From: Bacteroidales bacterium
Lineage (GTDB): Bacteria > Bacteroidota > Bacteroidia > Bacteroidales > UBA12077
Length of the DNA: 48,987 bases
Assembly: GCA_028282585.1 (NCBI GenBank)
Contig: JANQHR010000058.1
Location: 1 to 48,987, forward strand
Reading direction: 5' to 3'
The notes below the pieces were generated by a model that worked only from the letters and a program-made list of their open reading frames with translations, did not search any database and was not told the DNA's origin. Numbering within the stretch: the first letter of the stretch is position 1; each line of letters starts with the position of its first letter. Made by a program: the position numbers and the translations under genes. This document shows positions 1-48,987 of the stretch, piece after piece.

Positions 1-354
1 TTTTTCATCATTCTGTTCATTAAAAATCTCGAAAGTTTTTTCATTATACCATTTAGGGATACCACCATTTATGTCATTAAACCACTCTCCTTCTTGTTCA
101 ATTTCATTGGAATTAAATCCAGTTAAAAGTGCCTTAATGATAATTCTATCATCAGGTTTCGGATCACCACCATAAAAATCATAATCACCAATATTACGAA
201 CCAAACTATCCTTACCTAAGACTAAACCAATGGCATCAATTATGGTACTCTTACCAGAGTTATTTGTACCAAGCAAAATACAATGTCGTTTTAGATTTAT
301 ATTAGCTTTTTTAATCCCCCTGAAGTTTTCTATTTTTAAATGAGCTAGATACAT
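1..354 (-). CDS. OLD-family / AAA_15 ATP-dependent endonuclease, N-terminal fragment (runs off window edge)
   Basis: Not in ORF track. Manual translation from ATG at 354: MYLAHLKIENFRGIKKANINLKRHCILLGTNNSGKSTIIDAIGLVLG...DYDFY; IENFRGI plus Walker A GxNNSGKST typical of OLD/ABC-type ATPases. Confidence 0.85.
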   Translation of the reverse strand, partial: MYLAHLKIENFRGIKKANINLKRHCILLGTNNSGKSTIIDAIGLVLGKDSLVRNIGDYDFYGGDPKPDDRIIIKALLTGFNSNEIEQEGEWFNDINGGIPKWYNEKTFEIFNEQNDEK

Positions 355-509
355 TATCTCTATAAATTAATTGTAAAATCCTTAAAACGTTAAATTAATT
401 ATTAAATGTAGCATATTTTTAGGGAAATATTAAACGATTTACAAGAAATGCAATCTTAAAAATTAAAGAAAATAATATGATTAAGTAAGTTATTTTACTA
501 ACTTCAACT

Positions 510-1265
510 ATGGTATTTTTAAAACCTGGAAATAGGATTTATCATTACTGTAAGTTATCTACAGCGTTAAATTTCATTTTACCAGAAATGAAATTATTGC
601 TAAATCAAATAATTAAAACTAATGATCCTCGCGAGAATAAAGATTTTAACTTTGCAGCAACTTACTGGTCATCAGATAATTCTTCGAAATTAAATAATAG
701 AAATAAAGAAATTAGTCAACTACTACGAGAAGATTGTAAAGTACTCTGCTTTTCTACAGATTATAAACATTTTTTTGGAAGTAACTTGTCAAGTATGTGG
801 GCTCATTATGGAGATAATCACAAAGGATTGTGTTTAGAACTTGACAGAAATGAATTTATTAAAGAGAACAAAGATAAAATTCAAAAAGGCTATTTTAAAG
901 AAATGATTTATTATGAGTTTAATCCTAAATTACCCATAAGACATAAAATGGTTGATTTTACTGCTGTTGAAGATAACAACTTAAAGAAATATATAAAAGG
1001 AGATTTCAGAAAAAAGCATCTTGATTACTTGTATTTTACTAAAAATAAAGAATGGAATAATGAACATGAAATAAGACTGATATATTTTAGTAACAATGAT
1101 GAAAATGAATATTGCTTAATCAAAAAAAGCCTAAAGAATATACACCTAGGTATTGACTTTGAAGATAAAAATCTTCCAATTATTAATACATTAGCAAACG
1201 ATAAAGATATTTACAAAATGAAGTATGGTGATGTAGGATTGATTAGTATTCCGTTAACAATTTAG
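510..1265 (+). CDS. DUF2971 family protein
   Basis: Motifs IYHY, NDPRE, LCFS, SMWAHYGDNHKGLC, TKxxEWxxEHEIR. Confidence 0.85.
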   Translation: MVFLKPGNRIYHYCKLSTALNFILPEMKLLLNQIIKTNDPRENKDFNFAATYWSSDNSSKLNNRNKEISQLLREDCKVLCFSTDYKHFFGSNLSSMWAHYGDNHKGLCLELDRNEFIKENKDKIQKGYFKEMIYYEFNPKLPIRHKMVDFTAVEDNNLKKYIKGDFRKKHLDYLYFTKNKEWNNEHEIRLIYFSNNDENEYCLIKKSLKNIHLGIDFEDKNLPIINTLANDKDIYKMKYGDVGLISIPLTI

Positions 1266-1636
1266 TTTTAATATAGTTTCGATACGTATTAACTAAATGG
1301 ATTTTCTAGTTGATTATTTATAATTTTCATTATAGCATTTATTGATAAACCCATTTCAATATACTTTTGAATCTGTTCTCTAAAAGGATCAAGTCCCCTG
1401 CCCTTTTTGTTTCCACTGCCTTTAGGTCTACCTAATATCTTCCCTTGCGATTTAGCGGCAATTAAACCTTGTTTTGTACGCATGTATATATCGTTATTTA
1501 TAGAATTTAATAGATTGCAATAATGCTCTTTGTTATTTCTTTCAAGCTGATTATTAAAATAGACCTCTTTTCCAAATTCTACAACTAAAGCAGTCATCAC
1601 TCCAATAATAACTCCAATATAGATTTCTTTTTTCAT
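1244..1636 (-). pseudogene. Chimeric ORF: hydrophobic N-terminus fused to C-terminal remnant of a serine resolvase (E-helix + HTH), frameshifted near end
   Basis: ORF 1289-1636 contains RTKQGLIAAKSQGKILGRPKGS...GLSINAIMKII; a shifted frame continues NTYRNYIKTKLLTEY* (HTH recognition helix-like); no catalytic YxRVS domain. Confidence 0.65.
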
Positions 1637-1735
1637 AATGGTTAATTAGATAAGTTATGTAAATATGATTTCAATTTTAAAATATTTAAAACTTTAATTC
1701 CATTAAGTAGATAGTAATTATACATTAAAAAACCA

Positions 1736-2695
1736 TTAATCCTTTTTATGGAATTCTCTTCTAATAACTGAAAACTGTTGATCTATTTCAGACATGAGTT
1801 TGGAAGAATGAGCAAATGAATTAAGGTCAGATTTAAGTATATTTTTCCAAGCATTAAAATCCTTCAATTCATGACTATCACTTATTTTTTTAATAGAATA
1901 TATATTGTTAGAATTAATTTGCTTTACTTTACATCTATCCTTCTCAAATATAATTTCATTGCTTATCAAATAAATAATATCAATTCGCTTTGGATCATAC
2001 TTCTTATTATAAATATTTTTAAAGTTAAAAATTGGAACAAATGCAACATAATATAAATCAGGAGTGTTTTTATTATCAATGAAAATAACTGAACAATCAT
2101 ATAAAATATATGATTTACCCATGTATTCTATTACTGCACCATTCTTAAATATTCTATTCAGTTCATCACTAATCCAATGTAATTTATTTTTCCGTTTTTC
2201 TCTTAAAGAAGTATTTTCATATAAATCATTAATTAAATCTATTGGTTGTTCAATCCATTTAAGCATAAAGGGTCCTGCAGTGCTATGAAAGTTTGGATGA
2301 GTTTGATAATTTCTAAAGTTTCTTATATGATTTAAGTATTCATTATTAGTAACTTCAAAATAGTTTTGATCCTGGAACCAATCAATAAGGTTTTTTAAAT
2401 TCCTTCGCTTTTCACCTTTTTTAGTTTTTTTAACCCAATTTTCTTCTGTTAATTCAAAGTACCTTATTTTTAAAGCCATTTCAAAAATTTGCCATGCTTT
2501 AGAAGCCGCAACATCGCAAAATTCATATTCATAATAGCTGTGAATTAATAAATTTTCTACTACTTTAAAACTTTTCTTAACATCATCTGGAACTTCATCT
2601 TTAAAATAAAATTCTGGAACAATGTTTTTATTGAAAGACTCGAAATCATCAGTTCCTCCCCATGGTTCCCATCTAGGATCTTTTGTAAATTTCAT
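1736..2695 (-). CDS. HEPN-like domain protein
   Basis: FEMALK upstream helix and Rx4H motif RNYQTH in a helical N-terminal half. Confidence 0.55.
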   Translation of the reverse strand: MKFTKDPRWEPWGGTDDFESFNKNIVPEFYFKDEVPDDVKKSFKVVENLLIHSYYEYEFCDVAASKAWQIFEMALKIRYFELTEENWVKKTKKGEKRRNLKNLIDWFQDQNYFEVTNNEYLNHIRNFRNYQTHPNFHSTAGPFMLKWIEQPIDLINDLYENTSLREKRKNKLHWISDELNRIFKNGAVIEYMGKSYILYDCSVIFIDNKNTPDLYYVAFVPIFNFKNIYNKKYDPKRIDIIYLISNEIIFEKDRCKVKQINSNNIYSIKKISDSHELKDFNAWKNILKSDLNSFAHSSKLMSEIDQQFSVIRREFHKKD

Positions 2696-2735
2696 TTGTA
2701 GTAACGTTTTTCTATTCTATTAACATTTCAATAGA

Positions 2736-5213
2736 TTAAAATTCTTTCCTGCTAAACTTAAATTTCAAAGATTTTCCACGATATTTTGTTTCCATTTCTT
2801 TAAAAAACAATTCTAATCTTTGCTCTGTAATTAAAGGAAAAGGTTTTAAATCCTTTTTATGAATTTTTGAAAACAGTCTAAAGATTGAGCTATAAAACGA
2901 ATTTGGATCCTGTTCAATGAATTTATTATTCTCCCTATAGAAAGAGTATAGTCTTACTATAACATCTTCCGGAATAAATAGAATATTGCCTTTCCATCTA
3001 AATCTAAATTTAACTTTTTTGTAGAACGTTTCATATTTACTAAAATCCATGTTTTGTGAAATAATTGCATAGGTCTTTAAATTTCCATAAAATTTAATTT
3101 TATCATTTCCCTTAAGTTTATTAATATAATGTCTATGCTTTTCAGGTTTTTCATTTAGTTGATATCCATCAGTATGATTGCTGAATTTACAATCCCAAGC
3201 CATACAATATTTACTTGGCGTTTTATATTCTCTTATTGATACAATACCATCAGGGGCTTTAATTCCAATGAAACTATCTCCTAATTTATCTCCAAGCTTA
3301 AATATTTCATGTAAAAGGTTATATATATCCTTTTCGAAATCGTTATGATCATATTCATCATATTTATCTAATATATTGGTATAAGATTCATAACCCTTTC
3401 TTAAGATTCTCTCATTCCATTTATCTTTTTGATATTTTAATATGTTTTGAAAATCATTGTTTAAATTTTCTGTTTCTGCAGATTTTATGTATAATTCCAC
3501 AAGTCCTTTACACGAAAAGTTTCTTTCTTTAAGTTGTTTATTTAACGCATTTTTATAGCGACATAGAATAACTAATAATGGATTCCCACTTTCTTCAAAA
3601 TGCGTTAATAATTTAACTGGTGGAGTATCGGAAGATACATAAACAGAAAGATTATCATGATTATCATCTAAAATTTCAATAATAGAGTGTTTCTGCTTAG
3701 CTATTTGTATATTGATGTCTGAAACATTTAATCCACTTCTTTTTAATAGATTATAAACAAATCTATGAGCGCCTTTTTTATTAATTTTAACATCAAAATA
3801 CCTCCCTTCGATGTATAAATCATTTCCACATTTAGGACAAGCGTTACTCTTATCCCAAGTCTTATTTCGACATGATTCACATACTCTTTTTGCCTCCTTT
3901 TGTAATTTTTGAAGAATCTTATTTTCGATTAATTCTAAAAGCAGTTCTTCTACATCTTGTGATATTTGATTTACAAGAATTGTTTTTTTATCTAGAATTT
4001 TGGACAATAGTCTTTGTTTATCTTGTTTAGAATTATTAGGTTTAAGCCATTGATTTAATATAACTCCAAATTTATCTTCAAATGATTTTGAAAACTTTTC
4101 CAAGTCATTGCGAGTAATATTTTTGTCTACTATGGTCAGACGATGTGTTCCCCAAATCGTTTCGTAAACATTAACTTTTATAGTAAGTCCATAAGAAGTG
4201 AATGTAAAATTTTTAAATTCTGAAAAATCATTTAGTTTAAGTGTACCCCTTCTTTTAAAGTCTGCTAAAACCGGGATAATATCATTTTTATATTGTTCAT
4301 CGGTAACTCTAATCTGCTTTGCCCAATTGCTATCTTTAAAACTTGCATCTACAATTTTAATATCTTTTGATTCGTTTTCATCAAGTACTAAATTGAAGAA
4401 TCTTACAGGATCATATGTAAATTCATTACGTTTATATGATATCCGATTTTCTAATTTCCTAGAAAAGTAATTCCTTATTTTGATTGATTCATCCTTTGAC
4501 TGAACATTAATCATTAACTCCTTAGTTTTTGGATCAAGTGAGATTAATCTATAAACTCCAGAAACAGTGCTAATGTTATTCGGAATTGCTACAGCGACTT
4601 TATCTGCTGTTTCTTTAAGAATTAAAAAATACCAAAGCTTAGTTCCTTTATAAGAAAATCTATACTTATATTCTTTCTTTTGTTTATCAATTCGTTTTAA
4701 ATAATATGTTAAGGGTTTTATGAATTTTATTATATTTTCATAATCTTCGTCACTAATATTCTCACTTAACTTATATATAAATCCCTTACCCAGCTTTTGT
4801 TTAAGTAAATATAAGAAAAGACCTTCAAGCCTTTCTTTCTTATATAGCTCAAAAACTTTGTCAATTACTTTTGATTTATCTGGATTACTTTTAGCCCAAG
4901 TTATGTTATATAACTCAGCAATACCTTTAGGATGTTTAAGAGAAAAATCATGTAAACATAATACCAAAATAGAGAGTTTTGTGTTGCTTTTTAGAACAGT
5001 CGTCAACTTAGCATCTTTGTCATAAGAATAATTAAAATGCTCAAATAAACTAGTGAGTGTCTTATAGCTAAATAATTTTAATCCCTTGATAAACTTTTCT
5101 TTGTAAATTTCATCCCACCTATCACAGTATGAGTCAATATTTACTTCAATGTTTTTCCAGAAATACCTTTCTTCTCTTGAAAATAAATCGGTTTTTAACT
5201 TTTTTGAACTCAT
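2736..5213 (-). CDS. Large protein with Zn ribbon and C-terminal FokI-like PD-(D/E)xK nuclease domain
   Basis: CESC...CPKC; FEKDIYNLL...GDKLG...APDGIV...WDCKFS...GYQL...HRHYI parallels the FokI cleavage domain (GKHLGG..KPDG..VDTKAY.GGYNL..MQRYV). Confidence 0.65.
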   Translation of the reverse strand: MSSKKLKTDLFSREERYFWKNIEVNIDSYCDRWDEIYKEKFIKGLKLFSYKTLTSLFEHFNYSYDKDAKLTTVLKSNTKLSILVLCLHDFSLKHPKGIAELYNITWAKSNPDKSKVIDKVFELYKKERLEGLFLYLLKQKLGKGFIYKLSENISDEDYENIIKFIKPLTYYLKRIDKQKKEYKYRFSYKGTKLWYFLILKETADKVAVAIPNNISTVSGVYRLISLDPKTKELMINVQSKDESIKIRNYFSRKLENRISYKRNEFTYDPVRFFNLVLDENESKDIKIVDASFKDSNWAKQIRVTDEQYKNDIIPVLADFKRRGTLKLNDFSEFKNFTFTSYGLTIKVNVYETIWGTHRLTIVDKNITRNDLEKFSKSFEDKFGVILNQWLKPNNSKQDKQRLLSKILDKKTILVNQISQDVEELLLELIENKILQKLQKEAKRVCESCRNKTWDKSNACPKCGNDLYIEGRYFDVKINKKGAHRFVYNLLKRSGLNVSDINIQIAKQKHSIIEILDDNHDNLSVYVSSDTPPVKLLTHFEESGNPLLVILCRYKNALNKQLKERNFSCKGLVELYIKSAETENLNNDFQNILKYQKDKWNERILRKGYESYTNILDKYDEYDHNDFEKDIYNLLHEIFKLGDKLGDSFIGIKAPDGIVSIREYKTPSKYCMAWDCKFSNHTDGYQLNEKPEKHRHYINKLKGNDKIKFYGNLKTYAIISQNMDFSKYETFYKKVKFRFRWKGNILFIPEDVIVRLYSFYRENNKFIEQDPNSFYSSIFRLFSKIHKKDLKPFPLITEQRLELFFKEMETKYRGKSLKFKFSRKEF

Positions 5214-5340
5214 TGTTTAATTTTTAATTAAATACATTAATCATAAATTTAATAAAATATCTTCATATTTTGTTAATTATTAATGTACTAACATAAGTTT
5301 TTAGTATTTATTTTAAACTTACACTTACAGGGGAAACTTA

Positions 5341-8300
5341 TTATTTTTTTACTTGTGAATTATAATGCTCGTATATGTTTCGCAAATAATCAAATCCTGC
5401 TTCGCCATGAAGGAGACAAATTTTATCAGCTAATTCTTTTTGATCATTTTTGTAAATAACTTCAACAAGTCCTTCTACCTTACCTTTTGAAATATCGTAT
5501 GTTATTTCATTAGAAAACAGTTCAACAAGTATATTAGCAACTCTCTCAGTATTGCTATCAATATGAATTCCTAAATATTCAATTACAAAATACTTATCAT
5601 GTTGCTCTAGATATTTTATTGAAAACAGAATCCATTCATAGATTTGATCATCTAAATTCTCTATGTTTTTTATCCATTTTAAGCAGCCAGACAGAATAAA
5701 CTTGTGCAATTCAGGATTAGATAGGTCTTTAGAAAAATCATACAGTAAATTCCACAAAGGTTTGATTTTTTCAATTTCAACTTTTCTTAACGGAGAATCA
5801 TGCCGCCAAAAGAAATGAATGATGTATGAAAAGTGTTCTTTCTTTTCTATTTTTAATATATGTTTAAAAATTTCTTCTTCAAGTTCAAAACCCTTAAGCT
5901 CAAGCACAAATGCTATGCATATATGATTAATCAAATTATCAATAACCTCTTGTCTTTCATTTTTAAAATCATGATTCAAACCTTTAATTACATGACCTTT
6001 TTCTCTTAAAAGATTTAAATGATGCTTATATGGTCTACTATTATAAAATAGATAACCACACATTGCGGCATTCCAATTTATTTCATTCTTTAAACTAAAA
6101 ATCTTATCAAAATTTTCTAAAAACCAATCTTTATTAAGATATTCAATATTTGGTAAGAATTGCCCTAACACAAAATGTAATAATTCATTATTTTCATTTG
6201 TATTTAAAGCTTTTTCAATATAATTTATTATATCTTCATCCCATTTATTATTCTGTTTGTACTTTTTCAAACTAAAATATATTAATGAAGAATAAATTTT
6301 CCCACGGTTATTATTTAAAACGGACATCGATAATTCCATCATTTCAGTTATTTCAGAAAGATCTTTATCTAACATATAAAACATCAATTGTTTTATAAGG
6401 TCAAACAATTCTGATTCATATTCAACAGTATCATTTTGAATTACTTTAGTTAAAATACCAATGCTGTAAAAGCAAATTTGCGAATTATAATGATGTTTGA
6501 TATTATCACCATTGTTGTCCCAAAAACTATCAGACTGTTGTATCTTTTGAATAATACTAAAAACATTAATTAAATTAAATTCTTTTTCGAACTTCCATCC
6601 TTCATATATTCCTCTGCACCAGCTATACTGAAAGTGTCTCTGTGCATTTATTATTTCATTATTATTTCCATTAAATCTATTTATATCATTTGAGATTACA
6701 GATGAAACCATATCTGCGAATCCATCTAGTGTTGGTCCTAGAAAATCTTCTTTTTTCTTGGATAATACGTCAAATTCACTTATTATATCTTTTAATTCCA
6801 TATTATTAACTTCATCAAAAGTATATGGTGAAATATTCCCGTATATACTTTCATACCATGAATCGAATCCTGGGTGTCTAATTGGAGTAGAATCTCTCTC
6901 TTCATATTTCTGCATTAATTCTTTAACCTCTGGATTTTCTAATGTTTCTAATGCAGTCAATATTTCTCTTTTTTGCCTTGATATAATATCTTCATAGTTT
7001 TCAATGGTTTTCGGAATCTTATAGTTTATTTGATCTATCCATTTTAATATTAAGCTAACTTCATCATCCAAGAAATCTTCGGTATGGTTTTTTATCAATT
7101 CATAGATTTCATGCTTGCAGGTTCTATTATCTAAAGGATTATCATTCCAATTAAGAAATAAGCTTTTATGTTCATAATTACAGTTTATTGCATAGATTGC
7201 TAAACGATAAAAAATGTCAAAATTTGAATTAAATAATAATTTTATAATTTCCTTCTGCTCATTGTTAGTCAAGCTGTTAATTGAATCCCTTACAAAATAA
7301 ATTAACTGACATTCATAGCTATAAGGTATAGAAGTTTGATTATGATCTTCGATAGCGGGTAAAGTGGAAACACTAAATAAACTATTGTTTAACCTTAATA
7401 ATTCTTCCATAAAGTAAACTGCCAATTTTGTTCCATCTATACCACAATTTTTCAATAATCTATCTCTATCATCATTTAGCGTGCTCTGCAACGTTCCATG
7501 TTTAAAGACTGAATTAACTGTTATTGGTTCTGAATCGTTATTTTTTTGATAAGTAAAAACTATACTTAAAGAAATTAATAATAAATCTTTCTGATTCTCA
7601 GTTATAAATTTTCTAAGAATTAGCTTGTTAAAATCTCCAGCAATTAAAAGAGTCTCCCAACTAGTATGGAAAAATTCAATTATATATTCAAAGTGTCGAT
7701 TGTCTAAATATTCACTTGGTATGTTGGAAATAATTTTTAATAATGAATAATCTGTTCTATAGTTTTCTATTCTTTTCCCTTTATCATTTCTGAAAAGTGA
7801 AATTGCATCTATTATTAATAATAGAATATTTGTAATCTTGGGGCTGGGATTATTAAAATTTTGCTGACTAACCTTCTCTAAGTAAGTTAAAACGCTCCAA
7901 AAAGGCATATAATAAAACCCTGGATTCTCCTTGGATTCTTTTGGATATGGATTTTTATCACCCGCAAAATATTCATTCTCATATAAAATTTCTAACCATT
8001 CCACTGATTTTAGATTATTAAAGAAATATGAATATCTTGAATCAAGCGTTAATAAATTTGGTAAAGATTTTATTAATGAACTCGAAGGTGCATTATTATT
8101 AATAATTATATCTAATCTATCTGCAATAGAATAATAATTTCCAATTAATCCTTCTAGAATATCTAAAAAATCCTCCCATAAACTATTAAATTCATCAATA
8201 TCTCTAGGTGATTTCCACACACCATGTCTATGTGCAAATGAATGGAATTGTTTTGCAGTCTTATGCCATTTTTTTGAAAAAGCAGTGTCTTCTTTAATTC

Positions 8301-8562
8301 CAAGTGCTCTCTTTATAGATTCGCTATGAGTTACTTGAGTAATACGTCTGCCACATTCATTGCAAGGTTGACTATCTTCATTATTTACAGGTGATAAAAT
8401 TTCTCTTAAACCTGATTCAATTTCTCTTGAAAGATGTCCTAATAAATAAGGTTTTGTAGTTAGATCTTGATTAAATATTTGAAGTGCATCATTAAAAAAT
8501 GCTGCAATTTCCTTACCAATTACCTTTAATCCATTGTATATGGCTAACTCTCTTGCATCCAT
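5341..8562 (-). CDS. Large alpha-helical protein with possible HEPN-like N-terminal domain (putative defence protein)
   Basis: 1073-aa ORF; N-terminal GHLSREIESGLRE...FHSFAH, CNEC; remainder helical-repeat-like; no Walker A seen. Confidence 0.5.
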   Translation of the reverse strand: MDARELAIYNGLKVIGKEIAAFFNDALQIFNQDLTTKPYLLGHLSREIESGLREILSPVNNEDSQPCNECGRRITQVTHSESIKRALGIKEDTAFSKKWHKTAKQFHSFAHRHGVWKSPRDIDEFNSLWEDFLDILEGLIGNYYSIADRLDIIINNNAPSSSLIKSLPNLLTLDSRYSYFFNNLKSVEWLEILYENEYFAGDKNPYPKESKENPGFYYMPFWSVLTYLEKVSQQNFNNPSPKITNILLLIIDAISLFRNDKGKRIENYRTDYSLLKIISNIPSEYLDNRHFEYIIEFFHTSWETLLIAGDFNKLILRKFITENQKDLLLISLSIVFTYQKNNDSEPITVNSVFKHGTLQSTLNDDRDRLLKNCGIDGTKLAVYFMEELLRLNNSLFSVSTLPAIEDHNQTSIPYSYECQLIYFVRDSINSLTNNEQKEIIKLLFNSNFDIFYRLAIYAINCNYEHKSLFLNWNDNPLDNRTCKHEIYELIKNHTEDFLDDEVSLILKWIDQINYKIPKTIENYEDIISRQKREILTALETLENPEVKELMQKYEERDSTPIRHPGFDSWYESIYGNISPYTFDEVNNMELKDIISEFDVLSKKKEDFLGPTLDGFADMVSSVISNDINRFNGNNNEIINAQRHFQYSWCRGIYEGWKFEKEFNLINVFSIIQKIQQSDSFWDNNGDNIKHHYNSQICFYSIGILTKVIQNDTVEYESELFDLIKQLMFYMLDKDLSEITEMMELSMSVLNNNRGKIYSSLIYFSLKKYKQNNKWDEDIINYIEKALNTNENNELLHFVLGQFLPNIEYLNKDWFLENFDKIFSLKNEINWNAAMCGYLFYNSRPYKHHLNLLREKGHVIKGLNHDFKNERQEVIDNLINHICIAFVLELKGFELEEEIFKHILKIEKKEHFSYIIHFFWRHDSPLRKVEIEKIKPLWNLLYDFSKDLSNPELHKFILSGCLKWIKNIENLDDQIYEWILFSIKYLEQHDKYFVIEYLGIHIDSNTERVANILVELFSNEITYDISKGKVEGLVEVIYKNDQKELADKICLLHGEAGFDYLRNIYEHYNSQVKK

Positions 8563-8630
8563 AAACTATACGATCTGATAAAGTTATAGACATTGAAATT
8601 AAACAAAAAGTAGATAAAATGAACAAAAAG

Positions 8631-8891
8631 GAGTAGATAAATTAGCTTTATAAATTTATAAAAGAAGTAGATAAAGGTCCAGTATATGTGATTATTGAAT
8701 TGTAAAACTGTAGTTTAATAATGATATTAAATTGGACAATTCTTCTTGTGCTACTATATATCTTCAATATCAAATTGGACAATTTAACATATCTCTAGAA
8801 ATTAAGAAAAATTGTTGCAACAAAGAACTAATATAAGGAAGCTAGATTTTATGTTTTTTTCATGTTTGGATAAACTAACTTATCTTCCACA
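8631..8891 (-). mobile_element. Transposon-like end, copy 1 (Tn7-like architecture)
   Basis: Minus strand begins TGTGGAAGATAAGTTAGTTTATCCAA; related 20-mers at 8866-8885, 8775-8794 (16/20 identical), 8732-8751; colinear with 16151-16410. Confidence 0.7.
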
Positions 8892-8969
8892 AATGTCAAT
8901 CAAATTTCAAATACTCAATTCTCAGAGAGTTATTGTATTAATAAAAATGATTCTTTAAAATTATTTAAA

Positions 8970-9566
8970 CTATTCTTGTTTTATAAAATTAATTCTTTGG
9001 TCATTCAATTTAGGATTAAGGTTAGTCTTTTTACTATTAAAAGCATAATAAACCGTTGCAAGTAATATTTTTATATTAAACTTTAAGGACTTTTTTCTTA
9101 CATAAAAATTATCAAATCTAATTTGTAAGTGCTTATCTAGTTGACCTTTTTTTAATAGCCAGATTTGTGCTAAACATGTATTCCCAGGTAAAACAGAGCA
9201 TCTTTTATCATAGTTTAAATCTTTTAGTAATTTCATTGGTAAAGCTCTAGGTCCAACAAAACTCATTTTGCCTATTAAAATTAAGAAAAGTTCCGGAAGC
9301 TCATCTAAATGGAACTTTCGAATAAATCTTCCGAATCTATTAATGCGATCTTGTTCGAAGAATACTCTTCCTAGTTCAGTACCAGATTTCATTGATTTAA
9401 ACTTGAAATGAGTGTATTCCTTTTTACCCTTTCCTACTCTTTTTGAGATATAAAATGGTGGGAATTCAATTAATACAGAACAAAGAATTAATAGAAATAG
9501 CATTATCGGTAGTAATACTATTATCAATATAAGAGAAAGCAATATGTCAAATATTCTAATTGCCAT
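8970..9566 (-). CDS. Monotopic phosphoglycosyl transferase (bacterial sugar transferase, PglC/WbaP family)
   Basis: RIFDILLS, KFKSM, GRFIRKFHLDELPEL..GKMSFVGPR, PGNTCLAQ; start better placed at ATG 9566 overlapping the MurD-like stop. Confidence 0.9.
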   Translation of the reverse strand: MAIRIFDILLSLILIIVLLPIMLFLLILCSVLIEFPPFYISKRVGKGKKEYTHFKFKSMKSGTELGRVFFEQDRINRFGRFIRKFHLDELPELFLILIGKMSFVGPRALPMKLLKDLNYDKRCSVLPGNTCLAQIWLLKKGQLDKHLQIRFDNFYVRKKSLKFNIKILLATVYYAFNSKKTNLNPKLNDQRINFIKQE

Positions 9567-10998
9567 GTATAAGCTCATTAACATATTTCTTAAATAAATT
9601 ACCTCTTTCAAACATATCAGTAAAATATGGTGCACCACTGCATCCAGAAGAAAGCAATAATGTACCATTTTCATCCTGTGCCTTTTTTAATCCCACTGAA
9701 GTGGCTTCCTTTAGAGAATCAACTATAGTATAATTATCATATTTCAAATTAGATAATAATTTTAGAATTATCTCAGAAGTACTATCATTTCTATATAAAA
9801 CAACATTTATATTGCTTTGAACTAATCTATGGGATAACTTTTCAAAGGAAAGATTTTTGTGACCACCACCACCTATAATTAGTGTTATAGGTAATTTATC
9901 GCATGATTCTATTGCGAACATTACTGATTCTGGCGTAGAAGCTGCTGAATCATTTATTACTGCAAAATTAGAGTTCGTATTTAACAACTCAAACCTATGT
10001 TCTAAACCGTTATATGAATTTAAAGCCTTTAAAAGCAAATTTTCATTTAACTCAATGTTTATATAGAATTCTTTTATATAATAATATGCTGTACATATAC
10101 TGGCAACAACTAATTCAAAATGATGAGATACTCGTAGAGTTGTATTTAATTGATTTACAGGTGCTAACTTATAGAAATCACCATTTTGGTTTAATGTAAT
10201 ATATCCATCTTTAATAAAACATACAGCGAAGTAATTTGGCAAATCATTGTCTTTCAATTCTTCACTAGTGAATAAAACTTTCTTAGATTTAGTAGTTAAA
10301 CCAGCTATTCTGTTATCATTTAACGGAAGAATACAATAATCATCAATATTTTGATGTTTTAATATGTTTTTTTTATCATCAAAATACTCATCAATATCAT
10401 CATAAAAGTTAAGGTGATCTTCAAAGAAATTGAGCCAACATGCTATATTTGGTGACTTTTTATGTTTATTAAGTTCTCTCAACTGCCATGAAGACATTTC
10501 GAGAACAAAATCATTGGCTTTTCCTAAATAACTCAAAGGTGAAACACAATTATTACCTGCTGCAACACTATTTACTCCTAAGAATGATAATAAATGATTT
10601 GTTAAACCAGTAGTATAGCTTTTCCCTTTAGTTCCTGTGATGCCAATATATTGCTTATTATTTAATTCTGAAAAAATACCAATAGGACATTCCACAACTT
10701 TACCATTCTTTAAAGCATTCTGTATATAATTATTCGAATCTTTTATGCCTGGATTCTTGATAATAATATCGTGATTTTGAAAATCAGTTTCTCTATGTTT
10801 CCCTAATACTAAAGCTTTTGGAATATCTTTTACAAGTTTTAATGATTCTCTTAATGATTCTTCATCTTTAAGGTCTGTGATAGTTATTTTTGCACCATGT
10901 TCATAGGCAAATCTAGCGGATTCAACACCGCCACCTTTTGTACCTAATCCCATGATTAGAACTTTTTTATCTTTAAAATCTGATAAGGATTTAATCAT
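9556..10998 (-). CDS. MurD-like amino-acid ligase (divergent, outside dcw cluster)
   Basis: GLGTKGGG, NPGI, ITGTKGKS P-loop, LEMSSWQL, DHLNFY, GLEHRFE, INDS, LLS..ERG. Confidence 0.85.
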   Translation of the reverse strand: MIKSLSDFKDKKVLIMGLGTKGGGVESARFAYEHGAKITITDLKDEESLRESLKLVKDIPKALVLGKHRETDFQNHDIIIKNPGIKDSNNYIQNALKNGKVVECPIGIFSELNNKQYIGITGTKGKSYTTGLTNHLLSFLGVNSVAAGNNCVSPLSYLGKANDFVLEMSSWQLRELNKHKKSPNIACWLNFFEDHLNFYDDIDEYFDDKKNILKHQNIDDYCILPLNDNRIAGLTTKSKKVLFTSEELKDNDLPNYFAVCFIKDGYITLNQNGDFYKLAPVNQLNTTLRVSHHFELVVASICTAYYYIKEFYINIELNENLLLKALNSYNGLEHRFELLNTNSNFAVINDSAASTPESVMFAIESCDKLPITLIIGGGGHKNLSFEKLSHRLVQSNINVVLYRNDSTSEIILKLLSNLKYDNYTIVDSLKEATSVGLKKAQDENGTLLLSSGCSGAPYFTDMFERGNLFKKYVNELIHGN

Positions 10999-11005
10999 TC
11001 CTATC

Positions 11006-11980
11006 TTAAATTACACCAAATAAAATTTTGTCTAACGAATTAACTGAACGATAACTACTTAATCCATTTGAGTATAAATCAAATATTTTCTTCCCTAATA
11101 ATTTATTCTCATCTGAATAACACTCATCAGCGACACATTTACCACATGAAACAGTGTTAAAGTCGGTATTAACGTCAAATAATTCCGCTTCTATTCTACC
11201 CACGAATCTCTGGCAGGCGTAAATTTTTTTATCACTCGAAATTAGAATGGTCTTTTCTCCTGCATTGCACATAAATTCAGGATTTTCTAAACCTAATAAT
11301 AGTCTATGATGACCACCTAATAAAATATTGTTTTGTTTTGCCAAACTGTATGCTTCTTTTATAAGATTATATTTTAAGTCATTAGACAGTGGATTGTCTG
11401 GGTCATATAATAAGGAAACTGAAAGATCATGAATATCTAAATCACTTTTTATATAAAGCATAAAATCATTAAGTCTATTTACGGTATAATCATCTAATAC
11501 CATATTGATATAAACTGGCATATTCAATGACTTTAATACTTTTATTCCTGATACAGTTTGTTTAAATGTATTTTGTCCATTTCTTGATATTCTCCTCTTA
11601 TTATGTACTTCTTCTATGCCATCTAAAGAAACTATATGAATAAGTCTGTTTTTATGCGAAGATTTTACTAATTCTAAAAGTTCTTTATTTATGAGTGTCC
11701 CATTACTATTGATGATTATCTTACCATTTTTAAAGCGATCTAAAAATGCATTTGATAATTCTAAAATGAAATTAATATCAAGATATGGTTCTCCACCAAT
11801 AAATCTAATTTCAGGATCTTTGTAATAATTTTGCTCATCAAGATTATCCATGAATTTATTTACAACCGAACGTATATTATCACGATCACACTTCTTTATT
11901 CTCTCAGTATGTGGAATATAACAATACGTGCATTCACAATTACAGTTTTGAGTCGTCATTAAATAAAGTCTAGTAATCAT
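11006..11980 (-). CDS. Radical SAM protein with SPASM/Twitch-like C-terminus
   Basis: CNCECTYC, GGEP, SLDG, CNAG...YAC...CGKC...C; likely start ATG 11980 overlapping the upstream stop. Confidence 0.85.
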   Translation of the reverse strand: MITRLYLMTTQNCNCECTYCYIPHTERIKKCDRDNIRSVVNKFMDNLDEQNYYKDPEIRFIGGEPYLDINFILELSNAFLDRFKNGKIIINSNGTLINKELLELVKSSHKNRLIHIVSLDGIEEVHNKRRISRNGQNTFKQTVSGIKVLKSLNMPVYINMVLDDYTVNRLNDFMLYIKSDLDIHDLSVSLLYDPDNPLSNDLKYNLIKEAYSLAKQNNILLGGHHRLLLGLENPEFMCNAGEKTILISSDKKIYACQRFVGRIEAELFDVNTDFNTVSCGKCVADECYSDENKLLGKKIFDLYSNGLSSYRSVNSLDKILFGVI

Positions 11981-12794
11981 ATTCGTATCCTCCCCTGCAA
12001 TCAAATTCAGATATTCTTTCTGGTAATGATGCTTTGCAAAACGAAGCCTTAATTCCAGCGTTTTGAAACCTTTCTGACGTTTGTTTTAATACTTTTAACC
12101 TGTAATCAATATATGGATGCGTTGGCACATCAGATAATTCGGGATAATACTGCATCATGTTATCAATCAAAGTAGTTGATAAATGCTTCTTCATATTGGA
12201 AAGGATTTTGGATGAAATTCGTAGTGTTTCCGCAGTAATAGCACTAGGTTTACATTCATACAACCAATCAACTAATCTTTCCAGTTCTTTGCTATCCGTA
12301 ATCCCTGGTATAATCGGATCAATTTTAACAACTGTTTTTAAGCCTTCAATCTTTACAAGTTTTTCTATTAATTCTTTTCTTTCCGTTGCACTTGGTGCAT
12401 TTGGTTCTAATTGCTTTGTTAAATCATCATTTAAAGAATTAATTGAAACTGCTACAAAACTGTTTTTCTTATTCCTAAATAAGTCTATATCCCTTAACAC
12501 CAAAGGACTTTTAGTAATTACAAAAAATGGTATGTTTTTATATGAAAGTGCAGATAATATCTTTCTGGTATATCCTTTTTCTTTTTCTTCATAATCATAG
12601 CAATCTGTCCAGGGCGATAGGTAAAACGGATTATTATTCGAATTTAATGAATTTATTTTAGCTATTTCTTTATCTATATCGATGCCTGAATTAAGATCTT
12701 TGGTTTGAGATATACAATATATACAGTTAAACGAACATTGAGTATATACATCTATTTCATTATGAACTGGACATTTATTTTCGTATTTAGGCAT
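11970..12794 (-). CDS. Radical SAM protein, SPL/Rv2578c-like family
   Basis: YTQCSFNCIYC, TDCY, ITKSPLVLRDIDL, LEPNAPS..ER, PIIPGITD. Confidence 0.85.
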   Translation of the reverse strand: MPKYENKCPVHNEIDVYTQCSFNCIYCISQTKDLNSGIDIDKEIAKINSLNSNNNPFYLSPWTDCYDYEEKEKGYTRKILSALSYKNIPFFVITKSPLVLRDIDLFRNKKNSFVAVSINSLNDDLTKQLEPNAPSATERKELIEKLVKIEGLKTVVKIDPIIPGITDSKELERLVDWLYECKPSAITAETLRISSKILSNMKKHLSTTLIDNMMQYYPELSDVPTHPYIDYRLKVLKQTSERFQNAGIKASFCKASLPERISEFDCRGGYEYDY

Positions 12795-12797
12795 GAT

Positions 12798-13601
12798 TTA
12801 ATCAATTAATTCCGGTCTATATTCAAAATGCATAGTATCGTAGTGATACCATTTTCCACCCCATATAAAACCATGTTTTTCAAATATATTAACAATCTGC
12901 AAAGGTATTTTATTTTTGTATTTAAACTCCTTTTTAGAATCAATATCCCATTTCCAGTAATTAGAGTATTCAACGTTTATGTCGATAGCAATTCCAAAAC
13001 TGTGAGCACTTAATCTGTTTGTGCCACTAATAACACGCCATTTAAACGTACCTGCAGGCTTTATAACAAACTTTTTAAGTTCATCTGGCAATGTATCAAG
13101 TTCTTGCGATATCTGTTCTAACTTATTATGAATCCCGTTTATTTTTGTTACTAATAGTTTAGAACTATCAGAGTTTGGTAACCAAATAATTTCAACAAGA
13201 TTTTCTTTTACTTCTTCTTCGGTATTTCCGTACATCTTTTTTAGAAAAGCATCATTTCTAATTCTTCCAGGATCATAATTTAAAGATAATATGTCCATAT
13301 AATTTGGATCAGAAGGATATTCATAAAAAAACTGATCTTCGATATCGGGAAAATTTAGTAGCGAATCATGTGATTTAGTAAGTATTTTGTCATCAAATAT
13401 CATTGTAGTGCTATCAGTCCATATTAGCTGATTATCTTTAATTCCTAGAATAAAATCTGGATATGCCTTTTTTAGCTTATTTTCAATGCTTTCTATCCTA
13501 CTTAACTCTTTTGTTGGTATTTGTATGTTTTTTACTTCTTTTTGCCTACAACAGGTTAAAAACAGCAATAAAATAGATAATAATATGAATAACTTTCTCA
13601 T
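12798..13601 (-). CDS. M15 family Zn peptidase lipoprotein (VanY/CwlK-like)
   Basis: Signal peptide with Cys; R...SAHSFGIAID...WGGKW..YDTMHFEY. Confidence 0.9.
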   Translation of the reverse strand: MRKLFILLSILLLFLTCCRQKEVKNIQIPTKELSRIESIENKLKKAYPDFILGIKDNQLIWTDSTTMIFDDKILTKSHDSLLNFPDIEDQFFYEYPSDPNYMDILSLNYDPGRIRNDAFLKKMYGNTEEEVKENLVEIIWLPNSDSSKLLVTKINGIHNKLEQISQELDTLPDELKKFVIKPAGTFKWRVISGTNRLSAHSFGIAIDINVEYSNYWKWDIDSKKEFKYKNKIPLQIVNIFEKHGFIWGGKWYHYDTMHFEYRPELID

Positions 13602-13604
13602 TTT

Positions 13605-15068
13605 CTAACGAATGTAATCTTTACTTCTTCTTTTTAATAAATATTCAGGTTTGGGTTTCACAGGATTCCATAAACCAATTTTTTTAACTAAATCATAGTT
13701 ATCCAAATCAAGAATCTTCTTATAAAATTTTTGCCATTTATCTTCTCTTAATAAATAATATTCACCCTGCAAATGCTTAAGATTAATAAGATCTTCTTCA
13801 TCCAAGTATTTCTTAAAATAGTAGTATTTGACATTTGAAGTAATTCTCCAAACAGTCTCATATTTTGTTGAATCAATAGGTTGCCAATTGGTTGCATCAT
13901 AATCAGAATAGATTATAACAATTTGAGCCAAAGCTTGATGTGCAATAATAAGTTCAGCTTCTTTATCTTTCAAATATGAATTCACATTATCCATAGTAAT
14001 GAAATAGCTTCCATATGGCGGATCAAACTTGTTTGGGTTATATGATTTGAATGAAAAAGCCGATAACACTATTAGACAACCAATAAGCGAAATCTTAATA
14101 TAGTTAGGAAATAGCTTTACTAAATAAGGAATAGCTAGAACAGCTATCAAATTAAATGCAAGATAAAACCTAAAACCAATACTTGCTTTTGTAAATGTGT
14201 ATATAGGCAAGCTTAATACCATTAAAGTAGTAATCAGAAATTTACTAGCATCATCAATTTTTTTGGTCTTTATAAATTTAAATAGCTTTATTACTAAGAA
14301 TACAAGAAAAGCTATATAAAGTAGTATTGTTTCAACTTTCCAAACAATGGACATTTTACTCCATCCAAAAAAGTCAATCAGTTGCAATGGCGGAATATAT
14401 AAACTCTCTGATATTAAATTGGAGAATCTTTCAAAATCTGCAATATGAATAATTCCAGGTAATAAAAAAGCTATCAATAAAGCAAGTGCAACAAATGGCA
14501 ATAATAACTTGAATTTAAATCCTTTTAGAAAACCAATCAAAAGTATAATTACAGATATTCCAGCAATCATCCTATGCGCCATAAATCCAAGTAAAAAGAA
14601 AACCCCAGTCCATATCAATTTTCTTTCAGCTAAGAAATATAAAAGCCATAAGAAAAATATTACACCTAGCAGATTCTTCGGAAACTGTGCAGTGAAATAA
14701 TAAAAGGTTGGACTAAATATAAAAAAGGCACCAACTAAGAAGGATGTAAAAATATTATTTGTTAGTTTTTTTGAAATGAAGAAAGCTGAAACCGTTAATG
14801 TTCCTGATAATACAGCACTACCAATTTTAAATGCGAGTATGTAATCTCTAGCTAAATAAGATAAAGTTATGTAATATGGATAAATTAAAGAATAATCAGG
14901 TGAACGCATAGCTCCCTTCTCAATGAAAGTATAAGCTTGCATTATGTAATAATATCCATCCCACCCATTTGCAAATGGAGTTTGATTTAATGCAATGAAT
15001 TGCAAAATAAACGAGATAAGAAATATTACAGGTAATGAAATTTTTATTAAAACAGACTCTTTAATCAC
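13605..15068 (-). CDS. Polytopic membrane protein, GT-C (ArnT/PMT-like) glycosyltransferase-like
   Basis: About 10 hydrophobic segments; first loop NGWDGYYY acidic motif; soluble C-terminus. Confidence 0.55.
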   Translation of the reverse strand: MIKESVLIKISLPVIFLISFILQFIALNQTPFANGWDGYYYIMQAYTFIEKGAMRSPDYSLIYPYYITLSYLARDYILAFKIGSAVLSGTLTVSAFFISKKLTNNIFTSFLVGAFFIFSPTFYYFTAQFPKNLLGVIFFLWLLYFLAERKLIWTGVFFLLGFMAHRMIAGISVIILLIGFLKGFKFKLLLPFVALALLIAFLLPGIIHIADFERFSNLISESLYIPPLQLIDFFGWSKMSIVWKVETILLYIAFLVFLVIKLFKFIKTKKIDDASKFLITTLMVLSLPIYTFTKASIGFRFYLAFNLIAVLAIPYLVKLFPNYIKISLIGCLIVLSAFSFKSYNPNKFDPPYGSYFITMDNVNSYLKDKEAELIIAHQALAQIVIIYSDYDATNWQPIDSTKYETVWRITSNVKYYYFKKYLDEEDLINLKHLQGEYYLLREDKWQKFYKKILDLDNYDLVKKIGLWNPVKPKPEYLLKRRSKDYIR

Positions 15069-16069
15069 TTTTTACCTTCTTCAATATCTTTGATATAATA
15101 TATGTTGTACATTTCTATTTCCGTAAGTTGATCTGTTATATCATCATGAATGCCATTATACCAAGGTTTTGAACCGAAAAAATTCTGCATCTTTTCAGTT
15201 TTAAATTTATAGCCCTTTCTAGCATAAAACTGATTTCGAATGTAAGTTAAATCCTGCTTATCAATAATTTCTAGGTCTGTTTCATCAAATTTCTTTTTTT
15301 GCCCTAATCCATGAATTATTTCAAAAAGATCTACATTAATTTTATCTAGAAATTCATCAAAATAAATAGGTCCATTTTCACCATAAGTACTATAGTGATA
15401 TGCATCGACAGAGTAAAACTTTCCATTTATCGTTAAAAATAAAGTATCGTTAGCTTTCTTATCGAAATGCCAGCTTCCTTTAACAATAAATCTATTTGAT
15501 TTTTTAACATTCTGTAAACTTGTATCTATTTGGTCAAGCCTACGCTGATGTTCATCATTCCATTCTTTAATTTCTTCTTCTGACATTTTTTCTTCCTCTG
15601 ACCAGTGTAATCTATGACCTTCACCTACATCTCTTCTTTTTAAATCATATTCTGTTATGTCACTATCATAAATTCTATAAAAATTAAAAGTTTGATCCGA
15701 TAAACTAACTGTTATTGAGTCCTTAGGATTTTTTATTTTTCTATAGGGATCCAAATGCTTTTCATTAATATATTCAATTAATATGTAGCTCATTAAAGCA
15801 TCTGTTAATCCTTTAAAAATATTTAATTCAGTTTCTGTTGCTTTACTTAAGCCAATATCGCTAAAATAAATTGATTCAAAAGTTTCATAATTGCTTTGAA
15901 TTACATTCGGAATCTTTTTTTTCTGATTTTCAATTGCTTTCTTATCAATTGTAGGAGTTGCTTTTACTTCTTCTGTTATTGCCTTAGCTGTATCGCTTTC
16001 TTTTTTTTCAGTTTTAGAGTTGCAGCTGATTAATAATAATAAAGCTAGAATGATGCTTAGATTTCTCAT
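15065..16069 (-). CDS. YARHG-domain lipoprotein
   Basis: Lipobox LLISC; C-terminal IRNQFYARKGYKFKT..MQNFFGSKPWY..LTEIEMYNI. Confidence 0.85.
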   Translation of the reverse strand: MRNLSIILALLLLISCNSKTEKKESDTAKAITEEVKATPTIDKKAIENQKKKIPNVIQSNYETFESIYFSDIGLSKATETELNIFKGLTDALMSYILIEYINEKHLDPYRKIKNPKDSITVSLSDQTFNFYRIYDSDITEYDLKRRDVGEGHRLHWSEEEKMSEEEIKEWNDEHQRRLDQIDTSLQNVKKSNRFIVKGSWHFDKKANDTLFLTINGKFYSVDAYHYSTYGENGPIYFDEFLDKINVDLFEIIHGLGQKKKFDETDLEIIDKQDLTYIRNQFYARKGYKFKTEKMQNFFGSKPWYNGIHDDITDQLTEIEMYNIYYIKDIEEGKK

Positions 16070-16097
16070 ATCATTTATGTTGTTAGTAAGATCAATA

Positions 16098-16105
16098 CAA
16101 AAATA
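16098..16105 (-). promoter_or_regulatory. Bacteroidota -7 promoter box for the YARHG-to-PGT operon
   Basis: TATTTTTG (TAnnTTTG) about 30 bp upstream of ATG 16069. Confidence 0.45.
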
Positions 16106-16150
16106 GAATTATTTTTTACTTATGAATTAATGAATGCAATTTTAAATAAC

Positions 16151-16410
16151 TAGTAGATAGTTAGGTTGTTGAATTTAAAAAAGTAGTAGATTAATTGTAA
16201 AAATATTAATACATAGAATTGTATATCAGTTTTTTTAATTATGATAATGAATTGGACACTTCTACTTAAGCAACGATATGTCATCAGGTAAAATTGGGTA
16301 ATTTAGCTTTTCTTTAAAAATTGTGAAAAATGGTTATAACGAAGTTCCAATAAAAGAAAGCTAGGTTTTATATTTTTTTCATGATTGGACAAACTAACTT
16401 ATCTGCCACA
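16151..16410 (-). mobile_element. Transposon-like end, copy 2 (Tn7-like architecture)
   Basis: Minus strand begins TGTGGCAGATAAGTTAGTTTGTCCAA; related sites at 16385-16404, 16294-16313, 16252-16271; similarity to copy 1 stops exactly after ...CCACA. Confidence 0.7.
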
Positions 16411-16442
16411 CTCGGTCCCGACGATTACTGCCGGGATTCGAG
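16411..16442. repeat. GC-rich imperfect palindrome (REP-like or terminator) abutting the transposon end
   Basis: ctcggtcccg-acgattactgc-cgggattcgag. Confidence 0.55.
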
Positions 16443-16476
16443 AACGATCGAAATTATGTTAAGTTTTTTGTTCCCT

Positions 16477-16932
16477 TTACAAAGTTTTATATGACCACAT
16501 TTTATCTTGTCCGGGTTTACCTTCAAATAATTCAATCTTATTATCTTCGGGCATAAATACTACATCAGGAAGGTTTGTTGTTCCAAAGTCTAAATATTTT
16601 AGTGTTTCACTATCTGATGTATTCTTTAATTGATGCACTCCCTTTTCTCCAGCGGGAAATCTTAAAATATCGCCCGACTTAACTTTTAATACTCCACTCG
16701 CTGTTATCACTTCTCCATGCCCCTCAATGATATAGAAAATTTCCTCGTTGCAAGTATGATAATGGAGTGGCCAGTTGATTTTCCCCGGTGAAATTTCATA
16801 TATATCGCAATACATTTTGTTGACGTGTTCATCATCAATTATTCTTTTTCTGTTATGCTCTATTTCATCAGCCTTTGACCAACTACTCCATTTTACTTCC
16901 TTTTCATTGATTTTTAATGTCTTATGTTTCAT
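16477..16932 (-). CDS. Cupin domain protein
   Basis: PLHYHTCNEEIFYIIEG...GDILRFPAG...HQLKN. Confidence 0.9.
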   Translation of the reverse strand: MKHKTLKINEKEVKWSSWSKADEIEHNRKRIIDDEHVNKMYCDIYEISPGKINWPLHYHTCNEEIFYIIEGHGEVITASGVLKVKSGDILRFPAGEKGVHQLKNTSDSETLKYLDFGTTNLPDVVFMPEDNKIELFEGKPGQDKMWSYKTL

Positions 16933-17222
16933 AATATCTTATTTTCTGATTGTAAATTCCGTCTCACCCGGTAGCACCTTTGCCTTGTAGCTAACTGTTG
17001 TTAGCGCAAATATATCAAAAATGCCATATATTATTCCTTTAAAGTAAAATACTGTGTGGATTTAAATCAGCCTTCATTTTAATACGGCTAACAAGTATTT
17101 AATTATAAGGTGTTTATTTGCTTAGAATTGAATATTTAGTATAAATATGCTCTCCTACAGGTCATATACAAAATCGTATCAATTTCGTTTGTGAATAGCC
17201 AAATTTTGCTGGTTCAGGGAAG

Positions 17223-17873
17223 TTAGTTATGAACTGTTTTTGTTCTGTCAGGGTAAATCTTATCAAGTAAGTTTTCAGTTTTCAAAAATTCATAATACAC
17301 TTCTCTATATATACCCTGATATTTATCCTGAATCGAATTTTTTAACTCAGTAAATGTGCTTTTCAATTTTATAAAAATTATGTTCATTTCATGAAACCGG
17401 GTATCAACCGAAATTGATTTCTTGTTCAAATAAAATAGAGATCTATTCTGTATGCTTAAATTTTCTTTTGAATATTCCAGTAGATTGCATAAATACACAT
17501 TATTCTTTATTTCATCCATGTATGGTGCAATTGCCCTTAACAGATCTGTGTAAGAAACAGGTTTTGTTATATAGCCATCAGCACCCATGTTCATTGCCTT
17601 TTTTCTATCGTCTATTTCGGATAATGCAGAACAAACAATGGTTGGTGTTTGAAAATTTAACTTTTTTGCTTTCTCAATAAACTCCAATCCATCCATTACA
17701 GGCATTTTGATATCAGAAATTATTAAGCTAACTTTTTCCTTTTTCAATATTTCCAGGCCCTCAACCCCGTTAATTGCCTGTATCGTTTTGCCAAACGGAT
17801 TAATCAAGCAATCCAGCAGCAAAAAATTTGTTAATTCATCTTCTAATATTAGAATCTTTACCTCGTCTTTCAT
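17223..17873 (-). CDS. Response regulator receiver-domain protein with C-terminal extension
   Basis: ILEDE, SDIKMPVMDG, SAL, GADGYITKP. Confidence 0.85.
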   Translation of the reverse strand: MKDEVKILILEDELTNFLLLDCLINPFGKTIQAINGVEGLEILKKEKVSLIISDIKMPVMDGLEFIEKAKKLNFQTPTIVCSALSEIDDRKKAMNMGADGYITKPVSYTDLLRAIAPYMDEIKNNVYLCNLLEYSKENLSIQNRSLFYLNKKSISVDTRFHEMNIIFIKLKSTFTELKNSIQDKYQGIYREVYYEFLKTENLLDKIYPDRTKTVHN

Positions 17874-17877
17874 GAAC

Positions 17878-18393
17878 TTAAATACACTTTAGCTTATTGT
17901 TTTTATTAAAAATCAAAACATTTTGCGTTTCAGTTATATTTTCCTTTAAATTTCTAAGCAGTTTTTTAGTTTCAGTAGATATGTTCTTAATATCTTTTAC
18001 CTCATATATGGTATTTTTTAATATAATGCTAAATTGAATGATTTTATTTTTAACATAATGCGCTGAATACTTTTCCGATTCATCCATATCGACAAAAACA
18101 CTATCATAGATTTTAACTATATTATCAGTATCCGTTATAATTTTCTTTAAAGCAGATTCGGTGTCATCAAATGCACCATTAACGATATAGGTAATTGTAT
18201 CTTTAAATATCTGAAGCGATATATTTACTTGATCAATCGCCTCAAGGTTTTTCAATAAATTATCATTAATTAAACGTTGTTTTCTTACTTTTTTAGATAA
18301 CCTGTGATTAATAAAAACCGTGATAAAACTTCCGGAAGCAATGATAAGAGCGGTAATTGATGCAATTAGTTCTACTTTAATATCAGTATTCAT
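17878..18393 (-). CDS. Hypothetical protein with N-terminal TM helix
   Basis: 171-aa ORF, hydrophobic N-terminus, 4 bp from downstream regulator. Confidence 0.6.
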   Translation of the reverse strand: MNTDIKVELIASITALIIASGSFITVFINHRLSKKVRKQRLINDNLLKNLEAIDQVNISLQIFKDTITYIVNGAFDDTESALKKIITDTDNIVKIYDSVFVDMDESEKYSAHYVKNKIIQFSIILKNTIYEVKDIKNISTETKKLLRNLKENITETQNVLIFNKNNKLKCI

Positions 18394-18566
18394 AATTCTT
18401 TAAGAAATTGAGTTAATAACAAGATGAATATAGTAAATAAAAAAATATTGATCAAAATATAGGTATATTTCTCATGTAAATTCATTAAATTACCTTGTAT
18501 TCGTTTTGTGTTTTATCAATTGTCATTGATTTTAAAAACATAGCATATGATTAAAACAATACTGTA

Positions 18567-19808
18567 TTGAATAAACCCCGAAGGTATATTATCCTTTTTT
18601 GCCTGATTTTAGCGGGAGAAGCTATTTTCTTTCTGCCATTTGTATTGGCAAGGATCTTTCGCCCTACCCTGCTAATTGTTTTTGATATCAGCAATATGGA
18701 ACTGGGTGCATGGTTTTCCGTGTATGGAATTGTTGCTTTGGTATCGTATTTTTTCGGCGGACCGTTAGCAGATCGTTTTCCGGTTCGTAATTTAATGACC
18801 ATAGCATTATGGCTCACCTCATTGGGAGGTTTTTACATGTCTTTTCTTCCTGGTAAAGATGTTATGTTTGGCATATATGCTTTTTGGGGCTTAACAACCA
18901 TATTTTTGTTTTGGGCAGCGCTGATACGTGCCACACGTGAATGGGGCGGCTATCATTTCCAGGGAAGAGCATTTGGCTGGCTTGAAGGCGGCCGGGGTTT
19001 TACTGCCGCCATGATCGGTACTTTTTCATTATTCCTGTTTTCAGGTTTTATGCCTGAACAATCCGATGAGGCACTTTCTGCGCAGAGAATTAATGCTTAC
19101 AGACTGGTACTTGTAGCAGCATCATGTATTACCTTTTTAAGTGGTTTATTCATATGGATCTTTGTCCCTAAAACCTCCTCCGGTTCCAACTATTCGAAGA
19201 TCCGGTTTAAAAACATGAAGGAGATTATGGCTAAACCTGTTGTTTGGACACTTTCCCTCATTATTTTATGTGCTTATGTAGGCTATAAAATTACCGATGT
19301 GTTTTCACTTTATGCGAACGAAATACTTGGGTTTGATGAAGTAAAAGCAGCAGGTGTAGGAACTTTTGCACTCTGGATGCGTGCTTTGGTTGCTATCATA
19401 GCCGGTTATTTGGCAGATAAAACACGGGCCAATAAAATTGTTACCTTGTGTTTTGCATTTTCACTATCGGGCGGATTAATGATTTTATTGGGTTTTGTAA
19501 ATGAAATTGTAATATTGGCCCTAATCAACCTGGTATTTATTATGGCCGGAATATATGGTGTTCGTGCTCTTTATTTTGCTTTAATAAGCGAAGCAAAACT
19601 GTCCATGGTTTCAACAGGAACGATTGTCGGTATTATTTCGGTGGTAGGTTTTACACCGGATATTTTTATGAGTCCTTTAATGGGAGTTTTACTGGATAAC
19701 AATCCCGGGATAAAGGGCCATCAACTCGTGTTTTTAGTACTTAGCTCCTTTTCCGGTTTTGGATTAATTATTAGCTTAATATTCAATAAATTAAAGAAAT
19801 CTAATTAA
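18567..19808 (+). CDS. MFS transporter
   Basis: About 12 TM segments; GGPLADRF and AGYLADK MFS loop motifs. Confidence 0.9.
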   Translation: MNKPRRYIILFCLILAGEAIFFLPFVLARIFRPTLLIVFDISNMELGAWFSVYGIVALVSYFFGGPLADRFPVRNLMTIALWLTSLGGFYMSFLPGKDVMFGIYAFWGLTTIFLFWAALIRATREWGGYHFQGRAFGWLEGGRGFTAAMIGTFSLFLFSGFMPEQSDEALSAQRINAYRLVLVAASCITFLSGLFIWIFVPKTSSGSNYSKIRFKNMKEIMAKPVVWTLSLIILCAYVGYKITDVFSLYANEILGFDEVKAAGVGTFALWMRALVAIIAGYLADKTRANKIVTLCFAFSLSGGLMILLGFVNEIVILALINLVFIMAGIYGVRALYFALISEAKLSMVSTGTIVGIISVVGFTPDIFMSPLMGVLLDNNPGIKGHQLVFLVLSSFSGFGLIISLIFNKLKKSN

Positions 19809-21318
19809 TGCTGTCCTTTGCAAATGTTTCTTCAATTAAAAAACGCATGAGCTCGGTGTCTTTATAGTTCGAATATACAGGTGTGTTTATGATGGAATCC
19901 GTTAGCTCAAAACCATCATCAATAGCAAATTTAAGGTAATTTACAAAAGCAACCGTATCACCCAAATGGGCATATGATTCGGCAATTTTCATATATGTAT
20001 CAATTTCCTTATCGTATTTTAGGGCCTTAACATAAAAAGCCAGTGCCCTTTTATAATCTTCTTCTTTTGTTAAAAGATCAGCATATTCGATCAAAGCCGT
20101 TGAAGCCAGATTATACTTATCTGCATTTTCATTTGTAAAAACCTTTTTGAAATAGCTTTTAGCAAGTTCGTTTTTTTCTTTATTTTTATGGATAGCAGCA
20201 ATTTTCATTAAAGCATCCAGCCCTTTTTCGCTGTCAGGTTCAAGCCTTGTCACTCTGCCATAGCTTTTAACAGCGTCTTCTTTCTGATCAATTATATTAT
20301 AATTTTCAGCTAAAAAATAATGCGCATCGATATTTTTTTTATCAATAGTTAGTATTTTTTCATAAATATCATTGGCTTTTCTGTATTCCTGGTTATCTAT
20401 GTAGTATGAAGCCATGTTCCATCCTATTGATGTAACAAATTCGGGTTCGGTTTCAAGTGCTTTATGATATTTACTTAAAGCAGATTCGTATAAACCCGTA
20501 TCAATTTCAAATGTATTAAAATAGTTTTCTTCGGCCCTGTTATAAAGTGTACGGCCCCAAATAACATATGTCCAAACCTTTATTTCATCGTCGAAATAAT
20601 CATCATACGTAACCATTCTGAAAATAGAATCGGAAACTTCGCCTCTGTTTTCCGAGATAAAATAAGACAGCAATATAACCGGGTCATTATAGGATATTAT
20701 AAACTCCGCTGCCTTTTCGATAAGTTCATTTAACGCTCTGAACTTATCATCCGGATCATCGGTAAAACCTTCCTCTACCCGATTATATTTAATAAGTTCT
20801 CCATTCGATTTTAATCTCATCGAGAAAGTTAATGTAGAGTTTTCCTCAGTTAAATCGCTTTCGATCACAACATTTTTGTTTCCAATTTTCTCTCTCAGAA
20901 AGTTTACTATTTCAGTTAAAGAAATTTCAAATAATCCTACCTGAATATCAAATGAGCTTATATCAGCACTTTTGTCATATGTTTGTGTTTCATCTTCACT
21001 GGCGATATCAGCTTCAAGTATTTCCAGTTGTTCACTTCCCGTTTTAACAATATCAGTTAATTTATCTGTTAGCCTGCTTCCAAGTACGTGACTGTTATAA
21101 CCTTTACTTTCAAAATCATCTGGTACACTTATAGCACTTATAGTGAATGTTTGTGGAACAATTAAAACCTGAATAAATAAAATTACCATAACCATTATGG
21201 TGATTAGTATCAGGAGTTTCATTGAAAAGGAAAATAGTACAGCCAGCTTTTCATCAATTGTTTTTATCGATGGTTTTCCAATTTTCACTTTTTTTAGTTT
21301 GGACAGGACACGTTTCAT
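19801..21318 (-). CDS. Membrane-anchored tetratricopeptide repeat protein
   Basis: N-terminal TM; repeated A...Y.KAL..D/EP TPR units. Confidence 0.8.
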   Translation of the reverse strand: MKRVLSKLKKVKIGKPSIKTIDEKLAVLFSFSMKLLILITIMVMVILFIQVLIVPQTFTISAISVPDDFESKGYNSHVLGSRLTDKLTDIVKTGSEQLEILEADIASEDETQTYDKSADISSFDIQVGLFEISLTEIVNFLREKIGNKNVVIESDLTEENSTLTFSMRLKSNGELIKYNRVEEGFTDDPDDKFRALNELIEKAAEFIISYNDPVILLSYFISENRGEVSDSIFRMVTYDDYFDDEIKVWTYVIWGRTLYNRAEENYFNTFEIDTGLYESALSKYHKALETEPEFVTSIGWNMASYYIDNQEYRKANDIYEKILTIDKKNIDAHYFLAENYNIIDQKEDAVKSYGRVTRLEPDSEKGLDALMKIAAIHKNKEKNELAKSYFKKVFTNENADKYNLASTALIEYADLLTKEEDYKRALAFYVKALKYDKEIDTYMKIAESYAHLGDTVAFVNYLKFAIDDGFELTDSIINTPVYSNYKDTELMRFLIEETFAKDSIN

Positions 21319-21322
21319 GATC

Positions 21323-23665
21323 TTATTTTATTTTAAGCTGCAGACCAGCGTTGAGCCTGAAAGGATCTTGCGGAGTTTGTGCAAATCCTTCCACATCGGC
21401 ATAAGATATGTTATAGTAACCTCTGTTAAGTAAGTTGTTGATTTTTACAAAACATGTAACTTTATACTTATCATGATTTACTAATAGATAATTGCAATTT
21501 AAATTAACATAGTAAAAAGGTGCTGAACTTTCTTCTGCTCCATCATCTTTTTTCTGTAGTTTATGGTAGCTTCTTGACCTGTAATTTAACCTTGGAGATA
21601 TACTCAAACGATTAAAACGAACAGAGAGCCCTGTTTTGATCAAGCTTTTGGCCGAATAATATAATCTTTCAGAATCAATATTACCATCTACATAAGAATA
21701 AGATACGTAATAGTGTAAATCGAAAAAAGAGCCATAACTATACAGCCAGTCAAGATTTATATTTCCTCCATAAGTTTCTGAAGACCCTTTGTTAATTCTT
21801 CTTTTTACCACTGCAACAGGAATTCCCTGGAATGATTCATTCATAAAATTTTCGTCAACTATCAAATTTGTAATGTTGTTATAATAGCCACTTAATGAAA
21901 TAGATAGGTTTTTGTTCAGGAAGAATGTGCTATTTAGTTCTGCTGATCTGAGTTTTTCAGGTTCCAGGTGGTTATTGGGTAAATTCCAGAATGCACTGGT
22001 AAATCCAATAATATCTCCGTTATTTGCTGTGTCGACAGAAAAGCTTCCGTAATGCTCGTACGATTTGTATGGCGATGGAGCTAAAAAGGCTTCGTTATAT
22101 AAGGCTGCTATTTTAAGTTTATTGGAAGGGTTATATACCAGGGCCACTCTTGGATTAAAATTCCCATGATATCTGGTATTATAATCATATCTGCAACCTG
22201 CCGTTAAACCCAGTTTATTAAAGAACTTTTGATGATACTGCACATAAGCACTATAGTTTTGGTAACTAATATTATAGAAATCCTGGTAAATTGTAAGGTC
22301 GTTACCTTCAAAATCATTTATATTAGTACCTATATAATATAATCCTTGCAGATCATGTGGTATCGATTTATCGTATTTAAATGGTAAATCGCCTGATTTT
22401 GGCTGAGAAGCAAAACTTTCGACAACAAAACCACCCACAATTTTTTGATTATCACTAAAACTATAATTAATTTGCTCCTCTATTCTAAATGACTGGTCGA
22501 TTCCGTATTTATAACCATCTTCAAATGAAGTAAATACATTTACAAACTTACTTTCCGGAGAAATTTCAAAAATGCTGAATGCAATTGAACTTTCAACTAC
22601 CAGTTTATGATCTTCCGAAGTATAGTTATGCGATCCAAAAACAGTTTGAATATTATTTTTATAAATAGCCGATTCCGAATATAAACTATGCTCGGGCCTC
22701 ATTCCTGTTGAAGAGCTATGAGATTCTGAATTTCTATAATAGCCTATATTAAAATTCCCGATCTGTAAATTAGCATATAAAGAATGAGCTTTTGTTGGTG
22801 TTTTATACGGTTCAATGGAACCCATCTGAACTGTATCCTTATATAACAGCATTTCACCAAATGTCTTATATCTTTCGTTATACCAATCAAAATCTTCTTT
22901 GTAATAATCAATATCGGGAAAATCGGGCTCACCTGAATTATACAGATTACCATCAAATGTAAACGATACATTTTCGTTTCCAAATTGCGAAAAAAGGGAA
23001 ACCGAATTTGTTTCGAACATCCCTAATTCACTTGATATTTTAATGTTTTCAATATTGTGATCTTTATTTGTAATTATATTGATTATCCCGGCAAAAGCAT
23101 CGGCTCCATACAAAGCAGAACCGGGGCCAATTATAATTTCTATTCTTTCGGCATTTTCAATGAAATAGTTCTTGCCAACTACATGAGGTGTTCCGCTTAT
23201 CGCATTAATTTTTACACCATCCTGCATAATAATAAACTTTTCATTACCGGCTATTCCTCTTATTGTATAATAATTTGAATATTCCGATACGGATTTGTTC
23301 TGTATTTCAATACCCGGTACATCCGTTAGTACTTCGTCCAAATATGAATAGTTTCTTTTTTCTATCTGTTCCCTGGTTATTATAAACACTGTTGCAGGGG
23401 CTTCCGATGAAAGCTGTTCAGCCTTGCTTGCAGTAACAACTTCCTGATTCATAATCATTTCCATCAATTCATCAACCGATACGCCTACAACTTCTGATAA
23501 TTTTATAAATTCTTCATATGGCATATCAATTAAATCTTCGTATGTCATATTTTTTAATTTATCTTTTAGGTGTTTAGTTGAATCAGCCGGTTCTTGAGAA
23601 TAAACTGAACTGCAAATAAGTATTAATGCTAATAAAATATTAAAGCGGAGAATTATTTGGATCAT
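21323..23665 (-). CDS. TonB-dependent receptor
   Basis: Plug motifs VVTASK..APATVFIIT, IRG, ERIEIIIGPGSALYGADAFAGIINIIT; barrel strands, NNLLN. Confidence 0.9.
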   Translation of the reverse strand: MIQIILRFNILLALILICSSVYSQEPADSTKHLKDKLKNMTYEDLIDMPYEEFIKLSEVVGVSVDELMEMIMNQEVVTASKAEQLSSEAPATVFIITREQIEKRNYSYLDEVLTDVPGIEIQNKSVSEYSNYYTIRGIAGNEKFIIMQDGVKINAISGTPHVVGKNYFIENAERIEIIIGPGSALYGADAFAGIINIITNKDHNIENIKISSELGMFETNSVSLFSQFGNENVSFTFDGNLYNSGEPDFPDIDYYKEDFDWYNERYKTFGEMLLYKDTVQMGSIEPYKTPTKAHSLYANLQIGNFNIGYYRNSESHSSSTGMRPEHSLYSESAIYKNNIQTVFGSHNYTSEDHKLVVESSIAFSIFEISPESKFVNVFTSFEDGYKYGIDQSFRIEEQINYSFSDNQKIVGGFVVESFASQPKSGDLPFKYDKSIPHDLQGLYYIGTNINDFEGNDLTIYQDFYNISYQNYSAYVQYHQKFFNKLGLTAGCRYDYNTRYHGNFNPRVALVYNPSNKLKIAALYNEAFLAPSPYKSYEHYGSFSVDTANNGDIIGFTSAFWNLPNNHLEPEKLRSAELNSTFFLNKNLSISLSGYYNNITNLIVDENFMNESFQGIPVAVVKRRINKGSSETYGGNINLDWLYSYGSFFDLHYYVSYSYVDGNIDSERLYYSAKSLIKTGLSVRFNRLSISPRLNYRSRSYHKLQKKDDGAEESSAPFYYVNLNCNYLLVNHDKYKVTCFVKINNLLNRGYYNISYADVEGFAQTPQDPFRLNAGLQLKIK

Positions 23666-23684
23666 TCTTTTAGAAAACAGTTAC

Positions 23685-24191
23685 TTATTTATACGATAGG
23701 TTATTTACGATAATTGCTTCGTTTAGCTTCAGACCCTTTTGTTCCATATTACTTTTGTCAATTTCCAACTTCAAGGTGTTAGACTGGAAGCTCAGGTTTA
23801 TATCAATGCCGTTGATGTATTTAGTTAAATTATCCGAAATGATAACTGTCTTCTTACCTTCAAGTTTTAGAATTACATCATTTATTATAGCGCTTTTCGA
23901 TTGTGGAATAAAAACAATATGAGATTGCTCAATCTTATCAACAGAAACGGCTTTTTTTACTTCAACCCTGGGCCGGGTAGCTCTTGGGCTTTTCGAAACA
24001 CTATTTAATTCCCAATTTATAGGCGAATTTCCTATCACTGTAATAATGTATTTATCAGGTTGAGGATTTAATCTCCAATTAATATTTTGTGTTAACCTGT
24101 AAATATGGACAGCTTTGTATTTCTCAGTTGTTTGCGAAAGTGAAAACTGATAAATTAATAATCCAAAAAAAATCAGAATAACTTTTTTCAT
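23685..24191 (-). CDS. YfiR/HmsC family (DUF4154) protein
   Basis: Signal peptide; KAVHIYRLTQNINW, SHIVFI, LEID...GLKL. Confidence 0.75.
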   Translation of the reverse strand: MKKVILIFFGLLIYQFSLSQTTEKYKAVHIYRLTQNINWRLNPQPDKYIITVIGNSPINWELNSVSKSPRATRPRVEVKKAVSVDKIEQSHIVFIPQSKSAIINDVILKLEGKKTVIISDNLTKYINGIDINLSFQSNTLKLEIDKSNMEQKGLKLNEAIIVNNLSYK

Positions 24192-24514
24192 TTAAATTGG
24201 TTAGTATGCGTTGAGTTTTTACGTTTTCTAATTTAATATTATTTTTCAAATTTTAAATAATGAAAACAGATTTTAAAATCTGAAAATAACCTCCCTCATA
24301 TATTTATACCAAATTTATCAAAAAGGTGACCCCTAAAACGGAAAATAGATAAAATTAGAACGCACAGGAGCAAAATTATTTTACATTGATATTTATTGAT
24401 TAATCTTTGATAAAGGTAATTTATTCAACAATCTGGCCGGGTGCCATGTAATTAATTGAATTATAAACTTTTTAACAAGAAATTGAACCATATATAAAAG
24501 CAGCTTTCGCAATA

Positions 24515-25936
24515 TTAAGGAAAGAAGGCAACAAGTTTTTCCAAAATGTTTAATATGGGCACTCCTACTTCGCCAACTGTTTTTAACGATTTAGTTAATC
24601 CGTTATAAAACCCCTGCCATTTGTTTTTATTAGGTTTTTCCTTTACAGATTCCTGAATTAAACCTTCTACGGTTTCCGAAATCGTATGTTTTTTAGGTTC
24701 ATCATCTAATAATTCAAGTAATAACTTTATTTTATCATTTAAGGCATTTAATGTTTCTTTAATATCGTTATTAGCATCATAAGCTTTAATAATTTGCTTA
24801 TTATTCTTAATAACTTCGCCTATGTTAACATTTGAATTATAAATGTTTCCGATCGTAATATTATTCGTTTTTTTCATTTCTTCTATTTTCTCCAGATATT
24901 TATTGATATGATGAAAATAATTTCTTCTTACATCGATTGCGTATTTCAAATTATTTTTAATTGTTTTTCTTTCTACCTGGCTAAAATCGTCAATCAGCTT
25001 TAGTGATAAATCGATAATGTTAGATGTATCTATTTTGTCTTCTGTTACATCTTTAAAGTAATTTTCGAAACATCTTTTTATAAATGTCTGTAATTCATTA
25101 GATTGTCGGCTCCTCGGTTCAGGAAGCAATTTATCTTCTGCTATTTTCTTGAGTATCATATGCAGGGACTCTCTATATGAGTTCATATATAACACCGAAA
25201 TACGAATATCACTGGCGAGCTCGTAAATATTCTGCTTATTATGCAGTAAACACCATAATTTGCATTTAGAATCCAGTTTCGAATGGTGAAGTTTAAAATT
25301 ATTATCGAGTAAATCTATACTGTTATGGCCATTAAGATCTAATTTCTCGTGCGGAAACATTTCAATAAATAAAAATGGCTTTCCGGCGTATATATATTTG
25401 AAAGTAATATCACTTTTTAAGACTTTATAAGGTGTGGTTGCATAAAATAACTGTTTTGCCAATAATTTTGAAATATTCTTTACTTTAGCCGTTTGCACGC
25501 CATTATCGGTTATGGGCACATTCGCATTGATTTCTGAAAGATCCTGATAAAATTTCTTTATATCATCAATTGTAACAACGCTATTATTATATATATTAAC
25601 GTAAAATCCAATTTCATATTTACCACTACACTTCCCGTCATAAAAGAGCCTTTTATACATAAGTTTTACATTTACGCAATTTAATACTCCGTTTTTGGTA
25701 ATATTAATTTTAGGCAATTCAGTAAATCTAATACCGTTTTTGGCATCACAATAAAAATTTTCATCTGGCGGATTTATGCCATATCTTCTCTTGATAAGAC
25801 CTATTGATCTGATAAATATATCGTTATCGATAATATTTAACTCTAAATTTCTCCATATTTTATTGGATAGATTTTCTTCCGGATTTAGAATGAAATTTCT
25901 TAAATCAACAATGGGTATTTGATAAATTAATAGCAT
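24515..25936 (-). CDS. Hypothetical protein
   Basis: 473-aa ORF; Asn-rich linker then amphipathic helical C-terminal module; no catalytic motif recognised. Confidence 0.65.
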   Translation of the reverse strand: MLLIYQIPIVDLRNFILNPEENLSNKIWRNLELNIIDNDIFIRSIGLIKRRYGINPPDENFYCDAKNGIRFTELPKINITKNGVLNCVNVKLMYKRLFYDGKCSGKYEIGFYVNIYNNSVVTIDDIKKFYQDLSEINANVPITDNGVQTAKVKNISKLLAKQLFYATTPYKVLKSDITFKYIYAGKPFLFIEMFPHEKLDLNGHNSIDLLDNNFKLHHSKLDSKCKLWCLLHNKQNIYELASDIRISVLYMNSYRESLHMILKKIAEDKLLPEPRSRQSNELQTFIKRCFENYFKDVTEDKIDTSNIIDLSLKLIDDFSQVERKTIKNNLKYAIDVRRNYFHHINKYLEKIEEMKKTNNITIGNIYNSNVNIGEVIKNNKQIIKAYDANNDIKETLNALNDKIKLLLELLDDEPKKHTISETVEGLIQESVKEKPNKNKWQGFYNGLTKSLKTVGEVGVPILNILEKLVAFFP

Positions 25937-26195
25937 ACTTTAAATTAAAAAAGCCTTCGCGGCAAGCTCTCGGGGAGAACGCATAAGACTTTTATCTTGG
26001 TACTTGTCTGTTTTAATACTAATTATAATCCACAGTTATTATTAGTCAATCAAATTTAATTAATAATTGATAAAATAACTAGTATTATTTTGTTTAATTA
26101 TTTCAAAAAAACATCAAATAAAACGTACGAATTAAAACAGCAGATAACTTCGGTCAGTTAATTTCAAAGCATTTTTTAAAAAATACTTCGGAGAT

Positions 26196-27128
26196 TTACT
26201 TTCGGCCTGGGATTCTTTTCAGGGAAATTGGTTTTAGTGAACGATCTCCCATTTTAATAAATGCAACTCCGATTAAGATCAATGTACTTGCAATTATTAT
26301 TTGCGAATTGATTTCCTCATTTAGTATTAACCACCCCAGGAATAAAGCAACTAAAGGATTTACATAACTATAGGTAGATAACATGCCCGGTGTTACATTA
26401 TCAATTAAATATGTAAATGCAGACATAGCTAATATTGAGCCGAAAACGATCAAATATGAAAGAGCCAATAAAGATTCTAAATCAAAAGCTTGTTTTTCGA
26501 ACCCTGAAGATTCTCCTATTATAATTCCTATTAAAAAATTTACAATTCCGCCTGCAAACATCTGAATACTTAAGTTGAGAAGGTTATTCTTAGGTTTTTC
26601 AAGTTTAGGGCTTAAAATAGCTCCAAATGACCAAATAATGGTTGCAATAAGTATTATAAAGAATGGTAAATATGGGATACTTTTCATGTTAGCAAGATCC
26701 TTAAAACCTACCAACAGTAAAATTCCTGCAAATCCTATGATAACTCCAAGCCAAACTAAAAATCTGGGCATTTTTGCTTTGTTAATGATCATGTCGAATA
26801 ACAAAAACCATAATGGTAACAAACTTACCATAACACACGCAATGCCTGATGGTATGTATTTTTCCGACCAGGCTACCAAACCTGTGCCACCTGCAAAAAG
26901 CAGAATGCCTATGATTGAGGAGTTTATAAACTGTTTTTTATTAAATTTAGCCTTTCTTTGAAATAATAAGACCAGATATACAAGCAAGGCTGCAATTGTA
27001 AATCTAAGTCCCATAGATATAAATGCAGGCCCGGTATCTACTATTACTCTGATTGCCAGATAGGTTGAACCCCAAATTACATAAACCGCTAAAAATGATA
27101 TTAGTATTTTAAAAGCTTTATTATTCAT
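26196..27128 (-). CDS. EamA/DMT family transporter (YedA-like)
   Basis: VYVIWGSTYLAIR, STYSYVNPLVALFLG..LNE. Confidence 0.9.
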   Translation of the reverse strand: MNNKAFKILISFLAVYVIWGSTYLAIRVIVDTGPAFISMGLRFTIAALLVYLVLLFQRKAKFNKKQFINSSIIGILLFAGGTGLVAWSEKYIPSGIACVMVSLLPLWFLLFDMIINKAKMPRFLVWLGVIIGFAGILLLVGFKDLANMKSIPYLPFFIILIATIIWSFGAILSPKLEKPKNNLLNLSIQMFAGGIVNFLIGIIIGESSGFEKQAFDLESLLALSYLIVFGSILAMSAFTYLIDNVTPGMLSTYSYVNPLVALFLGWLILNEEINSQIIIASTLILIGVAFIKMGDRSLKPISLKRIPGRK

Positions 27129-27597
27129 CTTCTTTTTTTTCTATTGGTATTGATAAAGTTTCTTTTACAGTGTCCATAACTATTACAGATCTTGTATCGC
27201 TTACCCCTTCAATGTTTAATAGTACATTGTGCAGGAATTTATTAAAATGCTGAGTATCTCTTGCCCTTATTTTCAAAAGAAAGCAGTCTTCGCCTGCTAC
27301 ATGGTGAATTTCCTGTATTTCTTTATACTTTGCAAAAGTGTCGTAGAATGTTGTATAAAAACGGTCTTTAGTTTTTATATAAACAAATGCCAGGAACTTA
27401 AAGTCCATTGTTATTGGATCAACACAAGCCTGATAGCCTTTGATTACATTTAACTTTTCCAATCTTTTTACTCTTTCCAGAGTAGCCGATGGAACTAGAT
27501 TAACTCGCCTGGCAATTTCAGCGTTGGAAATTCTGGCATTCTCCTGAAGGATTTCCAGGATTTTTCTATCAATATCATCAATTTTAATTCTACTCAT
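27121..27597 (-). CDS. Lrp/AsnC family transcriptional regulator
   Basis: DDIDRKILEILQENARISNAEIARRVNL..ERVKRLE; HHVAGEDCFLLK. Confidence 0.93.
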   Translation of the reverse strand: MSRIKIDDIDRKILEILQENARISNAEIARRVNLVPSATLERVKRLEKLNVIKGYQACVDPITMDFKFLAFVYIKTKDRFYTTFYDTFAKYKEIQEIHHVAGEDCFLLKIRARDTQHFNKFLHNVLLNIEGVSDTRSVIVMDTVKETLSIPIEKKEDE

Positions 27598-27713
27598 GAT
27601 ATTTATATAATGGTAATTTAACAGTCAAATCTACTCAATCAGGCGTCTAAAAACAACAAATATTCTGATTATTGCGGAAAATACAAATGATGTTCGAAAT
27701 ATTATTTAAAATA

Positions 27714-27728
27714 CAGAATAATATTCGA
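27714..27728. promoter_or_regulatory. Possible Lrp-family operator upstream of the lrp gene
   Basis: CAGAATAATATTCGA matches the E. coli Lrp consensus YAGHAWATTWTDCTR at 13/15; AT-rich context lowers significance. Confidence 0.35.
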
Positions 27729-27802
27729 TTTAAATATTGAATATCAATTGTTATTTGAATTTTATTCGGAAGAAATCCAATACAGGAAAAACGAATCTAA
27801 AG

Positions 27803-28672
27803 CTAACTTAAAATTTCGGGAACTTTTAAATTAAAACCTATTTTGTTAAGTTCCATAATAAAGTATTTGGATAAAACCGGCGATTTAATTTCTTCGTTTT
27901 GATGTATAAAAAAATAGATGTTTTTAATTCCCATTTCAACCCATTGTTTAAGTTTTTCTATCCAATCATCCAGTCTCGTGTAATCTGTAGGGTGGTTAGC
28001 ACCTACATAACGAACAAAAGTTGTTTCAGTTGTCAGGCACATATGCAACAAGTCTCTTCTTCCTGCAGAATCAACCAAAATATTTATTATTTTATGTTTT
28101 TCGAGCAGATCATATAGCTCATTTGAAACATTTTGATCGTTATACCAGTCGGTATGGCGAAATTCAATTGCCAGAGGAATTTCCTTTGGCCAGTATTCAA
28201 CAAAACGTACAACACGTTCAAAATCTTTTGGAGCAAAATTCTGATGCATCTGTAGAAATATGGTACCCAATCGATCCTCAAGCTGGCTTACTGCATAAAT
28301 ATATTCATCTACAATCGGTTCAACACCACTAAGTCGTTTAGAGTGGCTTATATCTCCTGATATTTTTGGGAAAAATCTAAAATTTTCGGGAGTCTTATCT
28401 TTCCATTTTGCAAATTGCTCGGGTGGAAAAATGCGGTAAAAAGTAGCATTTAATTCAATTGAATTAAATTGCGTGGAATAATAAGCAAGTTCATCTTTAG
28501 TTCCTCTTGGGTAAAAATTCTTTAAATCCTGTCTGTTCCATTTTGCACATCCTACATATATATTGGGTGTATCATGATTCCCTTGTTTTGAGAGGACTTT
28601 CTCCGTCCTCATATTGTCTTGAGGGAGTCTAAAATCAATTTCTCCGGGATTGTTAACTTTTCCAAATTTCAT
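27803..28672 (-). CDS. DUF72 domain protein
   Basis: YSTQFNSIELNATFYR, FRFFPK, LAIEFRH. Confidence 0.9.
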   Translation of the reverse strand: MKFGKVNNPGEIDFRLPQDNMRTEKVLSKQGNHDTPNIYVGCAKWNRQDLKNFYPRGTKDELAYYSTQFNSIELNATFYRIFPPEQFAKWKDKTPENFRFFPKISGDISHSKRLSGVEPIVDEYIYAVSQLEDRLGTIFLQMHQNFAPKDFERVVRFVEYWPKEIPLAIEFRHTDWYNDQNVSNELYDLLEKHKIINILVDSAGRRDLLHMCLTTETTFVRYVGANHPTDYTRLDDWIEKLKQWVEMGIKNIYFFIHQNEEIKSPVLSKYFIMELNKIGFNLKVPEILS

Positions 28673-28807
28673 ACTTGAGATTTTATATTGATAACAAAGT
28701 TATTTAAAAACATATCTATAATCATAAAGTATTGTAATATATTAATCTTTTTTAATAAAAACTTATCCTAAGTTAAGCATAATCGGTTTTTTGTTAATTT
28801 TGAGCAA

Positions 28808-28927
28808 TTTGGATCTGCAAATACAGATAAATTTGATAAAAATAGTGACATTAATTTTCTTATTGCTTTTAAAGAAAACCTTAGTATTGAAGAGTATACT
28901 GAAAACTATATTGAAAGAACAAGTTGA
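28808..28927 (+). pseudogene. Remnant of minimal nucleotidyltransferase (MNT antitoxin-like)
   Basis: Manual translation FGSANTDKFDKNSDINFLIAFKENLSIEEYTENYIERTS*; GS-x10-DxD with second Asp changed to Asn; N- and C-terminal parts missing. Confidence 0.65.
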
Positions 28928-28961
28928 AAACTTAATGAAATAAAATTCATTTTATTAACAA

Positions 28962-31934
28962 CTAAGCAGATTCTACCTTAAGTCGTGTCGACGGTTCTTC
29001 CAAATTGATGTTAGCAAGCCTATATAATCCTGACACTTCGATGCTTAAAAAACCAAACTCATTAACCACCTTTCCCCTAATCAAGTAACAGCCTGGTCCG
29101 CGAAACGGATATTGTTGTACAATATTCGGAAATTGAACCGTATCAATCCAATGTCCGTCAAAATCGATAAAAACGCCAAAGCTCATGGATTTACCACCGC
29201 CAGTAAGTGTTTTTTTTACATGAACCAGGTAACCAACTATTTCAACATGTTTATTTATTAATTTTACGAGATCCCGAGCCACTAATCTTGTTTTTGGCAG
29301 TTCTTCAATGAGTTTGAATGGCGAAATGCTTGATGAAAAACCAATTAACTCCAACTCATCATAAGCTGGTTCTAAAGGATGAGTATATAGTTCCGGTAAC
29401 TTAAATTCTTTGGGTTTTTCATTGAATAAGGTTTTGGCTGGTTTTGTTTTTTTATTTTTCTTTAGTATAAAATGTGCATCCCATTGTAATTCTTTTTTGT
29501 TTTTACCGGTAAACCGAAAAGCGTTAATTCTTAAAAGAATGGTCAATTGTTCGAGAGAAACAGGTACACGTTTCATAAAATCACGTAAGTCCAGAAAATC
29601 TCCGTTTGTATAACGTTCTATCAATATGCTCCGAATGGTTTCCGTTTCAAGATGGTCAATCAAATTCAGCCCAATGTATATTAAATTTCCCTGAATTATA
29701 GTAATGTTTTCACTTTTATTAATACAAGGTGCTTCGATTTGTGCCCCATGCATTCTGGCTTCATGTACATATAGTTCCTTACGGTAAAAACCACCTCCAT
29801 TATTGATGGTAGCTACAATGTATTCTAAAGGATAATGTGCTTTAAGATACAGAGCCTGGTAACTTTCTACGGCGTACGATGCAGAATGACCTTTTGAAAA
29901 GGCATAATTAGCAAAACTTTCAATTTGTGTCCATACTCTTTGTACGATATGAAGAGGATATTTTTTTTGTTTACAATTGTAAAAAAACTTATCCCTTATT
30001 TTCCCAAACTCGTTACGTTGCTTGAATTTCCAGGACATACCGCGACGCAAAACATCAGCTTCGGCAAGTGTCAGGCCTGCAAAATAATGTGCAACTTTTA
30101 TTACGTCTTCCTGGTAAACCATAACTCCATAAGTTTCTTCCAAAAGATCATAAAGTTCGGGCATTTCTTGGTAAGCAGCTTCTCTTCTTTCCTGGTGCCG
30201 GTATCTTAAAATATATTCACGCATCATACCACTTTTAGACACTCCCGGCCGTATAATGGAGCTAGCCGCTACAAGTCTTATATAATCGTCTGCTTCGAGC
30301 TTTTTTAGTAACATACGCATAGCAGGAGATTCTACATAAAAGCAACCAATAGTTTTTCCCTGGCTAAGTAGGTTTTTAATTTTTTTATCTTTCTTAAATC
30401 GTTCTAAATCATGAATATCTACCTTATTACCTGTATTACTTTCTATTATCGCTAATGCATCTTCAATTTTGCTTAAACCGCGTTGCCCAAGAATATCAAA
30501 TTTAGCAAATCCAATATCTTCAGCTTCGAGCATGCTAAAATGTATGGTTGGAAAACCTTTAGGTGGCATAATTGTAGCTGTATAAGTACTTATAGGCTTT
30601 TCGGATATAATAATACCACTTGCATGAACGCTTAAATGACTTGGAAATCCATGTATCAGTTTGCTGTATTTCAAAACTAACTGCCCCATTTCATCAGTCT
30701 CGCTAAGATGTTTGACTTTTTGCAGTTTTTCTATTTCTTGTACAGGTAATCCAAAAACCTTTCCTATCTCACGGATCATCGAACGAAACTGGAATGTGAT
30801 GTATGTTCCGACCAGGGCCGTACGATCCCAGCCATGCTTGTCGAATAAGTATTTAGTGATATTGTTTCTATCGCGTGAAGCAAAATCTACATCAAAATCA
30901 GGCGGATTATTTCGGGCAGGATTAATAAAACGTTCAAAATATAAATCCAGTTCAATCGGGTCAACATCAGTAATGCGTAATAAATAGGCTATCATACTAT
31001 TGGCACCGCTACCACGACCAACATAATAGTAAGCTTTGCGCCTTGCATATTGAACCATATCCCAATTAATAAGGAAATATGAACAGAAGTTAAGTTCTTT
31101 AATAACCTTTAATTCTTTACTTATTCTGTCAAGTACTTCATCAGATGGTTCTTTGTAACGGTATTTTAAACCTTTATAGCTTTCACGAACCAAAAGCTTG
31201 TAATCTTCTTCGTGCGAACCTGTGTAAGTTTGCTTGTTTTTAGATTTTTTGAATTGAAAACGAATAGAACAATTATCAACTAACTTTCTTGTATTTTCTA
31301 TAATTTGTGGATAATCTTTAAAAAGTTCCTGAATATCATGATCTAAAAACATGATCTCATCAGGGTTTGCTTCTTCTGATTTGGGTAATCGGCTCAATAA
31401 TAGGTTTTTATCAATAGCCCTAAGCAAACGATGAATATTGAAATCTCTTTTGTGCCTGAATGTAACAGGCTGTAGTATAACCAGCTTATCTAAAGAATTT
31501 TTCCACTTTGAAAAAGCGAGTTTAGTTAATTGAGATGGCTTTACTCCTATGAATTCGTTTTTGTTTAATTTTTGGTAGTCGATATTTTCAAAAGGATAAA
31601 TAATAAATGCATCTGTAAAAACAGGTGCTTTTTTTTGAAAATCATCACCGGAATGCAGGTGTTGTGTTAAATGTTCGTTTAGCTGCTGAAATCCAGCGTT
31701 ATTTTGGGCTATTCCAATATATTGTTGTTGTACTTCATTTCTGAAATCAATGCCCAAAACAGGCTTTAATTGCTCTTTTTCGCATTGTCGTATAAAATCA
31801 AAACATGCCGAAGTATTATTAATATCCGAAAGCACAATTGAATTATAGTTTTTGGTTTTAGCTTCCTGCACCAATTGCTCAATGGAAATGGTTCCGAATT
31901 TGTAACTGAAGTATGTGTGGCAATTCAAAAGCAT
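28962..31934 (-). CDS. dnaE2: Error-prone DNA polymerase III alpha subunit
   Basis: PHP domain, GRGSGANS, PPDFDVD, KFDILG, FSKGHSASY; located in a lexA-dinB cassette. Confidence 0.9.
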   Translation of the reverse strand: MLLNCHTYFSYKFGTISIEQLVQEAKTKNYNSIVLSDINNTSACFDFIRQCEKEQLKPVLGIDFRNEVQQQYIGIAQNNAGFQQLNEHLTQHLHSGDDFQKKAPVFTDAFIIYPFENIDYQKLNKNEFIGVKPSQLTKLAFSKWKNSLDKLVILQPVTFRHKRDFNIHRLLRAIDKNLLLSRLPKSEEANPDEIMFLDHDIQELFKDYPQIIENTRKLVDNCSIRFQFKKSKNKQTYTGSHEEDYKLLVRESYKGLKYRYKEPSDEVLDRISKELKVIKELNFCSYFLINWDMVQYARRKAYYYVGRGSGANSMIAYLLRITDVDPIELDLYFERFINPARNNPPDFDVDFASRDRNNITKYLFDKHGWDRTALVGTYITFQFRSMIREIGKVFGLPVQEIEKLQKVKHLSETDEMGQLVLKYSKLIHGFPSHLSVHASGIIISEKPISTYTATIMPPKGFPTIHFSMLEAEDIGFAKFDILGQRGLSKIEDALAIIESNTGNKVDIHDLERFKKDKKIKNLLSQGKTIGCFYVESPAMRMLLKKLEADDYIRLVAASSIIRPGVSKSGMMREYILRYRHQERREAAYQEMPELYDLLEETYGVMVYQEDVIKVAHYFAGLTLAEADVLRRGMSWKFKQRNEFGKIRDKFFYNCKQKKYPLHIVQRVWTQIESFANYAFSKGHSASYAVESYQALYLKAHYPLEYIVATINNGGGFYRKELYVHEARMHGAQIEAPCINKSENITIIQGNLIYIGLNLIDHLETETIRSILIERYTNGDFLDLRDFMKRVPVSLEQLTILLRINAFRFTGKNKKELQWDAHFILKKNKKTKPAKTLFNEKPKEFKLPELYTHPLEPAYDELELIGFSSSISPFKLIEELPKTRLVARDLVKLINKHVEIVGYLVHVKKTLTGGGKSMSFGVFIDFDGHWIDTVQFPNIVQQYPFRGPGCYLIRGKVVNEFGFLSIEVSGLYRLANINLEEPSTRLKVESA

Positions 31935-32070
31935 AGCTTTTTACGGTAAAATGGTTAAAAAGGTAAAATCTATTCTGTTTTTATTTGTACTATATTTTAA
32001 TTTAATCGCCTATTTTTATTGTTACACAATTAGTTATGATTAAAAAAAATCATTTCAAAATTTTACTATT

Positions 32071-33285
32071 TTACACTCTCCGGTGTGCCGGAATTATGGG
32101 TGGTTGTCCGTTAAAGGGATTTGTCATATGTCCTATCCCTCTTGTTCCCATTGTATTTACACGCTTAATTGCATTTTGCCCATACCGGTTTCGGATTCGA
32201 TCCATTGCCTGGTAAAGATTTACCATTTCTGCTGTATCTTCAAAAAGGTTCATTTGATACGTTCCTGACAATAAATGACTGAAACGTACTCCAACTAATC
32301 GTACAAGAACTCTACGTTCGTACAACTGGTCGAAAAGTTCCATGGTAGTTTTAATTAGTGTATGGTCCAAAGATGTATATGGAATACGCTTTTGTCTTGT
32401 TCTGGTATCAAAGTCGGAATAACGCACTGTAACTGTAACACATGATGTTAGTTTGTTTCCGTTTCTTAAATAATAGGTCAGTTTTTCTGCCATCGCTGAC
32501 AAAATATTTTTTAGCTGTTGAATATCAATAGTATCCTTTTCAAGTGTTAAAGATGATGAAATGGACTTACGCTCGTGATAAGGAACAACCTCACTATTAT
32601 CAATTCCCTGGGCTTTTTTCCAAAGAACAACGCCATTCTTGCCCAAAACTCTATCCATGAGCTCTATAGGCATTTCTTGCACTGTTTTTACATATTTAAC
32701 ACCCATGTTGAGTAGTGTTTTATAAGTTTGATCTCCAACCATGGGTATTTTTTTTACAGCCAGTGGTGCTAAAAAAGGTTTTTCTGTTCCCTCCGGTATA
32801 TTAATATGATTATTTGGTTTAGCTTCATTTGTTCCTATTTTTGCTACAGTTTTGCTTGTCGAAAGTCCGAATGATATTGGCAAACTGGTTTCTTTAACAA
32901 TTTTTTGACGGAGTTCTTGTGCCCATTTGTAAGTTCCAAAGAACCTGTCCATTCCGGTTGCATCTATATAAAATTCATCAATAGAAGACTTTTCGTACAA
33001 TGGTGATTGTTCCTTAATAATTTCAGTAACCATATCGGAAAATTTGCTATAAATACCAGCATTTCCACGAATTACAGTTGCTTCAGGGCAAAGCATTTGT
33101 GCCATTCGCATAGGCATAGCTGAATGGATTCCATATTTCCGGGCTTCGTAACTACAAGCAGCCACAACTCCCCTTCCAGTGGTTCCTCCAACAAGTACAG
33201 GCTTACCATTCAGACTGGAATCGAGTAAGCGTTCGCATGACACAAAAAATGTGTCTAAATCAATATGAACTACAGACTTATGCAT
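32071..33285 (-). CDS. dinB: DNA polymerase IV (Y family)
   Basis: HIDLDTFFVSCE, CSYEARKYG, SIDEFY catalytic motifs intact. Confidence 0.92.
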   Translation of the reverse strand: MHKSVVHIDLDTFFVSCERLLDSSLNGKPVLVGGTTGRGVVAACSYEARKYGIHSAMPMRMAQMLCPEATVIRGNAGIYSKFSDMVTEIIKEQSPLYEKSSIDEFYIDATGMDRFFGTYKWAQELRQKIVKETSLPISFGLSTSKTVAKIGTNEAKPNNHINIPEGTEKPFLAPLAVKKIPMVGDQTYKTLLNMGVKYVKTVQEMPIELMDRVLGKNGVVLWKKAQGIDNSEVVPYHERKSISSSLTLEKDTIDIQQLKNILSAMAEKLTYYLRNGNKLTSCVTVTVRYSDFDTRTRQKRIPYTSLDHTLIKTTMELFDQLYERRVLVRLVGVRFSHLLSGTYQMNLFEDTAEMVNLYQAMDRIRNRYGQNAIKRVNTMGTRGIGHMTNPFNGQPPIIPAHRRV

Positions 33286-33344
33286 TTAAAATTCAAATAG
33301 TAGACCTCTATGATATTGCTTTTATTACGTCCTTTATTTAAAAG

Positions 33345-33977
33345 TTAGTAGTTAATTTTAGGTATAGTAGATACTACAACTCCTTGCACGATAAAATCTC
33401 TTGAGAGAATAATAGGTGTATGTGTTTTATTTGATGAACGTGGCAATAAAAGCACGTTATCATCATTTAACCTTAACTCCTTAATGGTTGCTTTATCATC
33501 AATTAAAGCAACAACAACATCACCATTATCAGCTGTATTTTGTTGCTTTACCAATACTAAATCACCATCGTTAATTCCTTTTTCGTTCATAGAATCACCT
33601 TTGGCTTTTAAAAGAAAATATTTATTGTTTGGCTTTGCTAATTTCGTTGAAACTGCAATCATAGCTTCTATGTTTTCTTCGGCTAAGATTGGCAAACCAC
33701 AAGCTATTGTTCCTAATAGTGGAACCTTTACTGTTTGCTCACTTGTTGTTTCTTCTGCATCAAATTCGTATTGCATAAACTGGATGCTTCCATCCTCTTT
33801 TTTATTCAGTATTTCTTTGTCGATTAATTGTTGCAAAATAACCGCTGCAGAACGTGGTGATTTATACCCCATTTCTTTCATTAATTCACGTACACTGGGC
33901 GTTCTTCCATTCTTCATCAGAAAATCACGCATAACACGCAATGCGGCTAATTCTTTATTTGAAATCGAATTTTCCAT
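33345..33977 (-). CDS. lexA: LexA repressor (winged HTH + S24 peptidase)
   Basis: PSVREL..MGYKSPRSA; VPLLGTIACG; GDSM; ATIK; start better at ATG 33977 (MENSIS). Confidence 0.9.
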   Translation of the reverse strand: MENSISNKELAALRVMRDFLMKNGRTPSVRELMKEMGYKSPRSAAVILQQLIDKEILNKKEDGSIQFMQYEFDAEETTSEQTVKVPLLGTIACGLPILAEENIEAMIAVSTKLAKPNNKYFLLKAKGDSMNEKGINDGDLVLVKQQNTADNGDVVVALIDDKATIKELRLNDDNVLLLPRSSNKTHTPIILSRDFIVQGVVVSTIPKINY

Positions 33978-34012
33978 ACACAAATATACACTAAAAATAC
34001 ATTACAAACAAA
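33977..34012 (-). promoter_or_regulatory. Bacteroidota promoter of lexA with overlapping TACAC repeats
   Basis: TTTG (34012-34009), 20 bp, TATATTTG (33988-33981), 3 bp, ATG; TACAC at 33977 and 33987, TACAT at 33998. Confidence 0.55.
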
Positions 34013-34132
34013 TATTTATTATTTATAAAAGTTAAGTTGTTGTTATACTTTATTTTAGATAATAATTTATTAAGTATACAGTTGTAAATGTTTTAAATTT
34101 TTTATCTTGTAAATTAATATAATAACAAGATA

Positions 34133-35053
34133 ATGTTTGAACCTTCATACCTTGAACTACAACGTTCCGGAGAATTAAAAAAACGGGCTGAAGATTTATG
34201 GTCCATACTTCAAAATTGTAAGCTTTGCCCGAGAGATTGTGAAGTAAACAGGCTGGAAGGTGAAACAGGTATATGTAAGGCTACGGCAGAACTAGAAGTT
34301 TCATCTTATAGTCCTCATTTTGGAGAAGAACGACCTTTGGTTGGAAGGAACGGTTCAGGAACCATTTTCTTTACAAACTGCAGCTTACGTTGCGTATTTT
34401 GCATTAATTGTGATATTAGTATAAGTGGTCAAGGAAGAATAACAACTATTAAAGAACTTGCTAATATTATGCTTTATTTGCAAGAATTAGGCTGTCATAA
34501 TATTAATACGGTTACTCCTACTCATTATTTACCTCATATTTTAAAAGCGTTGGATCTAGCAGCAAAGCATGGTTTAAAAATTCCATTGGTTTATAATACA
34601 AGTGGTTGGGAACATTTAGAAATTTTAAAACTATTAGATGGAATTGTCGATATATACCTGCCTGATTTTAAGTATATTGACTCTGATAATGCAAAGAAAT
34701 ATTCTGTTGGTGCAAACTCCTATCCAGAATTAACCAAACAGGCATTAATTGAAATGAACAAGCAGGTTGGAATTGCCAAGTCCAATTCAGAAGGTATCAT
34801 GCAAAAAGGTTTAATGATAAGGCATTTGGTAATGCCGGGAGATGTGAGTGGATCAAAAAAAGTTTTGCACTGGATTGCTGAAAACTTACCTAAAGAAACT
34901 TATATTAATATCATGTCTCAATACAGACCGGATTATAAAGCACTTGAATATCCAATAATTGCCAGATCATTAAATAATAAAGAATACAAAGATATCGTAT
35001 CGTATGCTCAAGAAATCGGATTGACAAACCTGGATATTCAAGGTTATTATTAA
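34133..35053 (+). CDS. Radical SAM protein, PflX-like
   Basis: CKLCPRDC, HFGEE, GSGTIFFTNCSLRCVFC, DIYLPDFKY, RHLVMPG. Confidence 0.9.
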   Translation: MFEPSYLELQRSGELKKRAEDLWSILQNCKLCPRDCEVNRLEGETGICKATAELEVSSYSPHFGEERPLVGRNGSGTIFFTNCSLRCVFCINCDISISGQGRITTIKELANIMLYLQELGCHNINTVTPTHYLPHILKALDLAAKHGLKIPLVYNTSGWEHLEILKLLDGIVDIYLPDFKYIDSDNAKKYSVGANSYPELTKQALIEMNKQVGIAKSNSEGIMQKGLMIRHLVMPGDVSGSKKVLHWIAENLPKETYINIMSQYRPDYKALEYPIIARSLNNKEYKDIVSYAQEIGLTNLDIQGYY

Positions 35054-35054
35054 C

Positions 35055-35624
35055 TTATTCCTTTATATTCATTTCAACTTCTTTACCTAGTAAATCTTCC
35101 AGTGCAAATGAGAATTTCATTTGTTTTCCAAATTCAACTGCTTCATTTAGTGAATATTCTTTATATTCAACTAAATAGGCCATAAAAAAGTAAGTTACCC
35201 TGCCGCAACTTCTGCAATGAATAAATACTTTTCCATCGTTCTCATTTAAAATTTCTGAAAATTGAGCAAGTGTTTCCGGATTATAAGAATCAGGATATGA
35301 AATAGGTAAAGAAATATATTTCATACCTTTTTCTTTTACCATATTTTCTTCGTTATATGCATAGTTAGCATAATCTTTATTTTCATCTTCTGTTCTTAAG
35401 TTTATAACTACATTTACTTCTTCCGATTTTAACCAATCCAATGATTCTAATGTAGGTTGTCCACCAAAATAGTAATTTCCGGATTTAAAAAAGTTTTTAA
35501 ATTCATCAATTTTAACAACAGGTTCTAATGCATCAAATTCCTTATTTGAATTTAGATTTTTAGAACTTAGCGTAAAACAAAATGTAAATAGTAAAATACT
35601 GGAAATAAAAAATTTTAATTTCAT
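35055..35624 (-). CDS. Secreted PTP-like / sulfur-transferase (DUF442-like) protein
   Basis: Signal peptide; GGQP, VINLR, HCRSCGR P-loop. Confidence 0.75.
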   Translation of the reverse strand: MKLKFFISSILLFTFCFTLSSKNLNSNKEFDALEPVVKIDEFKNFFKSGNYYFGGQPTLESLDWLKSEEVNVVINLRTEDENKDYANYAYNEENMVKEKGMKYISLPISYPDSYNPETLAQFSEILNENDGKVFIHCRSCGRVTYFFMAYLVEYKEYSLNEAVEFGKQMKFSFALEDLLGKEVEMNIKE

Positions 35625-35719
35625 AGGGCCAATAATTTAAATGATTATTATTGTTCAATATTACGCATTTATATTGGTAATGGCCTCTTAAAATTTGTGA
35701 ATGTTTGTTAATGGAAAAA

Positions 35720-37537
35720 TTATCCTGTATACTGAAGTTTGCTTAGGTTTTTATAAATGCCTTCTTTTTTACGCATTAATTCTTCATGAGTACCTTGCTC
35801 AATCAGTTTTCCCTTTTCTATTACAAAAATTTGATCTGCTTTTCGAATGGTTGATAATCGGTGAGCAATAACAATGGAGGTTCTACCCTTCATAAGTTTT
35901 TCCAAAGCATCCTGAACCAATCGTTCTGATTCAGAATCTAAAGAAGAAGTTGCTTCATCAAGAATTAATATTTTTGGATTTTTAAGTAAAGCTCTTGCAA
36001 TTGCGATACGTTGCCGTTGTCCTCCGGAAAGTTGAGTGCCCCTCTCTCCTACAACTGTATCCAACTTTTCAGGAAATCTTTTAATGAATTCCATAGCGTT
36101 TGCCTGTATTGCAGCTTCTTTGATTTCTTCTTCTGTTGCATTTGATTTTCCGTAAGTTATGTTTTCACGAATAGTTCCTCCAAAAAGAAAAATATCTTGT
36201 GGTACAAGCGATATTTGATACCTTAATGATGATAATTGAAATTCAGAAATTTTACGTCCATCAAATAGAATTTGCCCATTTTCAGATTTATACAATTGTA
36301 GTATTAACGAAGCGATTGTTGATTTGCCAGAGCCACTTGGTCCAACTAATGCAACAAGTTGATTTTCTTTAATTTGCAAATTAATGTTTTTTAAGACATC
36401 TTCATCGGGTCTTGATGGATAAGCAAATATTAAATTTTTAAATTCGATGTTACCTTTAATTTCATCTTTTGGATCAATTTTACAATCAATTTGTGATATG
36501 TTTTCTTCCTCTTCTTCAAAAATCTCAAATAAATCTTCAGTAGCTCCTATAAAACGTTGAATACGAGTATAAACGCTTGCTAATCCACCAATAGTTCCAC
36601 CTATAAAACCTGAATAGATAACAAAAGAAAAAAGTTCGCCGGCATCTATTATCCCTTCAGAAAGAAAAGTTGCACCTTTCCAGATAACAGCAACCATGGC
36701 TCCAAATAATCCCAAAATAATGAATGCAGAGAATGCCCCGTTATATCGCCCACTTTTCATTCCAATTTTAGCAATTTCTTCAGCACGTTTCTTGTAACGG
36801 CTAATTTCAAAAAATTCATTGGTGAACGTTTTTACACTTTGTATCCCTTGTAATGTTTCTTCCACTATGGTATTAGAGTCTGCTATCTTATTTTGTACCT
36901 GCTTAGAAAAACGACGTATAAAACGACCGAATACAACTGAAAGCAATGAGATTGCCGGTAAAATAGCCAACATAAAAAGAGTTAGTTTGATAGATGTAAT
37001 AACTAACAAACTAATTCCACCGATTATGATAATAATTTGCCTTATAAATTCAGCAAGTGTAGTTGTCATTGTTTCTTGTAATAAAGAAATGTCTGATGAA
37101 ATACGACTATTCAATTCACCAACCCGGCGTTTTTCAAAGAATCTCAATGGAAGTTTTATCAGGTGATTATAGGTATGTTGTCTTAAAGAGGCCAGTGATT
37201 TCTCTGTAACATTCACAAATAAAACTGTTCTGAAATATGAGAAGGTTGATTGCAAAACCAATGTTATAATAAGCAATAAACCGATGTAGTTCAGGTCCTC
37301 GTGAAGCCGGCCCTCATTTCCTGAATTTACGAGTTCTCCCAAAAGTTTTGGAAATGCCAAACTAGCTAAGCTAGAGCCTAATAAGAAAAACATTCCTATA
37401 ATATATTCAACTCTGTAAGGTTTAATGTATTTATATAATTTAAATGCATTGCTTAGACCTTCTCTGTTAATTTTTTTTCTAGGTATTTTATAAGATGGTG
37501 AATTGCGCATTAATCTATAATTTTTATAAATATACAA
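35720..37537 (-). CDS. ABC exporter, fused permease/ATPase (MsbA/ABCB-like)
   Basis: TM domain; GPSGSGKS, LSGGQRQR, ILDEATS, IAHRL. Confidence 0.93.
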   Translation of the reverse strand: MYIYKNYRLMRNSPSYKIPRKKINREGLSNAFKLYKYIKPYRVEYIIGMFFLLGSSLASLAFPKLLGELVNSGNEGRLHEDLNYIGLLLIITLVLQSTFSYFRTVLFVNVTEKSLASLRQHTYNHLIKLPLRFFEKRRVGELNSRISSDISLLQETMTTTLAEFIRQIIIIIGGISLLVITSIKLTLFMLAILPAISLLSVVFGRFIRRFSKQVQNKIADSNTIVEETLQGIQSVKTFTNEFFEISRYKKRAEEIAKIGMKSGRYNGAFSAFIILGLFGAMVAVIWKGATFLSEGIIDAGELFSFVIYSGFIGGTIGGLASVYTRIQRFIGATEDLFEIFEEEEENISQIDCKIDPKDEIKGNIEFKNLIFAYPSRPDEDVLKNINLQIKENQLVALVGPSGSGKSTIASLILQLYKSENGQILFDGRKISEFQLSSLRYQISLVPQDIFLFGGTIRENITYGKSNATEEEIKEAAIQANAMEFIKRFPEKLDTVVGERGTQLSGGQRQRIAIARALLKNPKILILDEATSSLDSESERLVQDALEKLMKGRTSIVIAHRLSTIRKADQIFVIEKGKLIEQGTHEELMRKKEGIYKNLSKLQYTG

Positions 37538-37666
37538 ACAGTTTTTTTATTTCAGTGTTCATCTTTTTGAGTTTAAAAAACTTGACAATGGAGGGTTGAA
37601 TTTCATAACTTTATAGGGCAAATTTTTCTCAAAAAACATTAGGGTTATTATCAAAAAGATTAGTTT

Positions 37667-37813
37667 ATGTCACACGAAAAGACCATTCACGACGGAAAAA
37701 AGAAAAAATCACCTTTAAAAAAGCTAAAGGAAAAAAGAGAGGAAAGAAAAGCTAGGCGCGAAGAAGTGAAAAAAGCGAGAAAACCACGCCGTAAGGTGAG
37801 TGTATCAACTTAA
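37667..37813 (+). CDS. Small Lys/Arg-rich protein (48 aa)
   Basis: Not in track: MSHEKTIHDGKKKKSPLKKLKEKREERKARREEVKKARKPRRKVSVST*, followed directly by a terminator. Confidence 0.7.
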   Translation: MSHEKTIHDGKKKKSPLKKLKEKREERKARREEVKKARKPRRKVSVST

Positions 37814-37814
37814 G

Positions 37815-37848
37815 TAGATTTCGCCTCAATTTATTGGGGCGAAATCTA
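37815..37848. terminator. Intrinsic (probably bidirectional) terminator
   Basis: tagatttcgcctcaat-tt-attggggcgaaatcta hairpin between convergent genes. Confidence 0.75.
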
Positions 37849-37883
37849 TTTATATCCATTAAATCAACTGCTTGTTAATTAAT

Positions 37884-39086
37884 TTACTTCTTTAAAAGAG
37901 CTTTTATAAAATCATCTCCTTTTAATAAGCCGTAGAAACCATTTTTAGTGGCTTCTTCATCATAAGTTAGTACTTTATCCGGTTTTTCATCAGGATGATA
38001 AATAATAAAAGGAACAGGATCATGCGTATGGGTTTTTAATTCGCATGGTGTCGGATGATCAGGAAGTAATGCTATAGCAACATCTTCGTTCATTTTTTTG
38101 GTTTCTTCCATAATATACTTTACAACTCGTTGATCAAGATATTCTATGGTCGTCTTTTTTAATTCATGATCACCTTCATGACCAGCTTCGTCACTTGCTT
38201 CAATATGCAAGTAAACCAAATCAACATTTTCTAAAGCATCAACTGCAGCTTTAGCTTTCCCCTCATAATTAGTATTATATAAACCGGTAGATCCCGGGAC
38301 TTTAATGGCCTGCATTCCTGCATATTTGCCAATTCCATATAGTAAATCCACAGCGGAGATCATGGCTCCGGAAATACCATACAATTCTTGTAAAGTGCTC
38401 ATTTCAGGTTTGTTTCCTGGTGACCATGGCCAAATAGAATTCCCCGGATCTTTACCTTCCGAAATTCTTTTTTTATTTACAGGATGATCCTTTAAAATTT
38501 CTTGAGACTTTAAAATAAGGTCATTCAGTAAATTAGCAGTAGAATTACCTTCGTCTTTGGCTTTTACCAAAACTTCCTTAAAAGGAGTTCCCGGTACATC
38601 ATGTGGAGGAGCACAGTCGATATTTGTTTCACCGTTTTTAATTACAAGCAAATGACGGTAACTTACTCCCGGGTAAAATTTAATTTTATCTGTTTCCAGC
38701 TCTTTTTGTAGAGTTTTAATAAGCTCGTGTGCTTCTTCATTGCTTATATGACCAGCTGAATGGTTCTTAATCTTCTCATCTTCAATGCATATGATATTAC
38801 AACGCATAGCTATATCATTATTGTCCAAATCGATACCCATGCTTGCTGCTTCCAGAACTCCACGACCTTGATATACTTTTTTTACATTATATCCTAAAAC
38901 AGCCATGTTTGCTATTTCACTTCCGGGAGGCATGTCATCCGGTACTGTTTTTAATTTACCGCATCTGCCTTTTTTACATAACTCATCAATATTAGGAGTA
39001 TTCGCAGCCATTAATGGTGTTTTATTACCAAACTCCTTTATAGGGTAATCTGCCATTCCATCGCCAAGTATAATTATGTATTTCAT
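37884..39086 (-). CDS. apgM: Cofactor-independent phosphoglycerate mutase-like protein (ApgM; proposed homoserine kinase subfamily)
   Basis: GDGMAD, PGSEIAN, GRGVLEA, DEAGHEGD, PDHPTP..TH. Confidence 0.85.
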   Translation of the reverse strand: MKYIIILGDGMADYPIKEFGNKTPLMAANTPNIDELCKKGRCGKLKTVPDDMPPGSEIANMAVLGYNVKKVYQGRGVLEAASMGIDLDNNDIAMRCNIICIEDEKIKNHSAGHISNEEAHELIKTLQKELETDKIKFYPGVSYRHLLVIKNGETNIDCAPPHDVPGTPFKEVLVKAKDEGNSTANLLNDLILKSQEILKDHPVNKKRISEGKDPGNSIWPWSPGNKPEMSTLQELYGISGAMISAVDLLYGIGKYAGMQAIKVPGSTGLYNTNYEGKAKAAVDALENVDLVYLHIEASDEAGHEGDHELKKTTIEYLDQRVVKYIMEETKKMNEDVAIALLPDHPTPCELKTHTHDPVPFIIYHPDEKPDKVLTYDEEATKNGFYGLLKGDDFIKALLKK

Positions 39087-39235
39087 GTGTTTTAGTCATT
39101 TGAAAATTGAAAATTGATTTATTTCGTACTATTTATATAAGCATTAAGTTTTGGTCCAAGTTCATTAATTATTTCAGTATATTTTTTTAATTTCAATTTT
39201 TTAGTTAATAATAGCTTGTAATTTTAAAATGTAGA

Positions 39236-40603
39236 TCAATAATTATATTTTAAATATTCCTTGAATTTTGAATAATCGTTATCTAAATTATCAAAGAATT
39301 CTTCCTTATCTTCCAGTCCTTCAAGACTTGCAGGTAGTTTTGGGTCAAACTTAAGAATCTCTTTGATTTCGTCCGGAAATTTAGCAGGGTGAGCTGTTTC
39401 TAATGAAATACATAATTGATCTTTACTAATGTTATATTCTCTGCAAAATTCCATTAAACCTTTCCAACCAACAGAGCCATGAGGTTCCAAAAGTAAATTA
39501 TGTTCTTCATACGCTTCTTTGATCATTTCTTTAGTAGCCTGGTCTGTAACGCTTATTGAGTAAATTTCTTTACGCATCAAATCCATGTCAGGTTCTTTCG
39601 AGATTTCCCCTTTTTCATTCATAACTCCGCCATAAAGAGCAACTAAACGGGCTAAATTACTTGGATGGCCGACATTCATTGCGCTTGACAAACAGTTTTT
39701 TGAGGGTTCTATTTTGTTGTAATTGCCGGTTTTTAGGAAAACAGGAAATTCATCGTTTTCATTTACGGATATAACGAACTTCTTAATTGGCAATCCCATT
39801 TTTTTTGCTAATACACCACCCATCATATCACCAAAATTACCTGAAGGAACTGAGAATATAACGTTATCAGGTTTATCTTGGGAAGGTTTGCGCAATCTTG
39901 AGAAAGAGTAGAAATAATAAACTATTTGTGGTATTAATCTTCCTATATTGATAGAATTGGCTGAAGAAAGATTTAAATAGTCCAAATCTGAATCAGAAAA
40001 TGCTTCTTTTACCAGTGCCTGGCAATCGTCAAATTTTCCCTTTAATGAAATGGTTTGAATGTTATTACCAAGTGTTGTCATCTGTTTACGTTGACGGTCA
40101 GTTACTTCTCCATAAGGGAATAGTACTAAGACTTTAATATTATCTAAGCCATAAAATGCATTTGCAATAGCACTTCCCGTATCACCGGAAGTAGCGGTTA
40201 AAATTAATAGCTTTCTGTTTTCTTTTTTAATGTAATAATTCATCAATCTCCCCATCATTCTAGCTGCAAAATCTTTGAATGATGCTGTAGGTCCCTGATC
40301 AAGGCGCATAACATACTTATTATCAAATCCTTTTTCTAAAGGTACTTTGAAGTTATATGCATCTTTAACTAAAGCTAACAGTTCCTTATCATTAATTTGT
40401 CCAACTAAAAACTTTTTGATGATTTCAAATGCAATTTCGTAGTATTCTTTTTGAGTAAAGCTTTTTATCTCCTTGTCGGTAAAGGTTGGTATTTCTGTAG
40501 GCATAAATAAGCCTTTATCAGGAGCCAGGCCTTTAAGCAAAGCTTCACTAAACGTAACCTTATCAGCTTTAAGGTTGGTTGAATAATATTGGATTGATTC
40601 CAT
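39236..40603 (-). CDS. thrC: Threonine synthase
   Basis: GPTASFKDF, ATSGDTG, NSINIGR, VPSGNFG, TAHPAKF. Confidence 0.95.
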   Translation of the reverse strand: MESIQYYSTNLKADKVTFSEALLKGLAPDKGLFMPTEIPTFTDKEIKSFTQKEYYEIAFEIIKKFLVGQINDKELLALVKDAYNFKVPLEKGFDNKYVMRLDQGPTASFKDFAARMMGRLMNYYIKKENRKLLILTATSGDTGSAIANAFYGLDNIKVLVLFPYGEVTDRQRKQMTTLGNNIQTISLKGKFDDCQALVKEAFSDSDLDYLNLSSANSINIGRLIPQIVYYFYSFSRLRKPSQDKPDNVIFSVPSGNFGDMMGGVLAKKMGLPIKKFVISVNENDEFPVFLKTGNYNKIEPSKNCLSSAMNVGHPSNLARLVALYGGVMNEKGEISKEPDMDLMRKEIYSISVTDQATKEMIKEAYEEHNLLLEPHGSVGWKGLMEFCREYNISKDQLCISLETAHPAKFPDEIKEILKFDPKLPASLEGLEDKEEFFDNLDNDYSKFKEYLKYNY

Positions 40604-40669
40604 AACAATCTATTTTTAATGTATAACGTAAAATACATCTAACTATAAACTTAATATTACAATTTAAAA

Positions 40670-42136
40670 CTACCTTCGTAATCTTGCTGAAGATGCACCT
40701 CCTGCTGAATATTCAGGTGCAGTGTTGGCAACTTTTTTACCATCTAATACTGCTAATGCTTGTTCTAAATCAGCAATAATATCATCAGGATGCTCGGCTC
40801 CCACGTTTAGTCTAATTAAGTTTGGTGGAATATCTGCTATTTTTCGCCCCTCTTCTCCTTGTTGTTGATGAGTTGAAATAGCAGGAATAGTTGCTACCGA
40901 CTTAATTCTACCCAAGTCCGTTGCTCTCCAAATTCGTTGTAAACCGTCAAAAACATCACGTGTTGCCTGAGCACCGCCTTTAACTCTGAAAGACATTAAA
41001 TGCCCGAATCGGTTAACTTTTTCGTTGTATAAATCATCGTGTTCAGAATCAACAAGTACCAAATATTTTTTAGCTAATTCATGTAATGGATGAGATTCAA
41101 GCCCTAAGTAATCAACTTGTTCTATATGAACATGATCTTCAAGAAACTTAGCAATTTTCATTGTACTCCTGCTCATCAAATCAATTTTTGAACGCAAAGT
41201 TCTTATATCATTTATAGTCAGGATTGCGTTAATTGGCGAAATATTGGGCCCATTATCTCGGTTTGGTAATGCTTTAATATACATTCCAAAGTCAGCTTTC
41301 ATATCAGGATTATCGATATTAGAAATAAGGTTTTTTCGTGCGATAACAGCACCTGAGATCCCAAAGCCGCTTGATGTTAAGGTTTTTGTAACCGATTGTA
41401 CAACAATATCAGCACCATGTGCTAACGGACGCATTAAAGCAGGTGTAGCAACTGTTGAATCGATAATTAACGGAATACCATATTTATGAGCCAACCGGGC
41501 AACTTTTTCCAAATCAAAAAATGCCTGTCCCGGATTACTTGGCATCTCACCATATAAGAAGCGGGTATTCTCATCTATTAAAGATTCCCACTCTTCAATA
41601 TTATTTGAATTAAAAACTTTTCTCCAATTAATATTTCTTTCTTCTTCTTTTCTAACTGCAAACTGTTGAAAGGTTCCACCATAAACCTGGCAACTTGCAA
41701 CAAAATTTATAGGTTTGTCCGGGTCGATCTTATCAACCACCAAAAATGGTTCACACGCACTAAATATTGCAGACATTCCGGACGATGTTGCACAACAAGA
41801 TGCCTCAATATCAGTTCCATATGTTTCTAAAAGTGCTAACACTCCTTCTAAATAATACATGCTAGGATTACCAATTCTGGAATAGCACCATGTTGGAATT
41901 TGGTAACTTAAAGCAGCTTCCATTTCATCTGAATCCCTAAAGCCTTGTGATGAAGACATATACATTGGTTCTATTGTTGATCCCTGATTAAAATCCAAAG
42001 CTTCCTGCATTGAGTAAACGCCATGAACTGCAATAGTATCGAACTTACAATTTTTGATTTTCTTCTTATATTCATTATGCCAGTCCATTGCTCTTTTACC
42101 GGCCTCGATGTAATGGTTAATACCTTTTGAATTCAT
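40670..42136 (-). CDS. Cys/Met metabolism PLP enzyme (O-acyl-homoserine sulfhydrylase-like)
   Basis: YSRIGNP, SSGMSA, YGGT, DSTVATP, SVTK, IRLNVGAEH. Confidence 0.88.
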   Translation of the reverse strand: MNSKGINHYIEAGKRAMDWHNEYKKKIKNCKFDTIAVHGVYSMQEALDFNQGSTIEPMYMSSSQGFRDSDEMEAALSYQIPTWCYSRIGNPSMYYLEGVLALLETYGTDIEASCCATSSGMSAIFSACEPFLVVDKIDPDKPINFVASCQVYGGTFQQFAVRKEEERNINWRKVFNSNNIEEWESLIDENTRFLYGEMPSNPGQAFFDLEKVARLAHKYGIPLIIDSTVATPALMRPLAHGADIVVQSVTKTLTSSGFGISGAVIARKNLISNIDNPDMKADFGMYIKALPNRDNGPNISPINAILTINDIRTLRSKIDLMSRSTMKIAKFLEDHVHIEQVDYLGLESHPLHELAKKYLVLVDSEHDDLYNEKVNRFGHLMSFRVKGGAQATRDVFDGLQRIWRATDLGRIKSVATIPAISTHQQQGEEGRKIADIPPNLIRLNVGAEHPDDIIADLEQALAVLDGKKVANTAPEYSAGGASSARLRR

Positions 42137-42407
42137 AATAATTGTAGTTTTAAGTTTTAGGTGTAATATTTTAAAACCTAAACATATTAATTATCTTTCC
42201 AAATATCAAGATTTTGATTATGAATCAATAACTTAATTTAAATGTTACTTACAATTTGTAATTGAAAATAAATGAATGAGGTATTGATCTTAGCATTTTC
42301 TATAAAATTCAAGTTATTTATTGGAAAAATGTCAAAAATTTTGTATTAATTTACGTGAACATACAACGTTTTAGTTTGTTTATAAAAGAAATTAAATCTT
42401 AAATTGA

Positions 42408-43364
42408 TTGATAATGAGAACACTATTTGTTTATAGGTTAAAATGGTTAATTATTGGTTTAGCAAGTGTAGTTATATTTACACATTGCGATGATGATGAT
42501 TCGGATGATCAAGCAAAGAATCCGGATACTGCCCCTGTAGTAAGTGTTGATCGTTTTAGTGATGATGCAGCAGTACTTATGAAACGTAGCGAAAATTCCG
42601 CTTTACCTGGTGCCAATGAACCGATTAATTTTGACCAGGGAGATTTTATCACCCAGGGTTTTGGACCAAATGGAGAAATAGTTAAATATTATAATTTTGA
42701 TGTTCAACCGCTTGCTCCTGCTCCAATTTATATGTTTTATAAGGAAGATGATACAGATCCAATTGCTGACCAGTTAAGTGTAATAAATGTTATTCCTGGA
42801 GATGTTGGTTATAATGATCTTTGGATAATCTATAAAGTAATTGTTCCGGATGATTATATAGTAAACACAATTACAAGTCTTGAAGATATAATCGATAAGG
42901 GTTATGAGATTGAAATTACGAAAACACTTGTAAATTGTCCTGTAGTTCCTCAGGGAAGTACAGCAAATCTTCGTATAGGAGATGAAACCAATCAAATAGA
43001 CCGAGGCTGGTATAAGGATGAAATAGTTTATTACTTTAATTTTATGGAAGCAAATTTGGAGACAACAACGTCAAATTTAAATCCTATCTCGCCTATTTAT
43101 GTAACTTTTAATATTAATCCTGATGATATGAATCCTGATAGTGGTCCTCCATCGGGGTCGGTGACTGAAACAGGCTCATTACAAACCCATAATGTGTTAG
43201 CAACTTTACCCGGTGATACAGATTATTCTCCTTTATGGTCCGTTTTTGTTTATGATAATGCTGATTTTGATAATGTAATGGATTTACAAACAGCGCAAGC
43301 AGCAAATATCTTAATGGAGAATGCTATGAATGTAAATTGCCCGGTGGTTTATATTCAGGATTAG
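42408..43364 (+). CDS. Acidic lipoprotein with two internal repeat domains
   Basis: Signal + Cys; repeats PGDVGYNDLW...VNCPVV and PGDTDYSPLW...VNCPVV. Confidence 0.7.
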   Translation: MIMRTLFVYRLKWLIIGLASVVIFTHCDDDDSDDQAKNPDTAPVVSVDRFSDDAAVLMKRSENSALPGANEPINFDQGDFITQGFGPNGEIVKYYNFDVQPLAPAPIYMFYKEDDTDPIADQLSVINVIPGDVGYNDLWIIYKVIVPDDYIVNTITSLEDIIDKGYEIEITKTLVNCPVVPQGSTANLRIGDETNQIDRGWYKDEIVYYFNFMEANLETTTSNLNPISPIYVTFNINPDDMNPDSGPPSGSVTETGSLQTHNVLATLPGDTDYSPLWSVFVYDNADFDNVMDLQTAQAANILMENAMNVNCPVVYIQD

Positions 43365-43367
43365 TGT

Positions 43368-44210
43368 TTATTTAGCAGCTTCTCTAATGGAGGTCGCCTT
43401 TAAGTTACCTTTTTTTGCCGGATGCCTAAGTGCGTGTCTAACCACCCACTTTAGATCAGAATTGGAGTGTTTTAACCAATCTTCACAGATATCTAAAACT
43501 AATTGAAGGTTATCTTTAGCAATATCTCCAAGATGGTTGGCTACACTTCTTCTAACATACATATTTTCGTCATTCTTAAGTTTCTCAAGTATTGGCAAAG
43601 ATGGTTTCGGATCTTTTATTAAACCAGGAATTCTCGAAGCCCATGGTAACCTGGGACGTGTTCCTTCAGAACACAATCTTCTCACATGAGGATTTGAATC
43701 ATTCATCCATTTATAGAGTTGACTAAATGTCCTATCCTGTTGATTTTTAATAAACGGCCGAATCGAAAATTCTGCAGAAAATCTTTGTGTTAGTTCATAC
43801 TGTGCATCCATAGACACATTAAAAGGATCATCACCATTATTATATTCTTTATCAAGACCATGCTTTTCTATGAAACAAACATGTGGTAAATAAAAGAATA
43901 CTGACAAACCATTATTTTCTGTAGTTTTTAAAGGAGGAGTTAATGATTTGATTATGATATTAATTGCATCATTATAGTTATTTGGTAGATATTTTTTTAA
44001 AATGACCGCTATTTTCTTTCCTCTCTCAATTAAGGTTAATGGTTCTATTTCAGAAAGTGAGTCTTCAATAAAACTTTCTTTATTAAATTCATTATAAACA
44101 AAATTGATATTATGCCCAATATATTTTATTGTTTCTGAACCCATTATATTTTTTAAAGGTACACCCTTTTGGATTGAATTTGGTAACAATGGTAGTTTTA
44201 GCCCTTCCAT
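43368..44210 (-). CDS. DNA alkylation repair glycosylase, AlkC-like
   Basis: FSAEFSIRPF, HVRRLCSEGTRPRLPW, YVRRSVANHLGDIAK. Confidence 0.88.
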   Translation of the reverse strand: MEGLKLPLLPNSIQKGVPLKNIMGSETIKYIGHNINFVYNEFNKESFIEDSLSEIEPLTLIERGKKIAVILKKYLPNNYNDAINIIIKSLTPPLKTTENNGLSVFFYLPHVCFIEKHGLDKEYNNGDDPFNVSMDAQYELTQRFSAEFSIRPFIKNQQDRTFSQLYKWMNDSNPHVRRLCSEGTRPRLPWASRIPGLIKDPKPSLPILEKLKNDENMYVRRSVANHLGDIAKDNLQLVLDICEDWLKHSNSDLKWVVRHALRHPAKKGNLKATSIREAAK

Positions 44211-44249
44211 AGGTAATTTTTAGAAGTTTTAATGCTCAGACAATAAAAA

Positions 44250-47200
44250 CTATATTTTAATTCCAAGTATAATTATATCATCTACTTGCTGCTGATCGCC
44301 TTTCCAGTTTTCGAGCGTATCATTTAAGATTTGCAGTTGTTCGTTTATAGATTTGCTTGAAATTTCTAAAAGAAGATTATTTAAATTTTTAGGTAAGAAT
44401 TTCTTTTTTTGTTTACCACCAAACTGGTCCTGATATCCGTCAGAAAACAAGTAAAGAGAATCGCCTGTTTTAATGTCTACAATATGATTTGTGAATGCAT
44501 CTTTTTCTTTGATATAAATACCTATAGGCATTCTGTCTCCGTCATATTTTACAAGTTTATTTTTACGAACAAGAATTAAAGGATTATAAGCACCAGCATA
44601 TTGCAGTTGTTTTTTATCCTTATTGATAACACATAACGAAATATCCATACCGTCTTTTGCTTCATTATCTTTTCCGGTTTGTCCCAATGCGTTTTTAATT
44701 TCATTGCGTAACATGGTAAGTATATTGCCAGCATTAAAATTATCCGGTAATTCGGTAATGACTTTATTCATTAAAGAAATACCTAAAATACTCATAAATG
44801 CACCAGGAACACCATGTCCTGTACAGTCAGCTGCAGCAACAATAATTTGGCCGTTTTTCACATTCAAGTAATAAAAATCACCACTAACTATATCACGAGG
44901 TTTGAAAAAGATGAAATGATCCCCTAAGTATTTTTCAAATAATTCTGTTGGAGGAAGAACTGCTCGTTGTATTCTACTTGCATATTCAATACTGGAGGTA
45001 ATATTTTTATTTTGTTGTTCGATTTTATCCCTTTGTTCTGTTACATAGTTGCGTTGAGCTTCAATTTCATCTCTTTGGGCCTCAATTTCTTCTTTTTGAT
45101 GACGGATTTCAGCAGTTCTTTTTCGTACCTCTTCCTCTAATATTTCTTTATCACGTTGTAGCTTTTGTAATCTGGCCCTAATATATAAAAGAATAGCAGT
45201 AACGATTAAAATAGCCGAAATGGATATAAACCACCAGGTTTCCCAAAATGGTTTTTTTATTCTGAATGCAAATTCTGAATCCTGACTTCCAAGCCATTTT
45301 CCACCGGAATAATTTACCTGAACTATGAACTTGTAATCTCCGGGAGGAACATTTGAATAAGTTACCATGCGCAAGGTCGTAGCAGCATTCCAGTCAATAT
45401 CATAACCTTCTAATTTATACCTATACTTCAATTCTTCGGACGCAGAATACCAAAGAGCAGTGTAATTAAAGGTTAAGTGTTTTTCATTGTATTTAAATAC
45501 ATTACGCTCATTAGTTAACAGTTCAAAATAGATGCTTTTACCGGTAATAAATATTTTAGGAAGAACTTTCAAAGAATCATCCAGTTTCGAATTTATTTTT
45601 ACTATTCCATGTGCGGTTCCAATCCAGATATTTCCAATACTATCCTTATAAACTGCATTTAAATTTGGTTCCAGATAAGCAACTCCTGCAGCTTCACCAT
45701 GATATTCAAAAGTGCTGTCCTTTACAATGTATCTATCTATCCCTTCATTACTTATAATAATGGGATTACCTATCATGTCAGTTGTTAATCCCTGAAGGAA
45801 GTTACTTTTTAGTCCGTTTTCCTCATTAAAATTATCAAACCTATTACCGTCATATCTATATAGTCCATGATTTACACAATTAAACCACACATTAGAATTA
45901 CAATCCTCGGTTACAGAATATACCGTTTTATTAACAGAATCGCGTTTGGGGTTTGAAAATTGATGGATACTATCATTTTTAAAAAATACAACTCCACCAC
46001 CATCCGTTGCAATCCATGTTCGATTTTGGGAATCAGTGAAAGTAGAGTATACATAATCAGACGTTAAACCATCTTCCGTTGTATAATTCACAAAATGATC
46101 TGAGTTACCAGTATAATATTTTGTAACACCGCCACCCAGCGTTGAAAGCCATATATTTTCATTGTTACCGGAAATATGGATGATATTATCGTTTGATAAT
46201 CCCTTTTCTGTATTATAATTTACTATTTCTAAGGTGATAGGGTTGATTTTAAATACACCGTAACCATAAGTTCCTGCCCAAATGTTACCTGATGGATCTT
46301 TATAGAGTGAAATAAATGAATATGGATTATTAGGATCTGTAAAAAGAAGTTTTTGATTTAATTTACCCATTTTATCTTTGCTTACTATATATAAACCCTC
46401 TTGCGAAGCAATCCAGTAATTTCCAAGATTATCTATAACAAGGCTGAAAATGTTTTTGATATTGAATCCATCTTTTTCGTTCAAGAATTCGAAAATGCTG
46501 TTTTTTCTAACAGATAAACCATTTCTGGTCCCGATCCATATATTATTTTCTCTATCATTTAATATGGTTCGCGTTCTAATATCACCTATATTATTTTTTT
46601 TATTGTATAAAGTATACCAACTATTACCGTCTTTATCATAATTTACCTTAACAATTCCTTTTCGGGTGGTACTTACCCATAATTCGGATTCATCAATAAA
46701 AATGAAATTGTTTATAGGTCCGAATTCCCAGGTAGATGCCTGAGAAAATTCACGATTTTTAATGTTATATTTACAAATGCCTCCATCCTCCATTGCTATC
46801 CATAGGTCATTACCGTTTAAGAACAGATCTTTTACAATATTATCCGGCAAACCATCTGACATGGTAATGTCTTCAAAAAATTCATTATAACTTGGGCTGT
46901 AAACAGATATTCCCTTATCCGTAGCAAAGTAAATAATTGAATCCGCATCTTGTACAATATCATAAACATAGTTATCTAACAACCCATTGTCTGAACTTAA
47001 ATTATATAACCGTTTTCTGTTTTTCCCGGAATAAAAATAAACACCCTCACCATAAGTTGAGAACCATAAAACATTGTTCAAGTCAATAAAGAATGACGAT
47101 ACTTCTTCAATACTTAAACCTTCTTCGGGGTCAAACTTTACAAACTCATTTTCAGCGAACAGGCTTATTTTTCCGGATTTATGCCCTATCCATATAACAC

Positions 47201-47471
47201 CTTCTTTATCTTGATTAATCGTAGAAATGTTGTTATCATATAATCCATCCTTATCCGTAAAAAGTTGAAAATCTACACCGTCATATTTCACAATCCCATA
47301 GTTTGTTCCCAACCATATATATCCTTTATTATCCTGAAAGATGCTGGATACGTCCACACTTTTCTTATTCTTTAGGATTTTATAAGAGTCAAATCTAGGG
47401 CTTTGGGCATATATTGCAAAGCTGTATGTTAAAGTGAGTAAAAAAAGAAAATGTTTTAAAAGGCGCCTCAT
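44250..47471 (-). CDS. Beta-propeller/YYY sensor fused to SpoIIE (PP2C) phosphatase
   Basis: Repeated D..G.IW.GT..G units; YRYKLEG; TM; PRDIVSGDFY, ADCTGHGVPGA, DGMD, SDGYQDQFGG, QVDDI. Confidence 0.92.
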   Translation of the reverse strand: MRRLLKHFLFLLTLTYSFAIYAQSPRFDSYKILKNKKSVDVSSIFQDNKGYIWLGTNYGIVKYDGVDFQLFTDKDGLYDNNISTINQDKEGVIWIGHKSGKISLFAENEFVKFDPEEGLSIEEVSSFFIDLNNVLWFSTYGEGVYFYSGKNRKRLYNLSSDNGLLDNYVYDIVQDADSIIYFATDKGISVYSPSYNEFFEDITMSDGLPDNIVKDLFLNGNDLWIAMEDGGICKYNIKNREFSQASTWEFGPINNFIFIDESELWVSTTRKGIVKVNYDKDGNSWYTLYNKKNNIGDIRTRTILNDRENNIWIGTRNGLSVRKNSIFEFLNEKDGFNIKNIFSLVIDNLGNYWIASQEGLYIVSKDKMGKLNQKLLFTDPNNPYSFISLYKDPSGNIWAGTYGYGVFKINPITLEIVNYNTEKGLSNDNIIHISGNNENIWLSTLGGGVTKYYTGNSDHFVNYTTEDGLTSDYVYSTFTDSQNRTWIATDGGGVVFFKNDSIHQFSNPKRDSVNKTVYSVTEDCNSNVWFNCVNHGLYRYDGNRFDNFNEENGLKSNFLQGLTTDMIGNPIIISNEGIDRYIVKDSTFEYHGEAAGVAYLEPNLNAVYKDSIGNIWIGTAHGIVKINSKLDDSLKVLPKIFITGKSIYFELLTNERNVFKYNEKHLTFNYTALWYSASEELKYRYKLEGYDIDWNAATTLRMVTYSNVPPGDYKFIVQVNYSGGKWLGSQDSEFAFRIKKPFWETWWFISISAILIVTAILLYIRARLQKLQRDKEILEEEVRKRTAEIRHQKEEIEAQRDEIEAQRNYVTEQRDKIEQQNKNITSSIEYASRIQRAVLPPTELFEKYLGDHFIFFKPRDIVSGDFYYLNVKNGQIIVAAADCTGHGVPGAFMSILGISLMNKVITELPDNFNAGNILTMLRNEIKNALGQTGKDNEAKDGMDISLCVINKDKKQLQYAGAYNPLILVRKNKLVKYDGDRMPIGIYIKEKDAFTNHIVDIKTGDSLYLFSDGYQDQFGGKQKKKFLPKNLNNLLLEISSKSINEQLQILNDTLENWKGDQQQVDDIIILGIKI

Positions 47472-48016
47472 TGTTTTGGAACTAATTCAATGTTTATATC
47501 AACTAATATTTCTTCTGCAATTTTCTGACTAACAACGGAAGGAATTTTGATATTATGATCATCAAGCAGAACGGTAAAATCTGAATTTACCCTAATTTTA
47601 TTCTGTCCAATTATTATTTTACATTTTATAATTCTTTCTTGTTTTATTCCATGACATGTAAAGCTGCCTTTACCACGTACATTATATGTTCCGGGTGTAT
47701 TAAAATCAACTTCTTCAATGATTTTGCCCTGAAAAGTAGTAAATGGATATTTATCCGATTCTAAATAATTCTCATTGAAATGAGTTTGTTGTAAAGCGCT
47801 GTTAAATCCTTCAAATGTTTTCATGGGAACCCGAAAAACAAAAGAACGATCACTTATTTTCAATAATCCGTTTAGTTGATCGGATGAAGCTTCTATCAAT
47901 TCTAAAGGAGCATCGGAAGTAAAGTGTACTTTTCCATTTGAAACGACATATATATCCTGACATAAGCTTTGTTTAACAGGAAACAAAAAAAATAATAAAA
48001 TAAGTGCTTTTCTCAT
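47468..48016 (-). CDS. YceI family protein
   Basis: F.SDAPLE.IEA, HFNENYLESDKYP, HG, IKIP. Confidence 0.88.
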   Translation of the reverse strand: MRKALILLFFLFPVKQSLCQDIYVVSNGKVHFTSDAPLELIEASSDQLNGLLKISDRSFVFRVPMKTFEGFNSALQQTHFNENYLESDKYPFTTFQGKIIEEVDFNTPGTYNVRGKGSFTCHGIKQERIIKCKIIIGQNKIRVNSDFTVLLDDHNIKIPSVVSQKIAEEILVDINIELVPKQ

Positions 48017-48022
48017 ATAACT

Positions 48023-48901
48023 TTATTTAAAACTAAAGAGACGAATAATATTAAAACCTATTCCGATATCACCCTTTCGCCACTGACCTGTAGTTTCTGG
48101 AATAAATGCTTTTTCTGTCATTCCCGTTGAGTTGGTAACATGTATTTGAAAAACATGTCCTCCGGTTTCTATTTCAACACCTAAAGCTAATGAATTGTAG
48201 AAATTATCCGCAGTATTTCCAGGTAGTAAATAATAATATTCTCCTACACAGGTAAAGCGATTTGTTATTTTATATCTACCTCCTATTCCAATTGCACCAA
48301 CCGTATTTTGATCATCACGTGTTTCTACCATATTTCTATGAACTATTACGGGGGAAAGTTGTAAAGAGAGTTTCTCGTTAAATTTTCGTGAAATAAAAAG
48401 TTCATGAATATAATAAAGTCTGGCCGAAAATGGATAATCAACATCATCATAGGCAAAATCAATTGTTTTAACTGACATTCCTTCCAACAAGGTAATAGTA
48501 ACCGGAAAATTCCTTTTTCCGCTTGATTGTCTGGCTATTTTAACTTTTATAAATCCATCATATAGCTTTTCAAAATTGCTTCTTCCAACTCCAATATCAA
48601 TTCTATCTGTTAATCCATATTCGAAACCAAAACGAATAGTAGATTGATCCAATCCAAAAAAATCGTAAATACCCTGATTAACATTTCCGAAACGATGAGA
48701 AATAGAAAATACAAGTTCTTTCTTTGCAGCTGTTTCGCTGGTGTAACCATTAATTAAACGAACGCTTTTAAAAGTAGCTTCCGTATAAAATGTTTGTTCT
48801 TCAGTATTTTGAATGGAATCTAACATGGATAATAAATCCTGGCTCTTTACTAAAAAACAGCTTTCAACCAATATTATAATTGTAAAAACAATTTTTTTCA
48901 T
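48023..48901 (-). CDS. DUF5777 family outer-membrane beta-barrel protein
   Basis: ISHRFG, FFGLD, EIETGGHVFQ, GFNIIRLF. Confidence 0.82.
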   Translation of the reverse strand: MKKIVFTIIILVESCFLVKSQDLLSMLDSIQNTEEQTFYTEATFKSVRLINGYTSETAAKKELVFSISHRFGNVNQGIYDFFGLDQSTIRFGFEYGLTDRIDIGVGRSNFEKLYDGFIKVKIARQSSGKRNFPVTITLLEGMSVKTIDFAYDDVDYPFSARLYYIHELFISRKFNEKLSLQLSPVIVHRNMVETRDDQNTVGAIGIGGRYKITNRFTCVGEYYYLLPGNTADNFYNSLALGVEIETGGHVFQIHVTNSTGMTEKAFIPETTGQWRKGDIGIGFNIIRLFSFK

Positions 48902-48907
48902 AAATAA

Positions 48908-48987
48908 TTAATTTTCAGGCATTCCAGCATTAATCCATGCTTCTATTTTTTTTATATTACAATCTGATAATTTGGGTAAACCATTAG
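48908..48987 (-). CDS. C-terminal fragment of probable cytochrome c-like protein
   Basis: NGLPKLSDCNIKKIEAWINAGMPEN*; WI..G..N ending typical of small c-type domains next to YceI/DUF5777; haem motif would be outside the window. Confidence 0.5.
   Translation of the reverse strand, partial: NGLPKLSDCNIKKIEAWINAGMPEN

Follow-up and report, generated by a model that had tools for sequence, protein, structure and literature searches.

The two colinear repeats at positions 8631-8891 and 16151-16410 of the window, which is the whole of a 48,987-nt contig from a Bacteroidales bacterium, have the features of left ends of Tn7-type transposons, and they appear to bound two cargo modules, one with phage defence genes and the other with cell-envelope genes. 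The reading favored here, with a probability of roughly 0.6, is that they form the left-end arrays of two cargo modules, related to each other and derived from a genus-restricted TnsB/TniA-type family (in the superfamily of Tn7, Tn5053/Tn402, Tn552, and IS1202), and that these modules are relic or non-autonomous elements stacked beside dif.

Left-end repeats and their cargo

Two colinear repeats of ~260 bp that end in CCACA, described in an earlier note on this DNA, were confirmed by a BLAST search of the 4.89-Mb assembly, in which 8631-8891 (copy A) matched itself and 16152-16410 (copy B; 75% identity over query positions 2-261, E 2.2e-40). Because the next-best match was just 34 nt long with an E value of 0.001, the repeat occurs in two copies only and is not dispersed. 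Alignment of the copies by MAFFT required few one-base gaps, and the terminal 120 nt were gapless (81%). Both copies close with CCACA (8887-8891 in A, 16406-16410 in B), where the similarity breaks off, and the sequences from 8892 and from 16411 onwards do not align. Copy A reaches further left, to about 8605, and no ORF of at least 80 aa overlaps 8631-8891 or 16151-16410. The two ends comprise the following features:

8605-8891, minus strand: left end A, terminus TGTGGAAG; site 1 at 8866-8891, site 2 at 8775-8794, site 3 at 8729-8748
8609-8616, 8632-8639, 8666-8673: three AGTAGATA boxes in left end A
16151-16410, minus strand: left end B, terminus TGTGGCAG; site 1 at 16385-16410, site 2 at 16294-16313, site 3 at 16249-16268
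16152-16159, 16185-16192: two AGTAGATW boxes in left end B

The three spaced 20-bp repeats previously claimed for each copy are real, but a GTCCAA core (read as TTGGAC on the plus strand) fits them better. They are the best-conserved blocks when left ends from three more genomes are aligned, and all three dispersed sites are common to ends A and B of this genome (G000) and to the left ends of G049, G012, and, in truncated form, G018. An 8-bp TGTGGMAG terminus and ~20-bp sites dispersed over ~165 bp make up the repeat, an anatomy that bears out the earlier assignment to left ends of the Tn7 superfamily; arrays of ~20-bp subterminal repeats mark the ends of Tn7, Tn5090, Tn5053, and Tn552, as described in sections of PMC8649781. 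Judging from this architecture, the sites would be bound by a TnsB-type protein. The short sites are not significant by themselves (a stricter 13-nt site pattern occurs at just two places, a number equaled in 13 of 100 shuffles), and the observation is carried by the 260-bp homology and the conservation across genomes. The AGTAGATW boxes, located in the inner part of the repeat, are enriched, with 13 in the window versus 4.55 expected and none of 100 shuffles reaching 13.

The defence genes lie between the right end and left end A, and the envelope operon between left ends A and B:

1-354, minus strand: gajA (Gabija ATPase), N-terminal 118 codons (PADLOC GajA PDLC00086 positions 1-91)
C106:3-1481 (next contig): gajA continuation (PADLOC PDLC00086 positions 118-466)
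C106:1478-2845: gajB, followed by the right end at C106:2872-3044
510-1265, plus strand: DUF2971 protein, candidate defence gene (PDC-S31); PF11185 E 5.9e-12, PADLOC PDC-S31 E 7e-20
1289-1636, minus strand: serine recombinase remnant, 115-aa ORF, C-terminal DNA-binding part only
1736-5213, minus strand: two cargo genes with no function assigned, one of 319 aa with a weak DUF4145 match and one of 825 aa with no more than zinc-ribbon hints, Pfam below cut-offs
5341-8562, minus strand: Dsr1-like defence protein (1073 aa); the gene next to left end A on its downstream side
8970-16069, minus strand: envelope operon, module 2 cargo (Pfam; NCBIfam murD above cut-off)

Module 1 contains Gabija, the DUF2971 gene, the recombinase remnant, two genes for whose products no PADLOC or NCBIfam family was found, and the Dsr1-like gene. 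The Dsr1-like protein matches the PADLOC Dsr1 profile with an E value of 7e-191 (residues 174-1068 on positions 320-1225 of 1227) and is without the N-terminal third of that profile. The 115-aa remnant aligns with positions 125-183 of the 203 positions of NCBIfam NF009949 (Mpi-family invertase) at an E value of 7e-7, far below the cut-off, and shares 76% identity over 42 aa with a similar remnant in the island of G048, a genome of the same genus. The envelope operon encodes a YARHG lipoprotein, an EpsG-like protein, an M15 peptidase, two radical-SAM proteins, a MurD-like ligase, and a sugar transferase. GC content is 26-27% in module 1, 28.5-29% in module 2, and 29-35% in the rest of the contig. 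Left ends A and B are each situated directly upstream of the first gene of an operon on the same (minus) strand, and given this position, left-end conservation could partly reflect promoter function.

Right ends and the array beside dif

Inverted ends starting with TGTGG, for which the earlier note had proposed a search, are present: the cognate right end lies in inverted orientation on the neighboring contig (C106), where C106:3019-3044 is identical to end B at 24 of 26 positions. The features on which the layout depends are:

C106:2872-3044: intact right end, downstream of gajB; terminus TGTGGCAG, two adjacent 22-bp sites, conserved 23-bp inner block
8892-8935, plus strand: inner block of a truncated right end (44 bp), abutting the terminus of left end A
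16437-16464, plus strand: 28-mer resembling dif, outside end B; its 13-nt stretch 16449-16461 recurs immediately beside the right end, at C106:3045-3057

The terminus, the two adjacent sites, and an invariant inner block are common to eight aligned right ends, and the two kinds of end are asymmetric in the manner of Tn7-type ends, with sites dispersed on the left and adjacent on the right. The sequence from 8892 onwards had formerly been regarded as target DNA, which proved incorrect: 8892-8935 aligns with the near-invariant block TTTCAAATATTCAATTCTCAGAG of the eight right ends, with one mismatch in 22 positions against the C106 copy, and the outer terminus and both adjacent sites of this second right end are missing. 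Eroded left/right junctions of a similar kind were found in G018 (L045:11170-11530) and G052 (L046:3030-3100). In the right end on C106, the second site is degenerate and ~55 extra bp are present, which fits decay.

The window (contig C27) and C106 are joined by a 14-nt overlap in frame, and the GajA profile is continuous across the join. Moreover, a 23,564-nt Logan contig from run X1 bridges both contigs, spanning window positions 1-16612, and carries the inverted 26-mer at record positions 3923-3948, exactly as predicted; X1 may be the source sample, and this contig is thus independent only as an assembly. Runs X2, X3, and X4 give almost no cover over 1-8760 and their contigs end at 8895, which, coming from contigs only, is no evidence of absence of the defence module.

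Starting from dif, the order is 97 bp, the right end, module 1 (11,921 bp), left end A, the truncated right end, module 2 (7,519 bp, the envelope operon), left end B, and a dif-like remnant. To the left of the window, where a search for tnsA/B/C and tniQ had been suggested, none of these genes is present; the order on C106 is GajA/GajB, the right end, and then dif-TPR-gyrA. The layout is a tandem array in which one right end is intact and the other truncated, not two complete elements. The previous proposal of separate envelope-carrying and defence-carrying elements is partly supported: each module is bounded by a left end, but the second right end is truncated. Stacking at one site is upheld, as the array occupies a single conserved chromosomal site.

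The 28-bp dif candidate, 97 bp from the island, has the same XerD arm as E. coli dif (PMC3025954), and the island lies on the side of its XerC arm. In 9 of the 12 termini examined, right ends point at the conserved dif candidate from 55-220 bp away; the exceptions are G048, whose contig carries only dif-like arms, G008, with a flank of only 136 bp, and G016, whose lone terminus lies 8.8 kb away. The raw GC skew of G009 is dominated by gene orientation, and only the strand-corrected analysis is usable. The position beside dif could reflect either targeting on several occasions or a single insertion long ago. A second dif-like site pairs with an inverted arm in a hairpin located between dif and the right end, and the direct 13-nt repeat within dif-like 28-mers brackets a 19.4-kb composite; the 12-mer and the full hairpin of the dif-like sequence are confined to the island locus within the genome.

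These sequences bear on an alternative that is unlikely but deserves some weight, in which the modules would be Xer-exchanged units (IMEX-like or dif modules) that host XerC/XerD integrate and excise at dif and dif-like sites, with the TGTGG ends carried along as fossils. An element-encoded enzyme would be unnecessary, and the island, 97 bp from the dif candidate, has no recombinase or transposase gene (Pfam, NCBIfam); the hairpin and the locus-confined bracketing repeat also agree with such exchange. A precedent is Tn7-like Tn6022, in which a dif-like site allowed site-specific recombination in E. coli, the proteins being A. baumannii XerD and an XerC-like protein encoded by the transposon, as reported in parts of PMC11014353. 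IMEX and Acinetobacter dif modules resemble the island in their location at dif, flanking dif-like sites, lack of an element-encoded recombinase, and module-wise strain variation. However, they are without transposon-type inverted ends and ordered site arrays, and Xer exchange leaves unexplained the inverted TGTGGMAG termini, the ordered arrays of 20-22-bp sites, and the left/right asymmetry seen across genomes. Moreover, no dif-like site separates the two modules at the 8891/8892 boundary, and the one near end B lies 38 bp from that end and has an XerC-side arm that differs from the right-hand copy.

Relatives in the genus and the search for transposition genes

The end family was detected in 10 of 37 genomes of the genus, plus the lone terminus in G016, and scans of all species genomes found the ends only in members of this one Bacteroidales genus. 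A metagenome scan added three further right ends, and a viral collection yielded none. The cargo adjacent to the right end varies by genome (Gabija, type I R-M, reverse transcriptase, small membrane proteins). In G018, the orthologous envelope operon lies directly beside an intact right end adjoining dif, with six proteins 78-88% identical and the YARHG protein 59% identical; the same operon follows a left end in G049, and a left end precedes unrelated cargo in G012.

It is quite improbable that the 260-bp repeat is instead a regulatory module of the host, consisting of a promoter and operator boxes that precede two operons, with a likeness to transposon ends that is incidental or long domesticated. 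The location of both copies immediately before minus-strand operons, the repeated and enriched AGTAGATW boxes near the gene-proximal side, and the presence of the same sequence before the envelope operon in G018 and G049 would suit such a function. On the other hand, the similarity in both copies stops exactly at CCACA, an inverted counterpart of the terminal 26 nt lies at the opposite side of the island, the cargo behind the left end in G012 is unrelated, right ends sharing the terminus follow convergent genes, a position in which a promoter has no function, and just two copies exist in the genome.

As for the favored TnsB/TniA-type elements, rve (PF00665) had no matches in the assembly, with the control family matched in 7 of 14 genomes, and TniQ (PF06527) had none either. 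Mu-transposase-C (PF09299) and TnsA (PF08722) also gave no matches in the assembly, but the control for the former was silent as well and the latter family was matched in no control genome out of 14, which makes both results uninformative. The assembly, in 173 contigs, has a completeness of 98.35%, and an unassembled transposase copy could be missed. Among the island ORFs, no TnsB-type DDE transposase domain (rve core, Mu-transposase C-terminal), none of the four tns gene types, and no intact recombinase gene was detected with Pfam and NCBIfam, nor was an AAA_22/TniB-type ORF with Pfam. Two ISNCY models, which we take to cover IS1202, revealed no TnsB-like gene in the genome; their single match was an unrelated 453-aa ORF on C4, apparently IS5/IS1182-like. 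The 5-bp duplications proposed before (AATGT and CTCGG) fail, in that neither CCGAG (flank of end B) nor ACATT (flank of end A) matches TAACA at the right end, and no target-site duplication was recoverable in relatives. By the rule set out in the earlier note, the absence of a DDE transposase (no rve matches) refutes an autonomous transposon; of the other observations that it had listed against its reading, none was made, as inverted ends exist, the repeat shows neither an Rfam match nor a conserved fold, and it is not dispersed genome-wide. With no transposase left, the island is most likely decayed or helper-dependent.

The end-bearing genomes G052 and G013 likewise have no rve gene, and no member of the end family with its own transposase was found in the 37 genus genomes. 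Genus-wide rve matches, considered as cognate transposases and rejected, were mostly ORFs of IS3/IS481 size (~300 aa); the rve ORFs of 505-526 aa that were examined resemble IS21, are accompanied by IstB, and lack matching sites. Among relatives with transposition genes, the closest is the element in G048, which encodes a serine resolvase and an AAA_22 ATPase besides a 696-aa rve/Mu-transposase-C protein (TniA-like). The ends of this element are built likewise (8-bp TGT terminus, ATAAGT-type sites), again in two colinear copies, but differ in sequence (TGTCAACC terminus); a G048 segment (L013:16771-17167) first taken as the missing left end of the TGTGGCAG element is the end of this second, related family. 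The G048 transposase shows 22-32% identity to Bacteroidota plasmid DDE proteins and Tn552-type 'Mu transposase C-terminal' proteins, and a PDB sequence search with it gave no matches. When the TniA and the ATPase were used as tblastn queries, no matches were found in the G000 assembly, and no close relative of this TniA occurs in the other end-bearing genomes. Among the origins that had been left open earlier (Tn552, Tn5053, IS21), G048 points to the Tn5053/Tn552 branch, not to classical Tn7.

It is very hard to believe that the repeat represents an IS21-type end or acts as a structured non-coding RNA or leader. It is non-coding and has the same sense as the operons that follow it, and the genus does contain IS21-type elements (IstA ~505-522 aa with IstB), but no Rfam family was found in the window at gathering scores or, at E <=0.1, in four related loci, the C106 right end among them, the consensus fold of five left ends has -0.95 kcal/mol, 6 pairs, and zero compensatory changes, and five IS21-like/rve loci are without a convincing matching site (the lone match having 3 mismatches in 15). 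No tRNA was found that could serve as the attachment site or account for the repeat.

Known systems and a possible history of the island

The island resembles Tn7-like elements (Tn7, Tn6022) in its 5'-TGT termini, the 8-bp terminus followed by ~20-22-bp sites that are dispersed on the left and adjacent on the right, the fixed orientation next to a conserved chromosomal site, and the defence cargo. It differs from them in the absence of rve/TniQ from the genome and of tns types from the island, the lack of a 5-bp duplication, the variable target distance (55-220 bp), and the truncation of one right end. Portions of PMC8649781 and PMC11014353 describe Tn7-like stacks with multiple insertions, internal rearrangements, and ancestral remnants with unrecognizable ends.

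Tn5053/Tn402 and Tn552 form the TniA-TniB-resolvase branch, which is TnsA-less; the complete set of these genes was found in the G048 element only, whose ends are also similarly built, and the serine-recombinase remnant in module 1 (E 7e-7, far below cut-off) may be a further likeness. The Tn5053 family targets a site bound by a recombinase, with insertions placed regionally and not at an exact base. Its members are called 'res site hunters' in the title of Minakhina et al. (1999). The island differs in having no tni genes and in that its target region is chromosomal dif, not a plasmid res site, and the G048-type transposase is absent from the other end-bearing genomes.

According to parts of PMC10132070, the IS1202 family (ISAjo2 type) has a TnsB-like transposase, TGT...ACA ends, and an extra internal binding site, and inserts in one orientation next to the XerC side of dif/pdif, the side on which the island is likewise found. 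However, this family consists of 1.5-kb cargo-less insertion sequences with a transposase of ~450 aa, situated 5 bp from the XerC arm with 5-bp duplications, whereas the island contains 7.5-12-kb cargo modules 55-220 bp from dif, with no duplication and no transposase.

For stacked TnsB/TniA-type elements, the following course of events may be envisaged. The envelope-carrying element would have been at the site first, as it is still beside an intact right end in G018, and the defence-carrying element would have arrived later, on the dif side of the first one and with its right end facing dif. Erosion of the inner junction would have followed, the transposition genes may have been lost, or never carried and supplied in trans, and the left ends would now be the upstream regions of the cargo operons. 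Movement of the island would probably be possible only via a helper transposase, homologous recombination through the conserved flanks, or Xer at the flanking dif-like repeats. As a counterpoint, the junctions could derive from one ancestral insertion and deletions, not from repeated insertion.

On a broader and more tentative level, a cargo-carrying TnsB/TniA-type family of a marine Bacteroidales genus may home to the dif region as 'dif hunters', comparable to Tn5053 at res sites and the IS1202 family at dif, and stack a defence/envelope island close to the terminus, whose modules may spread without a transposase of their own, via a rarely assembled helper or Xer at the bracketing dif-like repeats. 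For annotation, it should be considered that transposase-based searches would miss all these modules. If true, the stacking of modules beside dif would provide an anatomy for the formation of a defence island at the replication terminus of a Bacteroidales genus, in which modules stack by dif, inner ends erode, and transposition genes are lost. Insertion directed to dif would then be a property of multi-kilobase elements with cargo as well as of small IS1202-type insertion sequences. Moreover, defined cis elements (left ~290 bp, right ~175 bp) and a candidate target would be available for a new site-specific insertion system.

Two left ends and an inverted right end

The two similar colinear stretches described in the earlier note were recovered in a genome-wide match search of the assembly (G000; 4.89 Mb, 173 contigs, 98.35% complete, with the window being the entire contig C27). 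Positions 8631-8891 and 16152-16410 share 75% identity (E 2.2e-40), and the next-best match to the former covers 34 nt (E 0.001). Alignment by MAFFT requires single-base gaps only, and the terminal 120 nt are 81% identical and ungapped. Both copies terminate in CCACA, past which no alignment remains, and the left boundary of the first copy really lies at about 8605. Neither copy is overlapped by an ORF of at least 80 aa, and no tRNA or Rfam family was found in the window. The inner part of this copy (end A) is 79% identical to the left end of G018, a genome of the same genus, versus 68% to the second copy (end B), so that, judged by sequence similarity, a simple local duplication within G000 is ruled out.

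The inverted cognate end anticipated by the earlier note was found on the neighbouring contig C106. By a fuzzy whole-genome search with the terminal 34 nt, a third end copy was detected on the minus strand of C106 at position 3044; the first 26 nt of the C106 copy are 24/26 identical to end B. When reverse-complemented, the beginning of C27 shares a 14-nt overlap with that of C106, and the gajA frame is continuous over this join (GajA profile positions 1-91 in the window part, 118-466 in the C106 part). Moreover, a 23,564-nt Logan contig from sequencing run X1, which is perhaps the source sample and hence independent as an assembly, not as a sample, covers window 1-16612 with zero differences; the inverted 26-mer falls at positions 3923-3948 of the record, as predicted for C106:3019-3044. 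From the X1 record coordinates, module 1 (the defence cargo) measures 11,921 bp and the composite 19,440 bp.

Features in order from contig C106 into the window
gyrA, a 389-aa TPR gene and the TPR terminator (C106)
C106:3139-3166, dif candidate, a 28-mer downstream of the TPR-gyrA genes, with XerD arm and ATAA-N6-TTAT core
dif-like hairpin
C106:3044, minus strand, terminus of the right end
module 1: gajB, gajA, DUF2971, recombinase remnant, DUF4145 protein, 825-aa protein, Dsr1-like gene
8605-8891, window minus strand, left end A (terminus 8891)
8892-8969, stretch between end A and the operon
8970-16069, envelope operon (module 2)
16151-16410, window minus strand, left end B (terminus 16410)
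dif-like remnant, then a cupin gene

Comparison of five left ends (A, B, those of the same-genus genomes G049 and G012, and the truncated one of G018) revealed conserved blocks at the terminal 26 nt and at two GTCCAA-core sites approximately 102 and 147 nt inward, with up to three deeper ATCTAC boxes (AGTAGAT on the window plus strand; inner boxes AGTAGATA). Eight right ends (G000, G018, G013, G048, G052, G051 and two metagenome contigs) have in common the terminus TGTGGCAG and two directly adjacent 22-bp sites, followed by a variable stretch and a nearly invariant 23-bp inner block, TTTCAAATATTCAATTCTCAGAG; in G000 the second site is degenerate and about 55 extra bases are present. PMC8649781 describes the ends of Tn7, Tn5090, Tn5053 and Tn552 as having a TGT terminus, with sites dispersed at one end and packed at the other, and the present family resembles them in its dispersed left sites, packed right sites and TGT terminus. 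The ends are real and transposon-like.

Tandem modules beside a dif candidate

Immediately beyond the terminus of end A, the segment 8892-8935 can be aligned with the inner block of the right ends (1 mismatch in 22 against the C106 block). It therefore represents a right end from which the terminus and both sites have been lost, not target DNA. This voids the AATGT target duplication proposed earlier. No 5-bp duplication was found in any end pairing, the left flanks being CCGAG or ACATT versus TAACA on the right, so the proposed CTCGG duplication also fails. Of the nested or tandem transposons once suggested, the tandem arrangement stands and the idea of two complete elements does not, since the inner right end is truncated. 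The two modules are arranged in tandem, and the G000 island bears no fresh transposition footprint. Eroded junctions were also observed in relatives: G018 has a left end missing its outer 100 bp joined to a right end missing its first site, and G052 has a remnant of a right end situated 17 kb inward of an intact one. The orthologous envelope operon of G018 directly adjoins an intact right end that is itself next to dif (six of its proteins 78-88% identical to those of G000, the YARHG protein 59%), a layout that would be expected before the defence module reached the G000 lineage.

The last 11 nt of the dif candidate are identical to the XerD arm of E. coli dif, printed as GGTGCGCATAATGTATATTATGTTAAAT (PMC3025954). 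The strict dif pattern occurs only twice in G000; of 17 loci searched, 13 (G000 and 12 relatives) retain it at this place. In the complete genome G009, skew changes from plus to minus at 1.15-1.38 Mb under coarse sampling; within 400 kb around the locus, the best strand-corrected change point falls in the 10-kb bin from 1,336,001, with the site at 1,336,479 and mean skew at 0.069 on the left versus 0.014 on the right (Mann-Whitney p 3e-5). Based on the XerD arm, conservation and skew change point, the 28-mer is probably dif. The right termini point to this candidate in 9 of the 12 termini examined, at distances of 55, 61, 97, 124 (three times), 187, 203 and 220 bp. Further dif-like sites and a hairpin occupy the interval from dif to the ends; in G000 the complete hairpin is confined to the dif locus, and the sole other arm-word copy at the locus is a half-hairpin beside end B.

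In addition, the dif-like remnant outside end B (16412-16475) is the sole 64-nt match of a 6.9-kb and a 4.8-kb contig from runs X2 and X3, with unmatched flanks, indicating that the segment also occurs in another context in those samples. In several genus drafts (loci L015, L018, L020, L021, L024) at most a few hundred bases separate the TPR gene from the end of its contig, suggesting that assemblies tend to break at this locus. A copy of the inner right-end block with 2 mismatches in 22 at about position 1675 of the 3.5-kb G000 contig C93, which has no recognisable terminus or sites, may be another remnant.

Transposition genes and distribution in the genus

Pfam, NCBIfam and PADLOC named no transposase or integrase in the island, the sole recombinase trace being a 115-aa serine recombinase remnant. 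The tnsA/B/C/tniQ genes sought by the earlier note did not emerge: the whole assembly gave no hit for rve, with a working control, or for TniQ, and zero hits for TnsA and Mu-transposase-C, for which the controls were silent. The only match to the ISNCY models in G000, a 453-aa ORF on contig C4, is unrelated and IS5/IS1182-like by its sequence. Some rve gene is present in 22 of 37 genus genomes and absent from the end-bearing G000, G052 and G013; the fetched rve ORFs of 505-526 aa are IS21-like, lack the sites and were rejected as the cognate transposase. The G000 island element is not autonomous.

The same-genus genome G048 has one right end of the G000 family and also encodes a 696-aa rve/Mu-transposase-C protein, a 223-aa AAA_22 ATPase and a 192-aa serine resolvase. 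These genes go with a second end family (terminus TGTCAACCATAAGTAGAAATATGATTT), built like that of G000 with an 8-nt TGT terminus and, behind it, sites of ATAAGT type. The transposase resembles Bacteroidota plasmid DDE proteins and, more distantly, Tn552-type proteins (22-32% identity). Gene set and similarity assign the family to the branch that lacks TnsA and bears a resolvase (PMC8649781). Two colinear ends of the second family flank a single gene (C6:25997 and C6:28645, loci L012/L013), evidence that colinear duplication of ends is recurrent in this group. The enclosed gene encodes a 713-aa TPR protein, the outer of these TGTCAACC-terminus ends is inserted within a dif-like site, and the last 94 nt of C6 repeat its first 94 nt, so that this contig is circular or closes on a repeat.

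The degenerate 26-mer, with at most 2 mismatches, was detected in 10 of 37 genus genomes, besides a lone terminus in G016. Scans of one genome per species gave 1 locus with the first pattern and 91 stretches with a looser one; among the fetched loci listed, 8 are true ends, from 7 members of this genus. Most other listed stretches share one long identical flank, presumably 23S rRNA, and the remainder were discarded as single chance matches without a second site. Three of the four loci from a metagenome scan are right ends of this family, and no end was found in the viral collection. In same-study samples the envelope module recurs at about 98% identity on contigs ending 4 nt away from the terminus of end A, which is suggestive of a structural boundary and is not evidence of absence.

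Cargo and interpretation

The defence module has a GC content of 26-27% and the envelope module one of 28.5-29%, compared with 29-35% for the rest of the contig (1-17000 versus 18000-48987). The Dsr1-like protein (5341-8562) matches the Dsr1 profile from position 320 on, its N-terminal part being replaced by approximately 170 residues without a family hit. The genes at 1736-5213 encode proteins of 319 aa (weak DUF4145) and 825 aa (zinc-ribbon hints) with no defence, Pfam or NCBIfam assignment, and may form an undescribed defence pair. The envelope operon, which accompanies the ends in three genomes (window 8970-16069; L045 490-7591; L047 442-5049), encodes a second MurD-type ligase above the NCBIfam murD cut-off, two radical-SAM enzymes, an M15 peptidase, an EpsG-like protein and a sugar transferase. 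G000 is missing four genes that in G018 separate the YARHG gene from the left end, and its YARHG protein matches a 202-aa G018 gene over the first 36 residues.

PMC11014353 reports stacking and rearrangement of Tn7-like elements, ancestral remnants whose ends can no longer be recognised, and the use of a dif-like site inside Tn6022, and PMC10132070 describes TnsB-like insertion sequences of the IS1202 family hunting dif and pdif sites. No cargo-carrying Tn7/Tn5053-type element targeted to dif came up in literature searches or in a look-up of terms in PMC10293859, which is not proof of absence.

A direct 13-nt repeat from dif-like sites brackets the composite (window 16449-16461, C106:3045-3057), and the modules might conceivably have been exchanged by Xer recombination, an unlikely account. 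That the 260-bp repeat is a regulatory repeat is less plausible still. The best reading, with a probability of roughly 0.6, is that the two modules are relic or helper-dependent TnsB/TniA-type modules beside dif.

Follow-up and report, generated by a model that had tools for sequence, protein, structure and literature searches.

We identified a tightly packed seven-gene operon in a 48,987-nucleotide stretch of DNA from a Bacteroidales bacterium (contig JANQHR010000058.1; hereafter the window, meaning the whole stretch analysed), whose probable role is to assemble a sugar bearing an amino acid on a lipid carrier for delivery to the cell envelope. With confidence that is evenly divided, we place the operon in a rare accessory island with two layers, namely an invariant four-gene core and an envelope set. 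No characterised pathway or paper of matching composition was found in the searchable literature and NCBIfam holds no specific model, in line with the first-pass annotation, which knew of no described pathway of this kind.

Organization of the operon and its flanks

The operon occupies positions 8970-16069 and consists of seven co-directional open reading frames on the minus strand. These genes and the flanking features are as follows:

16152-16410, minus strand: leader repeat, upstream copy, 5' of the operon, with three TGTCCAAT-like boxes
16098-16105, minus strand: TATTTTTG box, a TAnnTTTG match 29 nt 5' of the first ATG
15065-16069, minus strand: gene 1, lipoprotein with C-terminal YARHG domain, 334 aa (signal peptide ending ...LLLISC; Pfam)
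13605-15068, minus strand: gene 2, polytopic glycosyltransferase with predicted GT-C fold, 487 aa (Pfam EpsG; soluble C-terminal domain)
12798-13601, minus strand: gene 3, M15_4 (LAS-type) metallopeptidase lipoprotein, 267 aa (Pfam)
11970-12794, minus strand: gene 4 (core), SPL/PA0069/Rv2578c-like radical SAM protein, 274 aa (Pfam, NCBIfam)
11006-11980, minus strand: gene 5 (core), radical SAM protein with reduced SPASM/twitch region, 324 aa (longest ORF from TTG 12004)
9556-10998, minus strand: gene 6 (core), MurD-type ATP-dependent ligase, 480 aa (Pfam, TIGR01087)
8970-9566, minus strand: gene 7 (core), small monotopic phosphoglycosyl transferase (PGT), 198 aa (PglC-like, Bac_transf; longest ORF from 9674)
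8600-8893, minus strand: leader repeat, second copy, 3' of the operon and 5' of the Dsr1-like gene
8562-5341, minus strand: Dsr1-like defence gene, adjoining the operon and preceded by a leader-repeat copy

The ORF coordinates agree with the close packing that had been described, with gaps of at most 7 bp and overlaps of 4-11 bp. The YARHG and GT-C genes overlap by 4 bp, 3-bp gaps lie at the GT-C/M15 and M15/radical SAM junctions, and 7 bp separate the second radical SAM gene from the MurD-like gene. The 11-bp overlaps at two junctions assume internal ATGs at 11980 (second radical SAM gene) and 9566 (PGT), which fit the N-termini of homologues; with the longest ORFs of these two genes, the overlaps are instead 35 and 119 bp. 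No terminator-like sites were found on the minus strand within the gene cluster. All seven family assignments were upheld by Pfam (YARHG, 56.5 bits; EpsG, 41.1; Peptidase_M15_4, 84.1; Radical_SAM, 39.5 and 59.5; Bac_transf, 146; Mur_ligase_M, MurD-like_N and Mur_ligase_C on the ligase gene). The seven-gene operon itself encodes neither a flippase nor a second glycosyltransferase, and it lacks sugar-nucleotide genes.

The promoter box noted upstream of the operon is present (TATTTTTG), and its consensus, TAnnTTTG, is what we take to be the Bacteroidota -7 element. Since the window shows no excess of this motif (70 matches versus 85.5 expected), the box taken alone would lend poor support to a promoter; sigma-70-like sites likewise occur in the window at chance (66 versus 59.4 expected). 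The flanks, initially read as two transposon-like ends, are in fact a direct repeat of ~260 bp, with only two copies (75-81% identical) in the whole 4.9-Mb genome, each directly 5' of a start codon on the minus strand. Transposon ends were rejected on three grounds: the repeat is direct and not inverted, the genome holds just these two copies, and no transposase or integrase domain occurs among the ORFs scanned. The repeat represents an upstream leader that has been duplicated, with one copy before the operon and one before the Dsr1-like gene, and a third copy lies in genome G017 upstream of an enlarged operon (L015:11138-11380). The predicted RNA fold of the copy before the operon was not more stable than that of shuffled sequence (z = 1.02), Rfam gave no match to it above the gathering score, and the window contains no tRNA genes.

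Conservation of the core and the accessory genes

The first-pass annotation had named lack of co-localisation elsewhere as grounds for refutation; the genes do co-localise. Two of 36 same-genus genomes carry all seven genes in unchanged order (G017, and G033, there over two contigs). The core order, SPL-type radical SAM, anSME-like/SPASM radical SAM, MurD paralog and PglC-type PGT, was kept in all 16 related metagenome loci as far as the loci reach: the first radical SAM gene lies upstream in 16/16, the MurD-like gene downstream in the 12/12 long enough to show it, and the PGT gene after the ligase in the 7/7 extending past it. The GC content of the eight core loci measured ranged from 0.34 to 0.66. 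The system is very rare, at 45 clusters in 5.8 billion proteins, and neither the core nor the GT-C family was found in any of 400 other genomes of the phylum.

In a distant lineage (L020, L021 and L022), where the core is ~45% identical, two-domain YARHG proteins are added, together with a GT-C protein of 508 aa that belongs to the family of gene 2 (tblastn E 1e-18 to 1e-25) and carries the same FDGYYY loop; the order of the YARHG, GT-C and peptidase genes relative to the core differs from that in the window, and in L022 a DUF4846/M23 peptidase lies near the core in place of M15. A CocE/NonD (S15) hydrolase is found at the core locus of L026, and in L031 a C25 peptidase with a T9SS sorting domain comes after the core. 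In four lineages, the gene after the PGT or GT-C gene encodes a peptidase or hydrolase (M15, M23, CocE/NonD (S15) and C25). Identification of the C25 peptidase as PorU was rejected (27 bits versus a cut-off of 420), and a 604-aa membrane-TPR protein at L031 did not match the GT-C profile. With the full set found again in G017 and G033, the core in 16 loci and the accessory families rejoined to it in a distant lineage, the sequence comparisons support a single conserved unit over an accretion of chance cargo. The earlier picture of a single seven-gene unit thus holds as regards conservation, but only four of the genes make up the invariant core.

The YARHG lipoprotein is 59% identical to its counterpart in G017 and 35% in G033, and such a lipoprotein is hypothesised to bind peptidoglycan. 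For gene 2, despite the Pfam name EpsG, the predicted model (pLDDT 91.5) confirmed the proposed GT-C fold, with human and yeast STT3, PglB, DPY19, ALG12 and ArnT as the best Foldseek matches (E 1.5e-5 to 5e-4, TMq 0.40-0.56); its NGWDGYYY loop, including D37, is invariant. Relatives of gene 3 are named CwlK L-Ala-D-Glu endopeptidase by JGI and belong to a very large, general M15 family (at least 7986 clusters). A natural 738-aa fusion (P0059) joins the GT-C protein to a complete M15 protein, and in L019 no M15 gene lies between the GT-C and first radical SAM genes; the M15 peptidase is lineage-specific and outside the invariant core.

These patterns bear on whether the operon consists of two unrelated modules side by side, a core making a lipid-linked or soluble metabolite and a YARHG, GT-C and M15 set for wall remodelling or glycosylation that uses its own donor. 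Besides the window's own, only 4 of the 88 clusters of the GT-C family have a longest contig equal in length to that of a radical SAM cluster, which hints, weakly because the contigs are short, that this family may work mostly without the core. The generality of the M15 family, the lack of YARHG, GT-C and M15 genes beside the core on the contigs of L024, L026 and L031, over the length available, and the location of the patchily distributed operon in a variable island adjoining a defence gene point the same way. Against this, all junctions among the seven genes overlap or span 3-7 bp, and the three accessory families are rejoined to the core, in another order, in L020-L022; chance adjacency arising twice is unlikely because both families are so rare (0/400 each). 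We therefore consider two separate modules unlikely and favour a single, two-layered system.

Core enzymes and the proposed pathway

Gene 4 encodes a CxxxCxxC motif and three other invariant cysteines (C8, C253 and C266), while gene 5 has three invariant auxiliary cysteines (C246, C264 and C295, 332-aa ORF numbering). By fold, gene 5 resembles anSME (TMq 0.70, E 3e-15) and CteB; its nearest solved relatives also include ChlB, SuiB, SkfB and TigE, with EpeE/YydG among the weaker structural and sequence matches, and its nearest structural relatives take ribosomal peptides or proteins, rather than sugar-peptides, as substrates. It reached none of the curated NCBIfam cut-offs. The first-pass annotation had the radical SAM enzymes make or modify a building block; for gene 5, action on the amino-acid part is more likely than making the block. 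The same kinship would also suit peptide or protein maturation, whereby the anSME-like (perhaps the SPL-like) enzyme modifies a residue of an exported protein, such as the neighbouring peptidase or the YARHG lipoprotein before secretion, and the ligase couples an amino acid to the carboxylate of a peptide; the PapB ranthipeptide maturase is the top NCBIfam match, and hydrolases adjoin the PGT or GT-C gene in four lineages. We regard maturation as improbable, given that the operon leaves no space for a precursor-peptide ORF, gene 5 lacks an RRE domain, and the PapB score (99 bits) falls far under the cut-off of 340. Moreover, the adjoining hydrolases belong to four unrelated families and therefore indicate no conserved protein substrate, and the invariant PGT would be left without a role.

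Gene 6 is a true second MurD copy: it scores 298.8 bits against TIGR01087 (cut-off 211.95), lies outside the dcw cluster and is 27% identical to the housekeeping MurD, whose gene (407.5 bits) sits between mraY and ftsW on a different contig. It retains K115, N138, E157, D182, H183, K198, R302, D317 and K348 (E. coli numbering), while the loop that holds D-Glu is altered (A414S, S415G, L416A and D417P), a signature shared by only 15 of the best 150 representatives. It has also lost K319 and has a longer glycine loop, but an ordinary MurD subgroup, to which a Candidatus Kerfeldbacteria MurD belongs, shares both features, and they are therefore no mark of a new substrate. Could the paralog simply be a MurD isozyme for back-up or alternative supply of peptidoglycan precursors, with a radical SAM epimerase in the place of MurL? 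The TIGR01087 score and catalytic residues would allow it, radical SAM peptide epimerases such as the weakly matching EpeE/YydG exist, and Xanthomonas offers a precedent: MurD2 ligates L-Glu and MurL, an ATP-dependent epimerase, then epimerises the added residue, MurD2 being the pathway's own MurD in species without D-Glu synthesis (PMC8788868). We nevertheless think this explanation improbable, since a normal murD is present, a PGT of the PglC type takes the place of MraY as partner, only 2 of 36 congeners carry the cassette, and the chirality-switch positions of Xanthomonas MurD2 (D182E and K348R; PMC8788868) are D and K here.

The best PDB matches of gene 7 are PglC structures (E 9e-22), which bears out its assignment as a phosphoglycosyl transferase; DELP and GPRA motifs are present in its sequence, and we take these to support a PglC-type enzyme. 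An anti-phage function appears highly improbable, whether through viperin-like nucleotide modification by a radical SAM enzyme or through surface changes that mask phage receptors: a PADLOC pVip match to gene 5 (51 bits), the adjoining Dsr1-like gene with its copy of the 260-bp leader and the island-like distribution speak for it, but the match is confined to the generic radical SAM core (residues 16-185) and scores lower than those to peptide maturases, anSME and CteB are closer in fold than viperins, the other six proteins have no PADLOC match, and receptor masking would be a consequence of our preferred reading and not a separate mechanism.

We thus return to an amino-acid-bearing sugar on a lipid carrier as the preferred reading. 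In its specific form, to which we give neither more nor less credence than to its opposite, a tailored muramyl-peptide-like sugar is made on undecaprenyl diphosphate and moved by the GT-C enzyme in the periplasm; we infer the substrates, the acceptor, the sequence of steps in the cytoplasm, the physiological role and any resistance phenotype. In an ATP-dependent step, the MurD-type ligase would couple an amino acid to the carboxylate carried by a UDP-linked sugar or sugar-peptide, most economically UDP-MurNAc-L-Ala or a near analogue. The two radical SAM enzymes would tailor the ligated unit, the anSME-like one most likely by hydrogen abstraction from the amino-acid part, leading to epimerisation, oxidation or a cross-link. 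The PGT would then transfer the finished sugar-1-phosphate to undecaprenyl phosphate and, after flipping by a flippase encoded outside the operon, the OST/ArnT-like GT-C enzyme would pass the lipid-linked unit to an envelope acceptor, with the wall-type metallopeptidase acting beside it and the YARHG lipoprotein accompanying both. This second layer (GT-C, peptidase and YARHG) would operate in this lineage and in at least one distant lineage, rebuilt there from different parts.

Comparison with known systems

An amino-acid-bearing sugar in a lipid-linked glycan is known from the Wbp/Vim 'linking sugar' of type IX secretion in Bacteroidota, where the acyl-transferase-like VimA adds Ser or Gly to the sugar amine and PorU, a gingipain-family peptidase, attaches proteins at the linking sugar (PMC7468200). 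The proposed product and the C25 peptidase with its T9SS sorting domain after the L031 core may be likened to it, but by analogy only, as the chemistry and genes differ and that peptidase is not PorU. The anSME and RS-SPASM peptide maturases are the best structural matches of gene 5, which shares with anSME the absence of an RRE domain. Unlike them, it has only three invariant auxiliary cysteines, scores under all curated cut-offs and always accompanies an SPL-like radical SAM enzyme, a Mur ligase and a PGT, with no sulfatase or precursor peptide.

The Campylobacter Pgl (PglB) and ArnT routes resemble the operon in combining a small monotopic PGT with a GT-C enzyme near STT3/PglB and ArnT. The operon departs from them in lacking cytoplasmic glycosyltransferases, a flippase and the usual sugar-nucleotide tailoring genes, in having a Mur ligase and two radical SAM enzymes, and in the small periplasmic domain (~140 aa) of its GT-C protein. 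Compared with Xanthomonas MurD2/MurL (PMC8788868), a MurD variant is again paired with an enzyme that could rework the amino acid after ligation; here, however, a normal MurD is also present, D182 and K348 are canonical, and the partners are radical SAM enzymes and a PGT. Finally, the operon differs from the peptidoglycan precursor pathway (MurC/D/E/F, MraY, lipid I/II) in that its ligase is a divergent second copy with an altered D-Glu loop, in loading by a PglC-type PGT instead of MraY, in its two radical SAM enzymes and in its restriction to two of the 36 same-genus genomes, while it shares with that pathway a MurD-family ligase with catalytic residues kept, polyprenyl-phosphate loading after the ligase, and wall-type peptidases outside the cytoplasm.

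Operon layout, leader repeat and flanking genes

The first-pass annotation had described seven tightly packed, co-oriented genes on the minus strand between 8970 and 16069, and this gene content and packing were confirmed by the ORF coordinates and family assignments, with junction gaps of 3, 3 and 7 bp, one overlap of 4 bp and two further overlaps of 11 bp, given internal ATG codons that fit the N-termini of homologues. The window corresponds to contig C27 of a draft genome that totals 4.9 Mb in 173 contigs and is 98% complete, and GC around the operon is ~28%.

Genes of the operon, from the first transcribed to the last
16069-15065, minus: gene 1, YARHG, a lipoprotein with the YARHG domain at its C-terminus
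15068-13605, minus: gene 2, GT-C, a 487-aa polytopic membrane protein (Pfam EpsG)
13601-12798, minus: gene 3, M15, a lipoprotein with an M15_4 metallopeptidase domain
12794-11970, minus: gene 4, first radical SAM (rSAM) enzyme, 274 aa, of the SPL/PA0069/Rv2578c kind
11980-11006, minus: gene 5, second rSAM enzyme, ~324 aa, with a reduced SPASM/twitch region
10998-9556, minus: gene 6, ligase, 480 aa, MurD-type
9566-8970, minus: gene 7, phosphoglycosyl transferase (PGT), 198 aa from the ATG at 9566, Bac_transf

The operon had also been described as bracketed by two transposon-like ends, which did not hold up. The flanks (8600-8893 and 16152-16410) form a direct rather than inverted repeat of ~260 bp that is 75-81% identical and occurs in two copies only in the 4.9-Mb genome, and no transposase domain was found in the scanned ORFs (those up to position 25936); on these grounds we rejected transposon or IS ends. 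The window holds no tRNA genes, and the inverted repeats at the leader, considered with an invertible promoter in mind, are short and imperfect ones only. Read in minus-strand sense, each copy stops a few tens of bases short of a start codon, that of the YARHG gene in one case and that of the 1073-aa ORF 8562-5341 in the other, and a third copy lies in the same-genus genome G017 (L015:11138-11380), just upstream of the first gene of an enlarged operon. The best reading of the ~260-bp repeat is an upstream leader or promoter region that has been duplicated. Each copy carries three TGTCCAAT-like boxes and also a conserved four-codon mini-ORF (ATG AAA AAA AyA TAA); a shared regulator might bind at boxes and mini-ORF. 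Just upstream (16477-17873) are genes for a cupin and a response regulator. Furthermore, the operon's first ATG is preceded, at 29 nt, by a TATTTTTG box, a motif without enrichment across the window. A structured RNA or riboswitch in the leader was rejected, as no Rfam family scored above its gathering threshold (sole match RT-2, 17.9 bits versus 40, E 0.94) and the predicted leader RNA fold did not exceed that of shuffled sequences in stability (z = 1.02).

Directly downstream of the operon, the 1073-aa ORF (5341-8562, minus) gave a PADLOC match to Dsr1 (E 7e-191), limited to model positions 320-1225, with its first 173 residues replacing the earlier part of the model. This ORF had no Pfam match and was not found in G017 or in G033, the second same-genus genome that carries all seven genes. 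Further left, window positions 1-5213 (GC 25-27%) encode a DUF2971 protein, a DUF4145 protein and an 825-aa protein with a weak zinc-ribbon match, none of them with a PADLOC match at E <=1e-3; this flank looks like a variable or defence-type island.

A constant four-gene core with accessory partners

Relatives were searched with the second rSAM enzyme in 60 genomes, some of them incomplete, comprising 36 of the same genus and 24 from other families of the order. It was present in two of the 36 (G017 and G033) and in none of the 24. G017 carries all seven genes in the same order at 59-88% identity, and G033 has them spread over two contig ends (35-78% for complete genes, 83% for a C-terminal rSAM fragment); the genes flanking the operon differ in these two genomes. 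Among 5.8 billion proteins the second-rSAM family comprised 45 clusters at E <=3e-44, with the next matches falling to E 3e-14, and in a 400-genome sample of the phylum both this family and the GT-C family were absent outside genome G000. A profile scan of metagenome contigs yielded 80 loci, of which we analysed 16 (L019-L034, E <=4e-21); the other 64 (L035-L098) had at most 35% identity, were partial in all but about a dozen cases and matched other radical SAM families, and were dropped.

Neighbourhoods were counted by local tblastn of all window proteins against 19 loci, representing perhaps five or six independent lineages. The SPL-like rSAM gene lay directly upstream of the second rSAM gene in 16/16 family loci, a MurD-like gene directly downstream in all 12 loci that reach far enough, and a PGT gene after the ligase in 7/7 loci that reach past it. 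The measured core loci range from 34% to 66% GC, and members of the second-rSAM family include metagenome-assembled genomes labelled Desulfuromonas sp. SDB and Myxococcota. Given this constant order across loci, the invariant unit is the four genes rSAM, rSAM, ligase and PGT. Co-localisation elsewhere, whose absence the first-pass annotation would have taken as a sign of chance cargo, was thus found for the four-gene core across loci and for all seven genes in G017 and G033. YARHG, GT-C and M15 are accessory but not random.

Indeed, three loci whose core is ~45% identical to that of the window (L020, L021 and L022) encode, after the core, YARHG proteins (with two YARHG domains apiece in L020) and a 508-aa protein of the window's GT-C family with the same FDGYYY loop, and L022 also a DUF4846/M23 peptidase, which showed no relation to the M15 protein by BLASTP. 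L019 has a GT-C gene directly ahead of the core, without M15. Other hydrolases follow the PGT in L026 (CocE/NonD) and in L031 (a C25-family peptidase that bears a T9SS sorting domain and is not PorU); neither locus has a recognisable GT-C within sequence reach, the 604-aa membrane-TPR protein of L031 failing to match the GT-C profile (hhalign probability 0.3). The GT-C family numbers 88 clusters, of which only four besides the window's own agree with an rSAM cluster in the length of their longest contig, which is a weak indicator. M15 belongs to a very large family of at least 7986 clusters, and several relatives are labelled CwlK L-alanyl-D-glutamate endopeptidase by JGI. Such varying company speaks against a universal link and for a first rival explanation, that the operon comprises two independent modules; the recurrence of GT-C and YARHG proteins beside the core speaks against this rival. 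Within the accessory set, the database protein P0059 (738 aa) is a natural fusion of a GT-C protein with the complete M15 protein, lacking the peptidase's own lipoprotein signal. This fusion links GT-C and M15 functionally and puts the exported peptidase and the C-terminal GT-C domain on one side of the membrane.

Two further arrangements were observed at these loci. In L020 and L022, the two of the three ~45% identical loci that were scanned, an ArgD-like class-III aminotransferase gene (L020:1310-2560 and L022:5751-6950; acetylornithine/ornithine aminotransferase, above the PRK01278 cut-off) precedes the core and abuts its first gene, sharing one base with it in L020 and at most one in L022, where the end coordinates are uneven; its product may supply a diamino acid or be a housekeeping neighbour. 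In G017, four extra genes lie between leader and YARHG gene (L015 7653-11380), encoding a 202-aa lipoprotein, a TPR protein, a 346-aa protein and a 190-aa protein. Over its first 36 residues this lipoprotein matches the N-terminus of the YARHG protein in the window at 86% identity, which suggests a deletion or recombination between signal-peptide regions.

Enzyme families of the core and accessory proteins

The CxxxCxxC motif was invariant in 14 sequences of the first rSAM enzyme (C20/C24/C27) and nearly invariant in 27 of the second (C21/C25/C28). The first enzyme (11970-12794, minus; alignment A5) has three additional invariant cysteines, C8, C253 and C266, which could be a second cluster or a catalytic-thiol set. 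It had no solved relative by phmmer, a profile search yielded spurious PPR-repeat matches only, and in the ESM Atlas it fell into generic 'SPL family / DUF1848' clusters only. For the second enzyme, a model with a pLDDT of 93.2 was closest in fold to anSME (TMq 0.70), followed by CteB, ChlB, SuiB, SkfB and TigE, and three auxiliary cysteines only are invariant. Complex prediction for the two rSAM proteins (score 0.00, mark 0.32) argued neither for nor against binding. A second rival, that the operon serves protein or peptide maturation, could draw on these fold relatives. Membership in the RiPP maturase systems of the RS-SPASM type with a precursor peptide was rejected, as the match begins at the rSAM core with no N-terminal extension and no RRE, the operon offers no intergenic room for a precursor peptide, and the best curated family scored 99 bits against a cut-off of 340.

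The ligase scored 298.8 bits against the MurD equivalog cut-off of 211.95 and is only 27% identical to its own genome's housekeeping murD product (407.5-407.9 bits), which is encoded between mraY and ftsW on contig C24. When a 9-sequence alignment of the ligase clade was aligned to E. coli MurD chains, K115 (P-loop), N138, E157, D182, H183, K198, R302, D317 and K348 (E. coli numbering) were found to be kept, and K115, E157, H183, K198, R302 and D317, which we take to be the ATP/acyl-phosphate machinery, were invariant across the clade. The ligase carries the changes K319A, T321S, A414S, S415G, L416A and D417P, has M, L, Q or I for F422, and its glycine-rich loop is two residues longer than that of E. 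coli MurD. Only K348 is kept from the canonical D-Glu pocket (K319, T321, K348, A414, S415, L416 and F422, among which T321, S415 and F422 are presumed pocket positions). According to PMC8788868, D182, K348, A414 and L416 adjoin D-Glu in MurD and K319 affects chirality; since D-Glu-adjacent positions are altered, the amino acid that the cassette ligase takes is probably a different one, or one held in another orientation. An exhaustive search covered 1.84 billion representatives. When its 150 best matches were checked for motifs, only 15, counting the query and two fragments, carried the altered C-terminal loop (C-S/A/C/K-G-x-P), and the longer glycine loop and the loss of K319 were common to a large ordinary MurD subgroup. 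In this subgroup (database proteins P0283-P0418) the loop is of the GLGxHGGG type and NDT(T/A)AT stands where NDSKATN would be, hence no E. coli K319; it includes a Candidatus Kerfeldbacteria MurD and some long forms of 600, 713 and 855 aa. To this subgroup the cassette ligase is more closely related in sequence than to its own genome's MurD.

A third rival, a back-up MurD route, would be in keeping with the score above the MurD cut-off and less so with the housekeeping murD in this genome. Membership in the Xanthomonas-type MurD2/MurL route was rejected. As described in PMC8788868, the Xanthomonas enzyme has E and R at the D182 and K348 positions, whereas D and K are invariant in the cassette ligase clade. 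Moreover, MurD2 replaces MurD in a genome without another murD, whereas a housekeeping murD is present here.

Fold comparison upheld the earlier assignment of gene 2 to the GT-C enzymes, despite its Pfam label EpsG (41.1 bits versus 30.1). An AlphaFold model built on 48 homologues (pLDDT 91.5) gave 18 PDB matches with E <=1e-3, all of them GT-C enzymes (STT3, PglB, DPY19, ALG12 and ArnT; TMq 0.40-0.56), and no Wzy or WaaL structure was among the 50 fold matches listed, from a library that may hold none. All 48 sequences keep D37 in their first loop (NGWDGYYY), and since P0059 joins the GT-C C-terminus to the exported M15 protein, we infer that this loop is extracytoplasmic. The PGT matched Bac_transf with 146 bits versus 27, has a small one-domain architecture and found its best PDB match in PglC 8g1n (E 9e-22); its sequence has the motifs GPRA and DELP, the latter presumably the Asp-Glu dyad with its role. 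The M15 protein scored 84.1 bits versus 25 and had no solved relative by sequence; we take its SAHSFGIAID and MHFE to be the zinc-ligand motifs. NCBIfam holds no specific model for the rSAM enzymes, the GT-C or the YARHG protein. YARHG is an extracytoplasmic domain for which its describers hypothesise peptidoglycan binding (PMC3355149).

A putative lipid-linked pathway and known systems

To account for these enzymes together, we consider a general scheme in which the core makes an amino-acid-bearing lipid-linked sugar that GT-C delivers to the envelope, a reading whose chances we see as evenly balanced. The cytoplasmic core would make and tailor a UDP-linked sugar carrying an amino acid or short peptide, with the ligase supplying the amide bond and the radical SAM enzymes reworking the unit. 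The PGT would then move it as sugar-1-phosphate to undecaprenyl phosphate, a flippase encoded elsewhere would expose the lipid-linked unit, and GT-C, alongside the M15 peptidase, would pass it to an acceptor in the envelope, the YARHG lipoprotein being close by. Beside the observed gene content, motifs, folds, synteny and GT-C/M15 fusion, each chemical step is one that we infer from what MurD, PglC and GT-C enzymes are established to do. The rare and patchy, island-like distribution suggests that the operon is a strain-level surface trait, which might plausibly affect sensitivity to phage or lysin and the anchoring of envelope proteins.

In a bolder version, which we think improbable, the core would be a second, MraY-free route to a lipid-linked muropeptide: a UDP-muramyl-peptide rewritten by the radical SAM enzymes would be loaded by the PglC-type enzyme, and the OST-like GT-C would use this 'linking unit' to tie envelope proteins (e.g. 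YARHG lipoproteins) or glycan covalently to the wall, the neighbouring peptidase making or trimming the link. If true, diderm anaerobes would have a wall-anchoring chemistry of a new class, with a parallel in principle in the linking sugar of the T9SS (PMC7468200). For the weakest rival, a defence function, membership among the prokaryotic viperins (pVip) was rejected, as the second rSAM enzyme matches pVip with 51 bits over residues 16-185 only and viperins, like MoaA and DesII, rank below anSME and CteB by fold.

Returning to the general scheme, its interest comes mainly from the core, which is small, sharply defined, found across phyla and directly testable. If the scheme is true, a PGT-initiated, GT-C-completed envelope pathway has taken in a Mur-type ligase along with two radical SAM enzymes, which would mean a new substrate class for monotopic PGTs and bacterial GT-C enzymes and a natural diversion of peptidoglycan-precursor chemistry to another product. 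Two as yet unassigned radical SAM families would also gain a defined genomic partner set, and they are directly testable because the four small genes can be co-expressed.

The operon is not a member of the dcw pathway, the Xanthomonas MurD2/MurL route, a curated RiPP maturase family or pVip. The earlier statement that no described pathway of this composition was known to its author agrees with our search, which found none in curated families, and in the open-access full-text literature no paper joining a Mur ligase or MurD-like enzyme with a radical SAM enzyme or phosphoglycosyl transferase in the sense sought. What is new is thus the enzyme set, which is without precedent, and what is known is the kind of pathway proposed, that of polyprenyl-linked envelope glycoconjugates; the scheme would combine the early steps of peptidoglycan precursor synthesis with a lipid-linked glycoconjugate pathway of the PglC/PglB type.
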